A DNA stretch of 63,759 nt, counting the filler. It is 14 parts of 14 records of this genome, joined end to end, with 100 filler letters (N's around TTAATTAATTAA, not from the genome) between each part and the next. Parts side by side here need not be neighbours in the genome. Positions count along the whole stretch, not along the records: positions 23,768 to 27,597 come from SRR15195285_1032; 13 more parts are not named here. One strand, written 5' to 3'. This document shows positions 1-63,759 of the stretch, one piece after another (within the stretch, counting starts at the first letter, position 1; each line of letters begins with the position of its first letter). The notes below the pieces were generated by a model. The model was not told the origin of the DNA and made no database searches. It saw only the letters and a list, made by a program, of their open reading frames with translations. Both the position numbers and the translations under genes were made by a program.

Positions 1-1439
1 CATTGTTGGTGTGCACCCAGTTACTGATGCTGGTGCAGCAGGCTGGGGCCATTGGGTAGCTTTTGTAGCCAACAAACTCGCCGGGTCCCGCGAATACATC
101 CTGCTTGATTCGGACAACCACCCGGTACTGAGCTTCCGCGACACGGCGGTGTTGAACGCCTACACCAACGAAGCTGGTCTCAAGGCGCGCCTGTCGGAAC
201 AGCTAAACGCAGTGGATCTACTGTGCGCGATGTTCGAAGGAGAGGTCGATCTGCGGACACGAGTCGCTGAAAGCCTAATCGACGAGAAGCTACAGGTCTG
301 CTGCTGCAAGCCAAGCATTCAATTTCTGATCAATGCTCACACCACTTACCTGTGTGTGTGCGTTGGGGCAGGATTGCGAGAAACACCTTGCGAGCCGCAC
401 AGCGACTTCTGAGCAGGAGGCGGCCATGGCACAGCTGGAGCAATGGGTCCCTGCGGAGGAGCTAGCTTCAGGTATTGGTGCGTTGCTTGCTGAAGAGGGC
501 TTATCTGCGGAGGCGAAAGTTGATCAGATACGGGCATACGCAGCACAGAGAGGCATCCCAATCAGCGCTAGCGCTGGTGAGTCTGCCTGTGCTCCAAGAG
601 CCAGTGTCACGACTTTAGCGTGGAGTAACACGCTGATGTCATTTTGTGCGACACAGGAGACGATAGTGCGTTCATCGAAGCATTAATGTCATGGGGTGAC
701 TTCGATGCCGTCGCCTCTTGGCGTGGTGTTGATGGTATTCTCACCCAGCTCAAGACCCTTGGCACATACGGTGCGTCTCCAGTTTCAGCGACGTTTTCAT
801 TAAAACCACCTGTGCGAATCTGCGACAGTCAAACTGCAGGTCTGCACACACCGGAGTGCATTCGTGTGTTCGTGCACTGCAGTAACCGCGGGCAAGCGCG
901 CTGAGCTGCGCGACTGGGCGGGGATGCTGCGTCGCCGATGGGACAGCGCGGGACCAGGAGCAAGAGGCTTTGCAGCGGCGACTATTTCCGACACACCTGG
1001 TATGACCATGACACCTGATGTAGCAGCTTGTCGTTGTGTACCTACCGGCATAGCTCCAACTGATTTTTCAGTTTTCACTCTACAACCTAAAGTGACCTTC
1101 TGCCTTTCGCCTGTTGCCATCCGTGCCTGCTTGTCTCCGCACAGACGACGGGAGCAAGCTGGTCTGTCCGTTCTGGCTAGCACTGGCCGAGTTGGAGGCA
1201 GTGGTATGTGCTCCGTGTGTTCATAGCCACACATACTAGTCCACGCGTGCAAGACCCTGACAGATCTGCACGCGTCACTGGTGGATTTCGTTTTGTTTGC
1301 TGCTCGATCACCAAAGGTACTTGATGCACCACCAAAGCCGGAGCCAGAGCCAATGCCTGAACAGTCAGAGGCGAGCAATCCGGAGACAAAGCGCAGCGCC
1401 ATCGATGGATTCTTGTTCGCCAGCTTGTATGATATATGA
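1..1439 (+). CDS. Multi-exon hypothetical protein, 5' truncated at window start
   Basis: Overlapping + ORFs (11-412, 333-686, 644-904, 864-1226) can be joined through GT..AG introns (about 296-371, 578-656, 771-882, 1000-1144, and one more before ~1228). The last exon reads ...PKPEPEPMPEQSEASNPETKRSAIDGFLFASLYDI* (TGA 1437-1439). No family recognised. Confidence 0.5.
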
Positions 1440-1612
1440 ATGGACGAGGACAGCATTGCACTAGGCGCGAGGTGCATATTTCTGTTGCTAGGCTTTTTCT
1501 CAAGATCGAGGAGTAAAGGACACAAGATATCATGGTTCAACACGCACTAGCCCTACACTTACGAACGCCACGACTAGGTCGTCGTTCTTTATCAATCAAT
1601 TCAGAATCCTCC

Positions 1613-3369
1613 TCAGTCGGTCTTCGTCGCGCCTGCATCCTCCTTCTTCACACGCTGCTTTTCCCACAGCGCGGGCGACAGCTCCTTGCTTGTTGCAGGC
1701 GCCTGTCCCTGCGGCAGTTTTACTGGCATACAGTATCCCGGATCCCTACATTGCACGCACAACAGCTGGGTGTGAGCAGCACACTGAACACCGAGTCGAG
1801 ATAAATTGCGTCTCTCTGTGAGGAAGCCACCCAATTGCATGATCAGCTCACTTGCGCTGCTTCCTGAGGATGTCCAGTATCACGCTCCAGACATCGACGA
1901 ACCCATTGGGCGTGGGAGGTAAATCGTGTCGAATCGCCGAGTGGAGCTTTGGGAGGTGATAGCAAGGCTACGGTCGGCCCCAGAACGAACCAGACAGCAG
2001 AAGATTCGACACGCCGCCAAGCCATTAGCGAATTAGGGAAGATGCATTCAGCTTGCAACTATCACGAACGCAACCTGCCGGGCGCTGCATCACTATAGCT
2101 GATAGATTCTTACCACTGCCGCGTACATGTGGTGTTCGATGTGATAATTCATGTGCCAGTACCTGCTCCGGAAACAAGAACCTTGACCAGCAGTCACAAA
2201 CTATTGCAAACTTCCAATCGCAAAAAAAAAAAGTCCAGAGAATCGTTCCTAGGTACCAGAACTGTACGAGTCTTTGCGGCCAGGTAAGAGGGTTGAGACA
2301 TGAGGCATCAGGGTCGACGATGTGGAATGTCCGTGTTGACAGTCTGAAATCTGGCACCTCCTGTCACGGCAATCCATACATGCAGACAGGAGTAAACACG
2401 CATGCACGGACGCTAGCACGTGCGAAATAATGCACGATTGAGTGCTGCATGTACGCACCGTATTGTCCGCTGCGTTGCCGTGATGCATGCCGATGTGTTG
2501 GACAGAGTTGCAAGCGAGAAACGCCCAGCCCATGTAGAATGGGCCAAAGGAGACCATCACAGGGATGAGCCATAGCCTATTGTACAGAGACCATGCTGCG
2601 ATCGCAGCATGGCCAAGCAGCATGAACTGCGCCCATGCCATCGGCCGCCGTCTGTTCAGCAGTACACGCGTTGGCGTGAGGAAGGCATTAGAAAATGACA
2701 ATGGCATGGATGAGTGGCAGACTTGAGAGCAGGCAGCAACACAGCAGTAGTCGCAGTCACAGTTGCAGCGCACCGCAGTGTTGGGTCAGCCGGCGGGTAG
2801 CAGACCTCCTCCCACATTGGTGTCCACCACAAGTGCTTCGTTGGGTACACCCCTAACGCAGTCTTGACGGTTTGGGCGAGGATATCGTAACAGCCGAACA
2901 CGTTGATGAACGCGAAGTTGAGGTAGGCAGACAGGGTTGGGATGGTGGGCTGAGGGGCTTCCTGGTCATGCGGGAAGTTTTGGGTGTAGCGGTGGTGGCG
3001 GAAGTGGCTGGAAAAGAACATGTCTGGGTGGAGCCAGCCAAGAAAGGAGATCAACCGTAGGAAGAAGACCTGCAGAAACTGGGTTTTGAACACGAAGCCA
3101 TGCCCAAGTTCGTGCATTCCGTTGATCGCGAAGTTAGCTTGGCAACCGTAGAGGAGCACGAAGAGGAGCGAGAGCCACGCATTACCCTCCTGCTGGTGGT
3201 GGAGCGCGAGCCCGAACCAAGCTCCCAGCATCGCCAGCCAGCCACCTGCCTGGAGGAAACCCCGGACATCCGAGACGGCGTGCACCGCCCGGGACGTTTC
3301 TTTGGAGAGCGGTGTGCGGTGCCATTTGATTGTGTGGGGGTTCGTGCCTTTGGAGGCTTGCACGCCCAT
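1613..3369 (-). CDS. Membrane fatty-acid desaturase/hydroxylase family protein (multi-exon)
   Basis: His boxes HELGH and HFRHH in ORF 2656-3369, QH in the next exon, and YWHMNYHIEHHMYAAV at ~2115-2162. Later exons read PCYHLPKLH (~1855-1967) and DPGYCMPVKLP...KTD* (ends 1613). Hydrophobic TM segments; GT-AG introns. Confidence 0.85.
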
Positions 3370-3447
3370 CGATCCCTCGCCAGCAGGGGGCCGCCGCGGG
3401 CCGGCGCGTGCGTGCGTGCAACGAGTTAACCGGCATGCAAATATAGA

Positions 3448-3547
3448 NNNNNNNNNNNNNNNNNNNNNNNNNNNNNNNNNNNNNNNNNNNNTTAATTAAT
3501 TAANNNNNNNNNNNNNNNNNNNNNNNNNNNNNNNNNNNNNNNNNNNN
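3448..3547. other. Artificial contig spacer (N44-TTAATTAATTAA-N44)
   Basis: The same 100-nt six-frame-stop linker recurs at 8254, 12954, 23668, 27598, 32340, 36757, 40221, 43445, 50002, 53103, 57351 and 60636. Confidence 0.99.
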
Positions 3548-3716
3548 CTGGGTGGTGAAATCCTCAGAATCGATCTTTTTTTGGTGAATCATCGTCACGC
3601 CTCAGCTGTGCCGGTCTCACGCGCACCTCGCGCGCGCGGGTTGAAACTTGCATGGCCGAGCGCAGCTCGTGACCCTCTGCACTTCCCTCGCGCGCTGTTT
3701 TCGGGAGGGGTGACAG

Positions 3717-5355
3717 ATGTCCACGGACCTGGTGCAAAACCCGATGAACCTCACGGAGGATCCGCCGGACATCGAGCAGCAGCTGAAGGACGGCACACTG
3801 ACGGCGGAGCAGGCCGTGGTGAAGATGGAGCAGCGACTGCGGGCCGAGCGCGAGAGCTTAAGCGCTGAGCTCGCGGAGCTCCGCGCCGCGCTCGGTGGTG
3901 GCGCGGGCGGCGGGGTGAAGTCCGCGGTGGCTCGGCTCACAGAGGCGCCCGCAAATTTCCACCAGGCTTGCGTGCACTTTGCGGTGTCCGACGCGCCAGA
4001 GGACGTGGCGATGATGAAGGGCAACAAGACAGCCATGCTGTTACTCTCCAGTGGGCTGATGGTATTGTTTCAGACCGTCGCATGCATTGCGATGCTCGTC
4101 GGCGCGTTCCTTCCTTCGTGCTTTAGCAGCGACCAGTGCGAGCGAGGTGAGCCGCGCTCGGCCCGCCCACAATCTCTTCCTGCGTGGCGTCTCAGGTGCC
4201 CATGACAGTTGGTCGTTCTATGTAGGCAGCTGGTGCAATGTGGGTGGGACCGACCGCTGCATGTTCTGTGGCGTCGACACACCGCTGCCGCGGCAGGTCG
4301 CCCCTTCTGGCGCCAAACTAAATTGGGCGATCGACGAAGACTTTGCCGGCTTCAACCGCTCGCTTGTCGCAGAAACATGCGCCGAACCATACCTCGAACG
4401 GCTCGGATTGAGCGGTCTAGGTGTTGTGCGCTCCTACCCGCCGGGAGCTGTGGTCTCCTGGTGCGAAACGTGCAAGCGCAACGACGAGAGCATCGACCCA
4501 ACATCCGGCCCCGCTATCCGCTCGGCAAACGTCGCAGCTATGGGCCGCTACGACTGGATTGCGCTGGTGTTTGCGGCGTTTGTGGTCGCGTTTACTTGCG
4601 TCGGTGAGTTGAACGACATACGAGTCTGCTCGATGGCCATCGCGCAGGCGGGCGAGAAGCTCAGCCCAGGCTGGCGGTTCGTACTGAGCTTGCTCGGGGG
4701 TGTACGTCGCGGCATCTTTCTGCCCGCGTTGGTCATAATGGTGCCAGTGCTCGTCATGTGCGCTCCCCGATCGAATGTGCATAGCACTACCATCCCATTC
4801 TCCGACATCAATCATTTCGCGTGCGGCAGTCCTCAAGTGCTCATGTTGAGTGGAGCAGGTACAAACGGGGCGACGCCCTGATGGTCTGCTTCAACACCGT
4901 TGCCATTTTGTTTCTCTGCGAGATTGGTGAGTGCTCACTTGGAAGATTCCGCGTTCCCGTTCTAATTGTTGGCCACTTTTGTGCGCGCAGACAATATTGC
5001 ATTTCACCTCGGTCTGTCGGAGCGCGTCCGACTGCGGGTCCAGGACGTGGGGCGAGTGGCAATCGCAGATGTAGACGTGGCTCTTCTGAACAGGAGCAAG
5101 ACGTTGCACGTGAGCATGATTGTGCTGTACATCGTGGTGAGCGTCAGGCTCGCCACGATCGCCCCCAGCAAGAGCTTTTGGGGTGCGATATTCCTCTCAA
5201 TGTTCACCTTTCTGGTGGGCACAGTCGCGGAGCAGCTCTTTGTGCCGGGCGGGACTGCTGCCGAGGTGGCCGCGCGAGTCGGGAAGGCGGTGGTGGCGTG
5301 GTTGCTCAGCTGCATCACTGGCTGCATGCTCTTCTTCATCGGCGTGCGGGGCTGA
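3717..5355 (+). CDS. Multi-pass membrane protein with Cys-rich extracellular loop, unknown family (4 exons)
   Basis: Exons about 3717-4146, 4227-4757, 4859-4926 and 4991-5355, separated by GTGAG/GTGCG..AG introns. N-terminal coiled coil, about 7-8 hydrophobic helices, Cys-rich loop after the first TM. Confidence 0.7.
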
Positions 5356-6136
5356 GCGAGTGACGGCAAGTGTGCAACGAGTGAAGACCTTCTCGGGTGC
5401 TTAAGTGCAAACATTTGCACTCCAGTTCGCATAATTCTTACATACAGCAATTTTTGGCTCTTATCGTTAAAACTAACTTGTGCACACTGAAATTGTACTG
5501 TGCCCAAACTACAACCATCGAGATGCAACTATACGCATCCGGTCAACAGTAGTACTGGTACTAGCTATGCGTCAAGTCCCGCATCTTATACGTCAATGCT
5601 TGAATCTACTAATCTCTCTCAGTCACAAACGCATAATCATGCACTACGTGCACAACGCTGTCGGCAACTTGTAGGTTTCGCGCACGCCGAGCTTTTAGAG
5701 GCATTTCGCAATCCACCTGAGGCATTTTCTGCCTCTGTGTATAAACGGCTTTACACCAGACCAAATTGGTTGTGTTTACAATAAATCTCACATACCTAAC
5801 ACTCTTCGCAACACTCTTCGCATCATGCCTCATTGATTAATTTACGATTTTTAGCCCGAGTGCCCGTACGTTACCTTAAACTAACCAGAGAACTGCTGTC
5901 TATCGACGGTCTCTCCCGCTCGCTGCTACAGGGATGCGGAGTCCCTGACCTGGGCAACGCCGAAACGGCCCAAGCACAGCTCAATCGACGAGAGGGTGTT
6001 CTCGATGAGATCCACGAAACAGGCGAGAAGTGACAAGGAGCATAAGTGAGGTAGCGTGAGCGCTCGCAGACACCTTGATCGACAGCGGAAGCGCACAACG
6101 TCGTTGCAAAGAAATTGGGATTATTGTCACTATTGT

Positions 6137-7963
6137 TCACATTCCCGGGTTTTCGGTGTAGCTTGGGTTGGCCCAACCACACGCCATGGCATGCACTTGA
6201 ATGTCCGCTGTGATGTGTGCGGTGTGCGACCACAAAATGACTGCGGAGTCGGACGGTCTCCTCGGAGTTTTGTGCAGCCACGCTGTAGTGCCTGACCAGC
6301 GGCCACCTTGTACCTAAACGGCATTGGATAAAGGATGCGCTGCGCGTCAGACAAAGTCAGTTTCACAGCCATTGCAAGACTTTGTACGCACAAAGAAGTC
6401 GGCAAGAGATCGATCTGGCGTGATTCGGACGGTGAGCTCCGTCTCATCGAACAGCTGGATAGGTCCTGGTGCAATGAAAGGTTGGTCTTGACCCCCCGCG
6501 CGCGCTTGCACGAAGCGGGGTTTATTTGGTCTCGGTGAAGCATATGGTGCAGCTATGCCGGAGGCGGCATCACAAGTTCCAGTTGACACATGGCCCACTC
6601 GAATGGTGCTGTTGGTAGCACTTTGTCCGTCGATTGACGGAACCGCCTCGATCGTGATGGTGATTCCTAGACCCCCAAGCTGGCGTCCAGAGGAGAGCAC
6701 GCAAGCACCAAACACAGCTCGCGACTTGTTGGCGGCAAAGCCAGAGAATGAGAGTTCCACATCGGCTGAAGATGCAGAACCATTCTCGGTGCCCTTAACA
6801 ATATACGGCACGCTGGGCATCAGTGCAATTTCCTGGACCCTCGCCAAGACCCCCGTGCGCAAGCCCTTGAGCTCTGGTACTGGGTTTGATACCAGGTTCT
6901 TTGTCTGTAGGTCGTAGTTGACTTGCCGCAGGAGCGTCAAGCGCGTGAGCAGTCCGATTCCAGGGCCAGCTGGCGGTGGTACGGGCAGGTGTGGGTTGTG
7001 TGGGTTCGGTAGTCCACCGTAGTCTGGTTGAGCCCAGCCAATCATGAGCATGCGGTCGTTTGCGAACTGCGCGGCAAACCAGCGTGCGGTCCCACCCTCT
7101 AGATGTGCTTCGAGGCCGGGTATCTCACCACCAGGGCGGTAGTGTGCGAAGGTCTCATTTTCCCTATGGTAAGTACCAAAGAGGTACCGCTCTCCGCCAG
7201 CAATGTTGACGATGTGAGTAGGCTGCGTGGGTGGTGGGGCACCACCGATCTGATTGGGAACCGGTAGCCACCACTGGCCCCCATGCTCGCGCAGACCGCC
7301 AGTAAAATCTCCCTGGCTACGCCAGTAATGGAACGAGCTATCATTGGATTGGAAGCGTTTCCCTTGGGCAATGAAGTTCCAGTGGTCCCCATTCTTCCAC
7401 ACTGTCGACGGAAAATAGGTAGAGTTTCGTTTCGGAATGAACACCACAGGGTTGTTGGGCTCACGCGCCCATTTGAGCATGTACTTGTCGTTCGGGTCAA
7501 GCAGCCGTGCCACGCCAAGGATAGGGCTATCACCGAGTCCTGAGCCAAGTTCCTTGCCATCCTGCGCGTCATAAAGGATGACTGGCCCGCCATCTTCGAC
7601 TGGAAGCATGGAAATGGAACCATCCCACGTCTTGGTGGTGAGTGGCTGGATCGGAGGCGGCAGCCGTTGCCAGTGTATCAAGTCCCTCGAGATGACGTGG
7701 TCCCAGTGATTCTGACAACACTGGTGCCACAAGTGGTAGACCCCATGGTGGAATGTGATGCCACTGCAGTCATTGATTGGTTCCAGCGTAATGTTACCGT
7801 CGCCCGAAGTGCTTTTCGTGACGTTGCCGATAATGTGGAAGATCGGCAGCATGGGCTGGACAGCGTTCGGCTGGCAGGCAAGCGGGCTACGCGTGCTGTC
7901 CTGCTCCGCATAGCCTGATGCTCCAGCCAGCAGGAACGACAGCAGGAACCACCAGGTGTTCAT
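6137..7963 (-). CDS. Secreted glycoside hydrolase family 32 (beta-fructosidase-like), divergent
   Basis: Signal peptide MNTWWFLLSFLLAGASG. INDCSG matches the NDPNG nucleophile motif; also HWDHVISRDLIHWQRLPP, WDGS, RMLMIGW, LTLLRQV, PVPELKGLR and DRSLADFF. One intron (~6391-6314), then VQGGRW...NPGM*. Confidence 0.85.
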
Positions 7964-8439
7964 CTGTCGAGACAGGCAGCTCGTCTTGCTGATTCGTTGT
8001 GACGCTGTACGCAAGGCTTGCCGCGCCACCACCTGGTCTGACCTTAATGCATCGAAGGCCAAAAAGATACACGACGTTTGTCCCTTGGCTGTCGTCCACG
8101 TCGCTACGTCGGTCACGGGTAGCGCCGCAGCAGCAGCGCGCGCGCGCGCGCGCGCGCGGGCGGCGCGCCACTCATGCATTCAGCGCGTGCGCATGCACGC
8201 ACCTTGATTAAAGGCCATCACAATGTGATTCCCGGGTCGGGGTGCACAAATGANNNNNNNNNNNNNNNNNNNNNNNNNNNNNNNNNNNNNNNNNNNNTTA
8301 ATTAATTAANNNNNNNNNNNNNNNNNNNNNNNNNNNNNNNNNNNNNNNNNNNNAGATCCATCTCAGAATCAGTCAGGATTCCGTACTATATTTCTCAGTG
8401 AGTTTTCCGTGTTCCAGCCGGTGACGGTTGGACGTCGGG

Positions 8440-11400
8440 ATGGCGGGCGATGATGGGATGATGATGGGCGCGGGGGAGCAACCATCGCTTGATCTGGCAG
8501 CCGCGTCGGCGCAGGCGCGGCAGGCGATTGAGCAGGACGAGGTCTTCGGCGAGCTCTTGGGGCTGCTTGGGGAGCCGGCCGCTGCGGCTGTGGAGGCGTC
8601 GATCGCAGCGCAGCCTGCTTCGGTTCTCCCGATGGCGCCGAGTGCCGTTGACGACAGCTTTGGCGGAGAAGCGGCGGGGGCGACGGCAGCGCGGGTGCAA
8701 AGTGCTACGGCAGCGGCGCGCGTGAGCACGGAGCTGGATAGTGCGGTCAGTCCGACTGTGAGCGACGATGGGTTTGCGTACGAGGAAGTTGAGGAGGTGT
8801 CCGACTCGGATGGTGACGAAAGTGATACATTGCACCTGTCCGGCGCCTCAACAGCCACGCCTGCAGCCTCACTACCAGCGGCGGCCGGGAAAACTACGGC
8901 GGCGACGTCGCGGTCCTTGTTCGCACGAGACAAGCGGCGATCGGCGGATGTGCCAGCCGGTGCTGCCAGTGTCGTGCGTGGTGGCGCCGCGGAATCCACG
9001 CAGACTCTGCATGAGCGATACACCGAGCTGTCAGCGAAAATATTCCGCAAGGAGCACACGCCCGCTGAAGCAGCCGAAGCGGAGCGACTGGCAAACCTGC
9101 TGGAAGCGCAAGACTCTGCGGCAGAGCAACCTGCATCAGAGGATGACCTGCCACAGCGCGTGGCCAGGACTCCGGCCAGCATCGAAACAAAGCAGCAGCC
9201 AGCGACACCCTCAGCCTCCAGATACGAAGGCAGTGAATCTGTGAAGCGGCCAAGGGCCTCCGAACAACAAAATGGAAGCCACGGGTTGGCTGGCGGAGTT
9301 GCAAAGGTGTTAGAGAACGGTGACACGCGCTTGAACTTCAAAGCGCGGGGGCAGCTCGGCATCAAATTTGGAAAGGATGCTGGTGGGCACAGCGTCATCA
9401 CCAGCCTCGTGAAAGGTGGTCTTGCTGAGACCATGTGCAAAGCACATGGTGTGTCGATTCAGGGCAGCGAACGGTTGGTCTACGTAGGGGATGTGGAGGT
9501 ATTTTCAATGCTCTCGTCGAAGACCACCGAGGTGCTTAAAGCTGCTGCTGTCGCTCGACCACTGGTGCTTACCTTTCGTCCCACCGCGAAGATGTCTCCA
9601 CGCCGGTCCCCGCGGAACTCACAAGGGTCGCAGCGTTCTGTTCGTGCTACTCCAGGCGCTGCAAGCACCTCTAAGCCGGTGCAAATGACAGACGGTGACG
9701 ATAATAGTGCGGTGAGCGAAGCTGAGCAGGCTCGTGAAGATGAAATGAAAGCGGAGATCGCCACGCTACAAGCGCTTCTCGCTGCGAAAACGCGAGAGAA
9801 CAGTGAACTAGCAGAGAAGCACAGCACGCTGGCGGAGGATAGCAAGCAGAAAGAGCAACAGGCTGAAGTGCTTGGGCAGGCACAGCAAGTTGCATCTGTG
9901 TTGCAATCACATCTGTCCAAACTTGACATGGAGAACGAAGAGCTGCGGGCACAGCTGCAGCAAGCGGAGGAGCGAAGTAGATCCGATGCACAAGTCGCGT
10001 TGGAGGTTGGAATGCTCGTCAGGGTGATCTCAGATAGTGAGCACATCGGAAGAGAAGGCACGGTCCACATGATTGGGGGCGATACCGTGACCGTACTATT
10101 TCCTTACGAAGGTGGTGCTGGAACAGAGCCGGCTGATGCGGACGAGATCATGATGAGTGTCGTGTGTCCAGAGGGAGTGCAAGCCGGCGACCCGATCGAG
10201 ATCACGACTGCCGAAGGCGAGACCCTTGAAGTGGTCTTGCCACCTGGGGTGGCTGCTGGGGAAGAGTTCACCGTTTCGAGTCCAGCCAAACCTCGAATGC
10301 ATCAAAAGGATGGTGTACAAGTGGAATTTCACCGGGACGAACTGGAACTAGTTGGTGAATCCGATGATGTCTCCAGCACGCCGCAGAAAGGTGACTCGAA
10401 GAAGAAAAAGAAGTCCATGAAGCGCTTCGACCCTTCCGGGTGGAAGAGCAAAAAGCAGCTTAAAGAAGAGGCAATGGAAAAGAAGCGCGAGGAAGAGGAT
10501 GCCGAGATGCAGCTGCTCGCAGAGCAGTCGTTTCACAAAGGCAAAGGGAAGATCAGCGCAGGCCAAGCTGACGCGTCGGCCAACAAACTGTCCAGGTGGA
10601 CTAAGCGGAAGGCCCCAGTGGAGAGCTCAGAGCCAGAGCTCAACCCGCTACAGGGCAGCTTTGAAAAGTCACTCTCTGCCCGGGCCCCAAGGATTCCTGC
10701 TGTCTCAGATTCTGCAACGAAGGCCTCGCCACCAAAGAAAATACGCGCCATAGGTATGGACCAGCTGGAAGCACAACTTAGTGGACTGCCGGACAAGGTA
10801 CAGGCAAATGTCCTTGAGCGGCTTCGCAATGAAGAGTTGCTTGTGTTTGAGGTACGAAGGCTGAAGCGAGAGGCACGTGAACGGCAACAACAGGACAATT
10901 TAGCCCGAGCGTGGCACGAGCAGTACAAAGATTTTGTGCAGCAGCTTACGCTTCTGGCAAAAGGCCGACTAGGGAAGGTAGAAGTGGATGAGGCTTTTTT
11001 AGGTGGGGAGCTAGCGGAGGAACAAGTTGCTGCGATCGAGCTCATACGCAAAAACATGCGGGCTGCGAAGGAGCGCGCCTCGCATTACCAGCGACAACTA
11101 AGCGAAACTGTCAAGACGAAAGAGAAGAACGAGACCATCCTGCATGAGATGGTGACGGATCCCAGTTTTGCTGCAGCAGGCTACGACCCAACTGGTTCGC
11201 CCGGTGGAGGCGATGAGGCCAGCATGCGGTCTGAGATCGCTCATCTGAAGCGTACGTTGAAAAACCGGGAGAAAATGGACCGCACGGCTAGGATAGTTTC
11301 CGCAGAAGCAGCGGTCGAACTGAACGAAATGCGAGAGAAACTGGAAGTTGCAGAGCACACAGCTAGCATGGCAAGGGACCAGGTGCGCAACGCTCGCCAG

Positions 11401-12714
11401 CAGCAGAGGAATGCTTTTGAGAAAATGCAAGAGGCTCAGACCGAGCTTCATCGGACAAGTGATATCGTCCAGAAGAAATGCGATGATATTGTGGCCTTGA
11501 AGAGCAAGAACAGTAGGTTACAGGATCAGATCGAGTCCATTAGCCACGACAGCAAGTCCCAGCGTCCACGGTTCATGCGCGATAAAAAGGGCAACACAGA
11601 CGAGTTGAAGAAACTACGTGACGAGCTGCACAACTCCACCAGCCAGCGTCAAATTTTGGAGAGACGGCTGGACAGAGCTCGACTTGACATCAAACGGTTG
11701 GAGGGTGAGCTGGAAGGCGGCCAGGTCGATTTCACAGGGAGCTTTTCAAATTCAGTGCTGGAGCGCCCGGGCGCCCGGCAGTCTTTCGCGTCCCCGTCAA
11801 TGTCACGTGTCAGCACGAAGAGCGAGTCCAGGAGAGTCAGCTGGCATGCTGATGATGTGGAGGAGACACTAGAATACGAACGAGGCTCAACCCCAGTATT
11901 GACCGGCAAGCGTGCGACAACAAGAACAACTGATAGAAGTAAGCGGGGAGGGGAGGAGGACCACTACGACAGTGAAATGACTCCAGAGGAGGCGAGGAAG
12001 GCAGGGCGCAAGAAGCAAATGGCTGCCAGGTTCGCTGCTCTCTCGGCAGAGAGTGACGGTGAGAGTGCGCTGCTAGACGGTCCAGGCCATGGTCGAGAGG
12101 ACGATGGTGACCTACTGGCTGAGGCTACAAGGATACGCGACAGCGTGATGACTAGCGGCCTTAATATGATGACTATCGACCCTAAAGCGGCGCAAGCCGA
12201 AGACCCCGAGGCGCTTGAGCAATATAGGGAATATGAGAGGGATCGTCACCTGACACGCTTAGATTCGATGTGGGAGGGTTGTACAGTCCTGAAGCACTCT
12301 ACCTCGCGCGGCCGATCAAAATCTCGACATCTGCAGCTCAGTGCAGACACGACAGAACTCACTCTTGGGAAGACGACGTCAAAGCAGGCCACAACCACCG
12401 TGCCACTGGACGACGTTGTGCGAGTGCACTTTGGATCGCACGGTAGCCCTGGGTTTCGGGCGCGCGCAGTGATGTTGGGGCTTGCCGAATGGCACTGTTT
12501 CAGTCTCGAGTGCGCCAACGGAGATTTCGTCGACATAAGCACGACATGCGACGAGGATGCTGAGACGTGGTGTATCGGGCTACGCGCGTTTGTGGACAAG
12601 CAGCAGGGCGTTTCACTGGGGCATCGTGCGCACGAGGATCCGTGGGTGTATAGGGCGCAACAGTTGTTGTGGCAACGGGCAACGATGAGAGTGACAGCCA
12701 GTCTCGACGCGTGA
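8440..12714 (+). CDS. Large scaffold protein: PDZ-like domain, coiled coils, SH3/KOW-like barrel, C-terminal PH domain
   Basis: 1428-aa open frame. PDZ-like LNFKARGQLGIKFG...ITSLVKGGLAE (~9330-9580); long heptad regions; PLC/Num1-type PH-like GCTVLKHSTSRGRSKSRHLQLSAD...CFSL...DAETWCIGLR (~12270-12600). Confidence 0.75.
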   Translation: MAGDDGMMMGAGEQPSLDLAAASAQARQAIEQDEVFGELLGLLGEPAAAAVEASIAAQPASVLPMAPSAVDDSFGGEAAGATAARVQSATAAARVSTELDSAVSPTVSDDGFAYEEVEEVSDSDGDESDTLHLSGASTATPAASLPAAAGKTTAATSRSLFARDKRRSADVPAGAASVVRGGAAESTQTLHERYTELSAKIFRKEHTPAEAAEAERLANLLEAQDSAAEQPASEDDLPQRVARTPASIETKQQPATPSASRYEGSESVKRPRASEQQNGSHGLAGGVAKVLENGDTRLNFKARGQLGIKFGKDAGGHSVITSLVKGGLAETMCKAHGVSIQGSERLVYVGDVEVFSMLSSKTTEVLKAAAVARPLVLTFRPTAKMSPRRSPRNSQGSQRSVRATPGAASTSKPVQMTDGDDNSAVSEAEQAREDEMKAEIATLQALLAAKTRENSELAEKHSTLAEDSKQKEQQAEVLGQAQQVASVLQSHLSKLDMENEELRAQLQQAEERSRSDAQVALEVGMLVRVISDSEHIGREGTVHMIGGDTVTVLFPYEGGAGTEPADADEIMMSVVCPEGVQAGDPIEITTAEGETLEVVLPPGVAAGEEFTVSSPAKPRMHQKDGVQVEFHRDELELVGESDDVSSTPQKGDSKKKKKSMKRFDPSGWKSKKQLKEEAMEKKREEEDAEMQLLAEQSFHKGKGKISAGQADASANKLSRWTKRKAPVESSEPELNPLQGSFEKSLSARAPRIPAVSDSATKASPPKKIRAIGMDQLEAQLSGLPDKVQANVLERLRNEELLVFEVRRLKREARERQQQDNLARAWHEQYKDFVQQLTLLAKGRLGKVEVDEAFLGGELAEEQVAAIELIRKNMRAAKERASHYQRQLSETVKTKEKNETILHEMVTDPSFAAAGYDPTGSPGGGDEASMRSEIAHLKRTLKNREKMDRTARIVSAEAAVELNEMREKLEVAEHTASMARDQVRNARQQQRNAFEKMQEAQTELHRTSDIVQKKCDDIVALKSKNSRLQDQIESISHDSKSQRPRFMRDKKGNTDELKKLRDELHNSTSQRQILERRLDRARLDIKRLEGELEGGQVDFTGSFSNSVLERPGARQSFASPSMSRVSTKSESRRVSWHADDVEETLEYERGSTPVLTGKRATTRTTDRSKRGGEEDHYDSEMTPEEARKAGRKKQMAARFAALSAESDGESALLDGPGHGREDDGDLLAEATRIRDSVMTSGLNMMTIDPKAAQAEDPEALEQYREYERDRHLTRLDSMWEGCTVLKHSTSRGRSKSRHLQLSADTTELTLGKTTSKQATTTVPLDDVVRVHFGSHGSPGFRARAVMLGLAEWHCFSLECANGDFVDISTTCDEDAETWCIGLRAFVDKQQGVSLGHRAHEDPWVYRAQQLLWQRATMRVTASLDA

Positions 12715-12843
12715 ACCGATCGAACGGGCACTCGTGCTGCTGGCGGCACATTGAGACTACACGTTGTGACGTTTTGGTGCTGCTTGAATGAGAAATTTTG
12801 GATATGCGTTGAACAGTAGGCTGACAACGGCCAGATGCACTAT

Positions 12844-12953
12844 CTAGTAGTCGTCGCCTCCGATTCCTCCCATGTCGACGCTCTCCTCGGATTCCTCCTT
12901 TGCGGCTTCCTCCTTTGGCGCATCGTCGCCGCCGCCGCCGCCGCCGCCGCCGC
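12844..12953 (-). CDS. 3' end of a 60S acidic ribosomal stalk protein (P0/P1/P2 family), truncated by contig end
   Basis: The minus strand reads GGGGGGGGDDAPKEEAAKEESEESVDMGGIGGDDY*: a Gly hinge, an acidic EES stretch and DMG, typical of stalk P-protein tails. Confidence 0.7.
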
Positions 12954-13389
12954 NNNNNNNNNNNNNNNNNNNNNNNNNNNNNNNNNNNNNNNNNNNNTTA
13001 ATTAATTAANNNNNNNNNNNNNNNNNNNNNNNNNNNNNNNNNNNNNNNNNNNNCATAATTACTATAGTAAAAATTCGGTGCGTCCCCAAATGGGCACAAA
13101 ATCTGACGTACTCCATTTAAGTCCTTCGATGTTTGGAGGTCGAGATCGAGACCCGCAGGGGGTCTCCCTGTACTGGTGTACTAGACCAGAATCCTGGATC
13201 ACAACATAGGTAGGTGTACAACCATTAGGCGAAGTCATTGAAGGCGCAGGCACTACTACAATCATCACTGTGTTTGGCTGCGCGACTACGCTGATTTGCA
13301 CAGGGTTGACCGTAACACTGAACATTGACGCGTACTACTATGGCGATGGATGTGCTAGCCAACAACATCATTCCTTTTTGTTCACAACA

Positions 13390-16300
13390 TCACGCCCATG
13401 GGGCCAACTCAAGGTCTTCTGGCTCTGCAGTGTTGTCGCTCGATGCCTTCAGAAGTATCTCATGTGGTTGGTGCTTCGTGCCGTGTCTCCAAGTAACTTT
13501 GTCGATGGTGAAAACAGAGTAGGGAACAAACAAAAACTCCTCCTCTCCCGGGATCATGGTATTCTTCTTCACTAGAGACGCGTTGTACATTGGGCTACGG
13601 GCATCCATAATGATTAGCCACATCATGTGCGAATCACCCGTGTTCGCCCTATTGATGAAACCTTGAGCTACCTCACGGTTGGTTGTAGTCGCAAGGTACA
13701 TTGGCACCCGGTACGTCTTTCCCTCGACAAAGAATCCGCGATGTGTGTTGTCAAATCCAGTGCCACGGTACACTTGCTTGCGTGGGATCATTGACTCTCT
13801 CATCAGGTCAGTTGCCGCGTCTGGAGGCATATCGCCGACGACACAAAGTGCATTAATGCAACGGGAAATCCTCACGGCGCGTCTCACCATTTGAGCATCA
13901 TCCCGGCGGAAAATATCATTCAACGCATCATACAAACGCTTATTGAGGCCGCCTCTCATAAATGACTCTGACGTCCACATCACCATTGCCTGTTCCTTTG
14001 GCCCTCCAGGCTTTGATTGCGCTTGCTGTCTCAGCTTGTCTGCCAAGGTCTCGCCGTGCGTCTCCCGTACCCCATTCACTGCGCAATACAGTTTCAACAG
14101 CTCGCGTACCTCAGTGAGCAATGAGTCTGTGTCAGCTATGATGTCCCGCCCAGCATGTCTATACTCACGAAGGTAATTAGAAGTTGCAAGTGTAACGGGC
14201 GCTGGTCTAGCACTATCGGCAGTAGTGTACTCGACTGACTCGTTTGCCGTCCAGCTGTTGTCTTGTGACTCTGCTGGCAACTTCAAGACAAGGTATAGCT
14301 GCGCCCCTGGGCCGATATTTGGATAGTCTGCCACTGTTCCATCGCGAAGCTCTTGATGCGAGATTAAAAGACGCTGTTGATTTGGTGGCGTGCCTGACAA
14401 CGCCTGAAGTTTCGTCTTGAGCATTGAAATGGAATCGAGACTGCTCACTGTCAGCGAATACGTGTGCCCATTAAGAGTTGCGATATCCACCGTGAAACTC
14501 ATCTCTTCAGCTGCTCCAGACAACAGCGGGACGAATCCATCGTCCATGTTGGATTGCCCAATATGCTTAATGAAAATAATTGTTCCTATGCCAAACACAA
14601 CTACGATGATAACCGGAGCAACAAAGCTGCCTGGACCGAGGTGATGGTGGTCAGCGTGACTATCATGCATGTCATTTGTTGTCCTACAATCTCCTGCGCG
14701 CCCACCAATGAGAGTCGAGTCATAATAATGCACGGCGCTTGTATCAAGCGACCCGAAAACTACCACCATCAAGCTTAGTGCCCCTGCAGCGATGCTGCAC
14801 GTTGGGTCAAGCGCCTGCTTGGATGCCGCAGTTCCAAAAAATAGCAAAGCGCACACGCCGTACACAAGCAGCGTGATCGAGAATATAGATTCCTGCGTCT
14901 GATTCTGCGCCAAGCATGTTCCCCAGAACGTGGTACTGACCCAAGCCAAAGAAGAAAGAAAAATCATTAATGCTACGGCGGATTTCTTGCCTCGATACAT
15001 AAAACTGTAACCTGCGACGCCTGTTGCAAACGCCGTGGCACCTGCGGAAAGACCATAGAAGCACGCCTCTGCGGTTGTGCAACACACTGGTCGGACTGCT
15101 AATTCAGCAGGGCTACGACCGCTGGAACCACTAATCAAGGATGAATTGTGCGTGTACACAGCGGTGATGTCGATTGAGGCAAATGTCGATACAGCTACAC
15201 TTATCACGCCGATGCCGACACAGAATGCCTGATCCCAGACGCGAACGGCAGAAAAAGCAGCACCTGGCGTTGTATATCGCGAAAACCAACCAACGGACGC
15301 GACAAAGCTCAGTGTCCCGTACACGCATAACGCCACTGCAAAAGCAGCTTCCTGTCTCCTATCTAGTATCAGACACGACGCCCAAAATGACAGACATATG
15401 ACACTCAGCGGGAGCAATGATGCTGTGGCACCCAGTGTTATTGCAACAGCACCATGCTTCGAAATCGCGTGTACGGGCGAGTTCTCTCCTAGCTGCCCTT
15501 TGACTCTTAGCACAACTATACTGCCAATTGCTACGACACTGCCAGCCAGACCATCGATTCCATAGAACCACAGCTCATTGGCAGTGCAGTGTGCAGCTGC
15601 CTCATCGAAGACACTACAGGTGGCGTTGGAACCAATTACCGAGCTATCATACTTGAAGACCGTCACAAGCTCGATCAATGCAAATGTCAACATGCCTAAG
15701 CTCAGCAAGCCGATAGAAATGCAGCTGACAGCCAAGCCATTGCCCGCTCTGTATATCAACACGATGCTCCATGCAGCTTGCACCACAGCTGTGATGCAAA
15801 GCAACACTGAAAAAGCGGGTTCTTGCGAAGCGTCCAACGCAATGCAAGACGACACGAAGGCTACGCAGATGAATGATAGCCACGCCGTCATGACGGTACG
15901 TGTCATTTGCAGACCATCTGGTAGACAGAAGACTTGGCAGCCCGTCACCACAGCGAGTGTCAGCGCGATACCCCCGAAGAACCACAGCTCGTTCTCCTCG
16001 CACGCGGTGGGGCAGCTTGTGGCGTTTTGAGCCTCTTTTCCCCAGTCTGAGATCAACCCGCGATCGAGCGCAAACACAACGTAGATCTCGAGCGAGGATG
16101 AAACGACAATTAGTGCACTCATGACCATCAGTGCCACACTAACACGTTTTGCAGTCTCGTTTGGCTGCCCGAAACGAGGCAACTTAGCCACAGCTGTGAA
16201 GATGGATCCAGTTTGCTTCTGCTGCCCCTCACCTCGCTCAATCCACGTATTGCCAACCAGAGCAAGGATTCCATAGATGCAAATCGCAACCGCGAAAGAA

Positions 16301-17667
16301 GGCTCTACCGTATGGTCTTCTGTTGTGCATCTCAGCCAAAATGCCGCTAAGATGATACAAAGGGGCATTATGGTGATCGCAACGACGATCGGCACTGCGG
16401 AAATGCAGTGATCCATTTCCCTGCACCGAGCTACCGTCCACCCGAGACCAACACTCACGGCTACTGAGACCGCGATCAACGTCATTGTTTTGTAGAACCC
16501 ATACTCGAAGTCCAGTGCATCTATTGATGAGCACGCAGAGCACTCAGCAGGATGCTGGCGATATCGCCCGGGACCGCAGTCAAAGCAACTTGTGGCTCTC
16601 GTCTTGACGTTTGCACGTCCAGGAGGGCAAGTGCGGCAGTGCGTACTGTTGAATGCTGGTTGGTAGGTAAGTGCGGGACAGTCAACACATGAGCTCTGAC
16701 CGGCGTTTGATACTCGACCAGGTGTACAGCCCGTGCATGCAACAGCGGCAGAGCCGGCAACAGAGCCATCTTTGCATGCGATGCAGGTGGAGCTTTTGTG
16801 CACGGGCTGATATTTGCCTGGATCACAGTCCAGACACGCACTGCGGTCATCGTTCGACATTCTCCCACTTGTGCAAGCCTTGCACTCCGTAGCTCCTCCC
16901 CGAGCAACTGAGCCTGACTCGCAGTCAATGCAACTGCTACTCCGTTGCGTGGGCTGATACTGGCCATTTGGGCAGCTCTCGCAATATGACCCGGAATGAG
17001 AAAACTTTCCAGCAGGACAACTGACACAAGACGTGTGCCCAGAGTTCGAAGTTTGCCCCGCGGAACATGAAGTGCAGGTACAAGCACTAGAACCAGAGAT
17101 GTGGCCCGTCGAACAACCTATACACCGCGAGCTTCCTGAGTTCGAGTACATTCCCGGTTGGCACGAGTCGCACCGTGTGTTGCCGTTCTCGTGGTACCCA
17201 CAGCTGCAGTCGTTGCACGAGCACGCCCCTGACGCAGAGATTCTGCCACTGCTGCATCTGGAGCAGGAGGAACTCCTCTTGCTGGAATACTGCCCTGCAG
17301 AGCAAGATGTGCATGACGATGCGCAGGAAGACGAGTGTGTCCCACACGCACACGCCTTCTCTTTGCCATCACCAGAAAACACACCAGAGCCACAAAACGC
17401 GGCGCTGCCAGCACAGTACGCCCCCGGCGCGCAACAGTGGCAGTCGCACCCGAATACACAGGTTACATCATCTGAGCATTCGCCTGAGGGGCAGTCTCCC
17501 ATCGATCGCGGCAAACTGCCGCCATCTGCGGCAAACGCTTGCTGATCATCAAGTCTCTGGAGGTGTGTCGCATTGTACGTGACGTTCCCCCCCAGCGTGA
17601 CGCCGAGGACATGTGCCACGAGCACGGTGAAAGCGCATGGCCACCCCACGGCAAACATCCACGACAT
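13390..17667 (-). CDS. Receptor-like protein: signal peptide, Cys-rich (ephrin-receptor-like/GCC2-GCC3) repeats, ~17 TM, ubiquitin-like domain, R-S-E class ADP-ribosyltransferase domain
   Basis: Intronless ~1425-aa ORF. CxxCxxG repeats at ~17500-16520; TM region 16500-14570; Ubl FTVDIATLNGHTYSLTVSSLDSISMLKTKLQALSGTPPNQQRLL...LYLVLKL at 14500-14280; ART motifs VYRG (~13770), YLATTT (~13690) and GEEEFLFVPYSVF (~13540). Confidence 0.85.
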   Translation of the reverse strand: MSWMFAVGWPCAFTVLVAHVLGVTLGGNVTYNATHLQRLDDQQAFAADGGSLPRSMGDCPSGECSDDVTCVFGCDCHCCAPGAYCAGSAAFCGSGVFSGDGKEKACACGTHSSSCASSCTSCSAGQYSSKRSSSCSRCSSGRISASGACSCNDCSCGYHENGNTRCDSCQPGMYSNSGSSRCIGCSTGHISGSSACTCTSCSAGQTSNSGHTSCVSCPAGKFSHSGSYCESCPNGQYQPTQRSSSCIDCESGSVARGGATECKACTSGRMSNDDRSACLDCDPGKYQPVHKSSTCIACKDGSVAGSAAVACTGCTPGRVSNAGQSSCVDCPALTYQPAFNSTHCRTCPPGRANVKTRATSCFDCGPGRYRQHPAECSACSSIDALDFEYGFYKTMTLIAVSVAVSVGLGWTVARCREMDHCISAVPIVVAITIMPLCIILAAFWLRCTTEDHTVEPSFAVAICIYGILALVGNTWIERGEGQQKQTGSIFTAVAKLPRFGQPNETAKRVSVALMVMSALIVVSSSLEIYVVFALDRGLISDWGKEAQNATSCPTACEENELWFFGGIALTLAVVTGCQVFCLPDGLQMTRTVMTAWLSFICVAFVSSCIALDASQEPAFSVLLCITAVVQAAWSIVLIYRAGNGLAVSCISIGLLSLGMLTFALIELVTVFKYDSSVIGSNATCSVFDEAAAHCTANELWFYGIDGLAGSVVAIGSIVVLRVKGQLGENSPVHAISKHGAVAITLGATASLLPLSVICLSFWASCLILDRRQEAAFAVALCVYGTLSFVASVGWFSRYTTPGAAFSAVRVWDQAFCVGIGVISVAVSTFASIDITAVYTHNSSLISGSSGRSPAELAVRPVCCTTAEACFYGLSAGATAFATGVAGYSFMYRGKKSAVALMIFLSSLAWVSTTFWGTCLAQNQTQESIFSITLLVYGVCALLFFGTAASKQALDPTCSIAAGALSLMVVVFGSLDTSAVHYYDSTLIGGRAGDCRTTNDMHDSHADHHHLGPGSFVAPVIIVVVFGIGTIIFIKHIGQSNMDDGFVPLLSGAAEEMSFTVDIATLNGHTYSLTVSSLDSISMLKTKLQALSGTPPNQQRLLISHQELRDGTVADYPNIGPGAQLYLVLKLPAESQDNSWTANESVEYTTADSARPAPVTLATSNYLREYRHAGRDIIADTDSLLTEVRELLKLYCAVNGVRETHGETLADKLRQQAQSKPGGPKEQAMVMWTSESFMRGGLNKRLYDALNDIFRRDDAQMVRRAVRISRCINALCVVGDMPPDAATDLMRESMIPRKQVYRGTGFDNTHRGFFVEGKTYRVPMYLATTTNREVAQGFINRANTGDSHMMWLIIMDARSPMYNASLVKKNTMIPGEEEFLFVPYSVFTIDKVTWRHGTKHQPHEILLKASSDNTAEPEDLELAPWA

Positions 17668-18481
17668 GCGCACAAAGATATATTTAATGGATGATCGTTC
17701 TCCTGTCGCTACTGTCGGAAGCTGAGGTGCGCGTCACAGATAGTCCAGTATAGACCCGCGCCAGCAGCTGGGGTCGCGTCTCCCGCACCATCGTGCGCGG
17801 CCGGGTATCGCCGGCGCGTTCACCAGCCAAGTCAGAACTTGCATTTGATAAACTCGTATCAATAGCCGTGTTGCACTATACAAACATACGAGTTTGTGGC
17901 AAAAATGTAAAATCGCAGTATCAATTTCCCGAAGGAGCGAACGGGTGGGCTGGGCTCGATCGACTCATCCACTCAAGCGACCCCGGAATTCCCCACGGTT
18001 GGGAGCAAGGCGCTGCTGGCGGGCGGGCTGCGCTGGCTGATAGAGAGGTTGTTGCATCAAAGAGCTGTGTGCACATTGGAAAGGCTCTGCCCTCTGGCTG
18101 GCTGGCGGGTTGGCGCTGTGTGGGGAGGCTGTTTGGGGAGGGGGGGCGGGCTGTGCGTTGTGGGGGACGCGGGCTGGGGGTGTTGCCAACTGGGGTGCTG
18201 GCGTGGAGAATTGCTGGCGAGGGGCGCTGGGCTGAGCTGGTCTTGCTCGCAGATAGCGAGCAGCGCTGGTTAGCTCTGCCTCTGGCTGGGTGCGTGGAAC
18301 CGTGTGGGGCACAGAGGAGGGGCGGCTATTGCTTGGCCGTTGCGGGTCAGGATCTGGTGTTGCCAGCCGGCTGCTGTCACGCTGCACTTGCTGAGGAGGA
18401 CCCTGGGCTGAGCTGGGCTTGCTCTGGCTGGCTGGAGAGCTGTGTGGCCAAAAAAGGGAGTCTGGATAAGGGTGCGAGAGG

Positions 18482-20041
18482 ATGGATTTCCATCTGGACC
18501 GCGCGGACAAGAAGCTGAAGGACCAGCGCAAGCTGCGCGAGCAGAAGCGCAAGGCGGAGCTCGCCAAGCAGCGGCTCGTCAAGGAGAAGGCGCGCAAGCA
18601 GGCGGAGGAGATGGAGCAGCGGCTGGCCGCCGCACGTATGGAGAAGCAGCAGGAGATTGAGGACGCAGAGCGCCGGAAGATGGAGGAGGACTTGCTCACG
18701 GGAGGCATCGAGTACGGCGAGGTGTTGCGCGCGACCGCGCTGGAGGGCGAGGGCTCGAGCGACAAGGTAGTGCTGCCGCAGTCGGCGCTGGAGAAGCTTA
18801 CCAGCGCCGGAGTCTTTGACCAGGGCGGCGCGATGTTCTTCGAGTTGACAACAAGGGAGGGCGGCCGGACCCACTGCGGCGTGCGTGAGTTCGTCGCGGA
18901 AGACGGCACGATCGGCCTTCCACCGCGCGTGGCGACGTGCCTCGGCGCCGTGACAACCGCTGACGACCCGAACGCAGACACCTGGTCGTCGCGCGTCAAC
19001 GTGAAGTACGTTCGGCTCGACAAAGGCACAAAGGTGGTCCTGCAGCCGCACACAGCTGACTTTCAAAAGGATGCTGACGAGGCCACTGGCGCGGCGGCGC
19101 GGGTAGGTGCAGAGGTGGTCGAGGTGGACGAAGCTGTGGTCGAGACTCTGGTCGCGATGGGATTTGACCGGAATGGGAGCAAGCGTGCCGTCATGGCAGT
19201 AGAGAGGGATGCATCGACACGGTCTGGGAGCGCAGCCATCACGCGCGATGAAGTAGTGCCTCGCGCTGTCCAGTGGTTGATGGCTCCTGTGCGCACCACG
19301 TCCGAGCTGTCGGAGCCGCTCGCCGAAGGGCTCCAAGCGGTCTTGGAGCGCAACCTGCATAATTGCACCGCGCTGACTGTCGGCGACACAATCACCGTGC
19401 AGCACGCGGGGAAGCAGTACGAACTCTCCGTCCAGCAGTTGGAGCCAGATTCGAAAGTAAGCTTAGTGGACACGGAGCTTGAACTGGAGATCGCGCCATC
19501 GCGAGAGTACGAAGCAGCTATGGCCGCGAAGGCAGAAGAGGAAGCGAGAGCTGCGGCGGAGGAAGAAGCCCGCCGTGCAGCTGAGCGGGCTGAGCGCGCC
19601 GCGGCCGAGACGGCAGCTGCTGCTGAGAAACAGGCGCGGGTCGAGGCTGCCGAGCGGCGGCAGGCGCTCGCAGCGGAGGCACGTGCACGGTTAGAACGTG
19701 TGCCTGAGCCAGGTAGCGCTGAGACTGAGGGTGTGGTCAGCTGCGCGGTGAGACTGCCTGATGGCAGTCGCTTAACACGGCGGTTACGTGCAAGCGATTG
19801 CACAGCGCTGCTCTTCGACCTGATTGATGGTTCGGGCTGCGAAGACCCGTTGATCGCGGAGCCGTACCAATTGACTACCCGCTACCCGCGTGTTGTCGTT
19901 AGGGACACTCGCGCGCACGGGAATGCAATCTCGCTCGACGAGATGGGTTTAGGCGGAGAGAAGCAGGCGCAGTTTTTCCTGGAGGCAGCCGAGCCTCCTG
20001 CGACGCCTCCCGAGGTCGCAATGGAGGTCGCACCCTCATAA
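18482..20041 (+). CDS. UFD1-domain protein with inserted UBA domain and C-terminal UBX domain (putative p97/Cdc48 adaptor)
   Basis: UFD1 motifs SDKVVLPQSALEKL, THCGVREFVA, KGTKVVLQP, LERNLHNCTALTVGDTI and VSLVDTELELE. UBA: VETLVAMGFDRNGSKRAV...AVQWL. UBX: AVRLPDGSRLTRR...YQLTTRYPR. Confidence 0.85.
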   Translation: MDFHLDRADKKLKDQRKLREQKRKAELAKQRLVKEKARKQAEEMEQRLAAARMEKQQEIEDAERRKMEEDLLTGGIEYGEVLRATALEGEGSSDKVVLPQSALEKLTSAGVFDQGGAMFFELTTREGGRTHCGVREFVAEDGTIGLPPRVATCLGAVTTADDPNADTWSSRVNVKYVRLDKGTKVVLQPHTADFQKDADEATGAAARVGAEVVEVDEAVVETLVAMGFDRNGSKRAVMAVERDASTRSGSAAITRDEVVPRAVQWLMAPVRTTSELSEPLAEGLQAVLERNLHNCTALTVGDTITVQHAGKQYELSVQQLEPDSKVSLVDTELELEIAPSREYEAAMAAKAEEEARAAAEEEARRAAERAERAAAETAAAAEKQARVEAAERRQALAAEARARLERVPEPGSAETEGVVSCAVRLPDGSRLTRRLRASDCTALLFDLIDGSGCEDPLIAEPYQLTTRYPRVVVRDTRAHGNAISLDEMGLGGEKQAQFFLEAAEPPATPPEVAMEVAPS

Positions 20042-20448
20042 TAAAGTCACGGCAAGTATATGAGCGTACAACTCCGCAACAAGGTTCGACTTCGAGCGAG
20101 TGGTTCCTCATTCTATCTCATTAGATCTATTGGTACCACCAAGGAAGGTCTCTAACAGCCTAAGTCTAATAGAATAGCTTCGGCTCGTCGCGTCATCGCT
20201 CAATGACTCTTCCGCACCAGAAGGATCCGCGCAGCTAGAGGGGACGTAGGCTAGGCAGCTTGAACCACCCCTACTCTACACAGCAAACAATGGCACTGGA
20301 TCCGCTCACAAGGCCATGTGAGCATTTTGCCCCGGTCAACTGGATTGTCACTGAGTGCTTGAAAAAGCGCTACCATAATTTCGGTTGAATGTATGCATTG
20401 ACTGTACAGCTGTACCTGGTACCATCCATAGTCAAAATGGTACTGCTG

Positions 20449-20472
20449 GTGTGTGTGTGTGTGTGTGTGTGT
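20449..20472. repeat. (GT)n microsatellite
   Basis: About 12 GT units in the intergenic region between convergent genes. Confidence 0.9.
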
Positions 20473-20883
20473 ATGGCGGGTTTGGGCGTGTGGGAGGTTG
20501 CGTCCCGCATAGTCTTGCCCACTGCATAGCCCACCATCATTGGAGCTCCGTAGAGCCCGCGCACGTGTTTTGGGATATGATGAGGCATGAAAATCTATCT
20601 GAGTCTTGTAAGAAAATCGCGATGCGAGTTGATGTTGCGCTGAATTGGAACGGAGTCTCCTCTCTTGCTGACCCTGCATCCGCGGCAAGGTTGCTTTCAT
20701 GAGAAAATGATTGAATCTCTCCCATGGCCTGGGGAAAACCATTGGCTGCAGGCACACGACTAGGAGACAAGCGTCGCGAGGTATCCAAGTAGCAAATGAA
20801 CACGCGTGCGCTTGTACTTGCGGACGTGAGAACAAGTTACTGCTTGACTACAATCATGCACGTCCGCGTTAGCGTATCGTATG

Positions 20884-23584
20884 TCAATGGACATCCCGTA
20901 CGATCTTGCGTGCGATAGCTTCCCACGCCTTCCGCTCGCGTGGCGAACACCCTGCCCCATTGATCCACCCAGCCTCGCCGCCGCCACTACACGCATAAAA
21001 ATAAGGCGCCAGCCCGATCAGTTGCGGTTCGGACGAAGCCCATTCCATTGTCGCTGCTGCCCAGCGCGCTATACCTCTTGCGCAATCGATGTCGCCACAC
21101 CAAGCCTTGGCTGAACAATTGAACTTCTTGTCGGTGCAGTTTGCGTGAGTGGTAGTGTTACTGACTGTGTAGCCCGGCGGGATATATAGAGCGCGTTGCG
21201 CCGCAGACATCCGTGGGAAGACCTGTGAACGGTACAGGGCTGCAACTGTGTCCACATCCTTGGCGTGATTTGGGTACCTATCACATACGAACGTATGTGC
21301 ACGCACACGTGAACACGACGTCGATAGTATAGTACGCTGTGATGACAAACACACGCGAGTTTCCCGCAAAAACAAAGAAATGTGAGTTCTTACATGTCGA
21401 TCGAAATCCAGTCGAGCGACGGTGGCACCATTTGAAGCTGGTAGTGCTCAGGGTTTGAAAACACAGTCCACGCCTCGTTGTACCACACAATAGACTGTGG
21501 CAACGCTCGTTTAATCCTGGCTGCAACCATCTCGATCGTTCCCGCCGATACCCCACCAAAGATAAGCTCGTCACCCAGCCAAAACCCGGAAACTGTGCCG
21601 TTTTTCAGAAATGGGGCCCATCTTGCAGAGGCCGCGTGCCAGGAAGCATTCCAGCCAGGCTTGAGCACCACGGGCTTCGATTTCGTCTCGAAGAACAGGT
21701 GCTTTAAGTTGACCAGTACGGTCGCGCCGAGGGAATGAGCTACGATTATGCTCTCTGGATCATGAAGCTCGAACGCGAGATTGAATTGCTCTGCATTTGC
21801 CTTCATGTCTGCAGTATCTGTCAATGAATACCATCCAAAATACCGCAAGTAGTTTCGGCTGCTGGTGTTGCTGGTGTTGCTGGTGTTGCTGCCGCCGCCG
21901 CCGCCGCCGCCGCCACTGATACTGCGCACCGTTGACCGCACCACCGTTGCTTGAACAATCAAAATTGCGTCTTGGTCATCTGTAGCGGGCACATGTAGAG
22001 AGACTGCTGCTCCTGCTGCTCGCACCGTTATTGGGTTGCCAACAGCGCTGCCATTGGTGGGTGAGAGCCACGTGACTGTGTAGCTGCTGCCTCTGGGAAG
22101 CGAAACCATTGCGTTGGAAATAGCTGTAGAGTTTGCAAGATAACACACGGCCACAGTGGGGAGTGCACTAAGACACGGCTGGGTGGTACCAGTATCGGCT
22201 GCCAACATCTGTGGCTGCGGTGTCGCGGAGCTTAGGGAGGCAATCAGCCCATAACGCCTCCAGGACGCGTCGCATTGTTGCAACAAGTCGAAACGGCGCT
22301 GCACTGTCCGCTGCATCTTCGATGTGGAAGTGACCACCAGAGGTGACAATCGTCCAGCACATCCGTCGTAGCTCCAGCGAATCGACGACACCGTTGCCCA
22401 TTTCATCCACGTTCACTGGGCGTTTGTATTGCAAGTGCGCACCGATGTAAGTCGATGCCGCTGCCACCTCCGAGAACCCGGTCTTCCCGAGGTGCTTATT
22501 CACCAGGTCTACTGCGGACGAGGTGTAGAACGACTCCTCATCACCAGTAATGGAAGAATAGGTCACAAGCCGGTCTAACCGAAGTTCTTTTAGCAAGTTT
22601 TTGACGAACATACCCCAGTATGTGCCAAAGGAACTGTTTGCCGGCGACTGCATGTGCTCATTTTCCACCTCGTACACCACGTTATATCGCGCGGTTTCTC
22701 TCACAAGCCGTTCGGCGTAGCGAGCCTGGTAGTATCGCAAACGCGGCGATGCGGCCCAGTGATAAAACGCAGGGACCCCAGAACCAGCAGACCCGGGGGG
22801 CATCTCGAGACTGTTGATGTTGCAATCTCCGCACCATGGATTATGCGAGTACGCGGTGCCATCAGTAAGTCCACATCGGTCGAAGAGCATGACTTCAGAC
22901 GTTATATTCAGCGCGCTTGCGGTGGCGATGGAATCTGTCAGCCGGGTCCAGTACGTTTCGTTCCACACAGACAAGTTCAGCTTGCCGCCCTCGCCCGCCC
23001 GTTGCCACGGCCACATCGCATCTGGGTCCCACGGGAGGAAATGCCACACTCGCGCGTAGCTGACGCCGTTCTGGTGCAACTGCTGTATCTGGGCGGTGTA
23101 GTTACCGAGGTTCTTGCCAGTGGCAGAGTCCACGCCAGTTGTCGTGGGCACGATGGCGCCGTGCGACGCCAGAAGCACTGCGCGACGAGTGTTCGCGTCC
23201 TGGAAGTAGTGAGCGTTGCTCGGATGGATCCGAAGGAAGGAGTGGACCTCGGCTGCGGCACTACCTGCTCCGTTCAATAGCGGTACCACAAACAGCTGCT
23301 GAGTTCTGCATTCTAGAATTGCTGCTGCTACTAGGCAAGACAGATCAAGTTTGGCTCACTGGGTGTTTGCACTACAGTAATCGATGTGACATGGAGGTAG
23401 TACCAGTTGGTGTCACGGCAGAATAAGACGCCGGGGCAGCAGCACTGCCGGTGCTGGGTGAGGCGGGTGCTGCCCTCCTCAGTGTACCTCCAGAAAAACT
23501 TGGTCGTACATATACGGCAGCGCAGAGCAGCAGCAGTAGCAGCATTAACAGCCGCTGGCAGATCGCGAGCAGGGCGCGGGTCAT
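20884..23584 (-). CDS. Secreted glycoside-hydrolase-like protein with two TIM-barrel-like modules (clan GH-A/GH5-DUF4038-like, a beta-sandwich, then a second barrel)
   Basis: Signal-like MTRALLAICQRLLMLLLLLLCAAV. LRIHPSNAHYFQD, YEVENEH (acid/base) and PVNVDEMG (nucleophile); YTVTWLSPTNG sandwich; second module GFWLGDEL, WYNEA, DWISIDM|YPNH (intron ~21395-21280). The junctions near 23300-23400 and 22200-22270 are uncertain. Confidence 0.65.
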
Positions 23585-24016
23585 CGCCAGCCCTCCCGGC
23601 GTGCGATGCCCGATGCGTCCGTCGCCGGGCCTCACTGGGGGGTCAGACTGTGGGCCACTGGAAGGGTNNNNNNNNNNNNNNNNNNNNNNNNNNNNNNNNN
23701 NNNNNNNNNNNTTAATTAATTAANNNNNNNNNNNNNNNNNNNNNNNNNNNNNNNNNNNNNNNNNNNNAGCCACGAGAGTACCTACGCTGATACATCTGTA
23801 GTCAACATGAGTCTCTGTATATCGGTACCAATCTGGGCACTGAAAACTTAAGGATTCCCATTTGGGTACTTACGATATATCGAATTCGAATATATATATA
23901 CGCCGCGCTACTACTACTACTACTACCCGCTAGACCCGGTATATGTAGTGCAATCAGCGACAGCAGGCGTGGCCCACCTGCTACATGTAGAAGAGGCGGC
24001 CGGGATCTGCCAACGG

Positions 24017-24481
24017 ATGCCGCTGGCCAGACCGGTCGTAGTCGTCAGCCTGGTCGGCGCCCCGGCGCAGCCCGCGCTGTCTCTCGCCTACCAGCTGAAG
24101 ACAGCGCTGCAGCTACAGCAGACGCCACGGGTGCTCCGGCAGCGTGGCGAGGTTGTGGACATGGTGACGTTGGACGGGGATGATGCCGACACCTTGCAGC
24201 GCTCAGAGTGCGTGGCTTGTACGCTGTTTGGGGTGTCGGTCGGGGTTAGAGTACAGCAGGTTGCGCGCCCTGTGCGACAAGGCGCACTGCGAAAGCCATC
24301 GGCGATAGAGGCGAAGGCCGCTGCTGCTACGCCGACTGCAAACCGCACCGGTGAGACAGGCGCCGACTGCGATTGGTCGTCGGAGGATGACAATTGGATT
24401 CCCGACGCGTGGCGCCACATTGACTGCGAGGAACATGCGCGAAAAGCCAACGGTGGGCAACCAATTACACTGCGAGGTTGA
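24017..24481 (+). CDS. Hypothetical protein
   Basis: Open frame from ATG 24017 with coding-like composition after an AT-rich upstream region. No motif recognised. Confidence 0.35.
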   Translation: MPLARPVVVVSLVGAPAQPALSLAYQLKTALQLQQTPRVLRQRGEVVDMVTLDGDDADTLQRSECVACTLFGVSVGVRVQQVARPVRQGALRKPSAIEAKAAAATPTANRTGETGADCDWSSEDDNWIPDAWRHIDCEEHARKANGGQPITLRG

Positions 24482-24746
24482 TCGCCGCAGGTGCAGGCGT
24501 CGTCGCCACCGCCAGGAGCACCATAATCGGCCTACTAGTAATCTGTGGGGAAATCATATGTACCAGACTGTGACGGTCCAGATCGAACAATCCATCGACT
24601 GGACCCGAGCTGGACGCCCGCGTGTACAATCATGACAACGTTTTGCTCCTAGTACTGCACACTGCTCTAATCATCATCCGATCTCTCGGGCAAAACCAAC
24701 TCTAATGCTGGCGAAGGGTATGCTGTGATACTCAAGTCCATCGTTG

Positions 24747-27439
24747 CTATCGATTCGTGGCGCCCATACAAGGCTCCCTGCCTACCATCTGCGCCAACGA
24801 CGCTTGAACTGTGCGATCACCTCCCTCGCCCGCTGAGCTGCTGATACTTGTAGCTGCACGTGCAGCCAGCACATTCCCACAAACCACCTGCTCTGGCGGC
24901 TCGCCACGGATGCCTTCGACAATGGCACTAAGAAACTCGCGGATGTATGCACCTGCTGCTTCCTTCTCGGCAGCCTTCTGTTTCACAGTTAGACCGCGCC
25001 AGTATGCACGATAAGCCTCCGAACATTTACCCACACGAGCCGCTGCAGCCTCTGCTACCTCCTCCTCGCGCGCAGCTGCTGCACCTCGATTGTTGCCAGC
25101 AGCGTGTGGATCTATAGACGCTTTTGTAGTCTCCAACGACAAAATATCCCACCATTTCTTGTTCCTGTCTTCTGTTCCTTCTCTTACTTCCGCACCAGCT
25201 TGAGCGGCCATCATCTCAAGATCCAGCCCTTGTGCGGTGTAGTAGCTTCGGCTCCGCTCGTACGGTTGAATGCGTTGCAGCAGCCGCGTGTCACGTGTGT
25301 ATCTTGCCACGAGCCGCTCTTTACGCTCAACAATCGTCTCGTCGTCGTGCACACGGACGATGGTGGAGGACGCGACGAGTGGCCGTTGGCTTTTTTTTGC
25401 GCTGCCTAGCATCCATTCTCGACCTTCACTGATGCCTGCAAGCTGGCATAGCGAATCCAACACGTTCTTTAGCAATGATTCAAACGACACTGCAGAGGAT
25501 CCTTGTCCTATATCCCTACGGAGTGCGTTGTCTAAATGTCACTAGATCCAAGCGCAGTGGTGCAGGGTCCTCTCTCACGTAGCGGTTGAAGACTGGCGCG
25601 ATATCGTGTTCTTCGATTCGGCATTCGAACACATCAAGCTTGGTCAGCACCAGCCTCATTGGCAAGCTACGCACGACATCTTAACGCCACCAAACCACCC
25701 GCCAACATCACGACACGTCAGCTAACGATTCACCTTCTGACATCACCACAAGCAAGCCATGATTGCATGATTCGTCACTGCAAACTCACCCATCGCAGAA
25801 ATCTCAGCCAGCTGATCAAGGGCTTCCTCCATGCGCTCGGTTACACAGTCGTCAGCCACAACAGCTCGGTCAATGTCAGACATGGCCACCAAACACAGCA
25901 CCAACCCTTGTGGTGTTGCGACTGGCTTGTGAACGTGCGATGGTAGTGACTGCTTGATTGAGGACAAGTGGTCCGCAAATGCAGCCACTGCGTCGTCGCG
26001 CACTTCGCGTCGTCCTCCGCCATCCCACAGTCGCGCCCGCCAGGGAGTGTGTGCTCCTGCGTTGGATGCTGCATTCATATCACCAGTGGCGGGTGGCAAG
26101 TGAACTGAAATCGTGTTGACACCCTCCGTTGGTGTATGCACTCGCAAGACAGTCTCGAGAGAGGGACGGTACTTGTCGTCGGCCAGACAATCAAACCCAA
26201 CCGTCTCCAACAGCCAGGGCAGATTCTCAGTCGACGACGGTCCAACGCCAGCATGACCAGCTAGAATGTGAGCGTGCTCGTCTCGTCGAGACCAAGCTTG
26301 CGCGATAGCGTTAGATTGTGACGACCATATGCGGTCCATCGATGCAACAGCGCGCCTCCAGTACCTGCAAAAGCAGAAGAAGAGGCACGTGTTGAAGTCC
26401 AAACCGAACCACAGAGCCTCAGAGACAACGATGGACACGGTCGAAGAAGCCCACACAGACAGTGCTTCTATAGGAACCCGGATTTTACAACCGATTGACT
26501 ACGGTGCACGCACGCCCACTTTGCTGCGTAGGCCACGTCAGTGGGATCGGACGGGCAGAGGTATCGCACGACGTCTTCGGCATCTTCATACACAGTGACC
26601 TCTTTGGCACCAACTGTTGCCTCGAGAGCTTCTTCTGTGTCGAGCATATGCACCCACAGCTTCGCCTCGGTGGAGGATCCTGTCTCGTCGCCTGCTACGC
26701 AGAGCGCAAAGGTGAGCTGCAACTCGCCACTCTCGCCACTGCCGAGCTGACATGTTTCTTCGAGGGTAGGACACTGGATGGCTCCCACATCAACTCCAAA
26801 AGCGTCTGCCAACCTGCGCGCAAGTTTGTCTGCGGCCCGTACGCGATCGCTGTCATCTCTGCTGTGAGCACAGGCAGCAATGAGCTCCGAAAGAGGATAT
26901 CGCAACCTGATCTCCACAATCCACATAAGCAGCGCGCGCAGGTCCTCCCGGTTGATGTCGTGCTGCGATCGTGGTAAATATTCATGGACGTGACGCAGCA
27001 ATGCTGCTGTGGACGTGAGGACGCTACAACGGACATCGTCTGCAGCTTTGAGCAGCTGGAGATCGGTCAAGTTGGTGCCCGAGCCATATGCGATGTTGAG
27101 CTGACGAGAAAGCACCGTCTTGCCTGCGCCGCTACACCCAGCAAGTAAGATTTGGTGCTCTGGCGCTGCCGTCGGTTCAGCCTGTTTCCTCTCGCCACCA
27201 TCGGCGCGAAGCTGATGCACCACTGCCATGAGCAGAAGGGCCGCGATGATACCACCCGCACCTGCTCCGGCATTTGAGACTTAAGTGGTCGTCACACAGA
27301 TTCCAATACAGACTCATCAGCGTGGGAAAGAGCAAAAATCGTCGGAGCAGGTACGCTGCGCCTCGTCTGCGAAGTGGAGAACCAAACAGACTGCGCTGAG
27401 GGCCAGTGCAAGCTCGAATGTGAGTGCAACCCATCCCAT
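24747..27439 (-). CDS. Divergent heterotrimeric G-protein alpha-like protein with two N-terminal TM helices and large insertions (multi-exon)
   Basis: G1 ILLAGCSGAGKT; switch I YRPSLETVLRVHTPTEG; G3 LWDGGGRR; LVAMSDID...RMEEALDQL; G4 LVLTKLDVF (~25630-25650); alpha4-like EAAGAYIREF. Exon 1 MGWVALTFELALALSAVCLVLHF is spliced to AGGIIAALLLMAVV. Confidence 0.8.
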
Positions 27440-27814
27440 ATTCAGGATGACGGCGGCTCGCGGGGACCACGCACGCCTGGTGCCGAGTTCAACCTCTGCT
27501 GGCCGCGCCGCGCCCGGCGCCGCGCCGCGCCGCCGCATACGAACCGCAGGCAGGGCGCCGCCCCGCGCGATCCGGTCTTCAAATGCATGTGCCCAGANNN
27601 NNNNNNNNNNNNNNNNNNNNNNNNNNNNNNNNNNNNNNNNNTTAATTAATTAANNNNNNNNNNNNNNNNNNNNNNNNNNNNNNNNNNNNNNNNNNNNTGG
27701 GGTGAGCCAGAAACCACTTTTTCCTTTACGCTCTAACGTGCTCTTTCGTCGGCTAGCAGCTATTCGAATCCGTGCAGGCTCTATGCGTTTTCCCAGACAT
27801 GTTCATTGCCAACG

Positions 27815-30800
27815 CTAGAATCGCAACGTATGCCGAGGCTGCTGCCGCACGCGTCCCACTGACCTGTGCTTTGATTCGTTTCGCTTCTTTTCTCTTTGAG
27901 GCTGCTGATTCTCGTCAGTCTGTGGACCCTGTTGCTGGCTGGACCTTTGCTTTGAAGTTTTTCCCTGCTTTTCTCCTCGCTGTTGATTCTCGTCCGTCTG
28001 CGGCGCCCGTTGCTGGGCGGCGAAGGCTCGCAGCCGCTTCTGCTTCTCCCACGCCTCTGCGCGCTGCAAGAATGTATCTGTAGGCTTGTCCACTGCCTTC
28101 TTGGCCGACTCGCGCCTGTCCAATGCTGCTTTCTGCTCCGCCAGCTGATTAAACGACAGTCCCACAACTTGACGTCAGCAAAGTTGTGCTTTCAGGTCTT
28201 GTAGGCCACACACTGGACTATGAGCACTACACAGTCTCCAGTTCACGCACCTCGTGCTCCCGCTGCCGCTTCTCCTTTAGCAACTGATCAGATCGCGACA
28301 GAAAATCTCCCGATGGCCGACGGCGCTGACCGTTGGATGACTCTGCAAGAATCTTCTTCGACGATTTCGGGATGGAGGGCTTCTCCCTACGCATGATCAG
28401 CCAATGAAAACCATCATCGTTGCACACCAAGTTCAATGAAAATGGTCGCGGCAATGGGAAATGTGACAATGCATTGCAGAAGGATAAAATGGACGTCGAC
28501 GCACTTGAGAACCTTGGCCTGGACTGCCCGCGAAGCCTCCTCTCTCATCTCCGAAAGCCGGTGCTTGCGAGCTTGGTCGTTCTGATCCATTTGTTCCAAA
28601 AATCGAGCTTGCGCAGCTGGTGTGCGTTTTCGCACTGGCTTGCCGCCAGGGCGACCGGAGGCGACTGTGCGGGCACGCTCCTGCTGCGCCTCCTGTTGTT
28701 TGGCAAGCCAAGCCTGTCGCCGCTGCGCATCCTCAAGTGCTCTTTCAGCGTAGCTCAGCTCCTTCGGGCTCGCGTCGAGAGCCCGCTCCTCTACCACCAT
28801 CGCCTTCGTCGCGTCTACCTGTGGTGGTGCAGGCGCAGTCGAAGGACGTCCACGGGAAGCAGAAGACGTACGGCGACCACGAGAATTCGAGCCAGCACGC
28901 GAGGAAGATGCAGGACGCCGGCGAGCATCAGGTGTCCTTGAGCGGGTGGGTCCTCGGCTGTTTGCCCGGGCCGTGGATGATGTCCGTCCGTCCGACTTTG
29001 CTGCTGGCGGAACATACCGCTGTTTGGGGGCAGAGAGCGGCCGCCGAGGCTGTTTCTGCTTTGACTTGGAGTGGTCGACATTCGCGTGAGCTGACGATGG
29101 CTCATCCATGCCACTCCGTGCACCTACTGCTATGCGTGCCGTAGCGGTCGCTGTTGCGATCGCCCTCGGTTTCCCATTTCGAGCAATTGATGCTGTCGCA
29201 ACGGTTGCGGTCGTGGTCGGTGGCGATTTGGCGACAGGAATCGCGCCGATTACTTCACGTGCTTCGCGAAGCAGCGCCGTGAAGTCGATTCCGTCGCCGT
29301 TTGCTGTGGCAACATCTACATCTGTTCCGGTTGCATCCGCAACCTTCTGCTTCAGATCGGCGTGGGTATTCTCAAGGCCGAGAAAGCTTACTAAAGAGTC
29401 CACTGCAAGTGGGGTGATGTCGTGACTGCTGACCGTAATGCCCGGACCACAGGACTGAAGCTTCGCCCCGCGGAACAGCCTCCGAAGCTCCAGATCACTA
29501 ACCAACTTGGCACTAATATGTCCGCCAATGCGCAGCGACTGTAGAAAGTCGTCAAACTGAACTTCGCCCGACGGACACGAGCGATTGAGGACTCGTCGCA
29601 GAGACTGGCGGCCCATGTCTTTCCATAGCTTACGCAGTTTGCGCTTCAGCAGGTACACGTCCGCCTCAGCCTCAGCTGCATGCTCTGGTGTTGGCATAGC
29701 GACTGTCTCTGCGGCAACCGCAGCAGCAGCCGCTGCGGCCGTCGTATCTACTGAGCTACGACGTCTTGTAGCTCGGGTTGCCTGCTTCTTCGCTGATAGC
29801 TGACTCGGTGTTGCTGCAGGGGATTGAATCGTGGAGCGGCGCAAGTCAGAAAGTTCTACCTCGCCCGCTAGCTGCCTAGCCTCCGCAACCAGCTCGCTGA
29901 AGTCAATATCCGAGCCGTGCAGCGGAGAAGATGGATCGCTGGTAGCGGCTTGCACCTGTTCGCTCGCACGCTGCATGAAACGATTCGTTTTCGACGCAAC
30001 CTTCGCCGCCGCTGCCGCTGTCTGAGACCGAGTGACGGGACCCTCAGCGACATCCGGACGTCCCAGGCTGGGCTTCACCCGCTCTTGCTTGAGCAAGACA
30101 CCGTGCCGAGCTTTGCACTTGAAGTACCGCTTTCCGTGGACCGAGCCGTCGTGTTTGCCACAAGGGTGATCCAGCTTGATGCCGGCCCACTGGCCGATTC
30201 CCAACAGTGGAGCTGGCCCAAGAAAGCATATCGTTCCTGTCTGGTGCGTCCCTTGCAGAATCACTTCGCAGTCCTCACCAACCCGCAGCGTCGCCTCACT
30301 CGGACCAGCATTCGCTTCGTCCACCTGTTCGGTTACAATTGGCTCGTCCTCATCCACTGCAACGTTCGAGGGAGAAGTTGAAGCGGCTGCTGGCATCTGA
30401 GAGTGCTGGCTGCCAAGCTTCTGAGGGCTGTGCGGGGTTGAAAACGGGCTAGCGACTCTCTGACCGGTGCCAACCAATTGTCTAGCTTCCGCCAGCAACT
30501 GCCCAAAATCGTCCCCAAAGGCACTGCACACAGCGTCACCTGGTGATTTGTCAGCCTCTTCTTCTGCAGCAGCGAAACTGTCCTCCAGTGCTGCGTGCTT
30601 TGCAGCGAAACTTTCTTCAGCCTGCTGCATTGCCTCGGCCTCGGCCATCGCAAAGCTGTCTTCCAGTGCTAAGGCAGACGTGTCGGCTTCAAGGCTGGAG
30701 CGTGCTGACTCTACTACGTCGCTGCTGCCAAAAACTGAAGCTAGAGCCAGTTGCGCGCCGATGTGGTCGCCGTCAAGCACGCACTGAGCCGCCGCCATGC

Positions 30801-32181
30801 TTGGAGAGAGACTGACGGATGAAGCGTCATGCTGATTTTCTGGCGCGGACGGTGGAACAAAAGAGTGCAGGCTGATGTCCATATGGTCTATCCGATCACC
30901 ACGCGAGTCCTCTGGAACCTGATCCATCTGCTCCTCGTCCTCCGCTTCATCATCCGCCTCCTCTTCTGCTCCCTCCCCTTCGACATCGTCCTCCATGTCG
31001 TATTCTCGAGGTGTTCCGGGCAGCATCGCGAGCGCGGCGTCAATGCTGCCGCCCCTGCGTCGACCTGCACCGGCGCGACGCACGGGTCCCACGCCTACAG
31101 GGCTGCAGCTGTCGTTGAGGAAGGACCCGCTCTGCACACTTCCGAAGCTGTCAGAGCTCCCCCGTGTGTCCCCGCAGCTCGGGGTGCCGGATTCCGGCGT
31201 GTCCTGCGCCTCAGGTGTGCTATTTGTGGGCGCAGATGGCAGTGCAGACGGCAGCGCGGCTGGCGTAGCCAAAGCGATAACTTGAAAGTCATCCAGCAAC
31301 TCCGAGAGCTCTGATTCACCGGTACCTTGACTGGGCTCGGGAGAGAACAAGATCTCCTGCGGCTCGCTCTCGATCTCGTCCGTCGCGTGGGTGTCTGGCT
31401 CGCGAGAGGCCTGCTGGATATCGGGTCGCGTCTGCTCCGCGGCGGCGCTCATATTCTGAGGCGAGCCTTCGTCTTGCGTAGTTGCAAGCTGTAATAGACG
31501 ACCCACAGTGTCCTTGCGTCGTTCCTCGATGTCTTTCGGCGAGAGAGCCATGTCATAGTCAGCAATCTCGTTCCATGTTGCGGTGTCGGGCAACCCACGC
31601 TCTCGGCAGTTCTCCAGCCGCATACGCTCCGTCGGCGATGCGTTATCATTCGCGATATCTTTCGTGACGTCACTGGTATGTGACGGCGCCGCGGCGGTGC
31701 GGGCCGGACTGAGTGCCACGAGAGATCCAGCCAGCTTCGCGCCGAGCCCGCGTAATTTCTGAGCCGAGGTCGGCGCGGACGGCGCCGTCCCCTGCGCGAC
31801 CATCTCTGCGATCTCCGCGTCGCTTAGCACCGTGGTCTGTATGCGCACATCCTGCTCACTGTGCGGCGGTGCCTCCATAGGCGTCGCCATCGGTGTCTGC
31901 GCAGGCGAGCCGAGCGGGGTGTGCATCGGCGGGGTCGGCGACGGCGCATCCCTCGCCGGCGAGCTTGCGACGATCTGGTCCACCACCGCAACCCGCTCCC
32001 GCAACACGCTCAGCGCCTGCTCCAGCGCCATAGCCGTCGCACCCACCGCCTCGTTCGGCGCACTGTCAGCAGTCGTGTCCTCAGCCAGCTCTCCCTGCGT
32101 GGCGTCGCTGGGCGCCGCCGTGCGTGGCATAGCGCCGCCTTCTGCGCGGGCGATCCTGAAAACGCCGTCCCAACGTCCCAA
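27815..32181 (-). CDS. Large low-complexity CAP-Gly domain protein (microtubule-associated)
   Basis: CAP-Gly GTICFLG...GQWAGIKLDHPCGKHDGSVHGKRYFKC at ~30290-30075. Degenerate EF-hand-like segment at ~29650-29450. 3' exons joined by introns at 28504-28387 and near 28250. Confidence 0.8.
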
Positions 32182-32439
32182 CGGTCACTCGAAGAAGAGT
32201 TCCCCCTTACGCCTTAGCGGATGTAGCTAGAGACCCGTACAGTACTGTAAAGAACCTACCTTACCCCAACCGAATTCGAGCAAAATCGAGCAAAATCACT
32301 GCAGATCACGGGAGAAGGCCTATTCCCATACAGACCGAGNNNNNNNNNNNNNNNNNNNNNNNNNNNNNNNNNNNNNNNNNNNNTTAATTAATTAANNNNN
32401 NNNNNNNNNNNNNNNNNNNNNNNNNNNNNNNNNNNNNNN

Positions 32440-35400
32440 GGAGCCGGAGCCGGAGCCGGAGCCGGCGCCTTCAAGAGTAGATGGTGACGGCGCAGCACAT
32501 CATCATCATCCCCAGTGGACTGTGCGACTGCATAAGGAAGATATACGGGCTTGCTGTGCATACAAAGAAAGCACGAGGGAGACTGGAAGCTGTTGGAAGG
32601 TAATTACGTGCAGTCAAGACAATTCAGTCAGAGTGAGTGATGTGGATGACATTGGCGCGCACGCAGATCCAGAACGAGAATTCCGAACAGGGTATAAAAA
32701 ACGAGACCCGACCGCAAGTACGCCAGAACACAGCACAGACAGAACATCCGATAGCAGGCGGACCAAGACGCCTGGGACAGAAAGTCGAACCAGAGGAAGT
32801 CTTGTCGAGGATATTTCTGTATACCATCAGTTTGAGTTGGGTCTAGGTAGCTCTCTGCAAGCCCATAGCAGAGCAGTGAACGCTTGCTGTGTGTTCGGAA
32901 GTCGTCAATCGTGGGACGATGTGGATAGTTATGAGCAGCTAACTGCGCAGATGCACGAACTGAACCCTACCAAAGTGCTGACGGCTTCCGATGACTGCAC
33001 ATTGCGAGTCTGGTCGCTGAAAGACGACACCACTGGAGTTAGACCGGGCATGTGCCTACAGGTTCTCGGTGGGCATGCCTCACCGATAACAACGTGTTGC
33101 GTGCGATTTGATGGGGCTCGTTGGACGGGCGTGTCGTGCTCACAAAGTGTCAACTCAGGTTCCGTGCTACGCGTCTGGGATCTTGGCCCCCCGACGAAAG
33201 TCGATGGCGTGTGCCATTCCGATGTGACGGAGATATCCACTGGAATGCGTGTAGGTCAAGTTGATGCATCCTGCATTGCTGCTGTACCCAGTGGCTTCAC
33301 GCATGGTACATTTTCGGTAGTTGTCGGAATGATGAACGGATACATCAAATTGCACGATCTGTCAAATTCTGGTAGTATCGCACCAGTGCAGCACATATGG
33401 GAATCTCGGGACAACGTGCCTGACGCTACTTGGATTGCGTGGCTTGTCAAGTGCATTCAACAAGAATCCCCGCACTTGTTGTGGCGAAAATTCAGATCGG
33501 GACTAAAGACAACTACCTTGATGCACGAGCTTGCTCGGCGTCAGCATTCTGGGCGTGGCCCAGTGGATCACACTTTGTCAAGAATCTTAGAACCGTTTGC
33601 TTCAGATCGACAGACTGCGTTGAGTCGTAACATGGAGGCCGAAAAGGTGATCGAATTGGAGGCAGGCAGGGATCAGCGCACAGCAGAGGTCCGCCAACGA
33701 GAAGCACGTAAGCTGAGGGAAGCTCGAAAGAATCGAGAGGCTGCGTTAGTTAGGGCACTTGCAACGATAGGACTCGCTTTCCGATCTGGCCACTGTGAAG
33801 AAGACTGTGTGCCAGTGAGCAAGACTGTTCTGGACGTAGCAGTAGAACTCGCAGAAATGGAAGAGTTTACCAGAGCGCTGCTTGATGACTATAAAGACGC
33901 TATGGTGGCCCGTTTACCAGTCGTCACTTTTCTCAGTGAAGCTGAGACTGTGAAAGCTCTCGCCGCGTTTCCAGACATGACCCAGCACTTCCTCCAAGTT
34001 TTACCGCTACGATCGAGTCCTGACCTTGCATCTGCGGACAAACATTTCGATTTCACGGGTCCCGACGTCAATATGGCAGTCCGTGGCGCAGACAACATAT
34101 GCCCACCACCTCCCGAGCACTGTCTCAGTAGCTTGAACCTGACTCAGATTGTTAAGGACGATCCGGCAGAACCAGAAGTTAGAATACATGGCCCGGGTGC
34201 AGAAACTGTTCTGATCTACTACGAAGAGCAAGGTTTGAAAATTTGCAAAAATGAATCGACAACTGAGGGTGCCGTCCGAGTGTTCCAGGATCATGATGGC
34301 TGGTATGCGCAGTGTATCAACCCAGATTTGCGCGACAGAGTTTTTGTTTCACGCTCCAAGGAACATCGGCCTGTCCCGCTTTATCCTGCTGAGTTGCGCC
34401 TAGAAACAGACGATCGTCTCTACGTACTTTCGTATGAAAATGTGGACACCAAACTTATTGCTTACGCGATGACGGGCCTTTTACCCGCCAGATCTGCGAA
34501 AGCCGATCGACTACAAAACGTTGAAGCCGTACTAGATGCGCATCTAGGTGCAAGACAAATTCACCATTTGTCTGAACGGCAACGTGATCGGCTGAGACAA
34601 TCACTGGGTCTCGAGGAGGAGAAAAGTGCAGAATTCAACGGGATATTGAAACAATTACCCGGCGGGGAAGCTGTGAAGCGCCCCAGCTTACCAAGTGAGA
34701 TCTGCATAACAACTTCACATGAAAAACGGGTGAGGTTCTGGGACAAGTACATTGAAGGTAGGCATTGGTCTAACGAAAACTGGTCAGCCGAAAGAGGAGC
34801 TGCTGACGTCTTCTGCGGCTGCGTGGAGAACGAACAGAAACGACAAGGAAAAATTCAGAAGGAGGCAGATGATGCTGCCTCGCTTGTTCGAGCGGAAGTA
34901 GTGCCGTTTGAGGGCTGTCGTGGAGAAATTCAATCGTCCGCTTCCAGCTCTAGCGATTCAATAGGCTTTCCGGGTCGGCTGCCGTTCTTCAATCTTCTGG
35001 AGACTGCAACAAAACATTGTGGCAAGGTTCAAAATCCCGGGATCTTTACGGCGCCCACCCTCAAAGCTGTGGTTCATCACAAGTGGCAAACTACATCGAG
35101 AGCTTTATTCCGAGCGCAAGTCTGGGGGTATGTCGCGTATGTTGTGCTTTTCACCTATTTGCTGCTCACAAATGACATGTACTCGGGGCTGCAAAGCTGG
35201 CAAGCCCACTTGGCATGGTACTGCTGCGTAATTTACTCCGTACTGCTAGCTAAGTTCGAGCTGCAGCAGCTACGTCTGATAATTATGCGAAGACGTCCAA
35301 TGCGGGACTACTTCATTGATGTCTACAATTTGATAGATATCTTTGGTGGAGTCGCTGCGATGGCTGCACTCGTGCAGATGGCGGCGAAATACACGCATTC

Positions 35401-36756
35401 AGACGTCGTTCAAGCCCTTGCTGTACTGTTGCGGGGAGTAAAGGGTGTGTATTTCCTACGTGGGAATCCCTCGACGGCGCCTCTCATCAACATGCTGCAC
35501 CAGATCGTCAGAAATATGGGCAGCTTTTTGAAAGTCCTCGTCATTGTGTTGCTTACGTGAGTTGGTTCCATTTCCCTCGGCCCGTTTCGTCCGATTCTCA
35601 TGGCGCCTGTGATTGGTTGCTGCTGGCAGATTCTCATTGGCGTTCTTCCTTCTAATTCGGGATCCTGATCATCTCGATGCGAACCTAGATTGGGTTGAGC
35701 CGCCGTCAGCTGTATTGCAAGTATACGATATGGCCTTGGGTGATTTCACTGTTGCTGAGTTCAAGAGTGCTCCTGAATCGCCATTGGTTGCTGTGCTACT
35801 GTTCGTACTCTTCATGTTTGTGGTGCCAATCGTGATGCTAAATGCCCTCATTGCCATCATGGTGCGTTCTTGTACGAACCGAAAACGCCCATCTACCATG
35901 CAGGCAGCCAGACATTCTAACCAGCTGTACACCTGTTCAGGGGGAGACCTTATCAGAAGAAAAAGAACATGCGGAACAGTCGAATTTGCTCGAACGAGCT
36001 GTTGTCATCTTGGACTTTGAATTCCTCATCGATACGCACAGACGCGTTTCGAACTCTACAAATGCCATTCAATCGTGGTGCAACGGCGGAAAGTGGGCAA
36101 CAGTGCAGAGAATGGTATATGTACTCGCTGCGTCGTGCGCGTGTACTTTTGCTGTCTTGTTTGTCGGACTTTCCGTCACACTTCTCCAGGCCCCTACAGG
36201 AAGCTCTTCTTCAGATTCTGATGAAATTCGCATGACCTTTCTCGATACGTTTGGAACGCGGTACCGGGATTGCACTCAGCTTGCGGCATCAGCGTGCATT
36301 ATGTCAGGTCTGTGGTATCACATGATGACATGGTGTCAGCACTGGGAGCGTACGAAACGTAATTTTCTTGTCCTCGCCGCGCCGGGTGGCTGGACTACAG
36401 TTTCGTTCGTTTTGGCTGTCGTCATGACCGTGTGCTGGTGCAATGTAGCGCACGACTGGACGCCTTGGGATCACTGGCATGATATCCTAATGGCCTTGGC
36501 GGCGAGCATCGCCTGGGTTCTAGCTGAAATCATCTTGCCTGAAAATCTACATGTACCCACGGATAGCAGCTGGTGGTGCTGGAGGCGCTGGTGGGCGCTG
36601 GCCGGGAAGATCCCTCACGACGAACAAGAGATATTACCATACCTACACGTATTGTCCCCACAGGAAGATGAGACAGTTACTGCCCCACACACAACTCATC
36701 TGAGAGCGTACTCTGACATGATGGAAGAGCACCTGACGGCTACCGCCGCCCACCTC
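32440..36756 (+). CDS. WD40-repeat plus TRP-like ion-transport channel protein, truncated at both contig ends
   Basis: WD40 motifs ITCSQDNSVRV, LTASDDCTLRVWSL, LGGHASPITTC and LRVWDL. Pre-S1 LKAVVHHKW; S1-S6 with DYFIDVYNLID, pore YDMALGDF and S6 FVVPIVMLNALIAIM|GET. Introns at 35557-35629 and 35862-35940. Confidence 0.85.
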
Positions 36757-37417
36757 NNNNNNNNNNNNNNNNNNNNNNNNNNNNNNNNNNNNNNNNNNNN
36801 TTAATTAATTAANNNNNNNNNNNNNNNNNNNNNNNNNNNNNNNNNNNNNNNNNNNNGACCCCCATTCTCGGTCGTCAGAAGCAAACGAGTGCCGATTCGG
36901 CCCTCTGTCATTGTCATTGTCATATAGTGATGATGAAAGTCAACGCTGTCTCCCGTCCGGAATTTCCTTGAAAAGCGGTTTCTGCGAAGCAAAAGCAGGG
37001 ACACAAGCCCAGTTCGACAAGTTCTGAAGTCGGTCACAGTTCCGAGTTGGGCAAACGTGCATGCGCGCGCGCGTGTCAAACGTACTAGTACAGTACATGT
37101 GTACACTGTAAATTGTGTACTGTGTACACTAGCTAGTATACGAATGCACGCCCGTAATCCAGGAACGATACACGGCACTTGTATACTAGATCTAGTACTA
37201 GTACTAGTACGTCATAGCCACATGCGGTACGCACATCGATATAATTGCCGCCGCGCACGCCGCTGTTCCTGTTGGCCGCGGCGTCGCGGCGGTCGCCCGA
37301 CCCCACTGGGGCACGCAGACGCTGGGAAGTTGTTGCTGTTGGGCCCCCGTGGTGGTCAGCAGGGGGCAGAGCACGTTCCCGACGGACGCCCCCCGCACGG
37401 GAGGGAGGGAGTGAGGG

Positions 37418-39567
37418 ATGGTGCTCTCGTTCGACTTGTCGCTGCGCGGTGCCGGCGTCTCGTCGCTGCTGATCGTCTTCGTGATGAACTTGATTGTGAC
37501 GCCGCAGCTGCTGGAGAGCTGGGAGCAGGGGATGCTCCGCGATAGCTTTCGCCGCCAGCTGCGATCGGGCCGGGGTGGGGGTGGGCAGAAGGACCTCGGG
37601 GAACCGTGGCAATGCGTCCAGACGGTCTGCGGAGGATTCACCTGGGACGACGCGGTTCAGACCTGCGCCCAGGTGGGGGCAGAGGTGTGCCAGGAAGCGC
37701 AGTTCAACAAGCTCACAGAGTCAGTCGCGGGAGAGGATCAAGCCGCCTGCATCGGGGACACCTTTGTGCAGTCGGCTGCATGCCCCACCGACGAGCGCAT
37801 GGTGATTACAAATTCCTCGTCGAGCTGCGTGAGCGCTACCACGCAAGTGAACCGCGTAGCGTGCTGCGCGGTGCAAGCCTGCATGGAGGGCGTCGGCCGT
37901 GACGACGACTGCTGCACCGCGGGAGATGGCGCATGCATGGACGGTTGTACGTTCGTCTGCTCGCATCTAGCTAAGCCCCGCCTGCCTGGTTGGATCGGGT
38001 CGGATTGTTGCCAGGCAGGAAAAGATCGTAGCTGACGCGCGCCTGTCGCTGCTGGGCTGCCCGTCGCCTTCAGATACTTATGTGGAGAAGTCGATGTCGA
38101 CAGACCCAGACACTTTTGGCTGCCCGGTGCACGCACGAGAAAACCCGACCTGGAACCTTGTTGGCACAGTCTGCGTACCGAACGATGCTGTGGACGAGGA
38201 TGTGGATGATGTGGAGTACGTGAACTTCGCCGACCCAAATTGGAAATGCGCAGGCCGCGACGATAAAGATGATGGTGCTGTTGCGATCTGGATCATGATG
38301 AATCTGTTCTTCGGTGTAGGATGGATTCCCATAGCGGCGATCTTCTGCTGCATCTTTCGAAACAAGAGCCAAAACACAGCGCCGTTCAATGGTGGGGGAG
38401 TGAAGAGCTTCCCACAGGCTGCGAAGGCACAGCCCGTCGCAGAAATGCAAGTCGTACAGATGCAATGCCCGGAGGGTGCCGTCCCAGGTCAAACAGTGCA
38501 GACAAATGTCAATGGTCAGCCGCTCAACGTCCAGATCCCTGCTGATGTCCAGCCTGGCGCCATGTTTCAGGTAAGGTCTGTTGGTCAATGCGTGCACAAC
38601 CGTTGCAATCGGCAGACCGCTCACGCAGTGCTGGCCTGTGTCTGCCTGCGGACGCGCGCAGGTCCAGGTGCCAATTATGCCACAGGCACCAGGCCCTGTG
38701 CTCAACCCTCTTGGGGCACCAGAGACTGCGTTTGACGACAGCACCATCGCCATGATGGGAGGACTGCACATCAATCAGGTCGTCGATGTCGCGGAGATGG
38801 TGACTGGCTGTGAAGCCAAGAACCGCTACACCTGCCACACGTGGTCGCCTGGGCAAGAACTGGAAGGCCCACAGGTGATGTTTATTCGTGAGGAAAGCGA
38901 TGGCTGCGAGCGGGTGTGCTGCAAGCAGCAGCGCCACCTCGCACTCTATGTCCATGAGGGACACAACCAGACTGGCAACGTCATCATGCAGATACACAAG
39001 TCGTTCGGACTGGCACAACTCTGCTGCTGCCGACCGGAGGTCATGATCTTCGACGGGCTCGGCAAAAAGATCGGCAACGTCGAAGATCCTTGGCATTGCT
39101 GCACGATGGACCAGCGCATCTTCGGCCCAGACGGCGAGCAAGTCTACGGGGCAGCGGGTTCAGTTTGCCAGCAGGGTATCTTTTGCCCTTGCCTCGGTGC
39201 GGTTGACTTCCAACTGACAGACGTGAACGGACAGCCAAACGATGGGTCGATCCAGAAGATCTTTGGCGGATGCGCTGAGATGATGGCGAAGGTCAACAAA
39301 TTCCGCATCGGTGAGCACAGCAACTATTCGAACATTGTAACTCCTGGCTCGCATCTTAGGAGAGATGAAGGCAAGATTGATAGGCTAATCAGAAAATCCA
39401 GTCTAACGATCGGAGCCACTTTCAACACCTGATCAACGTCGCTTACTTACTGGCTGCCCTGTGTGATATGCACTGTAGCTTTCCCGGCTGGGGCTACCGT
39501 CCAGCAAAAGATGGCTCTGATTGGTTGCACAATGCTCATTGACTTCGAGTACTTCGAGCGAAAGTAG
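37418..39567 (+). CDS. Phospholipid scramblase (PLSCR-like) with N-terminal Cys-rich ectodomain and TM segments (4 exons)
   Basis: Exons 37418-37946, 38074-38570, 38662-39310 and 39479-39567. Scramblase motifs EMVTGCEAKNRY, EESDGCERVCC, IGNVEDPW, IQKIFGG and FPAGATVQQKMALIGCTMLIDFEYFE*. Confidence 0.85.
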
Positions 39568-40668
39568 TTTGCAAGTAATTTGTGTGAAGATTACAGAGTT
39601 GCTTACGTTGGAGCGATGAGCAAAGCAGCCCGTCGGACAATCTGTAGTCGCGGCGAAGCGAAGAATGTGTTGTTTCAAACCACACCTGCAACAAACCATT
39701 GTCGCAAACATGCTTAACAACACCCACACCTCCATCGCTTACCCTAGCTACTTAGCTCTTTGGGACGGCAAGCATGATGCGCACGAGGTTAACTAGCGCT
39801 CGGAGGCGATTCCATGGGTAACTAAAGCGTTGAGTGCCAAAGTTCACCTACATGTACTTGGGTAGAATTTCGTCGCCGCCCAAAGGTCGCCCAGCTTTTG
39901 AATGCCAACGAGACGGTCGAAACCAGCAGCACCACACGTTGGACCACTGCATGTGACGGCTCGCCAGAGCCAGGCGGCTGGTGCTGGAGTGTGAGAGCGC
40001 GCGAAAACGGGGTTTAAACGCGCGCAACGGGCGCGAAGTGGCAAAGTTCACTTGGTACCGTATGGTATAATTTCCTTGCCAACAGGTAAAACGTGTACTA
40101 TACCCGGAAGGTATCGACCTGGAAGCTAGCGGTGCGCCACTCCCAGCGTCCCGTGCTCGCCGCTGGAGCCCAGCCAGTAGCCACCCACCACCTGCCTTGT
40201 CTCAGGACTCGGGGACAAGGNNNNNNNNNNNNNNNNNNNNNNNNNNNNNNNNNNNNNNNNNNNNTTAATTAATTAANNNNNNNNNNNNNNNNNNNNNNNN
40301 NNNNNNNNNNNNNNNNNNNNGGTGCGTGGTAGTGACACCGGGCATAAGGCGTCAGATCTAGGTTCGTGTCTCTGTGTGTGTTTTTGATTTTTCCAATAAA
40401 CTCCGGAGCTTGATTGATCTAGATCTAGCGGTGTAGTCGTCGCGCGGGACGGGTGCTATGATGATGTCATTCCACCGACCCCGGCCGGATTCACATTTGT
40501 AGCGCCGCCGCCGCCCGCGGCCTCGCTGGAGGCACGCGCGCGCGCGGGTGCGTCGCGGTCCGAGAGGCGCGTGGGACAGCTGGCTAGGTCCAGCAGATCC
40601 CTAGCTACGGGAGCGCGGAGCATTTGTCGCGGTCCGAGAGGGCCCTGGGCGCGGGGGACGCCTGCAGG

Positions 40669-43212
40669 ATGCCGATGCTTGTGGTTGTGCTGTTCGCGTT
40701 GCTCGAGCTGCCGCACGCGGTCGATGCCGCCAGTGGCCTGGGGATACTAGCGACTGGTGACTGGGGCGGAATTGGCACTCCGCCGTACTACAACGACGTG
40801 CAGATGGCGAACGCGAATGCGATGGCGGGCGTGATGGCCGATCCACTTACAGAGGTAGTGCCGAGCCTTGGGTTGCTCCTCGGTGACAACTTCTACAACC
40901 GCGGCATCGACTGTCTCAACGATCCGGAAGAGAACTGTGTCTCCGACAGCCACAGTCACCGGTTCGAAAGGACATTCGAGAACGTCTTCAGCCAGCCGGC
41001 GTTCGACGAGTTCCCCTTCTATACAGTGCTTGGTAACCATGACCACTATGGAAACGCTACAGCGCAGCTGGAGTACAGCACACAGAGGATGGGATCTGGC
41101 AGATGGCACTTCCCCGCAAAAAGCGTGGACGAATTGTTCTACTCGCTGCACAAATCGTTTGTGGACGAGGCGGGTGTTAATGTGACGGTGGATATATTCA
41201 TGATCGACACTGTCCAGTGGGCTGGTCTGAACGAAGAATGTCACCAGCCGTTGAACACCACGGATGAAGAGCTGCAGCTGCTGTGGGAAAGTCCACTAAC
41301 ACGGCCAATGGCTATGTCCTGGGCCGAGGCGCAAGATATGTGCACGCGTCGCGTCGGCTCAATCGCTCTTCCTATGGATGCGTGCTGTATCATTGAGAAG
41401 TATTGGGACTCCGTGCCAGTGCAAAACAATGTATCCGCATGGGGCGCCGCGAACGTGGGTCAAAACGCCTGCGACGGGCAAGAGGCTAGTTGGCCACATC
41501 TGGATAACGGGCTAGTTTGTGGCCAATGCCGTGTGCTTGTGAATGATTTCGACGGGCTGTTCCACGGCAGGTGCGATGAGTATTGTGCGTCCATCGGACG
41601 CACATGTACTGGCGCCTGGGAAGAGTTGGCTGACACATGCGCGGTGGAGTCGGTCCAGAGTTGCAGCGAGCCCATACCCGGGCACACTTCGGACGCTCTG
41701 TGTGAGTGTGGACAGTCACCACCACCACCGACGCCGTTCCCACACTGCGAGGACAACGATCAGTTTGTCATCGACCACGGTTGGGCCCCTGCTTGCTTTC
41801 CGTACGAGCTAAACTGGTGCCATTCCGAGGACACGGCGCGGGAATGCTGTGCTACCTGCACAGAAGTTAGCCCATGGTGCGCAGAGCATGGATTGGAAGA
41901 GGCCGCGTGGTCACTGCGGGCAAATTTGACGAGCCCCCTACTCACATTGCTTGGAACAGACTGCGAGGCGATCGTCCAAGCTGGCCAGTGCGAAGCGGAT
42001 TTGCATGATCTTTTCCCGTTAGCTGGAGCAGATCGACCAGTGGCTGGATCAATAGCGATGGATGTTGCCTGCCCTGTGTCGTGTGGGAAGTGCCCACGTT
42101 GGAATGGTGTGCACCGGCCTCCAAGGGCTACCGAGCTCCAAACGCGAGAGTGGACGTGTGACCATATCGGGCAGCCAAGCCCAGCGTTGTCAACGTCACC
42201 CTGGACAGGCTCAAGCTACAGTCTGGACTTTACCTGCCCCGAAACTGATGATCGGATCGGTGGCGCTGCCGAGAACGCTGCTACGTGGAGGCACACAGAG
42301 TTCGCTCAACACCAACGGGAGTGGTTGGAAGCGGAGCTTGGTGACTCCGAAGCTGATTGGAAAATCGTAGTCGGACACTATCCAGTCTATAGCGTTGCAG
42401 AGCATGGCCCTGTCCAGCAGCTGATTGAAGAGCTCAAGCCACTGATGGAAACTCATGGTGTAGCAATGTATCTTGACGGGCATGATCATAACGCACAGCA
42501 CATCAACGATGGCTCCGAAGTCGAGTACCTCGTGGTCGGCGCTGGCGCACCTGTCGACGCCAGTACGGCTAACGAGGACAAGATCCCAAGTGGTGCGCTA
42601 AAGTTTTACTGGGCCCGGCATACAGCAGAGCGCGAAGCTTGCCAAACGGATCCAGATTGTCCTTTCGACTCGAGCATCAAGGATGGCTCTTTTGCACACT
42701 TGACTTTCAGATCAAAAGATGAGGTAGAGGTAGAGCTGATATCGCACCGTGAGCCGCGTCTATCATCTTTTTCTCAAAACTCCTCTACACGCACGTGCGT
42801 GGTTTGGTATTGCCACCTATCGCCATCTCACAAAAGACTTTATGGTGTGCTTTGCGTGATTGTATTGGCGCTAGATGGTGAAGTTCTGTATACACTTACC
42901 AAACCAAACCCTCGCTACAATCGTGGCGCGAGCTACACCGCACTGGACCGTACACAACCTGACGCAGCGCAAAAGGTCTACGTGCCATTCAAACCTGCGA
43001 CCACGGCACCGCAATTCAACTCGACTAGCGAAGCCAATGGGTTGGGGTGGTTGATTGTGGTGCCATTGCTAACAATTGCAGTTGGTTGCTTTGCTTTCTT
43101 CAAGGCGGGATTTTGCCGACAATTGGTGGCGAAGCACCCAAAAGGAGGCGCATCATTGATGTATGAACCTAGTCAGAACATGCAAGAGACGATGACCGAC
43201 AGTGCGCTGTAG
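40669..43212 (+). CDS. Membrane-anchored purple/tartrate-resistant acid phosphatase (ACP5-like) with Cys-rich insertion
   Basis: Signal peptide; all five metal-binding motifs present (GDWG, GDNFY, GNHD, VVGH, GHDH); C-terminal TM LIVVPLLTIAVGCFAFF; probable in-frame intron ~42749-42874. Confidence 0.9.
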   Translation: MPMLVVVLFALLELPHAVDAASGLGILATGDWGGIGTPPYYNDVQMANANAMAGVMADPLTEVVPSLGLLLGDNFYNRGIDCLNDPEENCVSDSHSHRFERTFENVFSQPAFDEFPFYTVLGNHDHYGNATAQLEYSTQRMGSGRWHFPAKSVDELFYSLHKSFVDEAGVNVTVDIFMIDTVQWAGLNEECHQPLNTTDEELQLLWESPLTRPMAMSWAEAQDMCTRRVGSIALPMDACCIIEKYWDSVPVQNNVSAWGAANVGQNACDGQEASWPHLDNGLVCGQCRVLVNDFDGLFHGRCDEYCASIGRTCTGAWEELADTCAVESVQSCSEPIPGHTSDALCECGQSPPPPTPFPHCEDNDQFVIDHGWAPACFPYELNWCHSEDTARECCATCTEVSPWCAEHGLEEAAWSLRANLTSPLLTLLGTDCEAIVQAGQCEADLHDLFPLAGADRPVAGSIAMDVACPVSCGKCPRWNGVHRPPRATELQTREWTCDHIGQPSPALSTSPWTGSSYSLDFTCPETDDRIGGAAENAATWRHTEFAQHQREWLEAELGDSEADWKIVVGHYPVYSVAEHGPVQQLIEELKPLMETHGVAMYLDGHDHNAQHINDGSEVEYLVVGAGAPVDASTANEDKIPSGALKFYWARHTAEREACQTDPDCPFDSSIKDGSFAHLTFRSKDEVEVELISHREPRLSSFSQNSSTRTCVVWYCHLSPSHKRLYGVLCVIVLALDGEVLYTLTKPNPRYNRGASYTALDRTQPDAAQKVYVPFKPATTAPQFNSTSEANGLGWLIVVPLLTIAVGCFAFFKAGFCRQLVAKHPKGGASLMYEPSQNMQETMTDSAL

Positions 43213-44081
43213 CAAAATGCTCAATTCGTGAGAGGAAATAATCGGATAAATGATTTTTCATAAACCTCATTGACATAATGCTGCTCATGAGGCCTGACAC
43301 TGGGCACAAAGCTTTATGCTCGGTGTCAAGCGAGTCAGTTTGCATGATTCGCATGACTCGAGTGACGGCCGGCGCGCGGCGGCCGGTGACGGATGGCCGA
43401 AGGTGGCAGACTGTGTAGGCTGAGATAGTAATCATGTTTCACCANNNNNNNNNNNNNNNNNNNNNNNNNNNNNNNNNNNNNNNNNNNNTTAATTAATTAA
43501 NNNNNNNNNNNNNNNNNNNNNNNNNNNNNNNNNNNNNNNNNNNNTATCCTTTGCCTGCGTTGCATATCTACATCGTGGTAGAGAACCCGATACTCTGCCT
43601 AGTCCGATACTCTCACATCGTGCGAGAGTAAATCCGAATAGCAGGTAGGAGTGTTGCTTGGGGCTTGGTCGCACCCGAGGGCTAAACACTGGGCGAGGGG
43701 TGTCGGCTTCTCCACCCCAGAACACGCAGGCCAGATTTTGCGAACTTCTTATTTTTGGCCAAAATAGATCTGGCTGGGCTACAGTTTGTAAATCCACAGA
43801 GACAAATTTTCCTTAGACCGAATTTTCGTGGCTTCTCGACCCCAGAAAACACTCGACACACAGGCCAGATCGTTCACCCAGACGTTCGTGGGAAATTCAA
43901 GGGTGACCAGCACGTGGTCTGGTTGTTCCGTCTGGGGTATAAAGAACTCACTGAGTAATACTCCAGACCCCTCCGGCCCCTCAAGTGCTTGCTTGCTTTT
44001 TCGTGCACTAGTACTGAAAATCGCTCTCCTGACAACCACTCTCTGAATTGAATCGGCCGGATTTCCCACAGGGTTGAGGGG

Positions 44082-46068
44082 ATGGCGGCGGCGATGATGG
44101 CGGTGAACGCACGGCGAGTTCGCATGCTGTATGAGGGGAAGGGTGGTGGGCTCGGGAAGGGGGCGGTGGTGTACTGGATGAGCCGGGACCAGCGGGTGCA
44201 GGACAACTGGGCGCTGCTGTGCGTACGCCGCCGGGCCACGGACCCCTCTTAGTCTGCGATTGTTCCTGCCTGTGTCTGCGTGTTTCTCAGTGGTTTTGAT
44301 GTAGACGTTTTGGTCGGAGCAGGTACGCACAGGAGGTCGCGTTGGCCAGGAAGGTGCCAATGACGGTCGTCTTCAGCCTAGTCAGCGATTTCCCGGTGAG
44401 GCGTCTTCTTGCTGCGCTGTACCGTGTAAGGCGTTCTCAGCCGCCCGCTGTTTTGTGTTGCATGGGTGGCATGATGCGCAGGGCTCGAACCTGCGCCACT
44501 ACCACTTCATGCTGCAGGGGCTCGTGGAGCTGGAGCAGGAGCTGCGGCGGCTGTCCGTCCCGTTCTTCCTGCTGCAGGGGGACCCAGCACAAACCGTGCC
44601 GGAGTTTGCCCAGCGCAACGGTGCGTCGATGGTCGTCATGGATTTCTCGCCGATGCGGATCGGCCAGGTGTGGCGCAAGGAGCTGTCCACGGCCCTGGGG
44701 AAGCAGCTTCCAGGCTGCTCGCTCGCGGAGGTGGATGCCCACAACGTCGTTCCATGCTGGGTGGCGTCGGATAAAAAGGAGTACGGCGCTCGCACGATCC
44801 GACGCAAGATCAACGACAAGCTCCCCGAGTTCCTGACTGAGTTCCCACCGGTCGTGACACCGGCGGTTCCCTGGCCCTCCGAGTGCCCTGACCAGCCAGC
44901 TAAGGCCGTCAACTGGACAGGACTGCTCGATGCAATGAAAGGCATCGACCGCACGGTCGGAGTTGTCGACTGGTGCACACCGGGCGCGACTGCCGCCCGC
45001 GAGAATCTGAACACCTTCCTCGATCATAGGATCAAGAGTTTCGGCGACAAGCGGAACGATCCAAACGAGAAGGCCTTGTCGAATGTCTCACCCTGGCTGC
45101 ACTATGGCCAAATTTCCGCGCAGCGATGTGCGCTCGAGGCCAAGCGCATTAAGAAGCGGCACTCCGCATCGGTGGACAGCTTCCTTGAGGAACTTATTGT
45201 TCGCCGCGAGCTGGCAGACAATTTCTGCTACTATGACCCGGCCTATGACGACCTCTACACCAACAAGTATGACTGGTGTGTACAGACACTCAAGGCCCAC
45301 GCAGGCGACAAGCGCCCGGCAACGTATACGCGAGAGCAACTGGAAAAGGCTGAGACGACAGACGACCTGTGGAACGCTGCGCAGCAGGAGATGGTGCTAA
45401 CTGGAAAGATGCACGGGTTCCTGCGCATGTAGGCCACGTCACCAGATCGTTGGTCACACTGTGCCCGGGGTATTCGCGCTCACACATGGGATTTCGGCGT
45501 TAGGTACTGGGCGAAGAAGATTCTCGAATGGACCGGCCCGGAGGAGGTCGAAGAAGGCAGCTCACCTCCACAGCGAGCCCTGGCCACGGCAATATACCTC
45601 AACGACAAGTACAGCCTAGATGGCCGCGACCCTAATGGTTACGTTGTGCGTCACTCCCCGGCTGGCCATATCGTTTCAGTCTGCTTCCAGTGCCCGTGCG
45701 CTTTCTGCGTCGCTGGCTGCAAAGGACACACTGCGACCGCTTACTGTGCAGTTGCATGTGTGCAGGGTTGTCAGTGGGCTATAGGCGGGCTGCACGATCA
45801 AGGCTGGCAAGAGCGACCTGTCTTTGGCAAAATTCGGTATATGAACTACAAGGGTTGCTCAAGGAAGTTTGATATACCGGCGTATGTTAGGCGGATTGGA
45901 GATCTTGGCGGTGAAACTGTGGGTGGTGGTGGCAACGGACGTGCGGCAGGCGCGGCAAAGGCGATCAGTCGACCGAAGAAACAAAAGAAGATGGACATGC
46001 CATCAATCTCAGCACCGCCAAAGAAGAAGGCGAAGAAAGTCAAGGCGAAAGCTGTCGATCTGTTTTGA
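44082..46068 (+). CDS. PHR1: Class II CPD photolyase (5 exons)
   Basis: [88 protein letters not shown] and GKIRYMN. Exons 44082-44218, 44323-44395, 44482-45428, 45504-45645 and 45766-46068. Confidence 0.95.
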
Positions 46069-46697
46069 GAAATTTGGCGAGACGTATGCGCATGCAATGC
46101 TTGCGCAATTGTAGATGTTCAGTCCTCGTAATTTGGCCGAGTTGGCCACGTGGAGATTTCATGAGAGACAGAGAGTGCAATTCGTTTCCCCTTCAACGGC
46201 CGAAGGGCAGATATTCGGAACCCGATACGACCATTCTCAGTAGCCGGATGTGGCGTCTGTGTTGCGACTTAATACATCATTCGCATGCCCAATACTGTTC
46301 CAGGCAATAGGTGAAGGGGGCAGGATGGCTTGCTTTCGGCTGATGGCCTTGACATGGGTTCGATATTGCAGCTGAAGATCCTTGCGAGGCCAGCAGCAAC
46401 CTATGCTGTTTCGGGCTAAGCGTGAGAGCTTTGTTGCGCGCTATTTGATGCTGCTAGTGGTATGAGTTTGACTAGATTGACTTAGTAACCCATGTTCTCA
46501 GTTTGCACTACCCACCTGCGTAGTTATTCCAATCGAATCACTGCAGCATCCAAGATAGGCTTGCTCATCACAGACTCCTCGAATCTGCGGAGCCTGCAGT
46601 GGAGTTGGGGATGACGGCTGGATCCTGTATGATAAACTTTCGTATGATTATTCGTCCACCCAACGCGCGTGGGATACTCCCTACGGTGCGTCGAAGG

Positions 46698-49072
46698 TTA
46701 CCGCCGCTTCTTCCCGTTCTTGCGCTTCGACTTCGACCTGCGGGAGCCCGAGATCCGTTAGCACGCGGTGCAGGGGCACAGGGATCATCGGTGTTACGGG
46801 CGGGCTAGGGCGTACCGTTTCGGAGATCGCTTCGGTGATTTAGGGTTGTCATCACCACTGTCATCGTCGGGCAGGCCCTCCTGAGTTTCTATCTCGAGCT
46901 GCTTTTCCTGCTCGAGCTGCGCCCGCGTCTTAGTGGTTTGGCACCACTCTAGCGTCGCGAAGCGTAACGTGAAGTCACGGAGCTCTATCCAAAATGCTCC
47001 GTCATCGTCGTTCTCGCCACGGCGGTCACCGAGTGCCCTTGCCATGGCACGCCCAGTTGGAGTGTGCCATTTTTCGCTGCGGTCTGACCAGTCGCCTTCC
47101 CATTCGCCATGTCCCCACGGATTGCGTAACTTGATGATCTGCGTCATTCCTGGCTCTTCAGGTGCCTCATTCTCGTCCTCCTCGTCGCTGTGGATTACCT
47201 TGGCGCATTCCATGACGTCCAGTACTGTGTATGCATGACCAGGCACAATTCCCTTCAGGAACTTTTCCTGGGCCTCTTGGTTGCGGACGGAGGGGCGGAC
47301 TGAGCCGGCACCAACGAAGCAACCGTTCAGCGAATTTGGAAGATCGGCGAGTTTGGAAGACAACGTGAGCCACACGAAGTCGTCCGTAGGCCGCGGCAGC
47401 AACATGGCCTGCTGTGCGCCGACACTCTGGTTGGCCAGCAGGGTGTGGCCGCACGTTCCACCGGTGAGCAGCCCAAGTGCCTCTCCTGGATGACCGCCGA
47501 TGATGGCTTCGTAGCCACCCTTGAGTTTGGCGTACGCCTTCTCCACAAGCAATATCCATATCTCTTTCGTGTCCTTCATCTTCGCGAACAGCGGACGGAA
47601 GCGCTTGACTGCACGGGCGCGGCCCGTGCTTTGCATGGAGCGCCCGTTCATCATCCGATCGCTGCCCATCGAAAGCTCTCTGGATGTACACGGAACATAG
47701 GCATCTACCCAGACCATTCGCCATCGGCCATCCACCCAGAACGAAACGCCGTATATCCCTGCGTCCTCGTACGTCTCGTCTGCAGGACAGAGCAACACGC
47801 AGGGAATGATGTGGCAGCAGACTGCGCAAGAGTGCAAGGAGGGGGCAGCGCGCTGCGCGCAGCGACGTGTACCGATGAGGTCATCCGCGACTTGCAGGTC
47901 CTTCACAGCCGTGACTAGCGCGCACAGAAGATAGCAGTCGCCGAGCAACCCTTGCTCAATTTCTGATCCTTTCATGGCTTCCGCAGCGGTCGCAACGCCT
48001 GCATGAACGGGCGCGCCAGCATCTCGCTCAGTACCGGTCTCGCGTGCTGCACGGGCATAGATTGGACATGGCTTGGGCGAGGCGCGGCGCACCGTCGCCA
48101 TTGAAGTCGCAGTACAGCCAAGTGCGCTTGCCGTCCTTAGTCTTGCCTACCGGGCGTCGGGTGGAACAGTAGCGTGAGGGTGGCTCCCATGAAACAGCTG
48201 ACTTGTCCAGCCCCGCTGGCCAATTCTTGAAGATCTCCTCGTCTGCATGGCCAAAGTCCGGGTCCTTCCATTCTCGCCCGGCCTTGCGGCACGAGGCTGC
48301 AATCTCTTCGATGCTTTGGCAGTCGTGCGCGCGCGACTTGTCCTTGAACGGGTTTTGACGCGCCTCACGGAGGCGATCGGAGAGCGGCTCTAGCGCATCA
48401 CTCGCTGCCACGATGGCTGCTTCGATCGCCGCAGCGTCAGCGCTGGTAAAGGCGCTCGGGATGGCCGGCTCCGAAGGCGGCGTGAGCACCTTGTCTGAAC
48501 CCAGCTTGGTCGGTTCCACCACGTTGACCTCCTGCTCGGCGGCCGGAGCAACCTCCGACGCCGGCGCCGCGGCTGGAGTGTCCGCGGCGGGGACATCCTC
48601 TACTGCCGCCGGGTCCGCGTTGCCCGGCGTCGCGCCGTCGCCCGTGCCCGTGGCGGGCCCCGCCTTGCCTTCACCGCTCCAGCTCAGCGCAGCCGGCCGA
48701 TCGGCGGACGTGGCGTGAGCTTGTTGCGTGCTCCCCGCGTCGCTCTGGGCGCACAGGTACGCCTACACACAAAACCAAACGCAATACACACACGTCCCGA
48801 ACGCAGCTCAGACCTCACAGTGCTGGCTGAAGATCGATGGCAAGCACAGCAATCTACGTCTTGACCACACAATGAGTTGCCAACACTGGCTGGCGAGCCA
48901 ACTGCAGCGACTCGACCCACAGCGACTCCACCCACCCCGGAACTGAGCAGTCTAACAGGCGGTGCAGCAGGCAGTCGCTTACCAGCCCGCAGGCCGCCGT
49001 CACCGCCACCGTGGCCGCCACCCCGAATGGCATCGCCATCGGCGGCTGCTTCATCGCGAGCTTCGCACTCAT
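46698..49072 (-). CDS. Calpain (CysPc) protease with N-terminal membrane anchor (5 exons)
   Basis: WKDPDF; QGLLGDCYLL (Cys); LVEKAYAKL; GHAYTV (His); LRNPWG (Asn); WSDRSEKW; DDGAFWI. Introns about 48982-48763, 48092-48000, 47872-47781 and 46815-46739. Basic tail RSKSKRKNGKKRR*. Confidence 0.9.
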
Positions 49073-50371
49073 CTCACCTCTCGCGGACCCTCGCACCCCA
49101 CCCTCCCTCGCCTCCGCCCTGGCCTACGGTGCTGATTAATTCAGTCTAAATTAACGCTGTATGAGGGAGACTGTGCGCCGGGCTACCGTGGGTTGAGCTG
49201 AAAAGCGCTCTCTCAGAAGGGATCCGACGGACTAACGACGCTGAGTTGACAGCCGCAAAAATGGCACGACAGAATAGTAGTATTTTCCAATGCAGACTGC
49301 ACAAAAATGAAAAGGGAAATGCACCGGAGCAGACATTGGCGCATGATTTTGCATGGGTGAGAACCGATGGCTTGTCTCTCCGCCGGCCTCAGATTTCCGG
49401 AACGGTGATCCATTCATCCATTCGAGCTACACGTATGCGGACCCCAGGACGGCAGGAGTGCGAACAGCATGAATTTCAATATGAATGCGCGAACAAATTC
49501 AGCGGGTCGAAAATGGTTGAGCGATGTCAGCTTATTTCTCAGTGATGGATTTGTACTCCTCACGTTGAACGTGAGAGAAATGATGATCTGGAAGGAACTC
49601 TACGCAATTTTGGTGGTTTACACGGTCTTCGTCATTTCGTCGTATCAGAAATCTGAAACCCCGACGAATGTCTCTACTAAAGCCCGCAAAACATCAGCGA
49701 TTTGAGGTGGGTAGAGGTGTCCACTCAATTTGTCAGTGTGTTCCCTCGATCCCAATCGAATCAAACCCACTGACGGACGTGACTTTGGTGGAATGGGACA
49801 TATTGGGAATTGTACGTATCCTGAATCAGGAGCAACATTCTTTCGTGCGGCCTGCTCGACATTTCTCAGCGTCGGTCTACGGTACAGTAAAGAGTAATGC
49901 CACCAATGTCGAAACCTCCAAGTGGAAGCGTGAATCAAGCAGTGATATCTGACCACTATCTGACACCCGACAGTGGGACAATCACACTGTTTTGGTTGCA
50001 GNNNNNNNNNNNNNNNNNNNNNNNNNNNNNNNNNNNNNNNNNNNNTTAATTAATTAANNNNNNNNNNNNNNNNNNNNNNNNNNNNNNNNNNNNNNNNNNN
50101 NACCCGCTACCACCAGGTGCCACCCGCTACCCGCCGCCCGCTACCAGCCATCCCGCCGTACCATCGGCCGCGGGTGAGCTCAGAGCTGGCCGGCGGGCGG
50201 CCTGGGCTCGTGGCTGGGCTGCCTGCGCGCGGCCACCTCACTGTCGAGTCATTCACGCACGGGCCAACCACCGCGAGGGCACCATCATTCAGATTTCAGT
50301 GACATTCACGGGCATTCAGTTTACCGGATGACCGCCATGTATTCATAGATGATAGACCGGTTCCCGTTATT

Positions 50372-50451
50372 ACGGTACTTCGTACTATGAAGTATGAATA
50401 ATCCGGGTAGTCTGTACACGGTACTTCGTACTATGAATAATCCGGGTAGTC
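50372..50451. repeat. Imperfect direct repeat (two ~34-41 nt copies)
   Basis: ACGGTACTTCGTACTATGAA...TAATCCGGGTAGTC occurs at 50372-50412 and 50418-50451. Confidence 0.85.
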
Positions 50452-50894
50452 AGGCAACCAAAGGGGGTGTGTGGTGCGTGGTGGGTCGAGAAATCAGCTT
50501 GACCCTTGGTGTTTTTCGATTTCTTCTCGCGAGCACGCGGCCACGCACGCACGCGAAATCAAGCGCCGGGGTATTTTTCCATTGCTTCTCAACTTTCTCT
50601 GTAAAACTCACTGATATACCGTCCACTCATCGCCTCGAATCGGCCTGTGCTGTTCCTCACGGATTACCCGGTAAAGTAGGACTGTTTTGCCTCTGCTGAG
50701 GATTGAAAAACATCTCTCAATGATTTACCGGGTACAGCAGTAGTCCGCGAGAAAAAGCAGCGGTTCGAGGTGATCAAAGTGGTGCACGATATCATTGATC
50801 AGTGAGTTTTACGTACCCCCCACGATTCCAGCCCAGCCTGTGACCGGTGGCGTCCGTGCGCTGTCGCGGGGGGATATACTAGTAGCGCTCGGGA

Positions 50895-53038
50895 ATGAAC
50901 CCGTTCGGCGCGCTGGAGAGCGAGGATGATCACGATGATGACGTTGATGAGGTGACGGCGAGGCCGACGGTGCCAGTGAAGGGCTCGAAGCATGATATCT
51001 TGGCTCGCGTCGCGGCACACCGAGAGCAAGGCGTGGTGCTGCCAGCATCCGGTGGGCACCAGCCGCCGGACGACGCCATCGCTGCAGTCCAGGCTGCGTC
51101 CTTCGGCGGCGCTCCCATGACTGCAGCGGCGAAGAAGAAAGCACTGAAAGCTGCAAAAAAGAAGGCCCGTAAGGCTCAGAAGCGGCAGCTGGAACGGTAT
51201 AATGGCCAATCGCCGCAGCCTGCGTCCATCCGCCAAAAAGGGAACCACAATGCGCCGGCGGGGGCTCCCAGCTGGAGCGGACAAGTCAGCGAAGCTTTTG
51301 AGGGCGCGAGGTTCGACGATGCGCTCGTGCTGCTCGAGCAGGGCCGTGCTCAGAAGCAGGTCCCCAAACTCGGCGCGCTGCAGCGCTGGGTAGCCGGGCT
51401 GGGAGACGGTGCAACATCACAGCCACGCTCGCTGCGCCTGCTCGATGCTCTGCTCCGAGTTGCAGACGGGCTGGGCGTTTCGCTCAAAGCGCCGTCCACC
51501 TCTGGCACCGAAACCTTCATGCTGCCGAAAGACGGCGGTGGGTACGGCATCAAAATGAGCCCCGAGGCAGTGGTCACCAGGGTGAGCGGCGTCGCCGCCG
51601 CCGCTGGGCTGACAGCCGGCTGCCGAATCCTCAAGATTGATGGGAAGCCTGTACGTCGCAAGGAGGAGGTGCTGGCGTGGGTGCAGCGCAGCCCAGCAGG
51701 CAAGCCACTAGAGCTCACTGCGACCGTCCCAAAATCCACAGCCGGAGCAGCTGCTGCGTCAGATGGGGAATTGCGCGAGCTGCCGCCTTGGGCTCCAACC
51801 GCACTGCGATTTGTCGACGGCAAATCGCCGCAAGAGAGTGTGGTGTCAGTTTCGAAAATTCTAGCCAGCGTGCACAAACATGCTGATGCTGACCCAGACT
51901 CCGATGCAGCAGAATCTAGCACGTATACAGATGTACCATCGGCGGCGAAAACCATCGAAAATCTCCGCGTGCTCGCGCACGAGAAAGGCGAGAATCGCAC
52001 TCCTCCAAATCTATACGACCTTGACATCTACTATCCGACCCCTGGCGCTTTTCCTTACGACGAGCTGCCGCCGAAAACACGCCGGAATGACGTTCCGTTT
52101 GTACCGGGTGCATTTATGCTCTCGGACGTCTTGACGCCGAGAGAGTGCAGGATGATTATGGGCATGGCAGAGGCTGCTGGCTTTGTTCCAGACCAGCCAG
52201 CGAACGTCGACCGGAAGCTGGCAGCGGCAACAGAGGCGGGTCTTGGCTCCCGGGCTGCAAATTTTACGCTGTTTGCAGTAAGTGTGGACGCATTAGCGTG
52301 CGCTGCATAATTTCTGCATATTCCCACGAGTCCGAATGTCCTGCTCACGACAGCAACATTTTTTTGGTGCAGGATGACACGCTGCTAACGCCACTATTGG
52401 AGAGGGTTCGCCCTCTGCTGCCGCCCGAGATTGCGGGTGGGGAGCTAGCTGGTTTGAATGCACGATGGCGTTTCTACCGTTACCTTCCAGGAGCAGTCTA
52501 CCGCCCTCATATTGACGGGGCGTGGCCGGCCTCGGGGTTGCGGAGAGCGACCATGGACCCTGCGGAAGCGCTTGCAGGCGATGGCTGCCACGACGCGGAC
52601 GGCAACAAGGTCGAGTACGTATACGATGCCGGCGGAGACCGACGGTCGCGCCTGACATTTTTGCTATATTTGAACGAAGATTTCGACGGTGGGTGTACTA
52701 CATTCTTCAATGCGGATCCACAGACTGTTGGCGTGGTAGAGGCTCGAGGTGTCGCGCCTCGATGCGGCTCGGTGTTATGCTTTCCACATGGAGAAGGGGC
52801 GGGCTCCCGCGTGCATGAAGGCAGTGCAGTGGCAACAGGTTCCAAGTACATTGTCCGAACAGACGTGCTATATATGATGCCACAATCCTCGAGGGATGAA
52901 CGAAATGGTAAACGTGTTGCCACTAGCCAAGGCGCGAAGAAGAAGCATAAGGGGAACCCACCATCTTTCGAGAAGCGCCACGTCCAGGTTAATATGACGG
53001 GGATATCCAACCAGGAGCCAATGGAGTTGCGCAGATGA
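50895..53038 (+). CDS. PDZ-containing 2OG-Fe(II) dioxygenase (prolyl-4-hydroxylase-like)
   Basis: PDZ: GGYGIKM...GLTAGCRILKIDG. Catalytic domain: DVLTPREC, RFYRY, HID, LTFLLYLNEDFDGGCT, HEGS and KYIVRTDVLY. Intron 52278-52372. Confidence 0.85.
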
Positions 53039-53505
53039 GCTTTATCTCGCCCACAGCATTTGTTATTTGTTGGTTGACACAGGGCAAAAGGCCTTTTGCC
53101 CTNNNNNNNNNNNNNNNNNNNNNNNNNNNNNNNNNNNNNNNNNNNNTTAATTAATTAANNNNNNNNNNNNNNNNNNNNNNNNNNNNNNNNNNNNNNNNNN
53201 NNAAGCGAATCCAACCCAGCCTGTTCGTGAGCAGAATGAGGATCGAGACGAGAGAATGCCGTTGAGAACTTCCGGCAAACGCGTCAACTCGCCTGCGCAG
53301 CGCCAGAGCGCGTGGACGGAGGGTGATGTCCTCGGTGAAAATTACGAATCGTAGATCCATCAAGGTGACGAGGTCGCGCGCGCCGCACGCGCACCGCACG
53401 CGCACCGCGCTAGCGCACGCGCGCGCGACGCCGCCGGTGGCATTTTAGCTGCGTCGCAAGCAATCCGCTCGATCGCATCGGCGGCGACGGATGCTGGCGA
53501 TGGCA

Positions 53506-53552
53506 TACACACACACAACACACAACGCACAACGCACAACGCACAACGCACA
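53506..53552. repeat. CA-rich simple repeat, (CA)n then (CACAACG)n
   Basis: Tandem ACAC/ACAACGC units upstream of the kinase gene. Confidence 0.8.
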
Positions 53553-53647
53553 GGCAGCGTCAGCGACAGCGGCAGTGAAGGGATACGTGCAGCGACAGCG
53601 GTGCTAGTACTGCCAGCCGGCGTCAGCGCACACTGTCCAGCACCGAC

Positions 53648-54733
53648 ATGTCCAGGCACAACTACACGTTCGTCAAGCAGATCGGCCGTGGGTCGTTCGG
53701 GACCGTCGATCTTGTGATGTGCGGCGATGAGAAGTTCTGCATGAAAAAGGTTGACGTCAGGGCAATGACCCCCAAAGAGCGAGAAGCAGCAAAGCTGGAG
53801 GCAGATATGCTGCAGAAGTTTGACCAGCCGAATGTCGTGCAGTACAAGGAGAGTTTCATCGAGGGCGGCTGGCTGTGCATCGTGATGGAGCTGGCACGCT
53901 CCGGCGACCTTGAGAAGCGATTGCGAAAGCAGCGCGGACAGCTACTCCCAGAATCAAAAGTTGTCGACTGGTTCCGGCAGATTTGTCTAGCGATGCAGCA
54001 CGTTCACGGCAAGAACGTGCTCCACCGAGACCTCAAGTCGCAAAACATCTTCCTGACTGACAGCGGCACTGTGGTCAAGGTTGGTGATTTTGGAATCAGT
54101 CGCGTGATGGCGACTGGTCAGCTTGCGAAAACGCGCGTTGGAACGCCTTATTACATGTCGCCGGAAATTATGCAGGGCGACGAGTACGACCACAAGAGCG
54201 ACATCTGGAGCTTGGGCTGCGTGCTCTACGAACTGACCACCCTGCGGCATCCTTTCACAGGATCGAATCTTCCGGAGCTTGCTCGCAAGATTTCTCGAGC
54301 CAAGTACACGCCGCCGCCAGCAACGTTCAGTCCGCAACTGCACAGTTTGATAGCAGACATGCTGGCACGCGACCCAGCCAAACGCCCCGACATTGACCAG
54401 ATTTTAAGCCGCCCCATCATGGCGACGTCTTCTCCGCGGACCCGGACGCCAGGGACGCCAGTGAGACCACAGCTCACTCTGAGTGCCGCAGCGCCAGCTG
54501 GCCAAGGACCGGTTGGCGCTGCCGCCGCCGCTGCGGCAGCTGCTGGTGCACCAATCTCCCCCTCGGTGAACAAACAACCAGCATACGTGGTACCAACTGC
54601 TGGCCTCCCAAGTGCTCGTGCTCGTGGTGGATATGGCCAGCACTGTGCTCCACGCCGTGCCGACGGGTGCCTCGGTGAGCGCGCGCGGCGAAAGAACCTA
54701 GCACAACAGCGAGCAATGGCAGGGGTGTACTAA
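53648..54733 (+). CDS. NIMA-related (NEK) Ser/Thr protein kinase
   Basis: GRGSFG, HRDLKSQNIFL, GDFGISR, VGTPYYMSPE and KSDIWSLGCVLYEL; intronless. Confidence 0.95.
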   Translation: MSRHNYTFVKQIGRGSFGTVDLVMCGDEKFCMKKVDVRAMTPKEREAAKLEADMLQKFDQPNVVQYKESFIEGGWLCIVMELARSGDLEKRLRKQRGQLLPESKVVDWFRQICLAMQHVHGKNVLHRDLKSQNIFLTDSGTVVKVGDFGISRVMATGQLAKTRVGTPYYMSPEIMQGDEYDHKSDIWSLGCVLYELTTLRHPFTGSNLPELARKISRAKYTPPPATFSPQLHSLIADMLARDPAKRPDIDQILSRPIMATSSPRTRTPGTPVRPQLTLSAAAPAGQGPVGAAAAAAAAAGAPISPSVNKQPAYVVPTAGLPSARARGGYGQHCAPRRADGCLGERARRKNLAQQRAMAGVY

Positions 54734-55014
54734 GGCATCTGCCGTAGGCTGGCACCTCAGGAGAGGTATAATTTCCCTTTGTAAGCTAGAATATAATAAA
54801 CAATTGATGACCACAGCAACAGATTACAGTATACGCTACTGCCGATGTTATTGGCAAATTATTGGCAAACCATCATCGTTTGGCAAACCCAAGATGGGTG
54901 ATTTGCCAATAACCCACAGTCCTCTGCTCAAGGTAGATACCAACCTGCAGCCTCAATCTGTCTATCATTTTCAGACCAAACAGAAATAGAGCTAGGCAAT
55001 GGCCGCGTAATCTG

Positions 55015-57252
55015 TCAAGCGTTCGAAAACACTGCAGCTTCAATTTGCCGCCCGATCTCAACTCGGATTTGCTCCCACATCTCCACATCCCGCGTATAAG
55101 TGAAGGCATTGGTCACGACTTTTTTCAGCAGCGCCATGACATGCTGTCTACCGTTGCCTGAGCCTGTGTCGCCGCTTGCTTCCAGTAAATTCAGATAGGC
55201 ATTGTCCTCCATGCCATCTCGAAGATGTTTCAGGCGGATGCTGGCGATTGGGATGAATTCAGTTCCACCGATGCGATCCTTTGTTCCAGGGTACAACAGG
55301 TTCCCATCACCGTTCCCACCCATTATGAGCTGATCTGTCCATGCGTCCATCGCCCACTGCCCGGGCGGCAGTTCTGATACTGGGCAGTTACCGACCACGT
55401 TCTCTCGTGTGCAGGTGTCTGCAAAATTCGTCTGCCAGTAGAGCTCCCCAGAAGCGTTGTAGTGATAGCCGAGGGTCGGGAAGATGCGATTCATTATGGC
55501 CGGGGCGTCAATCATAAGAGACGGCCAGCCAGAGTCGCATGGCCAGTGCTTGTGCGCTGGAACTTTGTCGCAGCCGAGCGAGAGATCTATCCCTGAGTCG
55601 CAGCCTTCGCTCATACCTGCGGTTGCAAGCGCAAAAACAGGCTGAGCATGCGAGCTTAGGACAATCGCAGGGATACAGATAGAACCAGGATCTGAACAGA
55701 CTGAAGACCAAGGGGGCAAAAAAGCTTGATGCAGTGCGCACAGCTTTGGTACATCCACAGCTCCTTAGCTGGATTCTCTGCCATCCAAGCGTCATACTGG
55801 TCCCTGGTGTTTCGAAAGGACCATGGCGGATAATCTGAACAATGCTCATCTGAGTTCTCCACCAAGTTGATCAGCGCGGTGAAAATTCCCACATTCTTTG
55901 GTGTGATGTTCCCGAGAGATTGATTGGCAGTTTTCAGCTGTTCCAGTGTGGTGGTCACCTCGCACAGTGCCGACGGAGTACCTGACATGAAAACGTACAA
56001 ACTCCACTTTTTCGTTCGAGTTGTGCTGTTTCATATCTATGGCAGTCATACTGTACAGCACAAGCCATTCGTTTGCGGCCTTACCAGCATGGACCGACTC
56101 GCAGGTCTTTGCGCAACCCGCCCACTCAGCAGGAGAAGAAGGTTCATCGCAGACTTTGCTCGCAAGTTTGTGTCCCCATCCTTGCCGCGCCGCATGGGCG
56201 TAGAACTGTGCATTAAGAGGAGAAGCGGTGGACACTTCAATAGCAGTGAACGCTGCCCCGCGAAGACCAAATGGAAGATCAACTCCTTTGTCAACATAAG
56301 TACTCCTGTGCACAACCAAACGATAGATCAGGGAGAAGGCACTCATACTGCTACAAAGCTGCAGCACTGCCGGCAGAAAATCGTGGGCGCACCACCGCGA
56401 GTCAAACCCTTGCCAATCCACTGGTGACTGGGCTAGCGCCGGGTCGGGCAAACCACCGTGGGTGAACGAAAGCCGGTGCATTAGTCCGAGTTGCATGTAG
56501 CGCTGAGTCAAATTAACGCGCTGGTCAAGGAAATCTTTCCAATCTTTGCCGTATGCGGCCATCAATATTCCGTCGGAGTTGACTCCATACGTCGATTTGT
56601 AAAATTTGCTTGTTGAATCCAACCGAAACCCAAACACACGCAGAGTCAGAGGTACAACAACTGTCTTCTGGTCCGTGCCGGCGCCGGCGTCTCTGTTGCT
56701 GTTGATGCTGCTGTTCTGGCCATCGAAGTGCACTGTGACACTGGCTGAGTAGTTGCCCGGCGGTACGTCAGGTCCGACAAACACATCGAGCCAAAACAGA
56801 AGCAGCGAACTGTTTGCACCTACGGATGCGGGGAACACGTTCCGAGTCTCGTTAAACCACGGGTCAACGCTCGGAATCACCGCGTCAGGCCAACGCCCTG
56901 GGCCACCATCGCAATCCGATGCTTTGGCGATGTCAATGAAGTGCACACGGTGCGCCAGCGTAGTGCCGCGTGTGTTGAGTTTCGCCACTCCCGACGCGGG
57001 GCCGGACGTGAACTGCAGCGTCACGTCGCGCACGGCACCGCTGGGGCTGTTCACCACAACCTGTACGCTCTCGTATTCGTTCTGCGCGGCGGAAAACTGC
57101 GTAATTGTCGGTCCACACCATGGCTCGTTGTCACGGATCTTGTGCAGCGCCGACACCACTGCCACCGGCTGCTGCGAACACGCCGTGGCATCGGTCGCCA
57201 CAGCCGAGGCAGCAGTGGCGGCCAGCAGCGCCGCCGCCTGGACAGCAACCAT
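55015..57252 (-). CDS. Secreted GH123/DUF4091-like glycoside hydrolase (4 exons)
   Basis: AAQNEYESVQVVV, WPDAVIP, WLDVFVGPDVPPGNY, DEP, WMYQSC|MSEGC, GELYW, GDGNLLYPG and SIRLKHLRDGMED. Introns 56392-56306, 56084-55982 and 55741-55617. Confidence 0.85.
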
Positions 57253-57794
57253 CGCGGTGCCCTGCGCCAGGGGCGGTTCGTTCGTTCCGTCTCCGAGTCC
57301 GCGTCTGGCGGGGACCACTGCAACTTGGCCCACAATGTGATTTCAGACACNNNNNNNNNNNNNNNNNNNNNNNNNNNNNNNNNNNNNNNNNNNNTTAATT
57401 AATTAANNNNNNNNNNNNNNNNNNNNNNNNNNNNNNNNNNNNNNNNNNNNCGCCGTTGACGAGTCGTTGGCTCGTTGCACGCGTGCGTTCAGCGTTGGCG
57501 TTGGCGCGTCGATCTCGCGACCCCTCGCACCGCGCGCAGCGACCGCGGCGCGTCCCTGGGGGAGGGTCCCACCAACGTGCGCATATCCAGCCAGCGCCTC
57601 TGTATCTGCCTGCACTGCCGAGTACAACTAGTGCGGCGTTGGCAGTTGGTACGATTGGGTAGGCGTGAACCCCGGCACTGCTGCCTGCTAGCCTGCAGCC
57701 GGACGCAGGACGGCTGTGGCGCGGCGGGTGCGCATTGAAGGGTCGGGTTGGGCCCAGCCACGCCTGTCCGGAGTTGCTCTAGCACTGGCAGCCG

Positions 57795-58832
57795 ATGGGT
57801 CGGAGCTGCTCGAGCTGTGGCGACTGGTGCGAGCGACATGAGTTCTCTTCCAACCAGTGGTCTCGAGGATCGCGCTCACGATGCAAGCAGTGCGTAAGCG
57901 GGAGCGGCGGCGGGAGTGCGAGGTACTCTCCATACGGCAGTAGCCCTGGCGGCGGCGGTGGGTATGGCAGTTCTGGGGAGGTGCTCAAGCTATTCCACGG
58001 AACATCGTGGGCAACCGCGCAGAAAATCCAGCGCGAAGGATTCATTCCGTCGAGCAGCGGGCTGCTGGGCCCAGGCGTTTACGTGGCCAGACAGGACAAG
58101 GCCACAAGATTCGCTCAGGACAAGAGCCGACACGGTGGTAGCGCCGGCGGCCTTGTCGAAGTCCTGGTAACAATCCGAAATCCCAAGTACGTCAGCCGCA
58201 ACAACACTAGCTGGCGGTCTGAGGGCCATGACGCCTGTCGCGCTGACGAAACCTCGATTTCTCCGAACATGGAGTGGGTGATCGCTGACCCCAGCCAGGT
58301 TGCTGTTGTGAGGATCAGCCGCGTCAGCCTCGTTGGCGGACCCGCTGCGGAGCCATGGCACACCTGTGAGTGGCTTGCCGTAGCGTCATCCACTGTTGAC
58401 ACGATCCTCACTCTGCTGTTTGCGAGTCTACATGCAGGTCAGACGTGCGCGAGGTCCTTCCCAGATGCGCACACGCTGGCCAGCCACGAGAAGAGCCATC
58501 TGCCGAAAAGCACACAGTGTCCACTTTGCGGGGAGACGCGCTTCCGTAACATGGTAAGCGCAGTGGCGCACGTTGAAGGAGGTACGTGCAGTGCGTGCCT
58601 CGGGCAAGACAATGCTCGACGACAGGTGTACCAGTTCGCGCAGCAACATTCTGGGATGCTGATGCTTGGGGATCGCCAGCCAATGCTGCATTTGGATGCA
58701 TATGGGAATGCGGTGGTCCCTGAAAACCCTTACGCGTGCCCGACGTGCAAAAAGGCATTCAAAAACTTGTCTTCGCAGATGGACCATCAAAATGCAAAGG
58801 GGCATTTCGTCGGTGGCCAGGCGAGCTGGTAA
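57795..58832 (+). CDS. Gig2/PARP-like ADP-ribosyltransferase with N-terminal C4 (Stc1-like) finger and C-terminal C2H2 zinc fingers
   Basis: CSSC..FSSNQW..CKQC; LFHGTS..AQKIQREGFIPSSSGLLGPGVYV..NMEWVIADP. Removing the in-frame intron 58366-58437 restores CQTC..H..H; two further fingers follow. Confidence 0.85.
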   Translation: MGRSCSSCGDWCERHEFSSNQWSRGSRSRCKQCVSGSGGGSARYSPYGSSPGGGGGYGSSGEVLKLFHGTSWATAQKIQREGFIPSSSGLLGPGVYVARQDKATRFAQDKSRHGGSAGGLVEVLVTIRNPKYVSRNNTSWRSEGHDACRADETSISPNMEWVIADPSQVAVVRISRVSLVGGPAAEPWHTCEWLAVASSTVDTILTLLFASLHAGQTCARSFPDAHTLASHEKSHLPKSTQCPLCGETRFRNMVSAVAHVEGGTCSACLGQDNARRQVYQFAQQHSGMLMLGDRQPMLHLDAYGNAVVPENPYACPTCKKAFKNLSSQMDHQNAKGHFVGGQASW

Positions 58833-59011
58833 ATGTACAAGTCAAGCTAAACATGTTCCAGTTGTATTGTAATTCAAACAAACACATACAGTACACAATG
58901 TGCAAGGCGCCACGGGTTGTTTCTTTGTTCGCATGGTCGGGAAACAAGCCTCCGGTCTCATCTGCCATCGCTAGCGCTTGCACTCACAGGCAAGCCGCGG
59001 TGTTCGTGCAC

Positions 59012-60424
59012 TCACAGGCCGGCCGCGACTCCACGGAGAATGGCCATCGCATCATTTGTTCCGTCGTATTCTCCATCAGCGGAGACCGGAGAGCGAAAGA
59101 CCTGGCCCAGCAGCCGCAAGAGAGCGTCATTGCTTTCACTTCCGCGCAATAGCTGGTTCTGCGCCTCACACATTCGCTGCTGGTGGTGGCGCTGACAGCG
59201 ACTGAACAGTAGCTGCTGCTGTGGCTGTGGTTCTTCGTTTTGGGCATAATACGGTTGGTGTTGCTGACGCTGACCGGTGGATGAATCGCTCAACTGCCGC
59301 TCAAACACTGCCAGCTCATCTTCCGTTTCGATGTTCTTCACCTGACGCCCAGACGCGGCCGTCTTCTTGCCATTTGCATAAGCCACAGCTGCTGCAGGGT
59401 CTGAATCGCGCCCTTTGTCTTCATCTTGCTCATGGCGAGCGATCAGTGTATGGTGAACCTCTTTGTCACCGGCTGCACGATGCAGAACCTGGCGGTCAAC
59501 AGTGGCTCCTGAGACATGGTCTGGCTCTAGCGTCCGATCTACCGTTGATGAGATGGGTGGGCCGCTACCATCGGATGGCCAGTGCTGCTGCGATATCGAG
59601 CTCGTGAACCACAGCGGTTGAGCAGGCAATCGTCGTCCGGGCACGGCCGGTTCTGGTTCCGACGATAGGACTTGGTCTGATGGTGATGACTCAGTTTGCA
59701 TGTCCCTGTTTGCGGGAGCCTTGAGCTTTGCCAATACGTTTTCATCGCTGCATTCATGTGGTGCTGCAACATGAACACCGTTGCTGTTGCCATTGCTGTG
59801 GCGGTATTGTTGTTGACGGATGAAGTCCTTGCGGCCTGCACCAGACTGCGTCGGTGGGGAAGGTTCGCTGCGCAGCTCGCCGTACCGACCGTATATGGGA
59901 GCAGCGATGGCCTCATTGACCGCTTCTTCTTCGTAGACCTCTTGAGTTGCGTCCCGCTGCTGTTCGCTGGGGCGGTTGGGATCAACCTTCGTGTCGCGCA
60001 CGTGGCAAACGTCGCAGTTTCCAGTGATGGAGTCACCCCAGTCGTCGCAGCTGTGCATCCGGTAGTCGATGCACGGCGAGCAGCGGGGTCCTCCAACAGC
60101 TTGTCGGCAGTAGCCCTCTCCGCCATGACAATCGGAGTGGTCGCTACACGGGACAGGGTGCTGTGCGTAGTCGTCTTTTTGCACGGTGGGCGATAAAGTT
60201 ACAGGTGCGGGCGGTGGCTGGGTGTTCTGCGAACTCGCAGTCGGATCACGTGGCTGCATGAGAAGCGGACGCCGGTGAGCAACTGAGCGGAACGCAGGCA
60301 TGGGCCGATGCAGGCGCGGCTGTGCGACGTTGTGCCGGCGAGTGGGGTGCTGCTGCCAGGCATCCGCGCCACCGCAGACGGCCAGGAGCACAAGCACCAG
60401 GCAGATCGGCATACGTCCGGCCAT
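59012..60424 (-). CDS. Secreted, mostly disordered protein with one small Cys-rich module
   Basis: Signal peptide MAGRMPICLVLVLLAVCGGADA; CSDHSDC..YC..CSPC..CDDW..CDVC; Gln/Pro-rich. The 3' end may be spliced further. Confidence 0.6.
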   Translation of the reverse strand: MAGRMPICLVLVLLAVCGGADAWQQHPTRRHNVAQPRLHRPMPAFRSVAHRRPLLMQPRDPTASSQNTQPPPAPVTLSPTVQKDDYAQHPVPCSDHSDCHGGEGYCRQAVGGPRCSPCIDYRMHSCDDWGDSITGNCDVCHVRDTKVDPNRPSEQQRDATQEVYEEEAVNEAIAAPIYGRYGELRSEPSPPTQSGAGRKDFIRQQQYRHSNGNSNGVHVAAPHECSDENVLAKLKAPANRDMQTESSPSDQVLSSEPEPAVPGRRLPAQPLWFTSSISQQHWPSDGSGPPISSTVDRTLEPDHVSGATVDRQVLHRAAGDKEVHHTLIARHEQDEDKGRDSDPAAAVAYANGKKTAASGRQVKNIETEDELAVFERQLSDSSTGQRQQHQPYYAQNEEPQPQQQLLFSRCQRHHQQRMCEAQNQLLRGSESNDALLRLLGQVFRSPVSADGEYDGTNDAMAILRGVAAGL

Positions 60425-61020
60425 GTTGTGGGTGCGTGCAGGTTCCCGACGGCGGTGTGGTGGCTCTTCTTCTTCTCTCTGTGCGCCTGAGGGAAGCGGC
60501 GGCGGTGGTGGTGGTGGTGGTGTAGCTCTCGTGCTGGTCTCTCTCTGTGTGTTGCTTGAGGCTGGCACTCGGCTTGCGCCATCGCATGAACCATGCGACG
60601 GCGCTCAGCGCGCGCTCTTGCACTGTTGCACAGCGNNNNNNNNNNNNNNNNNNNNNNNNNNNNNNNNNNNNNNNNNNNNTTAATTAATTAANNNNNNNNN
60701 NNNNNNNNNNNNNNNNNNNNNNNNNNNNNNNNNNNGATCAGCAGACGAAAAGTGCAGAACCGTCTCGATCGTGTCGTCCGTATGCGACGGTTTCTTACGG
60801 TCGGACAGGTGTCACGTCAGGTACAAGAACGACCGTGGGCGCTTAGGAGATGGTTCACAATGCAGCAAGTAGATCGTGATCGATTGCGAACATTGAGGGA
60901 AAGCTGGCTTCATTTCTTCAAAAGAGCACCGCTATGAGCTCACAAATACGCGCCCCAGCCGATCCTCTAGTCGTCTAGTACCTGTGAGTGTATTCCCTTT
61001 GCGAGACCAGTCTATTGATT

Positions 61021-63747
61021 TCAGCCGACAGTATTGTTCCGCACAACAACGTGTTGCACCGCCGAGTTGTTTTGCGGGTAGAAGTCGAGCGCAATCGAAA
61101 CGTTCGTGTGAACGAAGAGGTTCCTTTCAACGAGCACGTCGGTGTTACCCACGCCAAACACAGAGAGCCCATTCCCGCCAACGATCTCGTTGCGACGAAA
61201 GATCTGGAAGCGATTCGAAGCAGGGTGAAAGCCCTGACCAGAGATCCCCATGCTGAACCCAGACTTGCATTGGCTGGCCTCGATTACATCATTCCAAAAG
61301 GTATCTCTGTTCTGCAGGTTCGGCTGATGCGGCGCACGGTGTCCGACGGCGACTGTATTGCCAGTAAACTCGTTGAAATACTGCGGGTTGGGCGCCAGTT
61401 GGTTGCTGCTCGTGTGATTGGGGAAGTACCAGGGCACGTCCATTCCGACGCTCCATGCTCCCTCTGTCCGCCGCATTGTGTTATCAGCAACGACATTGTG
61501 TACCCCTGTGTGATAGAGCAAGATCGGGCCGGCATCCTCGAGAGTGTTGCCAATCAGTAGATTACGCCCAGTAAAGGCAGCAACCACGATGGTGATGTTG
61601 CGATTCGATGCCCCGGCCAGTCCCTCGAACGGTTTGTCCAGCTCCCACCAGCAATTCCGCTGTGCTATCACCATACTATCTGATGAATATGAGTCTGACT
61701 CTCCACGCCCGTACCTGACGACACGCCGGTACTGCCCGGTGCCGGGCCCCGCTACGACCATGATCTGGCTCCCAGCGACTGTGTTCCCCTCAAACCTTGA
61801 GTCGGCGATCCCAGGGCACGACGGCGCAGTGACGTGCGTAGCATTGAGAGTGCTTGGCGCGCCGTAGTAGACCGTGTCTGCGCCGTCCGTTGCAAACGCC
61901 TCGCGGTCGCTGCCACGCACGTGCCTGATCCGGTTTCCGCCAAAGAAAAGCTGCTGCGAGAAGGCAAAGTAGGTCGATCCCGAGGTGATACTGCTCCCAA
62001 CTGCATCGTTCCCCTCAACGATCGCTTGCCTCGCAATGAGAGAGAAGGCGCTCTGCCCGTGCCAGAGCTTGTTCGAGCGGGCAACAAAGTATACTGCGCG
62101 GCCTTCGAAGAGGTGCCAGCTACCGCTCAGATCGCAGTCGACCACCTGCACATTTGGAGCGGGGGTGTCAATCGGACCAGTCGAAACGTCGCCTTCGCAC
62201 GGTGCAGGCGATGCCGGGTGCTTTGCCCAGGCGGGCACATCGACGCATCGCCCGAGCCGTACAACACTGCTCTGGTAGCCGCCTTCCCAGTCGATGCTTT
62301 GCGTCCCACACTGCGTATTCCCGGGCACGAACCACGGCGGGCTCCGTGTGCCTGGCTGCCCGCCGCCGACGAGCTGGCAATGAAACGCGTCAGCTCGCAC
62401 GACCACCCGCGACATGCGAAAGCGTCCGATCCTCGACACGTCCGCAGGCGCCTGGATCACGGAGTAGTGAAAGCCAAGGACATAGATGGTCAAGTCCTCC
62501 AGCCCCCACGATGCATTCGCTGCCACAGGGCTAATCAGTGCGTGCGGAGCGGTCGACGTATTGTCGTAGGCTAAGTAGAGCGCGGTCAGCCCTGCGCCAC
62601 TCCCCGCGATTGTCACTCCATCCGGAACGACGATCGGTCCATCTATGTGCCAGTACCCCGCGCGAAGCCTCACCGTGACACCACCGCTGAGCGACGCTGC
62701 TCGACTGAGCGCAGCCAGCAGCGCTGGGGTCGCGTTGACTGGTCGGCCATCGCCAGCGGTCCCGTATGGCTCACGATGCGTCGTAGCAGCGGTCATATTG
62801 ATACCTGACGGTCCGTCTACCCAGATCACGGTTGGCTCATCTGGATGATGACTTGTGGTGGCAGCAGCGGCCCGAATCGTCACCGCACGCACGCGAGGAA
62901 TCGACGGGCAGTCGAAGAAATCCAGCGCGGATCGGGACCCACCAGGACCCTGCAGCACCACGGAGTACTCGCCAGGTGATACGGCAGCTGGTATCGGAAA
63001 TGTCAGGCTGTGCGACGAATCGCCCTTCGGAAGTGAGTCTGTTGTCGATGGACGGACGGTCACGGCTGCACCACCGCCCAAGGGTGTAAGTACCAGTATT
63101 GCTACTTCGTCCGGTGTCCTGCTGCCGCCGGCCGCGGCTGCGCCCTTAAACCAGTCGGGGTAGCGCGCTGCCATTGCGCGCAGCTGGGCGAGGTGGCCGT
63201 CAGCGTCCCAGCCAGTGGCGAGGCGCGAGAGGTCACGCACGAGCCCGGCAGGTGTCTGTGGTTCCTCCTCGGCGGTGTTAACATGAGGTGCTGGTCGCAT
63301 CCCACGGCCGAAAGCCCTAATCCATCCGCCGGCTGTCGCCGCCGCCCCTTCGTCGCCCTGAACCCACCAAAGGTCTGCCGCATTCAGCACCATTGTGTTC
63401 GACACGTCGCCACTCGCTGTGACCACCCCGATCGTGTGGTTGCCCGGCGCGACGTCCGACGGCAGCACAGCCATGGAGGCCGCGGCTTGGCTGACCGACG
63501 AACCCGTGATTCCGTGTAGTAGAGGCAGGCGGCGGTGGCCGTCCAGCAGCAGCGTGGCGTTCTGGCCGTGACACCAGCCGACGGCCACAATCGTCTCGCC
63601 AGGCGCCACCGGCTGTGACAACCAGTGTAGGTATGGCGCACATACCTGCTCGCGAGGGCCCTGAGCCGCGAGCTCATGTGACCACTCCACGGTGCTCACG
63701 GCTCGCGCCAGTGCTGCGAGAGACGTCAGCAACAGCTGAACTCGCAT
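61021..63747 (-). CDS. Secreted right-handed beta-helix (pectate-lyase-3-like) carbohydrate-active protein with Ig/IPT-like N-terminus
   Basis: Signal peptide; NATPALLAAL..GGVTVRLRAGYWHIDGPIVVPDGVTIAGSG; recurring N-stack motifs (VEGND, LIGNT, VADNT, VERNL, VRNNT); intronless, 908 aa. Confidence 0.75.
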   Translation of the reverse strand: MRVQLLLTSLAALARAVSTVEWSHELAAQGPREQVCAPYLHWLSQPVAPGETIVAVGWCHGQNATLLLDGHRRLPLLHGITGSSVSQAAASMAVLPSDVAPGNHTIGVVTASGDVSNTMVLNAADLWWVQGDEGAAATAGGWIRAFGRGMRPAPHVNTAEEEPQTPAGLVRDLSRLATGWDADGHLAQLRAMAARYPDWFKGAAAAGGSRTPDEVAILVLTPLGGGAAVTVRPSTTDSLPKGDSSHSLTFPIPAAVSPGEYSVVLQGPGGSRSALDFFDCPSIPRVRAVTIRAAAATTSHHPDEPTVIWVDGPSGINMTAATTHREPYGTAGDGRPVNATPALLAALSRAASLSGGVTVRLRAGYWHIDGPIVVPDGVTIAGSGAGLTALYLAYDNTSTAPHALISPVAANASWGLEDLTIYVLGFHYSVIQAPADVSRIGRFRMSRVVVRADAFHCQLVGGGQPGTRSPPWFVPGNTQCGTQSIDWEGGYQSSVVRLGRCVDVPAWAKHPASPAPCEGDVSTGPIDTPAPNVQVVDCDLSGSWHLFEGRAVYFVARSNKLWHGQSAFSLIARQAIVEGNDAVGSSITSGSTYFAFSQQLFFGGNRIRHVRGSDREAFATDGADTVYYGAPSTLNATHVTAPSCPGIADSRFEGNTVAGSQIMVVAGPGTGQYRRVVRYGRGESDSYSSDSMVIAQRNCWWELDKPFEGLAGASNRNITIVVAAFTGRNLLIGNTLEDAGPILLYHTGVHNVVADNTMRRTEGAWSVGMDVPWYFPNHTSSNQLAPNPQYFNEFTGNTVAVGHRAPHQPNLQNRDTFWNDVIEASQCKSGFSMGISGQGFHPASNRFQIFRRNEIVGGNGLSVFGVGNTDVLVERNLFVHTNVSIALDFYPQNNSAVQHVVVRNNTVG

Positions 63748-63759
63748 CGTTTGTGCTAC

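Follow-up and report, generated by a model that had tools for sequence, protein, structure and literature searches.

A repeated four-helix membrane unit in a receptor-like marine protist protein with an ADP-ribosyltransferase-like domain

The gene and its four membrane units

The window, by which we mean the whole 63,759-nucleotide stretch of DNA that was analyzed (filler included), contains on its minus strand a single uninterrupted open reading frame (13390-17673) in marine protist DNA from an uncultured source, and it encodes a protein of 1427 aa. The gene product is receptor-like by its domain order, which runs from a signal peptide through ephrin-receptor-like Cys repeats, four units of four transmembrane (TM) helices each and a 17th TM helix to a ubiquitin-like domain and an ADP-ribosyltransferase (ART)-like domain. 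A full-length relative, P0003, has the identical architecture. Contigs from RNA libraries cover the gene without joints at an identity of at least 95% (mostly at least 99%), a weak observation given that RNA libraries can contain DNA. The features are as follows.

13390..17667, minus strand: whole gene, ATG at 17667, stop at 13390-13392; 1425 aa counted from the ATG
17590..17667, minus strand: predicted signal peptide, aa 3-28 (from the translation and a hydrophobic peak spanning aa 7-31)
16525..17511, minus strand: Cys-rich ectodomain with ephrin-receptor-like repeats, aa 55-383 (Pfam PF07699)
16018..16524, minus strand: 4-TM unit 1, aa 384-552, 169 aa (hydropathy, alignment, HMM)
15598..16017, minus strand: 4-TM unit 2, aa 553-692, 140 aa (hydropathy, alignment, HMM, AF2)
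15094..15597, minus strand: 4-TM unit 3, aa 693-860, 168 aa (hydropathy, alignment, HMM)
14674..15093, minus strand: 4-TM unit 4, aa 861-1000, 140 aa (hydropathy, alignment, HMM, AF2)
14569..14673, minus strand: His/Asp-rich extracellular linker and 17th TM helix (helix at aa 1017-1035, nt 14569-14625)
14278..14484, minus strand: ubiquitin-like domain, aa 1064-1132 (Pfam PF00240, PDB ubiquitin matches)
13393..14136, minus strand: C-terminal ART-like domain, aa 1180-1427 (weak PF01129, Atlas, candidate motifs)

The ectodomain matches Ephrin_rec_like (PF07699) above its cut-off in four stretches (E 3.8e-9, 36.6 bits vs 23.1), and the region preceding the TM units (aa 32-396) holds 49 Cys. Beyond helix 17, which is the sole link between the membrane units and the cytosolic domains, the PF00240 match is likewise above cut-off (E 1.7e-10, 41 bits vs 25.4), and the ubiquitin-like domain has no C-terminal Gly-Gly. 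The ART-like domain scores under the PF01129 cut-off of 22.3 bits (E 0.051, 13.3 bits), as weakly as its counterpart in P0003 (E 0.042), and found no match among PDB sequences; in an Atlas feature search it scored 0.97, with ART/ADPrib_exo_Tox clusters making up 23 of the 30 hits. The R-S-E type of ART is defined by an Arg, a Ser-x-Ser-type element and a Glu-x-Glu, in that order, and candidates for all three occur in order here (R1303, T-T-T at 1329-1331 and E-E-E at 1377-1379). These are identical in P0003, with which the domain shares 200 of 248 aligned positions.

A preliminary description had placed a recurring unit of about 130-170 aa in the membrane region, with starts near 16510, 16003, 15588 and 15082. 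Four homologous units of 140-169 aa indeed lie there, the boundaries agreeing within about 15 nt, and each contains four hydrophobic helices in a hydropathy scan, helix 1 of unit 4 being the weaker. Of the three motifs said to be shared, all are present, exact in units 2 and 3 and only partial in units 1 and 4. Aligned with MAFFT, the four units have 10 invariant columns and identities of 23-27%.

The fourfold repeat, whose significance the preliminary description had wished to see tested, is statistically significant. Pairwise Smith-Waterman scores ran from 58 to 153, where shuffled sequences averaged 30-35 (300 shuffles per unit pair; z 4.6-17.7), while a reversed-partner control that preserves composition and segment layout gave 29-55; the weakest pair, units 1 and 2, scored 58, barely above the shuffle maximum of 55. 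In a leave-one-out test, HMMs built from three units found the fourth at E values from 9e-16 to 5e-28 (Z=1). The four-unit HMM found no further copies across the window, and from P0003 it recovered exactly four. Unit 1 is the most divergent and has a long cytosolic loop between its helices 3 and 4, unit 2 is the most compact, and the family consensus is nearest to unit 3 (leave-one-out E 5e-28).

Corresponding units of the two full-length proteins score 362-470 against each other and non-corresponding units 54-193, and thus the quadruplication is older than the split between them, and none of the four units has been lost since. The two proteins differ most in their TM units (52-64% identity), less in the ectodomain (68%) and least in the ART region (81%).

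Relatives of the unit and the domains beside it

A profile of the four units, containing the TM units only, was searched against 1.84 billion (1.84e9) representative proteins. There were 12 matches at E<=1e-3, of which 11 were judged credible because the F-W-x-x-C...Q-E motif is present in them. Many family members are fragments. Units number 1 (P0008), 2 (P0004), 3 (P0006) or 4 per protein; the third one in P0006, at 5.7 bits, falls short of the 6.9 that reversed sequences reach, and was recognized by eye from its motifs. The two units of P0004 are separated by about 250 aa of Cys-rich ectodomain. A profile search for other architectures was a check put forward in the preliminary description. 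Given that copy number ranges from one to four across relatives, fourfold symmetry is not a family trait, and fourfold pseudo-symmetry finds no support as an organizing principle.

The unit itself proved as unrecognized as had been claimed. With HMMER, the four units and the whole TM region gave a best E of 0.015 against Pfam, all matches being far under cut-off, and when each of 14 family members was scanned separately at E<=10, none of the TM families was matched by more than one of them. NCBIfam returned no match to the unit, and the best E of the unit profile against PDB sequences was 0.61. Judged from these searches, the 4-TM unit belongs to a small family, found in marine eukaryotes and absent from the catalogues searched.

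Of the family proteins, 7 continue past their last helix into a tail, and 5 of these carry an ART or PARP domain; the count covers few proteins, from lineages possibly rich in PARP/ART genes regardless. The outputs are ART-like in P0001 and P0003, PARP in P0005, and WWE plus PARP in P0008 and P0016, the PARP domains of these relatives being of the PF00644 type; the tails of P0006 and P0007 contain no recognized domain. Exactly one helix follows the last unit in all five ART/PARP-bearing proteins, and a single extra helix is seen in P0005, P0006, P0007, P0008 and P0016. By predicted architecture, then, the unit is repeatedly joined to ART or PARP domains inside the cell. Given that the profile held only the TM part, and that two ART clades, R-S-E ART and PARP with WWE, nevertheless adjoin it, this argues for a functional pairing and not for an accident of one gene.

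Topology, conservation and structure models

The signal peptide and the Cys-rich domain that precede the units, together with the charges, Cys and sequons of the loops, predict that both ends of each unit lie outside (N-out/C-out). Loops assigned to the outside contain 10 K+R and 28 D+E in 188 residues, 10 Cys and 4 N-glycosylation sequons, while those assigned to the inside contain 18 K+R and 9 D+E in 128 residues and 2 Cys; this charge pattern agrees with the positive-inside rule.

Nearly all of the conservation lies in the extracellular half. In an alignment of 18 units, from which the P0003 rows had been dropped, the mean BLOSUM sum-of-pairs was 1.65 over 72 columns of the outer side and -0.10 over 50 columns of the inner side (Mann-Whitney p=3.6e-10), and the inner helix halves and cytosolic loops are unconserved. 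The membrane cores are apolar, with 1 charged residue and 2 N/Q in 187 positions (the middle 11 of each of the 17 helices), and small residues, typical of tight packing, are abundant in the TM helices. Cys is conserved at three sites: ahead of helix 1, within the loop that joins helices 2 and 3, and in the outer portion of helix 3, where unit 4 has Leu. The loop Cys is invariant in 14-row alignments, and the Cys motif of the family is a vicinal C-C plus single Cys. One polar position in TM4 varies among D, E, Q and H across units, and it may be structural instead of ligand-binding.

An AlphaFold model had been suggested as a way to look for a central cavity, and the outcome was divided. Unit 2, the one chosen for single-unit folding, gave a closed four-helix bundle when modeled alone with AF2 from a 14-row alignment (pLDDT 84.7, or 85 when rounded; pTM 0.72). 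The model of the whole TM region reached only pLDDT 35.7 and, apart from again containing 17 long helices, was unusable. On the single-unit model, the unit is predicted to fold on its own as a self-contained cassette.

Foldseek with this model returned no match at E<=0.001 (best E 2.0). A wide search with VIA gave a top Z of 9.8, soluble and membrane four-helix bundles being mixed and scoring alike, and by VIA's stated background helical bundles reach a Z of about 13 through common arrangement alone. As modeled, then, the unit is a generic up-down four-helix bundle, for which these searches gave no specific structural relative.

Interpretation and comparison with known systems

The explanation we favor, to which we give an even chance, treats the units as independent cassettes whose working surface faces outward, forming an array and not a pore and serving receptor ADP-ribosyltransferases. 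Each would be a self-contained up-down four-helix membrane bundle with both ends extracellular, and one to four of them would lie in series between a Cys-rich domain outside the cell and an additional TM helix leading to a cytosolic output domain, most often an ADP-ribosyltransferase. From the conserved positions, a disulfide between the Cys that precedes helix 1 and the invariant one following F-W at the end of helix 2 may staple the outer mouth of the bundle, and the putative working surface would be a ring of conserved polar and acidic residues around that mouth: the E before helix 1, the D-x-T-Q-E at the helix 2-3 turn, the D/E/Q/H that lies one or two turns inside helix 4, and the D after helix 4. 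A ligand-binding role at this face is plausible; the surface could bind a cation or small polar ligand, or dock the ectodomain. Occupancy would alter the packing of the cassettes among themselves and with helix 17, and since the ubiquitin-like and ART domains are joined to the cassettes through helix 17 alone, this packing would control ADP-ribosylation. The four tandem cassettes would be a multivalent array with no pore.

A narrower proposal, which we regard as tentative and rather doubtful, is that the cassette is a dedicated membrane sensor of an undescribed signaling class, "receptor ADP-ribosyltransferases", that switches a cytosolic ART or PARP on or off; the acidic, disulfide-stapled mouth would sense a cation, a small ligand or movement of the ectodomain, and the single following helix would relay it. 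On this proposal, ligand-gated ADP-ribosylation would do for marine protists what receptor kinases do for animals. A bolder variant is that the protein may be a channel-enzyme, with the four cassettes closed around a pore.

The preliminary description had favored a pore, transporter or ligand-binding bundle over a simple anchor. As a pseudo-tetrameric pore or transporter, the four units would be arranged around a central axis as a conduit for ions or a solute, with single- and double-unit relatives perhaps oligomerizing to reach four, by analogy with voltage-gated-type channels, which occur with one, two or four domains. The window protein and its orthologue P0003 do have four homologous units, family copy numbers of 1, 2 and 4 are compatible with a constant total of four, the outer mouth is ringed by acidic residues, and the top VIA rows (Z 7.1-9.8) include large-pore subunits (LRRC8A, pannexins, innexin, connexins) and a designed calcium channel; those scores, however, fall under the helical-bundle background, and soluble bundles score equally. 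Three units in P0006, if its weak third is accepted, and the wide spacing of the P0004 units also speak against a constant four around one axis, and the lone unit is predicted to be a closed bundle. Apolar helix cores and conservation confined to the outer half are not as expected of a membrane-spanning conduction path, and we consider a pore improbable; the evidence lends that part of the earlier idea no support.

That the units are more than a simple anchor fared better, given a conserved family, unit-by-unit orthology to P0003 and sharply localized conservation. As a passive anchor or spacer, or a device for sorting to a membrane domain in the manner of tetraspan scaffolds, the units would bind no ligand and send no signal, and conservation of their outer-face residues would reflect nothing beyond folding and disulfide formation. 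The generic bundle fold, the small-residue-rich helices, the variable copy number and the fact that the TM units evolve fastest between orthologues would all fit. Yet one helix suffices for an anchor, while both orthologues have retained 16 more, each unit with its counterpart; distant members whose ecto- and endodomains differ still share a specific set of motifs, and one face holds most of the conservation. We therefore judge a passive role unlikely. Were the units only a scaffold, they would still be a clean, repeatable 4-TM building block of unusual out/out orientation.

Least credible, and in our estimate very improbable, is a membrane thiol-disulfide oxidoreductase like VKOR or DsbB, in which the extracellular Cys would shuttle electrons instead of being structural. 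The three conserved Cys sites invite the idea, and human VKOR provides the best natural Foldseek rows (E 2.4-3.3, probability 0.18-0.51) and DsbB a VIA Z of 8.2, but all of these fold matches are in the noise range. VKOR and DsbB have a conserved C-x-x-C redox motif, and no conserved C-x-x-C column was found at any position in alignments of 4, 10 and 22 units, which have the vicinal C-C plus single Cys instead; the Leu in helix 3 of unit 4 and a topology opposite to that of VKOR and DsbB also count against membership, which we rejected.

Returning to the cassette array, there is a likeness in shape to the tetraspans, which are also four-helix up-down membrane bundles with conserved extracellular Cys. 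We compared sarcospan/MS4A-CD20, MARVEL/synaptogyrin, claudin/PMP22 and connexin/pannexin/LRRC8 subunits. VIA gave Z 9.8 for sarcospan, 9.3 for LRRC8A, 9.0 for pannexin-2, 8.0 for Fc-epsilon-RI beta, 7.7 for synaptogyrin and 7.1-7.4 for connexins, all within the range of unrelated helical bundles, and no sequence relationship was detected. Both termini are cytosolic (N-in/C-in) in claudin/PMP22-type and the other named tetraspan families, whereas the signal peptide, ectodomain, charge, Cys and sequon counts predict that the unit ends here lie outside, and on this prediction we rejected membership among them. Tetraspans are, moreover, whole proteins, while here the bundle is a repeatable cassette within a larger receptor.

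Piezo blades are built of tandem homologous four-helix bundles that lie side by side in the membrane without surrounding the pore, and they resemble the present protein in having tandem 4-TM bundles in one chain (a Piezo2 segment has a VIA Z of 7.6, at noise level). They differ in showing no sequence similarity, in opposite orientation, and in an output that is a channel gate instead of an enzyme; we know of no conserved Cys/acidic outer-face motif in Piezo units. Membrane adenylyl and guanylyl cyclases are receptor-enzymes with multi-pass membrane parts that likewise combine, in one chain, sensing by an extracellular or membrane region with a cytosolic catalytic output, and the mycobacterial adenylyl cyclase Rv1625c gave a weak Foldseek match (E 5.6). 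Here the output is instead a predicted ADP-ribosyltransferase (a candidate R-S-E ART, or PARP in relatives) accompanied by ubiquitin-like or WWE domains, and the membrane part is unrelated in sequence.

ADP-ribosylation is familiar as a toxin mechanism, as a DNA-damage and stress signal and as an extracellular modification. The C-terminal domain of the window protein resembles the PF01129 ARTs (below the Pfam cut-off), but ecto-ARTs of that family sit outside the cell on a GPI anchor, and PARP16 is attached to the membrane by one tail anchor, whereas the catalytic domain here is predicted to be cytosolic, behind 17 helices and a large ectodomain. To our knowledge no transmembrane receptor with a cytosolic ADP-ribosyltransferase output is known, and a literature search for one found none. 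If our reading is correct, the cassette is a new domain family worth a database entry and marks a signaling route in abundant marine protists.

Layout of the gene and its protein

The window is cut into 14 pieces by 13 spacers (each 44 N, TTAATTAATTAA and a further 44 N), so that open reading frames (ORFs) flanking a spacer are not true neighbours. The gene is a single uninterrupted ORF, and a hydropathy scan of its product revealed a signal-peptide-like peak, 16 hydrophobic helices (aa 397-976) and one more (aa 1017-1035), here called helix 17.

Features of the window and of the protein
3448-3547, 8254-8353, 12954-13053, 23668-23767 and nine more: spacers
13054-23667: piece carrying the gene
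13390-17673, minus strand: the gene, 1427 aa, first ATG at 17667
Minus strand: four ephrin-receptor-like Cys repeats (Pfam E 3.8e-9)
aa 384-552, minus strand: unit 1
aa 553-692, minus strand: unit 2
aa 693-860, minus strand: unit 3
aa 861-1000, minus strand: unit 4
aa 1064-1132, minus strand: ubiquitin domain (Pfam E 1.7e-10)
aa 1290-1395, minus strand: NAD:arginine ADP-ribosyltransferase (ART), sub-threshold in Pfam (E 0.051; 13.3 bits, the cut-off being 22.3)

Twelve studies supplied the 13 metagenome DNA runs, marine or seawater, in which the stretch was present; it also occurred as a small share in 6 RNA-library runs. Contigs of four RNA libraries, including one oligo-dT library, map to the gene in 15 records, at identities of at least 99% in 10 of the 15 and of 95-99% in the other 5; parts of the gene lacking such a contig are uninformative. 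These contigs contain no joints, which is weak evidence of intron-free transcription because such libraries can contain DNA.

The domains of the remaining ORFs scanned in the window (UFD1/UBA/UBX, CAP-Gly, WD40, calpain and PDZ) are of a eukaryotic type. One on the gene's own piece (18482-20041, plus strand, 519 aa) encodes UFD1 N1 and N2 subdomains, a UBA-like domain and UBX; it sits in a local GC peak (0.643 over 18001-20000), and several long ORFs overlap it in other frames. Another, on an adjoining piece (8428-12714, plus strand, 1428 aa), had no Pfam match at E<=0.001 and by eye is rich in charged, coiled-coil-like sequence.

A tandem four-helix cassette

The preliminary description had proposed that a module of four transmembrane helices recurs four times, and its unit starts agree with ours to about 15 nt. 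When aligned, the units share 23-27% identity and ten invariant columns; pairwise Smith-Waterman scores ranged from 58 to 153, 300 shuffles per pair giving means of 30-35 (z 4.6-17.7), and units scored against reversed partners gave 29-55. Units 1 and 2 form the weakest pair (58, with shuffles reaching 55 at most), and unit 3 connects both. Hidden Markov models (HMMs) built from any three units recovered the fourth with E values of 9e-16 to 5e-28, and the repeat is significant. Units 2 and 3 contain all three motifs proposed for the module in full, units 1 and 4 only in part. No further copies were found when the window was searched with the unit HMM.

At the sensitivity of HMMER the module is also, as had been claimed, unrecognised: neither the units, the transmembrane region nor any family member had a Pfam match above cut-off, weak matches to Pfam families did not repeat across the 14 members scanned, NCBIfam gave no match for the unit, and the unit profile reached only E 0.61 among PDB sequences. 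The Atlas search of protein clusters by feature returned only unnamed fungal clusters for unit 3, with a best score of 0.83 that serves only as a lead. An AF2 model of unit 2 from a 14-row alignment was entirely helical (pLDDT 84.7, pTM 0.72); that of the whole 657-aa transmembrane region, from two rows, can be used for its helix count alone (pLDDT 35.7, pTM 0.26).

Given that helical bundles get to a Z of about 13 in VIA-align through common arrangement alone, the best Z of 9.8 for the unit model among 48,161 chains, together with a best Foldseek E of 2.0 against the PDB (none at E<=0.001), indicates a generic four-helix bundle and does not imply membership of a family. The top VIA-align rows were mixed, comprising membrane proteins (a designed calcium channel, sarcospan, LRRC8A, pannexins, DsbB, Fc-epsilon-RI beta, synaptogyrin, a Piezo2 segment and connexins) and soluble four-helix bundles. 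These data establish the repeat as a real, uncatalogued, self-folding four-helix cassette.

Relatives, copy number and output domains

Word-indexed searches, which are insensitive, returned one match among 8000 candidates for the transmembrane region, and one ('longer' setting) or four ('near' setting) for a 10-row profile. The single match to the region was P0003, a full-length orthologue of 1585 aa that is 54% identical and shares the architecture of the window's protein, with a second ubiquitin-like domain. The unit HMM found exactly four units in it. Corresponding units of the two proteins score 362-470 and non-corresponding ones 54-193, so the quadruplication arose before the two proteins diverged, and each of the four copies has been retained. 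The units are 52-64% identical, the ectodomains 68% (188/276) and the ART regions 81% (200/248).

An exhaustive search of 1.84 billion representatives with the four-unit profile yielded 12 proteins at E<=1e-3; three of these passed E<=1e-10, and none reached E<=1e-30. One of the 12, P0015 (E 4.8e-4), was discarded because its match, to a low-complexity tandem repeat devoid of the family motif, was judged spurious. In the other 11, C-C-[ST]-G-x-E-P precedes helix 1, F-W-x-x-C-x-x-x-D-x-T-Q-E-x-x-F lies at the turn between helices 2 and 3, and F-A-S-V-[QEH]-I comes towards the end of helix 4. P0016, P0017 and P0018 came from two additional profile searches. Two pattern scans of metagenomes for relatives gave 152 and 33 pattern matches, none of which was confirmed. 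The family is small, and most members are fragments.

The proposed search for other architectures with a unit HMM did uncover relatives with differing numbers of units: one in P0008, two in P0004, three in P0006 (the third at only 5.7 bits, below the 6.9 bits attained by reversed sequences) and four in the window's protein and P0003. Copy number in the family is therefore not confined to four. In P0004 a Cys-rich ectodomain of about 250 aa separates the two units; ahead of the first, in the predicted extracellular part, lies a MIB_HERC2 domain (aa 112-161, E 6.2e-12), a domain otherwise known from cytosolic E3 ligases.

The search profile covered the membrane units only, and seven of the proteins continue beyond the last helix, the other members being fragments that are uninformative on the output domain. 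Exactly one helix follows the last unit in all seven. The tail holds an ART-like domain in two (the window's protein and P0003), PARP in P0005 (E 1.8e-16), WWE plus PARP in P0008 and P0016 (the latter by precomputed annotation), and no recognised domain in P0006 and P0007. The tail of P0006, about 500 aa after a helix near aa 856-925, contains two internally similar segments and matched nothing in Pfam or among PDB sequences; an output domain not yet recognised may lie here.

Orientation and possible function

Unit 1 should begin outside, because a signal peptide and a Cys-rich domain precede it; each unit is then predicted to start and end outside, and helix 17 to lead the chain into the cytosol. 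The loop charges fit the positive-inside rule.

Composition of the loops by assigned side
Outside: K+R 10/188; D+E 28/188; 10 Cys; 4 N-glycosylation sequons
Inside: K+R 18/128; D+E 9/128; 2 Cys; 1 N-glycosylation sequon

We divided the columns of a 22-unit alignment by side, outer or inner, leaving out P0003 so that nothing was counted twice (18 rows remained). Conservation averaged 1.65 over the 72 outer columns versus -0.10 over the 50 inner ones (Mann-Whitney p=3.6e-10). Gly, Ala, Ser and Cys are abundant in the helices, and the central 11 residues of all 17 include one charged residue and two Asn/Gln among 187 positions. At the level of prediction, the out/out orientation of the cassette and the outward direction of its conserved surface are established.

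We put at about even the chances that the cassettes, each with a disulfide-stapled outer mouth, bind a ligand or dock the ectodomain and signal via helix 17. The disulfide would join the Cys before helix 1 to the invariant loop Cys, the polar and acidic mouth might bind a cation or small ligand or dock the ectodomain, and the signal would pass from the cassettes through helix 17 to the ubiquitin-like and ART domains in the cytosol. A full-text literature search yielded no relevant paper, as judged from the openings of abstracts.

The fourfold repeat had earlier suggested a pore, a transporter or a ligand-binding bundle. The pore reading is weakened by the varying copy number, the apolar helix cores and the unconserved inner halves of the helices, and we consider it improbable. 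A passive scaffold is a somewhat better candidate but still unlikely, since conservation is one-sided and the maintenance of 16 helices in orthologues is hard to reconcile with such a role. DsbB is among the structural matches, but those rows are at noise level and a conserved C-x-x-C is absent, which makes a VKOR/DsbB-like redox role the least credible of these alternatives and very improbable indeed.

Turning to the cytosolic output, although the ART region did not match a solved ART among PDB sequences and is sub-threshold in Pfam, its assignment is strengthened by an Atlas score of 0.97 (23 of 30 matches being ART/ADPrib_exo_Tox clusters) and by R (aa 1303), T-T-T (1329-1331) and E-E-E (1377-1379), which we take to be the ART motif set and which occur in this order here and identically in P0003. 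Directly upstream of this arginine-type ART-like domain, the ubiquitin-like domain keeps Q-Q-R-L (14365-14379, minus strand; aa 1099-1103), which aligns with the Arg42 region of ubiquitin. Arg42 is the residue of ubiquitin that bacterial SidE enzymes ADP-ribosylate, and by analogy the fused ubiquitin-like domain might be modified in cis by the adjoining ART-like domain, an idea that is open to experiment.

Follow-up and report, generated by a model that had tools for sequence, protein, structure and literature searches.

A protist membrane protein predicted to join cysteine-rich outer repeats, 17 helices, a ubiquitin-like domain and an R-S-ExE ADP-ribosyltransferase in a single chain

The window (the whole stretch of DNA analysed, 63,759 nucleotides, filler included) encodes a 1425-residue protein, P0001, in which an ADP-ribosyltransferase (ART) of a known kind is set in an architecture for which no description was found in the literature searched, in agreement with the original prediction, which had not recognised it. 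With moderate confidence, P0001 is read as a polytopic marine-protist protein with outer repeats, 17 helices, a cytosolic ubiquitin-like domain (Ubl) that cannot be conjugated, and a catalytically intact, probably Arg-specific ART that would act at the membrane and be controlled by the outer and membrane parts. Its parts are as follows.

13390..17667, minus strand: whole open reading frame of P0001, 1425 codons plus stop
17587..17667, minus strand: predicted N-terminal hydrophobic signal peptide or signal anchor, residues 1-27 (hydropathy)
16489..17586, minus strand: predicted extracellular domain, residues 28-393 (16 CxxCxxG, 49 Cys, Ephrin_rec_like/mastigoneme-like)
16423..16488, minus strand: TM0, first transmembrane (TM) helix, residues 394-415 (hydropathy)
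15904..16422, minus strand: four-helix repeat unit R1, residues 416-588 (repeat homology)
15463..15903, minus strand: four-helix repeat unit R2, residues 589-735 (repeat homology)
14989..15462, minus strand: four-helix repeat unit R3, residues 736-893 (repeat homology)
14542..14988, minus strand: four-helix repeat unit R4, residues 894-1042, its final helix being TM17 (repeat homology)
14275..14502, minus strand: Ubl, residues 1056-1131 (PF00240; ubiquitin alignment)
14371-14373, minus strand: codon of R1099, equivalent of ubiquitin Arg42 (alignment to ubiquitin)
13393..14196, minus strand: R-S-ExE ADP-ribosyltransferase domain, residues 1158-1425 (profile, motifs, AF2, Foldseek, VIA)
13765..13767, minus strand: motif I Arg, R1301 (invariant in 45/45 aligned sequences)
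13684..13686, minus strand: motif II T1328 (Ser at this position in at least 90% of relatives)
13537..13545, minus strand: motif III E-E-E, E1375-E1377 (first and third Glu invariant)

The open frame spans 13390..17673 on the minus strand, with its first ATG at 17667 and an in-frame stop codon upstream of it, and a stop-free run of 1425 codons has a chance of about 10^-23.6 at this base composition. The original prediction of a single frame with these coordinates, carrying a signal, CxxCxxG repeats, 17 helices, a Ubl and the motifs YRG, LATTT and EEE, was correct in all of these features. The sole full-length homologue found, P0002 (55% identity, 100% coverage), comes from a different source, and its parts follow one another as in P0001 over 100% of residues 390-1425, and in the ectodomain too. 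Conservation between the two is highest in the ART (81% identity), lower in the four TM repeats, the Ubl and the ectodomain (49-68%) and lowest in TM0 (36%).

The N-terminus of P0001 is without a positive n-region, and reaches a Kyte-Doolittle peak of 1.84 over hydrophobic residues 3-27. The 16 CxxCxxG motifs of the ectodomain lie at residues 76-367, mostly spaced by 15-17 residues, whereas 5000 shuffles averaged 0.8 such motifs and never exceeded 5. Ephrin_rec_like (PF07699) matches in four stretches (E 3.8e-9; 36.6 bits, above the Pfam cut-off of 23.1), and residues 163-381 match the mastigoneme protein Mst1 (8tx1, E 2.8e-16), which also has cysteine-rich repeats. Mst1 is a flagellar hair protein, whereas in P0001 such repeats would form the outward-facing portion of an enzyme anchored in the membrane.

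The 17 helices mapped in P0001 consist of one helix and four homologous four-helix units in tandem (1 + 4x4), and a profile built from P0001 alone recovers the four units in P0002. A hydropathy threshold of 1.5 is passed by 16 of the 17; helix D3 (residues 870-890) is weakly hydrophobic, and its position was taken from the three other repeats, to which its own is homologous. AF2 gave no usable model for the TM domain (pLDDT 36.5).

Beyond the membrane domain, the assignment of a Ubl was borne out by a PF00240 match over residues 1062-1130 (E 1.7e-10; 41 bits, above the cut-off of 25.4). The domain keeps the equivalents of ubiquitin L8, R42 and V70, with Leu replacing I44, and R1099 is invariant in all three Ubl-ART proteins. 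It ends in ...LVLKLPAES without a C-terminal Gly-Gly for conjugation and continues into the ART; it is an integral domain rather than a modifier.

The C-terminal domain adopts a real R-S-ExE (cholera-toxin-like) ART fold, whose NAD+-binding core is a split beta-sheet; its AF2 model has pLDDT 90.0 and pTM 0.87. With Foldseek, a check proposed with the original prediction, 155 PDB matches reached E<=0.001; all of the matches listed are ARTs, the best being Vis (1.6e-9). Scores with VIA were Z 14.1 for 6drh_B (174 aligned, rmsd 3.1), 13.5 for Vis, 13.3 for HopU1, 12.9 for ExoS and 12.3 for ART2.2 (198 aligned, model residues 19-279). The P0001 ART thus shares its fold (Z 12-14) with Vis (4xzj), the 6drh toxin (of a toxin/immunity pair), HopU1, ExoS/ExoT and rat ART2.2, having with the last an N-terminal helical subdomain in common. 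Unlike a secreted toxin, the P0001 ART forms part of a eukaryotic membrane protein.

The motifs lie at residues 1300-1302 (YRG), 1325-1329 (LATTT) and 1375-1377 (EEE), and R1301, G1302, E1375 and E1377 are invariant in 45/45 aligned sequences. Y1300-R1301, the aromatic-Arg pair that marks motif I on strand 1, aligns with YRG of Vis, and the family profile matches Vis (E 2.1e-4) with YRG, ATS/STS and ExE aligned. The Arg of motif I and the catalytic-strand ExE likewise align with those of Arg-specific R-S-ExE ARTs, from which P0001 differs in sequence (14-18% identity) and in motif II (A-T-S/T versus S-T-S). The family A-T-S aligns with S-T-S of Vis, and the A-T-T of P0001 and P0002 appears from the alignment to be a conservative variant. 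The best-matching Pfam model, PF01129, scores 13.3 bits with whole P0001 and 17.1 with the domain alone, below its gathering score of 22.3, which is reached by 9 of 150 family representatives (best 46.3 bits). By fold and motifs, the P0001 ART is therefore filed in the R-S-E clade, outside the Pfam family proper; its original placement in the R-S-E/ARTC clade with E-x-E is upheld by fold, motif I Arg and ExE. An intact ExE together with the motif I Arg marks enzymes that modify Arg in proteins rather than dedicated NADases, and the P0001 ART is probably catalytically intact and Arg-specific, judging by its motifs.

The ART belongs to a large family: 895 representatives (clusters at 50% identity) match at E<=1e-3, and 429 still do so at E<=1e-10. 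Family-specific features are an invariant WTS motif and a conserved C-terminal end (...DN..EPEDLPLAPW), and in 149 of 153 proteins the ART domain stops no more than 5 residues short of the C-terminus. Where partner domains can be recognised, the relatives appear eukaryotic, and a limited scan found no prokaryotic members. Partners include kinases, ankyrin repeats, PX, caspase (P0032), Ubl and UBA; among 150 representatives, SidE_PDE is found in six, and Ubl and UBA in one each. P0001 falls in a 99%-supported clade with P0002, P0006 (TM-Ubl-ART) and P0028, P0078 and P0127 (ectodomain, TM helices, ART). The clade is made up of membrane-anchored forms with ectodomains, and elsewhere in the family P0039 has the order Sushi-TM-ART and P0041 DUF285-TM-ART; such ectodomain-TM-ART relatives fit the theme of a ‘receptor-like ART’.

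The Legionella SidE proteins resemble P0001 in having an R-S-ExE ART, and P0001 has a ubiquitin fold with an Arg42 equivalent. The PDE-then-ART order of SdeA, as given in the part of PMC8120803 consulted, recurs in relatives of the P0001 ART, and the PDE domain of one of them, P0052, matches lpg1496 (E 1.7e-14), SdeC and SdeA. Its SdeA matches are confined to the PDE part. No sequence similarity of the ART family to the SdeA mART was seen at E<=0.01, and no SdeA entry occurs among the PDB matches of the family profile at E<=10. Unlike SidE, P0001 has no PDE (no Pfam match to SidE_PDE).

Two alternatives concern the integrity and orientation of the chain. At least two genes, or a pseudogene, could have been read through as a single frame, and RNA-library contigs are indeed fragmentary, covering about 48% of the frame in eight non-overlapping pieces, with none over its first 420 bases. 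However, no joint or indel was seen within the frame in three RNA runs and one DNA run, and both the 1425 open codons and the same order of parts in P0002 argue against an artefact, which is most improbable. P0001 could also be an ecto-enzyme with its ART facing outward, if the topology were reversed or the helix count even. Vertebrate ARTC1-5 are likewise eukaryotic, membrane-attached R-S-E ARTs, those in the part of PMC7955679 consulted being GPI-anchored or secreted and extracellular, and both the good structural match to ART2.2 and the weak hydrophobicity of D3 would suit such a reading. By contrast, the last 388 residues of P0001 contain 3 Cys, against 49 in the ectodomain, so that the extracellular catalytic domain with conserved disulfides that marks ecto-ARTs is not what P0001 is predicted to have. 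K/R residues are enriched in the loops proposed to be cytosolic (15 in 92 residues, versus 7 in 139 outside) and would then lie outside, where a ubiquitin-fold domain is not expected either. Most glycosylation sequons agree with Ubl and ART inside, with one NxT sequon in a loop placed inside, and the Cys- and sequon-bearing C-D loops of the homologous repeats indicate an even number of helices per unit. An ecto-enzyme is thus very unlikely. From loop charge, Cys distribution and most sequons, the Ubl and the almost Cys-free ART are predicted to be cytosolic, behind 17 TM helices, and the original argument from a signal plus an odd helix count holds as a prediction (1 + 4x4).

Two further alternatives concern what the protein does. 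The 16-helix pseudo-tetrameric membrane domain may itself be the functional core (transporter, channel or scaffold), with the Ubl as a built-in sorting or endocytosis signal that the ART tunes in cis through R1099, beside the Ile44-patch equivalent, giving a membrane machine that regulates itself instead of a receptor for a ligand. Four homologous units per chain, kept in the orthologue P0002, are much more membrane than anchoring requires, and both the retained ubiquitin-surface positions noted above and the location of the Ubl directly upstream of the ART in 3/3 Ubl-bearing members are consistent with this idea. However, no relative of the four-helix unit was detected among proteins of 82-303 or 30-782 residues, in Pfam or in the Atlas (PDB best E 1.1), so that nothing but helix count speaks for a transport role, and clade relatives of P0001 carry the same ART with just 1-4 TM helices; a membrane core of this kind is considered unlikely. 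Alternatively, the surface domain might sense a pathogen or virus, and the ART might kill or arrest the cell, chiefly through NADase activity or by modifying an essential target as a toxin would. Bacterial toxins and effectors give the nearest structures, the family is both large and diverse, and fusion of its ART to caspase, kinases and ankyrin repeats is a mix typical of conflict systems. Against this stand the transferase signature of ExE and motif I Arg, the lack of any partner immunity or eraser gene (ARH, macro) among 16 neighbouring ORFs, and the lack of a link between the gene and infection, and an immune or cell-death effector is held to be similarly doubtful.

In the preferred reading of P0001 as a membrane enzyme controlled by its outer and membrane parts, a signal sequence would be followed by about 340 residues of disulfide-rich Ephrin_rec_like repeats facing outward (or the lumen), then by the 17-helix domain, the cytosolic Ubl and the R-S-ExE mono-ADP-ribosyltransferase. 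By analogy, the ART would draw on cytosolic NAD+ to ADP-ribosylate Arg residues of membrane-located proteins, and the outer and membrane parts would control it. A ‘receptor’ role, in which an extracellular cue would regulate the ART for signalling or immunity as the original prediction proposed, is suggested by analogy only with receptor kinases and receptor guanylyl cyclases, in which ectodomain, membrane part and cytosolic enzyme also share one chain; these have one helix and other enzyme chemistry, whereas P0001 has 17 helices, single-pass forms within the ART family being P0039 and P0041. The preferred substrate may, tentatively and at less than even likelihood, be the Arg42 equivalent of a ubiquitin fold, either R1099 of its own Ubl or free ubiquitin, because members of the family carry Ubl, UBA and, in several cases, SidE_PDE, whose sole known role, in the part of PMC8120803 consulted, is the processing of Arg42-ADP-ribosyl-ubiquitin. 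In most family members the partner domains (kinase, ankyrin, PX, caspase and others) have nothing to do with ubiquitin, and a ubiquitin-fold substrate is therefore not implied for all.

Among eukaryotic R-S-E ARTs the vertebrate ecto-enzymes are the best known, and mono-ADP-ribosylation inside cells has mostly been ascribed to enzymes of the PARP type. A large family of toxin-type ARTs in protists, predicted to be cytosolic at least in its membrane-anchored members and in some cases joined to surface domains in the manner of receptor kinases, would, if true, represent a barely studied chemistry of signalling or defence. In the portions of the literature examined, phosphoribosyl-ubiquitin chemistry is described for Legionella effectors only. 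The SidE_PDE fusions and the Ubl suggest that it may be native to eukaryotes too, and the bacterial SidE system may derive from such hosts. Marine protists might even have an endogenous counterpart of the SidE pathway, in which R-S-ExE ARTs attach ADP-ribose to ubiquitin folds at the Arg42 position and SidE-type PDEs, joined to the same ART in relatives, convert the product into phosphoribosyl links to serines; the P0001 ART would modify R1099 of its own Ubl, so that the surface and membrane sensor toggles a ubiquitin-like signal or is linked covalently to nearby proteins without E1, E2 or E3. This extension is speculative and considered distinctly improbable. Three things go beyond the original prediction: the 4x4 TM repeats, the large protist family to which the ART belongs, and the ubiquitin links of that family (Ubl, UBA and SidE_PDE fusions).

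The main interest of the ART gene lies in a large family of toxin-type ADP-ribosyltransferases (ARTs), predicted to be cytosolic in its membrane-anchored members, and in an unexpected link of this family to SidE-type phosphodiesterases and ubiquitin folds. The gene occupies an open frame on the minus strand at window positions 13390-17673, with the first ATG at 17667 and an in-frame stop 20 codons upstream, and encodes a 1425-aa protein, P0001; the chance of 1425 stop-free codons is ~10^-23.6 at the window base composition. Every feature of the original prediction was found in P0001, comprising an N-terminal hydrophobic stretch, CxxCxxG repeats, membrane helices, a ubiquitin-like domain (Ubl) and three C-terminal motifs. 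The following features were located in P0001 (gene on the minus strand):

residues 3-27, hydrophobic N-terminus, by hydropathy
residues 76-367, 16 CxxCxxG motifs, spaced mostly 15-17 residues apart
residues 1300-1302, YRG
residues 1325-1329, LATTT
residues 1375-1377, EEE

In 5000 shuffles of the same residues, the CxxCxxG motif occurred 0.8 times on average and never more than 5 times, against 16 in P0001. P0001 also matches the Pfam family Ephrin_rec_like (E 3.8e-9, four stretches) and, over residues 163-381, the mastigoneme protein Mst1 (8tx1, E 2.8e-16). Among 5.8 billion clusters, a single homologue, the full-length orthologue P0002, shares the combination of a Cys-rich ectodomain, 1 + 4x4 helices, Ubl and ART. 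Identity between the two proteins is 81% in the ART, 68% in the ectodomain, 66% in the Ubl, 49-61% in the membrane units and 36% in the first helix, TM0. The ART is thus the best-conserved part, and the catalytic residues are unchanged, as is R1099, the Ubl equivalent of ubiquitin Arg42. At its N-terminus, P0002 is longer by ~180 residues and shows no obvious signal; the start of its gene model may be at fault.

The C-terminal domain of P0001 is a divergent member of the R-S-E clade, with the ART fold, the Arg and an ExE signature. Its score against the Pfam ART family (PF01129) is sub-threshold (17.1 bits, cut-off 22.3) and its motif II is a variant one, but the domain shares the fold, the Arg and the ExE. 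Across 45 aligned relatives, the invariant residues are W1231, R1301, G1302, R1320, F1337, E1375, E1377 and L1379. The R / S-T-S / E-x-E assignment originally made is thus borne out for R and ExE, while motif II is a variant, with Thr in P0001 where at least 90% of relatives have Ser. A profile of the 45-sequence alignment matches the Arg-specific Vis toxin (E 2.1e-4) with the three motifs in register. An AF2 model of the domain, built with the same alignment (pLDDT 90.0, pTM 0.87), retrieved 155 PDB chains in Foldseek at E<=0.001; all matches listed are R-S-E ARTs, in the order Vis (1.6e-9), a Listeria ART-ARH toxin, HopU1, Certhrax, XopAI, ExoT/S, C3, ART2.2 and SpvB. In VIA-align, the highest scores were for the toxin of the 6drh toxin/immunity pair (Z 14.1), Vis (13.5), HopU1 (13.3) and ExoS (12.9), with rat ART2.2 at Z 12.3 over 198 residues. 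The ART call of the original prediction therefore stands on AF2, Foldseek and VIA, ART2.2 included. SdeA is not among the 50 Foldseek or VIA matches listed. The catalytic domain is new and divergent within the known R-S-E clade, and P0001 is not an ecto-ART of the vertebrate type. The ExE signature is associated with arginine acceptors. For SidE, this association is stated in PMC8120803. The C-terminal end (residues 1411-1425) is a near-invariant family tail (D-N ... L-P ... P-W), modelled with high confidence. The tail closes the chain in 149 of 153 proteins and may complete the fold, act in autoinhibition or serve for docking. No second ART gene was found in the window.

Searching 1.84 billion cluster representatives with P0001 residues 1140-1425 in HMMER yielded 895 relatives at E<=1e-3, of which 429 reached E<=1e-10. 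The ART is a promiscuous C-terminal module: in 149 of the 153 stored proteins, at most five residues follow it. A Pfam scan of 150 representatives (40 at E<=0.01, 110 at E<=1e-4) identified as N-terminal partners ankyrin repeats (6), SidE_PDE (6) and protein kinase (5), together with domains seen once each: ubiquitin (in P0006), UBA (in P0009), caspase, DUF285, Sushi, PH, SAP, p25-alpha, clathrin repeat, WD40, SAM and Agenet; a further relative, P0003, is a PX-ART protein. Most short representatives have no partner domain, and many of these are probably fragments. Several of the partner domains are typically eukaryotic. In one genome from each of 185,579 prokaryote species, a single peptide pattern of limited sensitivity gave 79 matches, none confirmed as an ART relative.

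The relationships within the family were examined in a quick IQ-TREE analysis of 118 ART domains, with SH-aLRT support only and with 35 of the 153 left out for covering fewer than 220 profile positions. The clade of P0001 and P0002, supported at 99%, also contains P0006, P0024, P0053, P0066, P0028, P0078 and P0127. In P0006, a short stub and a single TM helix precede the Ubl and ART. P0028, P0078 and P0127 have a signal or anchor, a Cys-containing ectodomain of ~300 aa, TM helices and the ART (P0127 may be truncated at its start); P0024, P0053 and P0066 have 118, 1 and 5 residues upstream of the ART. Thus, wherever the N-terminal part is substantial in this clade, the member is a membrane protein with TM helices N-terminal to the ART. 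Outside the clade, the ART also occurs in Sushi-TM-ART (P0039) and DUF285-TM-ART (P0041) forms. SidE_PDE forms occur at no fewer than four places in the tree, and two of them adjoin the clade of P0001 at 89% support, below the star threshold.

The SidE_PDE carriers are P0029 (which also has a myosin head), P0036, P0052, P0115, P0148 and P0153. In P0052, the PDE region matches Legionella lpg1496 (E 1.7e-14) as well as the PDE domains of SdeC, SdeA, SdeD and SidE, and retains the two His-containing motifs. These relatives share with Legionella SdeA the order of PDE followed by a C-terminal R-S-ExE ART. They are apparently eukaryotic, and no description of eukaryotic SidE_PDE-ART proteins was found in the literature searched. 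P0001 itself differs from SidE-type enzymes in architecture and lacks a PDE domain.

Between ectodomain and Ubl, hydropathy shows one leading helix (394-415) and, after it, four blocks each containing four helices. The blocks (R1-R4, helices A-D each) are mutually homologous, with pairwise BLAST identities of 23-34% over 89-159 residues (E 1e-6 to 1e-17, in a four-sequence database with composition correction off). A profile from these units alone recovers exactly four units in P0002, whereas the remaining 152 stored proteins contain none. One leading helix and four homologous blocks thus give 1 + 4x4 = 17 helices, in agreement with the approximate number originally proposed; helix D of R3 (870-890) is under the hydropathy threshold and is assigned by homology to the other units. 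Within the units, helices A and B are joined by short loops and helices C and D by a loop of 25-34 residues; the C-D loops contain 2, 2, 3 and 1 Cys in R1-R4 and, in three of the four units, an NxS/T sequon. The unit has no Pfam match at E<=1, a best PDB match of E 1.1 and no usable match in the Atlas, and no relatives were found among proteins of 82-303 aa, nor of 30-782 aa. Modelled by AF2 from a two-row alignment (pLDDT 36.5), the full membrane domain gave no usable fold; the secondary structure of the model consists of 17 long helices, which are not counted as independent support. A candidate ion site, marked by an acidic residue conserved in all four C helices, was dropped, P0002 having Gln and Leu at two of the four positions (by eye).

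The sequence features support a predicted topology with the N-terminus outside and the C-terminus inside, placing Ubl and ART in the cytosol because loop charge and Cys distribution agree. With the Cys-rich domain set outside, the predicted inside loops contain 15 K/R and 6 D/E in a total of 92 residues, and the outside loops 7 K/R and 21 D/E in 139 residues; 49 Cys are present in the 366-residue N-terminal domain, compared with 3 in the 388 residues past the last helix. These features favour the cytosolic placement in the original prediction, although one sequon (NET) falls in a loop placed inside, a contrary point. By analogy, the ART would use NAD+ to ADP-ribosylate arginines of cytosolic targets at the membrane, with the outer and membrane parts governing its activity.

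The Ubl (PF00240, residues 1062-1130, E 1.7e-10) keeps the equivalents of ubiquitin L8, R42 (R1099) and V70, with I44 replaced by Leu and K48 by Gln, and R1099 is invariant in the three Ubl-ART proteins. The domain ends in KLPAES where ubiquitin has RLRGG, which leaves no Gly-Gly end for conjugation. In P0002, an extra insert of ~88 aa between Ubl and ART (residues ~1229-1317) appears by eye to be a second, divergent ubiquitin-like domain.

The favoured guess for the substrate, which we would expect to fail more often than to hold, is a ubiquitin fold at the Arg42 position. It is suggested by the recurrence with the ART family of SidE_PDE, whose one known role is the processing of Arg42-ADP-ribosyl-ubiquitin (PMC8120803, PMC10951314), and by the subclade of P0001, which sets an Arg-keeping ubiquitin fold directly before the ART. 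Such ART/PDE chemistry on a tethered ubiquitin fold is feasible in principle, since bait-fused ubiquitin can be ADP-ribosylated by a SidE ART, after which the PDE cross-links it to neighbours (preprint 10.1101/2025.03.20.644192). Against a ubiquitin-fold substrate, the partners of most family members are unrelated to ubiquitin, and no sequence relationship specific to the SdeA mART was seen for the ART.

The P0001 architecture, unfamiliar when first noted, was likewise not found in a full-text literature search, and is absent from the accessible portions of PMC8195603, PMC7955679, PMC3482391, PMC8120803, PMC10951314 and two preprints; the 2015 ART review by Aravind et al., beyond the scope of the search, may describe related protist forms.

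The stretch is present in 19 public runs from 17 studies of seawater or marine metagenomes (one labelled plainly 'metagenome'), three of the runs being RNA libraries. Contigs of these libraries cover ~2065 of the 4278 ORF bases in eight non-overlapping colinear stretches, with no joints or indels seen inside the ORF in the covered part; the uncovered parts, 17248-17667 among them, speak neither for nor against transcription, and one contig extends 225 bases beyond the stop codon. Such contigs show neither strand, ends nor a single transcript, and DNA carry-over is possible. In JGI metagenome contigs, none of 150 pattern matches was confirmed as an orthologue locus.

The window is gene-dense eukaryotic DNA (50-64% G+C), and the neighbouring ORFs are ordinary eukaryotic ones (GH32, CAP-Gly, calpain, kinase, photolyase, metallophosphoesterase). 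An ORF with UFD1_N1, UFD1_N2 and UBX (18482-20041, plus strand) is divergent from the ART gene, ~800 bp from its start. This neighbour is ubiquitin/p97-adaptor-like, in an unusual combination; gene adjacency means little in eukaryotes, and its position beside a Ubl-ART gene may be coincidence. At 13 intergenic places, one of them just downstream of the ART gene, there are pairs of 44-base N runs 12 bases apart. A convergent ORF at 8440-12714 (plus strand) encodes a protein of 1424 aa with no Pfam family at E<=1e-5, which by eye is long, charged and coiled-coil-like.

Follow-up and report, generated by a model that had tools for sequence, protein, structure and literature searches.

The natural loss of both catalytic residues of a G-alpha protein is already known from the plant XLGs. 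The accessible part of one report describes these G-alpha homologues as having both catalytic residues naturally replaced, the catalytic Gln (Qcat) by R/K, and as binding GTP-gamma-S 100-1000 times more weakly; XLG2 is described there as having lost the P-loop Gly and Lys as well as the DVGG motif (10.1101/795088). In the available portion of a second source, XLGs are described as present in land plants only (PMC8584482). The effect of changing either residue in a canonical protein is also documented: the same partial text of 10.1101/795088 reports that Q204R and R178C abrogate hydrolysis in G-alpha-i1, and the accessible text of PMC9959179 gives R201H and Q227R of G-alpha-s as gain-of-function variants.

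The gene analysed here has the same residues, His and Arg, at the same positions as the oncogenic mutants (G-alpha-s R201H/C and Q227R/L/H; G-alpha-i1 R178C and Q204R). Those mutants are single somatic changes in canonical lipid-anchored, receptor-coupled proteins, whereas the pair found here is carried in the germline, is fixed and of ancient date, and stands in a remodelled protein. The oncogenic positions of G-alpha-q/11 are R183 and Q209. Binding motifs kept beside naturally substituted catalytic residues are found in Rnd1-3 and RhoH, which are constitutively GTP-bound, and in the slow G-alpha-z, which carries Ser at the G42-equivalent position of the P-loop and keeps Arg and Gln. Unlike the present protein, however, none of these has a transmembrane anchor or an inserted domain; Rnd1-3 and RhoH belong to the Rho family and G-alpha-z is a canonical G-alpha. 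Our literature search returned no description of the present family; a 2011 comparative-genomics paper in Gene on heterotrimeric GTPases lay outside the scope of that search.

Gene model and family assignment

The window, that is the whole stretch of DNA that was analysed (63,759 nucleotides), is made of unlinked contigs chained by artificial linkers, and adjoining genes are not genuine context. The source is a picozoan-like marine protist. The nearest named relative is Picozoa sp. COSAG02. In our spliced model, the gene is carried by the minus strand (27439..24747) and its five exons encode a product of 734 aa (Table 1). On its own contig (23768..27597), four other ORFs gave no match to Pfam and the Rfam search gave none either; a tblastn search found no paralogue elsewhere within the window. 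The start codon was inferred from orthologues because the frame upstream is open up to the contig end, and the N-terminus encoded by exon 0 agrees with those of P0003, P0004 and P0007. The exon 1 junction (AAKWA|YWRR) agrees with P0001 and P0004, and the acceptor of exon 4 was picked through the match of FNRY|LAGISEGRE to P0001 (FNSYLAGLAEGRD).

Table 1. Positions of the gene and its features along the window
Feature	Position	Strand	Basis or remark
Contig of the gene, SRR15195285_1032	23768..27597	.	Flanked by artificial N44-TTAATTAATTAA-N44 linkers
Exon 0: start codon ATG (27439-27437), first hydrophobic helix MGWVALTFELALALSAVCLVLHF, donor GT at 27354	27355..27439	-	Spliced model
Exon 1: second hydrophobic helix, P-loop, alpha-1/alpha-A, inserted alpha/beta domain; donor TGGGC|GTGCGT	26514..27261	-	Spliced model, Pfam
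G1 P-loop GCSGAGKT, GxxxxGKT retained	27116..27139	-	Spliced model
Predicted ferredoxin-like (beta-alpha-beta-beta-alpha-beta) domain, ~140 aa, at the G-alpha alpha-B/alpha-C site	26534..26953	-	AlphaFold2
Exon 2: remaining helical domain, switch I, beta-2/beta-3, G3/switch II, beta-4, alpha-3	25790..26364	-	Pfam; orthologues P0019-P0023, P0001
Switch I LRVHTPT; His codon CAT (26136-26138) at the catalytic Arg position; Mg-binding Thr retained	26127..26147	-	Spliced model, HMMER
G3 DGGGRR; Arg codon CGA (26010-26012) at the catalytic Gln position; DxxG retained	26007..26024	-	Spliced model, HMMER
Exon 3: beta-5, G4 TKLD, alpha-G	25579..25679	-	Pfam
G4 TKLD	25633-25644	-	Spliced model
Exon 4: 231-aa C-terminal region, fold unrecognised, and stop codon	24747..25442	-	P0001 comparison

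The window protein was scored exon by exon against the Pfam profile PF00503, giving 22.8 bits (profile positions 20-97), 24.8 bits (112-202) and 15.3 bits (248-282). The whole-protein score is that of its orthologue P0001, which is 50% identical to the window protein over 631 aligned columns and reaches 77.9 bits against a curated cut-off of 48.8. The sequence-only reading had called the gene a G-alpha, and this assignment is upheld by the score of P0001 and by the profile alignment check. By these matches the protein belongs to the G-alpha family as a highly divergent member and differs much from a textbook G-alpha. Neither the canonical catalytic Arg (R178 of G-alpha-i1) nor the canonical Gln (Q204) was found.

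Within the all-helical domain between G1 and switch I, PF00503 matches both flanks, and the middle part is predicted to be ferredoxin-like, the AlphaFold2 model of exon 1 having residues ~100-230 at a pLDDT of ~90. Fold searches with this insert gave a best E of 8e-3 with Foldseek and a best Z of 6.7 with VIA; the structural matches are all ferredoxin-like, ACT or S6-type proteins, a resemblance of the kind seen between proteins that share a fold. Ahead of the P-loop, an N-terminus of ~65 aa contains two hydrophobic helices (hydropathy 2.0-2.3; 2.3 for the first, the second lying at 27203-27259), which stand in place of the amphipathic, lipid-modified, G-beta-gamma-binding N-terminal helix of G-alpha. 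Two hydrophobic segments precede the P-loop in all seven of the sequences that span the N-terminus. The first sequence-only reading had mentioned neither the transmembrane anchor, nor the alpha/beta domain that is inserted, nor the precedent of the plant XLGs.

At the other end of the protein, PF00503 (333 positions) is matched as far as about position 280, and G5 (TCAT) and alpha-5 were not detected. The 231-aa C-terminal region gave no Pfam match, no PDB match and no consistent Atlas neighbours, and its last 120 aa had 0 matches in the PDB at E up to 10. When relatives were searched for with this region, P0001 alone was returned; the two share conserved stretches such as RY.RD..LLQR.QPY.RSR.YY and AY.REF. 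The AYIREF segment and the short strand that follows it are a possible remnant of G5/alpha-5. The stretch VVCGNVLAARA was considered as beta-6/G5 and rejected, since P0001 is without it.

The two catalytic positions and their conservation

On the minus strand, the segment 26001-26170 reads ...SLETVLRVHTPTEGVNTISV...WRARLWDGGGRREVR... The spliced model and the HMMER equivalences bear out the earlier proposal that His replaces the catalytic Arg and that Arg replaces the catalytic Gln, the two codons lying at just the coordinates that it gave, and the P-loop, the Mg-binding Thr (T181 of G-alpha-i1) and the TKLD of G4 that it described as retained are indeed in place (Table 1). In a HMMER comparison with solved G-alpha chains, VLRVHTPTEG of switch I was aligned with the matching stretch of G-alpha-q. 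The His of the family profile falls on the second Arg of LRTR in the G-alpha-i1 chain 1svk_A (index 177 = R178), and the Arg that follows GGG falls on the Gln of DVGGQR in the G-alpha-o chain 6wwz_A. The scores for each stretch are weak (5-8 bits) yet collinear, and all 60 matches listed are G-alpha chains. The AlphaFold2 model of P0001, built from an alignment of 15 rows, has a mean pLDDT of 43, with values below 50 over residues 278-617; since this is too low, the placement of the catalytic residues rests on these weak but collinear alignments.

The P-loop Ser occupies the position of Ras G12 and G-alpha-i1 G42, and surface residues of switch II are altered in comparison with G-alpha. The G4 motif, NKxD in G-alpha, reads TKLD or TKSD here, Lys and Asp being retained and Asn replaced by Thr; TKxD is found in some bona fide GTPases.

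Among the family sequences that span each site, His is present at the switch I site in 14/14 and Arg at the G3 site in 13/13, the P-loop GCSGAGKT is identical in 13/14 (P0008 has GCRGTGKT), and TKxD is found in 8/8, as TKLD in L001 and as TKSD in the P0001 cluster. The sequences counted come from six lineages, with identity down to 28%. RARLWDGGGRR forms an invariant block of 11 columns in an exon-2 alignment of 5 sequences. Judged from these alignments, the His/Arg pattern at the catalytic sites exceeds chance. The family is rare, with 7 matches among 1.84 billion representatives, and a metagenome scan for relatives returned one locus.

The comparison with L001, a metagenome contig that is 78% identical and has its four GT-AG introns at identical positions, gave dN 0.136 and dS 0.409 over 331 codons (dN/dS 0.33; z = 5.95, p = 2.6e-9), with exons 83% identical and introns 65-79%. 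A dN/dS of 0.33 is relaxed relative to classical G-alpha. By these substitution rates the locus is under purifying selection and selectively maintained, not a relic, and the counts above agree with the expectation that orthologues keep His and Arg under such selection.

The locus could also be a pseudogene, decaying or without expression, or gene prediction could have produced an artefact. Against this speak a reading frame that stays open through five exons, GT-AG introns at positions common to L001, a highly significant dN/dS, and intact orthologues of 691-695 aa on five separate contigs. The start codon is inferred, and the RNA libraries do offer this explanation something: 14 contig pieces from 4 runs cover the locus, three of them include 35-132 nt of intron sequence, and a splice joint was found in none of the 14. 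These pieces favour neither expression nor silence. We consider a pseudogene or artefact very improbable; a pseudogene was among the outcomes that the earlier proposal named as counting against it, and the purifying selection argues otherwise.

Proposed nucleotide use and mode of action

The reading that we prefer, and that we regard as having about an even chance of being right, is that the protein is anchored in a membrane, binds GTP but is crippled in its hydrolysis, and acts outside the receptor/G-beta-gamma/RGS cycle. The two N-terminal hydrophobic helices would anchor the protein in the membrane, the GTPase domain presumably being cytosolic. All positions that serve hydrolysis in canonical G-alpha have been replaced and have since been frozen, with Arg changed to His, Gln to Arg and the Gly42 equivalent to Ser. 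As its motifs suggest, the protein would bind GTP and hydrolyse it very slowly, so that it would be mostly GTP-loaded, and it may serve as a membrane-tethered platform or switch that is independent of G-beta-gamma and of receptors. Control would have to come from elsewhere, perhaps from the ferredoxin-like insert, from the C-terminal region with its conserved stretches or from turnover of the protein. The sequence-only reading had offered "constitutively on" or pseudo-GTPase as descriptions. The first of these probably does not carry over: it presumes the canonical receptor/G-beta-gamma/effector cycle, which is probably inapplicable to a protein that has hydrophobic helices instead of the N-terminal helix and an altered switch II surface.

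The protein could instead be a pseudo-GTPase of the XLG2 kind, binding no guanine nucleotide at cellular concentrations and working as a membrane-tethered scaffold or decoy. Guanine binding could be impaired because G5 and alpha-5 were not detected; the Asn to Thr change in G4, the XLG1-like cluster as second-nearest Atlas neighbour (0.91) and the weak GTP-gamma-S binding of XLGs with both catalytic residues replaced, as described in the available part of 10.1101/795088, point the same way. However, the Mg-binding Thr and the motifs GxxxxGKT, DxxG and TKxD are invariant or almost invariant, which would be hard to explain without nucleotide binding, and the 11-column block at G3 is invariant. 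Nucleotide use is favoured because the binding motifs are kept here, near-invariant across six lineages, whereas the accessible text of the same report has XLG2 losing its own; we find a nucleotide-free protein doubtful.

Measured against the preferred reading of a crippled GTP binder, the two substitutions, Arg for Gln and His for Arg, could also represent a functional swap, not a loss. The GTPase would then be active, its catalytic site either rewired, by an Arg finger moved to switch II together with a switch I His that orients or activates water, or completed by a partner, a dedicated GAP that brings the missing groups. Both changes co-occur in 13/13 sequences, and they would exchange, across the gamma-phosphate, a finger that is basic for a polar residue that orients water; that both residues are strictly invariant agrees equally with a catalytic role and with a locked state. 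Other GTPases function without the Gln: translational GTPases have a His after DxxG and need no Gln, and Rap is supplied with an Asn by its GAP. Such a site is unlikely, in our judgement: Ser at the G12/G42-equivalent position of the P-loop points to slow hydrolysis, and either substitution alone cripples hydrolysis in canonical G-alpha, as stated in the available part of 10.1101/795088. More specific, and decidedly improbable, is a GTPase that works with its active site inverted and its catalytic pair swapped, the switch II position providing the Arg finger and the switch I His taking charge of the water, as in translational GTPases. A transmembrane hairpin would tether this protein, and a small ligand that binds the ferredoxin/ACT-like insert might gate it. 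If true, such a swapped pair would make a receptor-independent, self-contained G-alpha switch.

Likeness to the plant XLGs

As far as the accessible parts of the sources describe XLG1-3, the present family resembles them in the replacement of both catalytic residues, in the change of the switch II Gln to a residue with a basic side chain, which is R/K in XLGs and Arg here, and in the presence of extra non-G-alpha regions; XLGs act outside the standard GTPase cycle, as is proposed here too. At the Arg site, in contrast, XLGs have Glu and the present family His. The XLG extension is an N-terminal Cys-rich/NLS region, whereas here we find a two-helix hydrophobic anchor, the ferredoxin-like insert and a novel C-terminus, and the family keeps G1-G3, and G4 as TKxD, where XLGs lost the P-loop Gly/Lys and DVGG. 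Of the features that mark XLGs in these partial texts, then, the Cys-rich/NLS extension, the change of the catalytic Arg (Rcat) to Glu and the loss of the P-loop Lys and DVGG were not found, and Qcat to Arg alone is common to both. The likeness is probably convergent.

If the preferred reading of crippled hydrolysis is true, this would be a second case, next to the plant XLGs and probably independent of them, in which a G-alpha homologue has left the GTPase cycle, here with a different architecture that combines a transmembrane anchor with an alpha/beta insert and a C-terminus of a new type. Evolution would also have run an experiment on the active site of G-alpha: the two substitutions that cause human endocrine tumours and McCune-Albright syndrome occur here together, fixed and conserved within a protist lineage, in a protein whose motifs for nucleotide binding are still in place. 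The family is a compact system in which one can ask whether hydrolysis is abolished or re-wired when Arg occupies the Gln site and His the Arg site.

Gene model and G-alpha family membership

Rather than a single chromosome piece, the window is a draft assembly strung together from contigs: thirteen identical linkers of 100 nt, each N44-TTAATTAATTAA-N44, join 14 contigs of 3-10 kb, so that gene order across the linkers is meaningless. The DNA is eukaryotic, with short GT-AG introns. By comparison with relatives, we modelled the gene as five minus-strand exons encoding 734 aa, with introns of 93, 149, 110 and 136 nt in gene order. The splice junction AAKWA/YWRR agrees with the main orthologue, P0001, and with the related protein P0004; FNRY/LAGISEGRE agrees with P0001 (FNSYLAGLAEGRD), and the exon 0 product, MGWVALTFELALALSAVCLVLHFADEAQR, with the N-termini of the family proteins P0003, P0004 and P0007. 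Since the reading frame is open 5' as far as the contig end, we infer the start codon.

Coordinates of the gene, its motifs and other features of the window
Feature	Position	Strand	Basis or content
Contig bearing the gene	23768..27597
Exon 0	27439..27355	-	relatives' comparison
Exon 1	27261..26514	-	relatives' comparison
Exon 2	26364..25790	-	relatives' comparison
Exon 3	25679..25579	-	relatives' comparison
Exon 4	25442..24747	-	relatives' comparison
P-loop GCSGAGKT	27139-27116	-	spliced model
Predicted inserted domain	26534-26953	-
His codon CAT, switch I Arg site	26138-26136	-	spliced model
Arg codon CGA, switch II Gln site	26012-26010	-	spliced model
G4 TKLD	25644-25633	-	spliced model
Linkers	3448-3547, 8254-8353, 12954-13053, 23668-23767, 27598-27697, 32340-32439, 36757-36856, 40221-40320, 43445-43544, 50002-50101, 53103-53202, 57351-57450, 60636-60735		N44-TTAATTAATTAA-N44
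ORF, another contig	28417-32184	-	Pfam: CAP-Gly (66 bits)
ORF, another contig	13393-17733	-	Pfam: ubiquitin, ephrin-receptor-like
ORF, another contig	6350-8179	-	Pfam: glycosyl hydrolase 32
ORF, another contig	40588-43209	+	Pfam: calcineurin-like phosphoesterase
ORF, another contig	32441-35557	+	Pfam: WD40
Long ORF (1429 aa)	8425-12711		no Pfam family
Long ORF (912 aa)	61024-63759		no Pfam family
Long ORF (530 aa)	59015-60604		no Pfam family

The sequence-only reading had called the product a G-alpha, and profile alignment upheld this: exons 1, 2 and 3 cover consecutive parts of the Pfam G-alpha profile (20-97, 22.8 bits; 112-202, 24.8 bits; 248-282, 15.3 bits), and P0001 (695 aa, 50% identity across 631 aligned columns) reaches 77.9 bits on it, the cut-off being 48.8. 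P0001 matched 202 distinct PDB sequences at an E-value limit of 1; every one of the top 60 is a G-alpha-type chain (top E 2.6e-6). The nearest ESM Atlas clusters are also all G-alpha; the second, similar to the plant extra-large G protein (XLG) XLG1 (0.91), is a lead only.

The N-terminal helix of G-alpha is replaced by two hydrophobic segments (residues 1-27 and 27-49, peak hydropathy 2.3 and 2.0), present in all seven sequences that cover the N-terminus. The GTPase domain would be cytosolic whether these segments form a hairpin or serve as signal peptide and anchor. In the predicted model of exon 1 (mean pLDDT 71, about 90 for residues 100-230), a beta-alpha-beta-beta-alpha-beta domain lies inside the helical domain, at the alpha-B/alpha-C place. 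Its fold matches are only ferredoxin-like, ACT or S6-type (Foldseek best E 8e-3; VIA best Z 6.7), with ACT, S6 and PheRS-type matches at Z 5-6.7; the likeness is one of common fold and not of family. Variable low-complexity loops lie in beta-2/beta-3 and after switch II (poly-G in P0001, poly-Q in P0022). The C-terminal 231 aa are conserved with P0001; they matched zero Pfam families, zero PDB sequences and no consistent Atlas cluster, so that G5 and alpha-5 were undetected.

Catalytic-site residues and their conservation

On the minus strand, 26001-26170 reads ...SLETVLRVHTPTEGVNTISV...WRARLWDGGGRREVR..., and the spliced model confirmed, at the same codons, the proposed replacement of the catalytic switch I Arg by His and of the switch II Gln by Arg. 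By phmmer, fdcladdkyrpsletvlrvhtptegvn aligned with G-alpha-q. A five-orthologue profile, for which all 60 PDB matches listed are G-alpha, places the His opposite R178 of G-alpha-i1 (index 177 in chain 1svk_A), which is the second Arg of LRTR, and alrarlWdGGGrrevr opposite LHFRLFDVGGQRSERK of a G-alpha-o chain, with the Arg on the catalytic Gln. These alignments, of only 5-8 bits per stretch, are collinear with strong beta-4/alpha-3 and G4 matches, suggesting that both residues occupy the catalytic positions. An AlphaFold2 model of P0001 (15-row alignment) had a mean pLDDT of 43. The P-loop carries Ser at the Ras-G12/G-alpha-i1-G42 position, a substitution that likewise slows hydrolysis. Presumably, the G-beta-gamma/effector contacts K209, K210 and W211 of G-alpha-i1 switch II are D, D and A here, and the RGS-contact Thr182 is Glu.

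The family is small: exon 1 has 7 matches in 1.84 billion representatives, and exon 2 has one longer relative and five of similar length. Among sequences covering each site, His stands in switch I in 14/14, Arg in G3 in 13/13, GCSGAGKT in 13/14 and TKxD in 8/8. They represent six lineages (window gene and P0019; P0020; P0021 and the metagenome contig L001; P0022; the P0001 cluster and P0023; P0006 and P0017). RARLWDGGGRR is an invariant block of 11 columns among five aligned exon-2 sequences; P0006 and P0017, which are 28% identical across the aligned exon 2, read MRMHRPS and DASGRR. About 110 aa separate switch I from G3 in P0006, and P0008, the P-loop exception, combines GCRGTGKT with longer hydrophobic N-terminal regions; P0006/P0017 and P0008/P0018 may belong to deeper, more varied branches.

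L001 (1419 nt, 78% protein identity) has the same exon layout, with GT-AG in identical places; exons are 83% and introns 65-79% identical. Over 331 codons we obtained dN 0.136, dS 0.409 and dN/dS 0.33 (z = 5.95, p = 2.6e-9). A strain variant in RNA-library run X1 has 12 differences (6 synonymous, 5 non-synonymous, 1 intronic) and leaves the His and Arg codons untouched. Orthologues thus keep both residues under purifying selection of the locus, a check that the sequence-only reading had proposed, and together these comparisons argue against a pseudogene, a reading that we regard as very improbable. In the X1 contig (window 25963-26361), four of the five non-synonymous differences fall at positions 309-346 (four-exon numbering), around switch I and the following beta-2/beta-3 loop.

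Possible activity and comparison with plant XLGs

R201H and Q227R are tabulated among gain-of-function variants in an excerpt of PMC9959179, and G-alpha-i1 Q204R and R178C abrogate hydrolysis according to an excerpt of 10.1101/795088. There is about an even chance that the gene product is a membrane-tethered protein that would bind GTP through the kept G1-G4, hydrolyse it very slowly and act outside the receptor/G-beta-gamma/RGS cycle. It is unlikely that catalysis has instead been taken over by the switch II Arg and switch I His, in an active site rewired or completed by a GAP. A nucleotide-free, XLG-like scaffold seems improbable too: G1-G4 are frozen throughout the family, whereas XLG2, a poor nucleotide binder, has lost the P-loop Gly and Lys and DVGG (same excerpt), which favours the first, GTP-binding reading.

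Catalytic-residue loss in a G-alpha homologue is already known from plant XLGs, where that excerpt gives the switch I Arg as Glu and the switch II Gln as R/K, and the present family is a real feature. Unlike XLGs, it retains the nucleotide-binding motifs and carries His in place of the Arg; it also bears a predicted transmembrane anchor, an inserted domain and a new C-terminus. Since XLGs are said to be unique to land plants (excerpt of PMC8584482), the likeness is probably convergent. We found no description of this family in the literature searched.

Source organism, RNA-library contigs and other ORFs

Among relatives that carry a name, Picozoa sp. COSAG02 (EukProt) is nearest, at 75-79% identity, and this one named source points to a picozoan or close relative. 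Four RNA-library runs supplied fourteen contig pieces that lie on the locus; none of the fourteen bridges a splice junction, and three (X1 records 3 and 5, X3 record 11) retain 35-132 nt of intron. Metatranscriptome contigs carry unremoved introns at window 25372-25727 and 26462-26733. DNA carry-over into the libraries, or transcripts not yet spliced, could explain the intron-bearing contigs. In the P0001 cluster, the proteins come from unbroken ORFs of 691-695 aa on contigs of 2283-6255 nt, compatible with cDNA as well as with a gene lacking introns. On the gene's own contig, four further ORFs had no Pfam family and there were zero Rfam matches; a tblastn search of the rest of the window yielded no paralogue. 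Long ORFs on other contigs bear typical eukaryotic domains.
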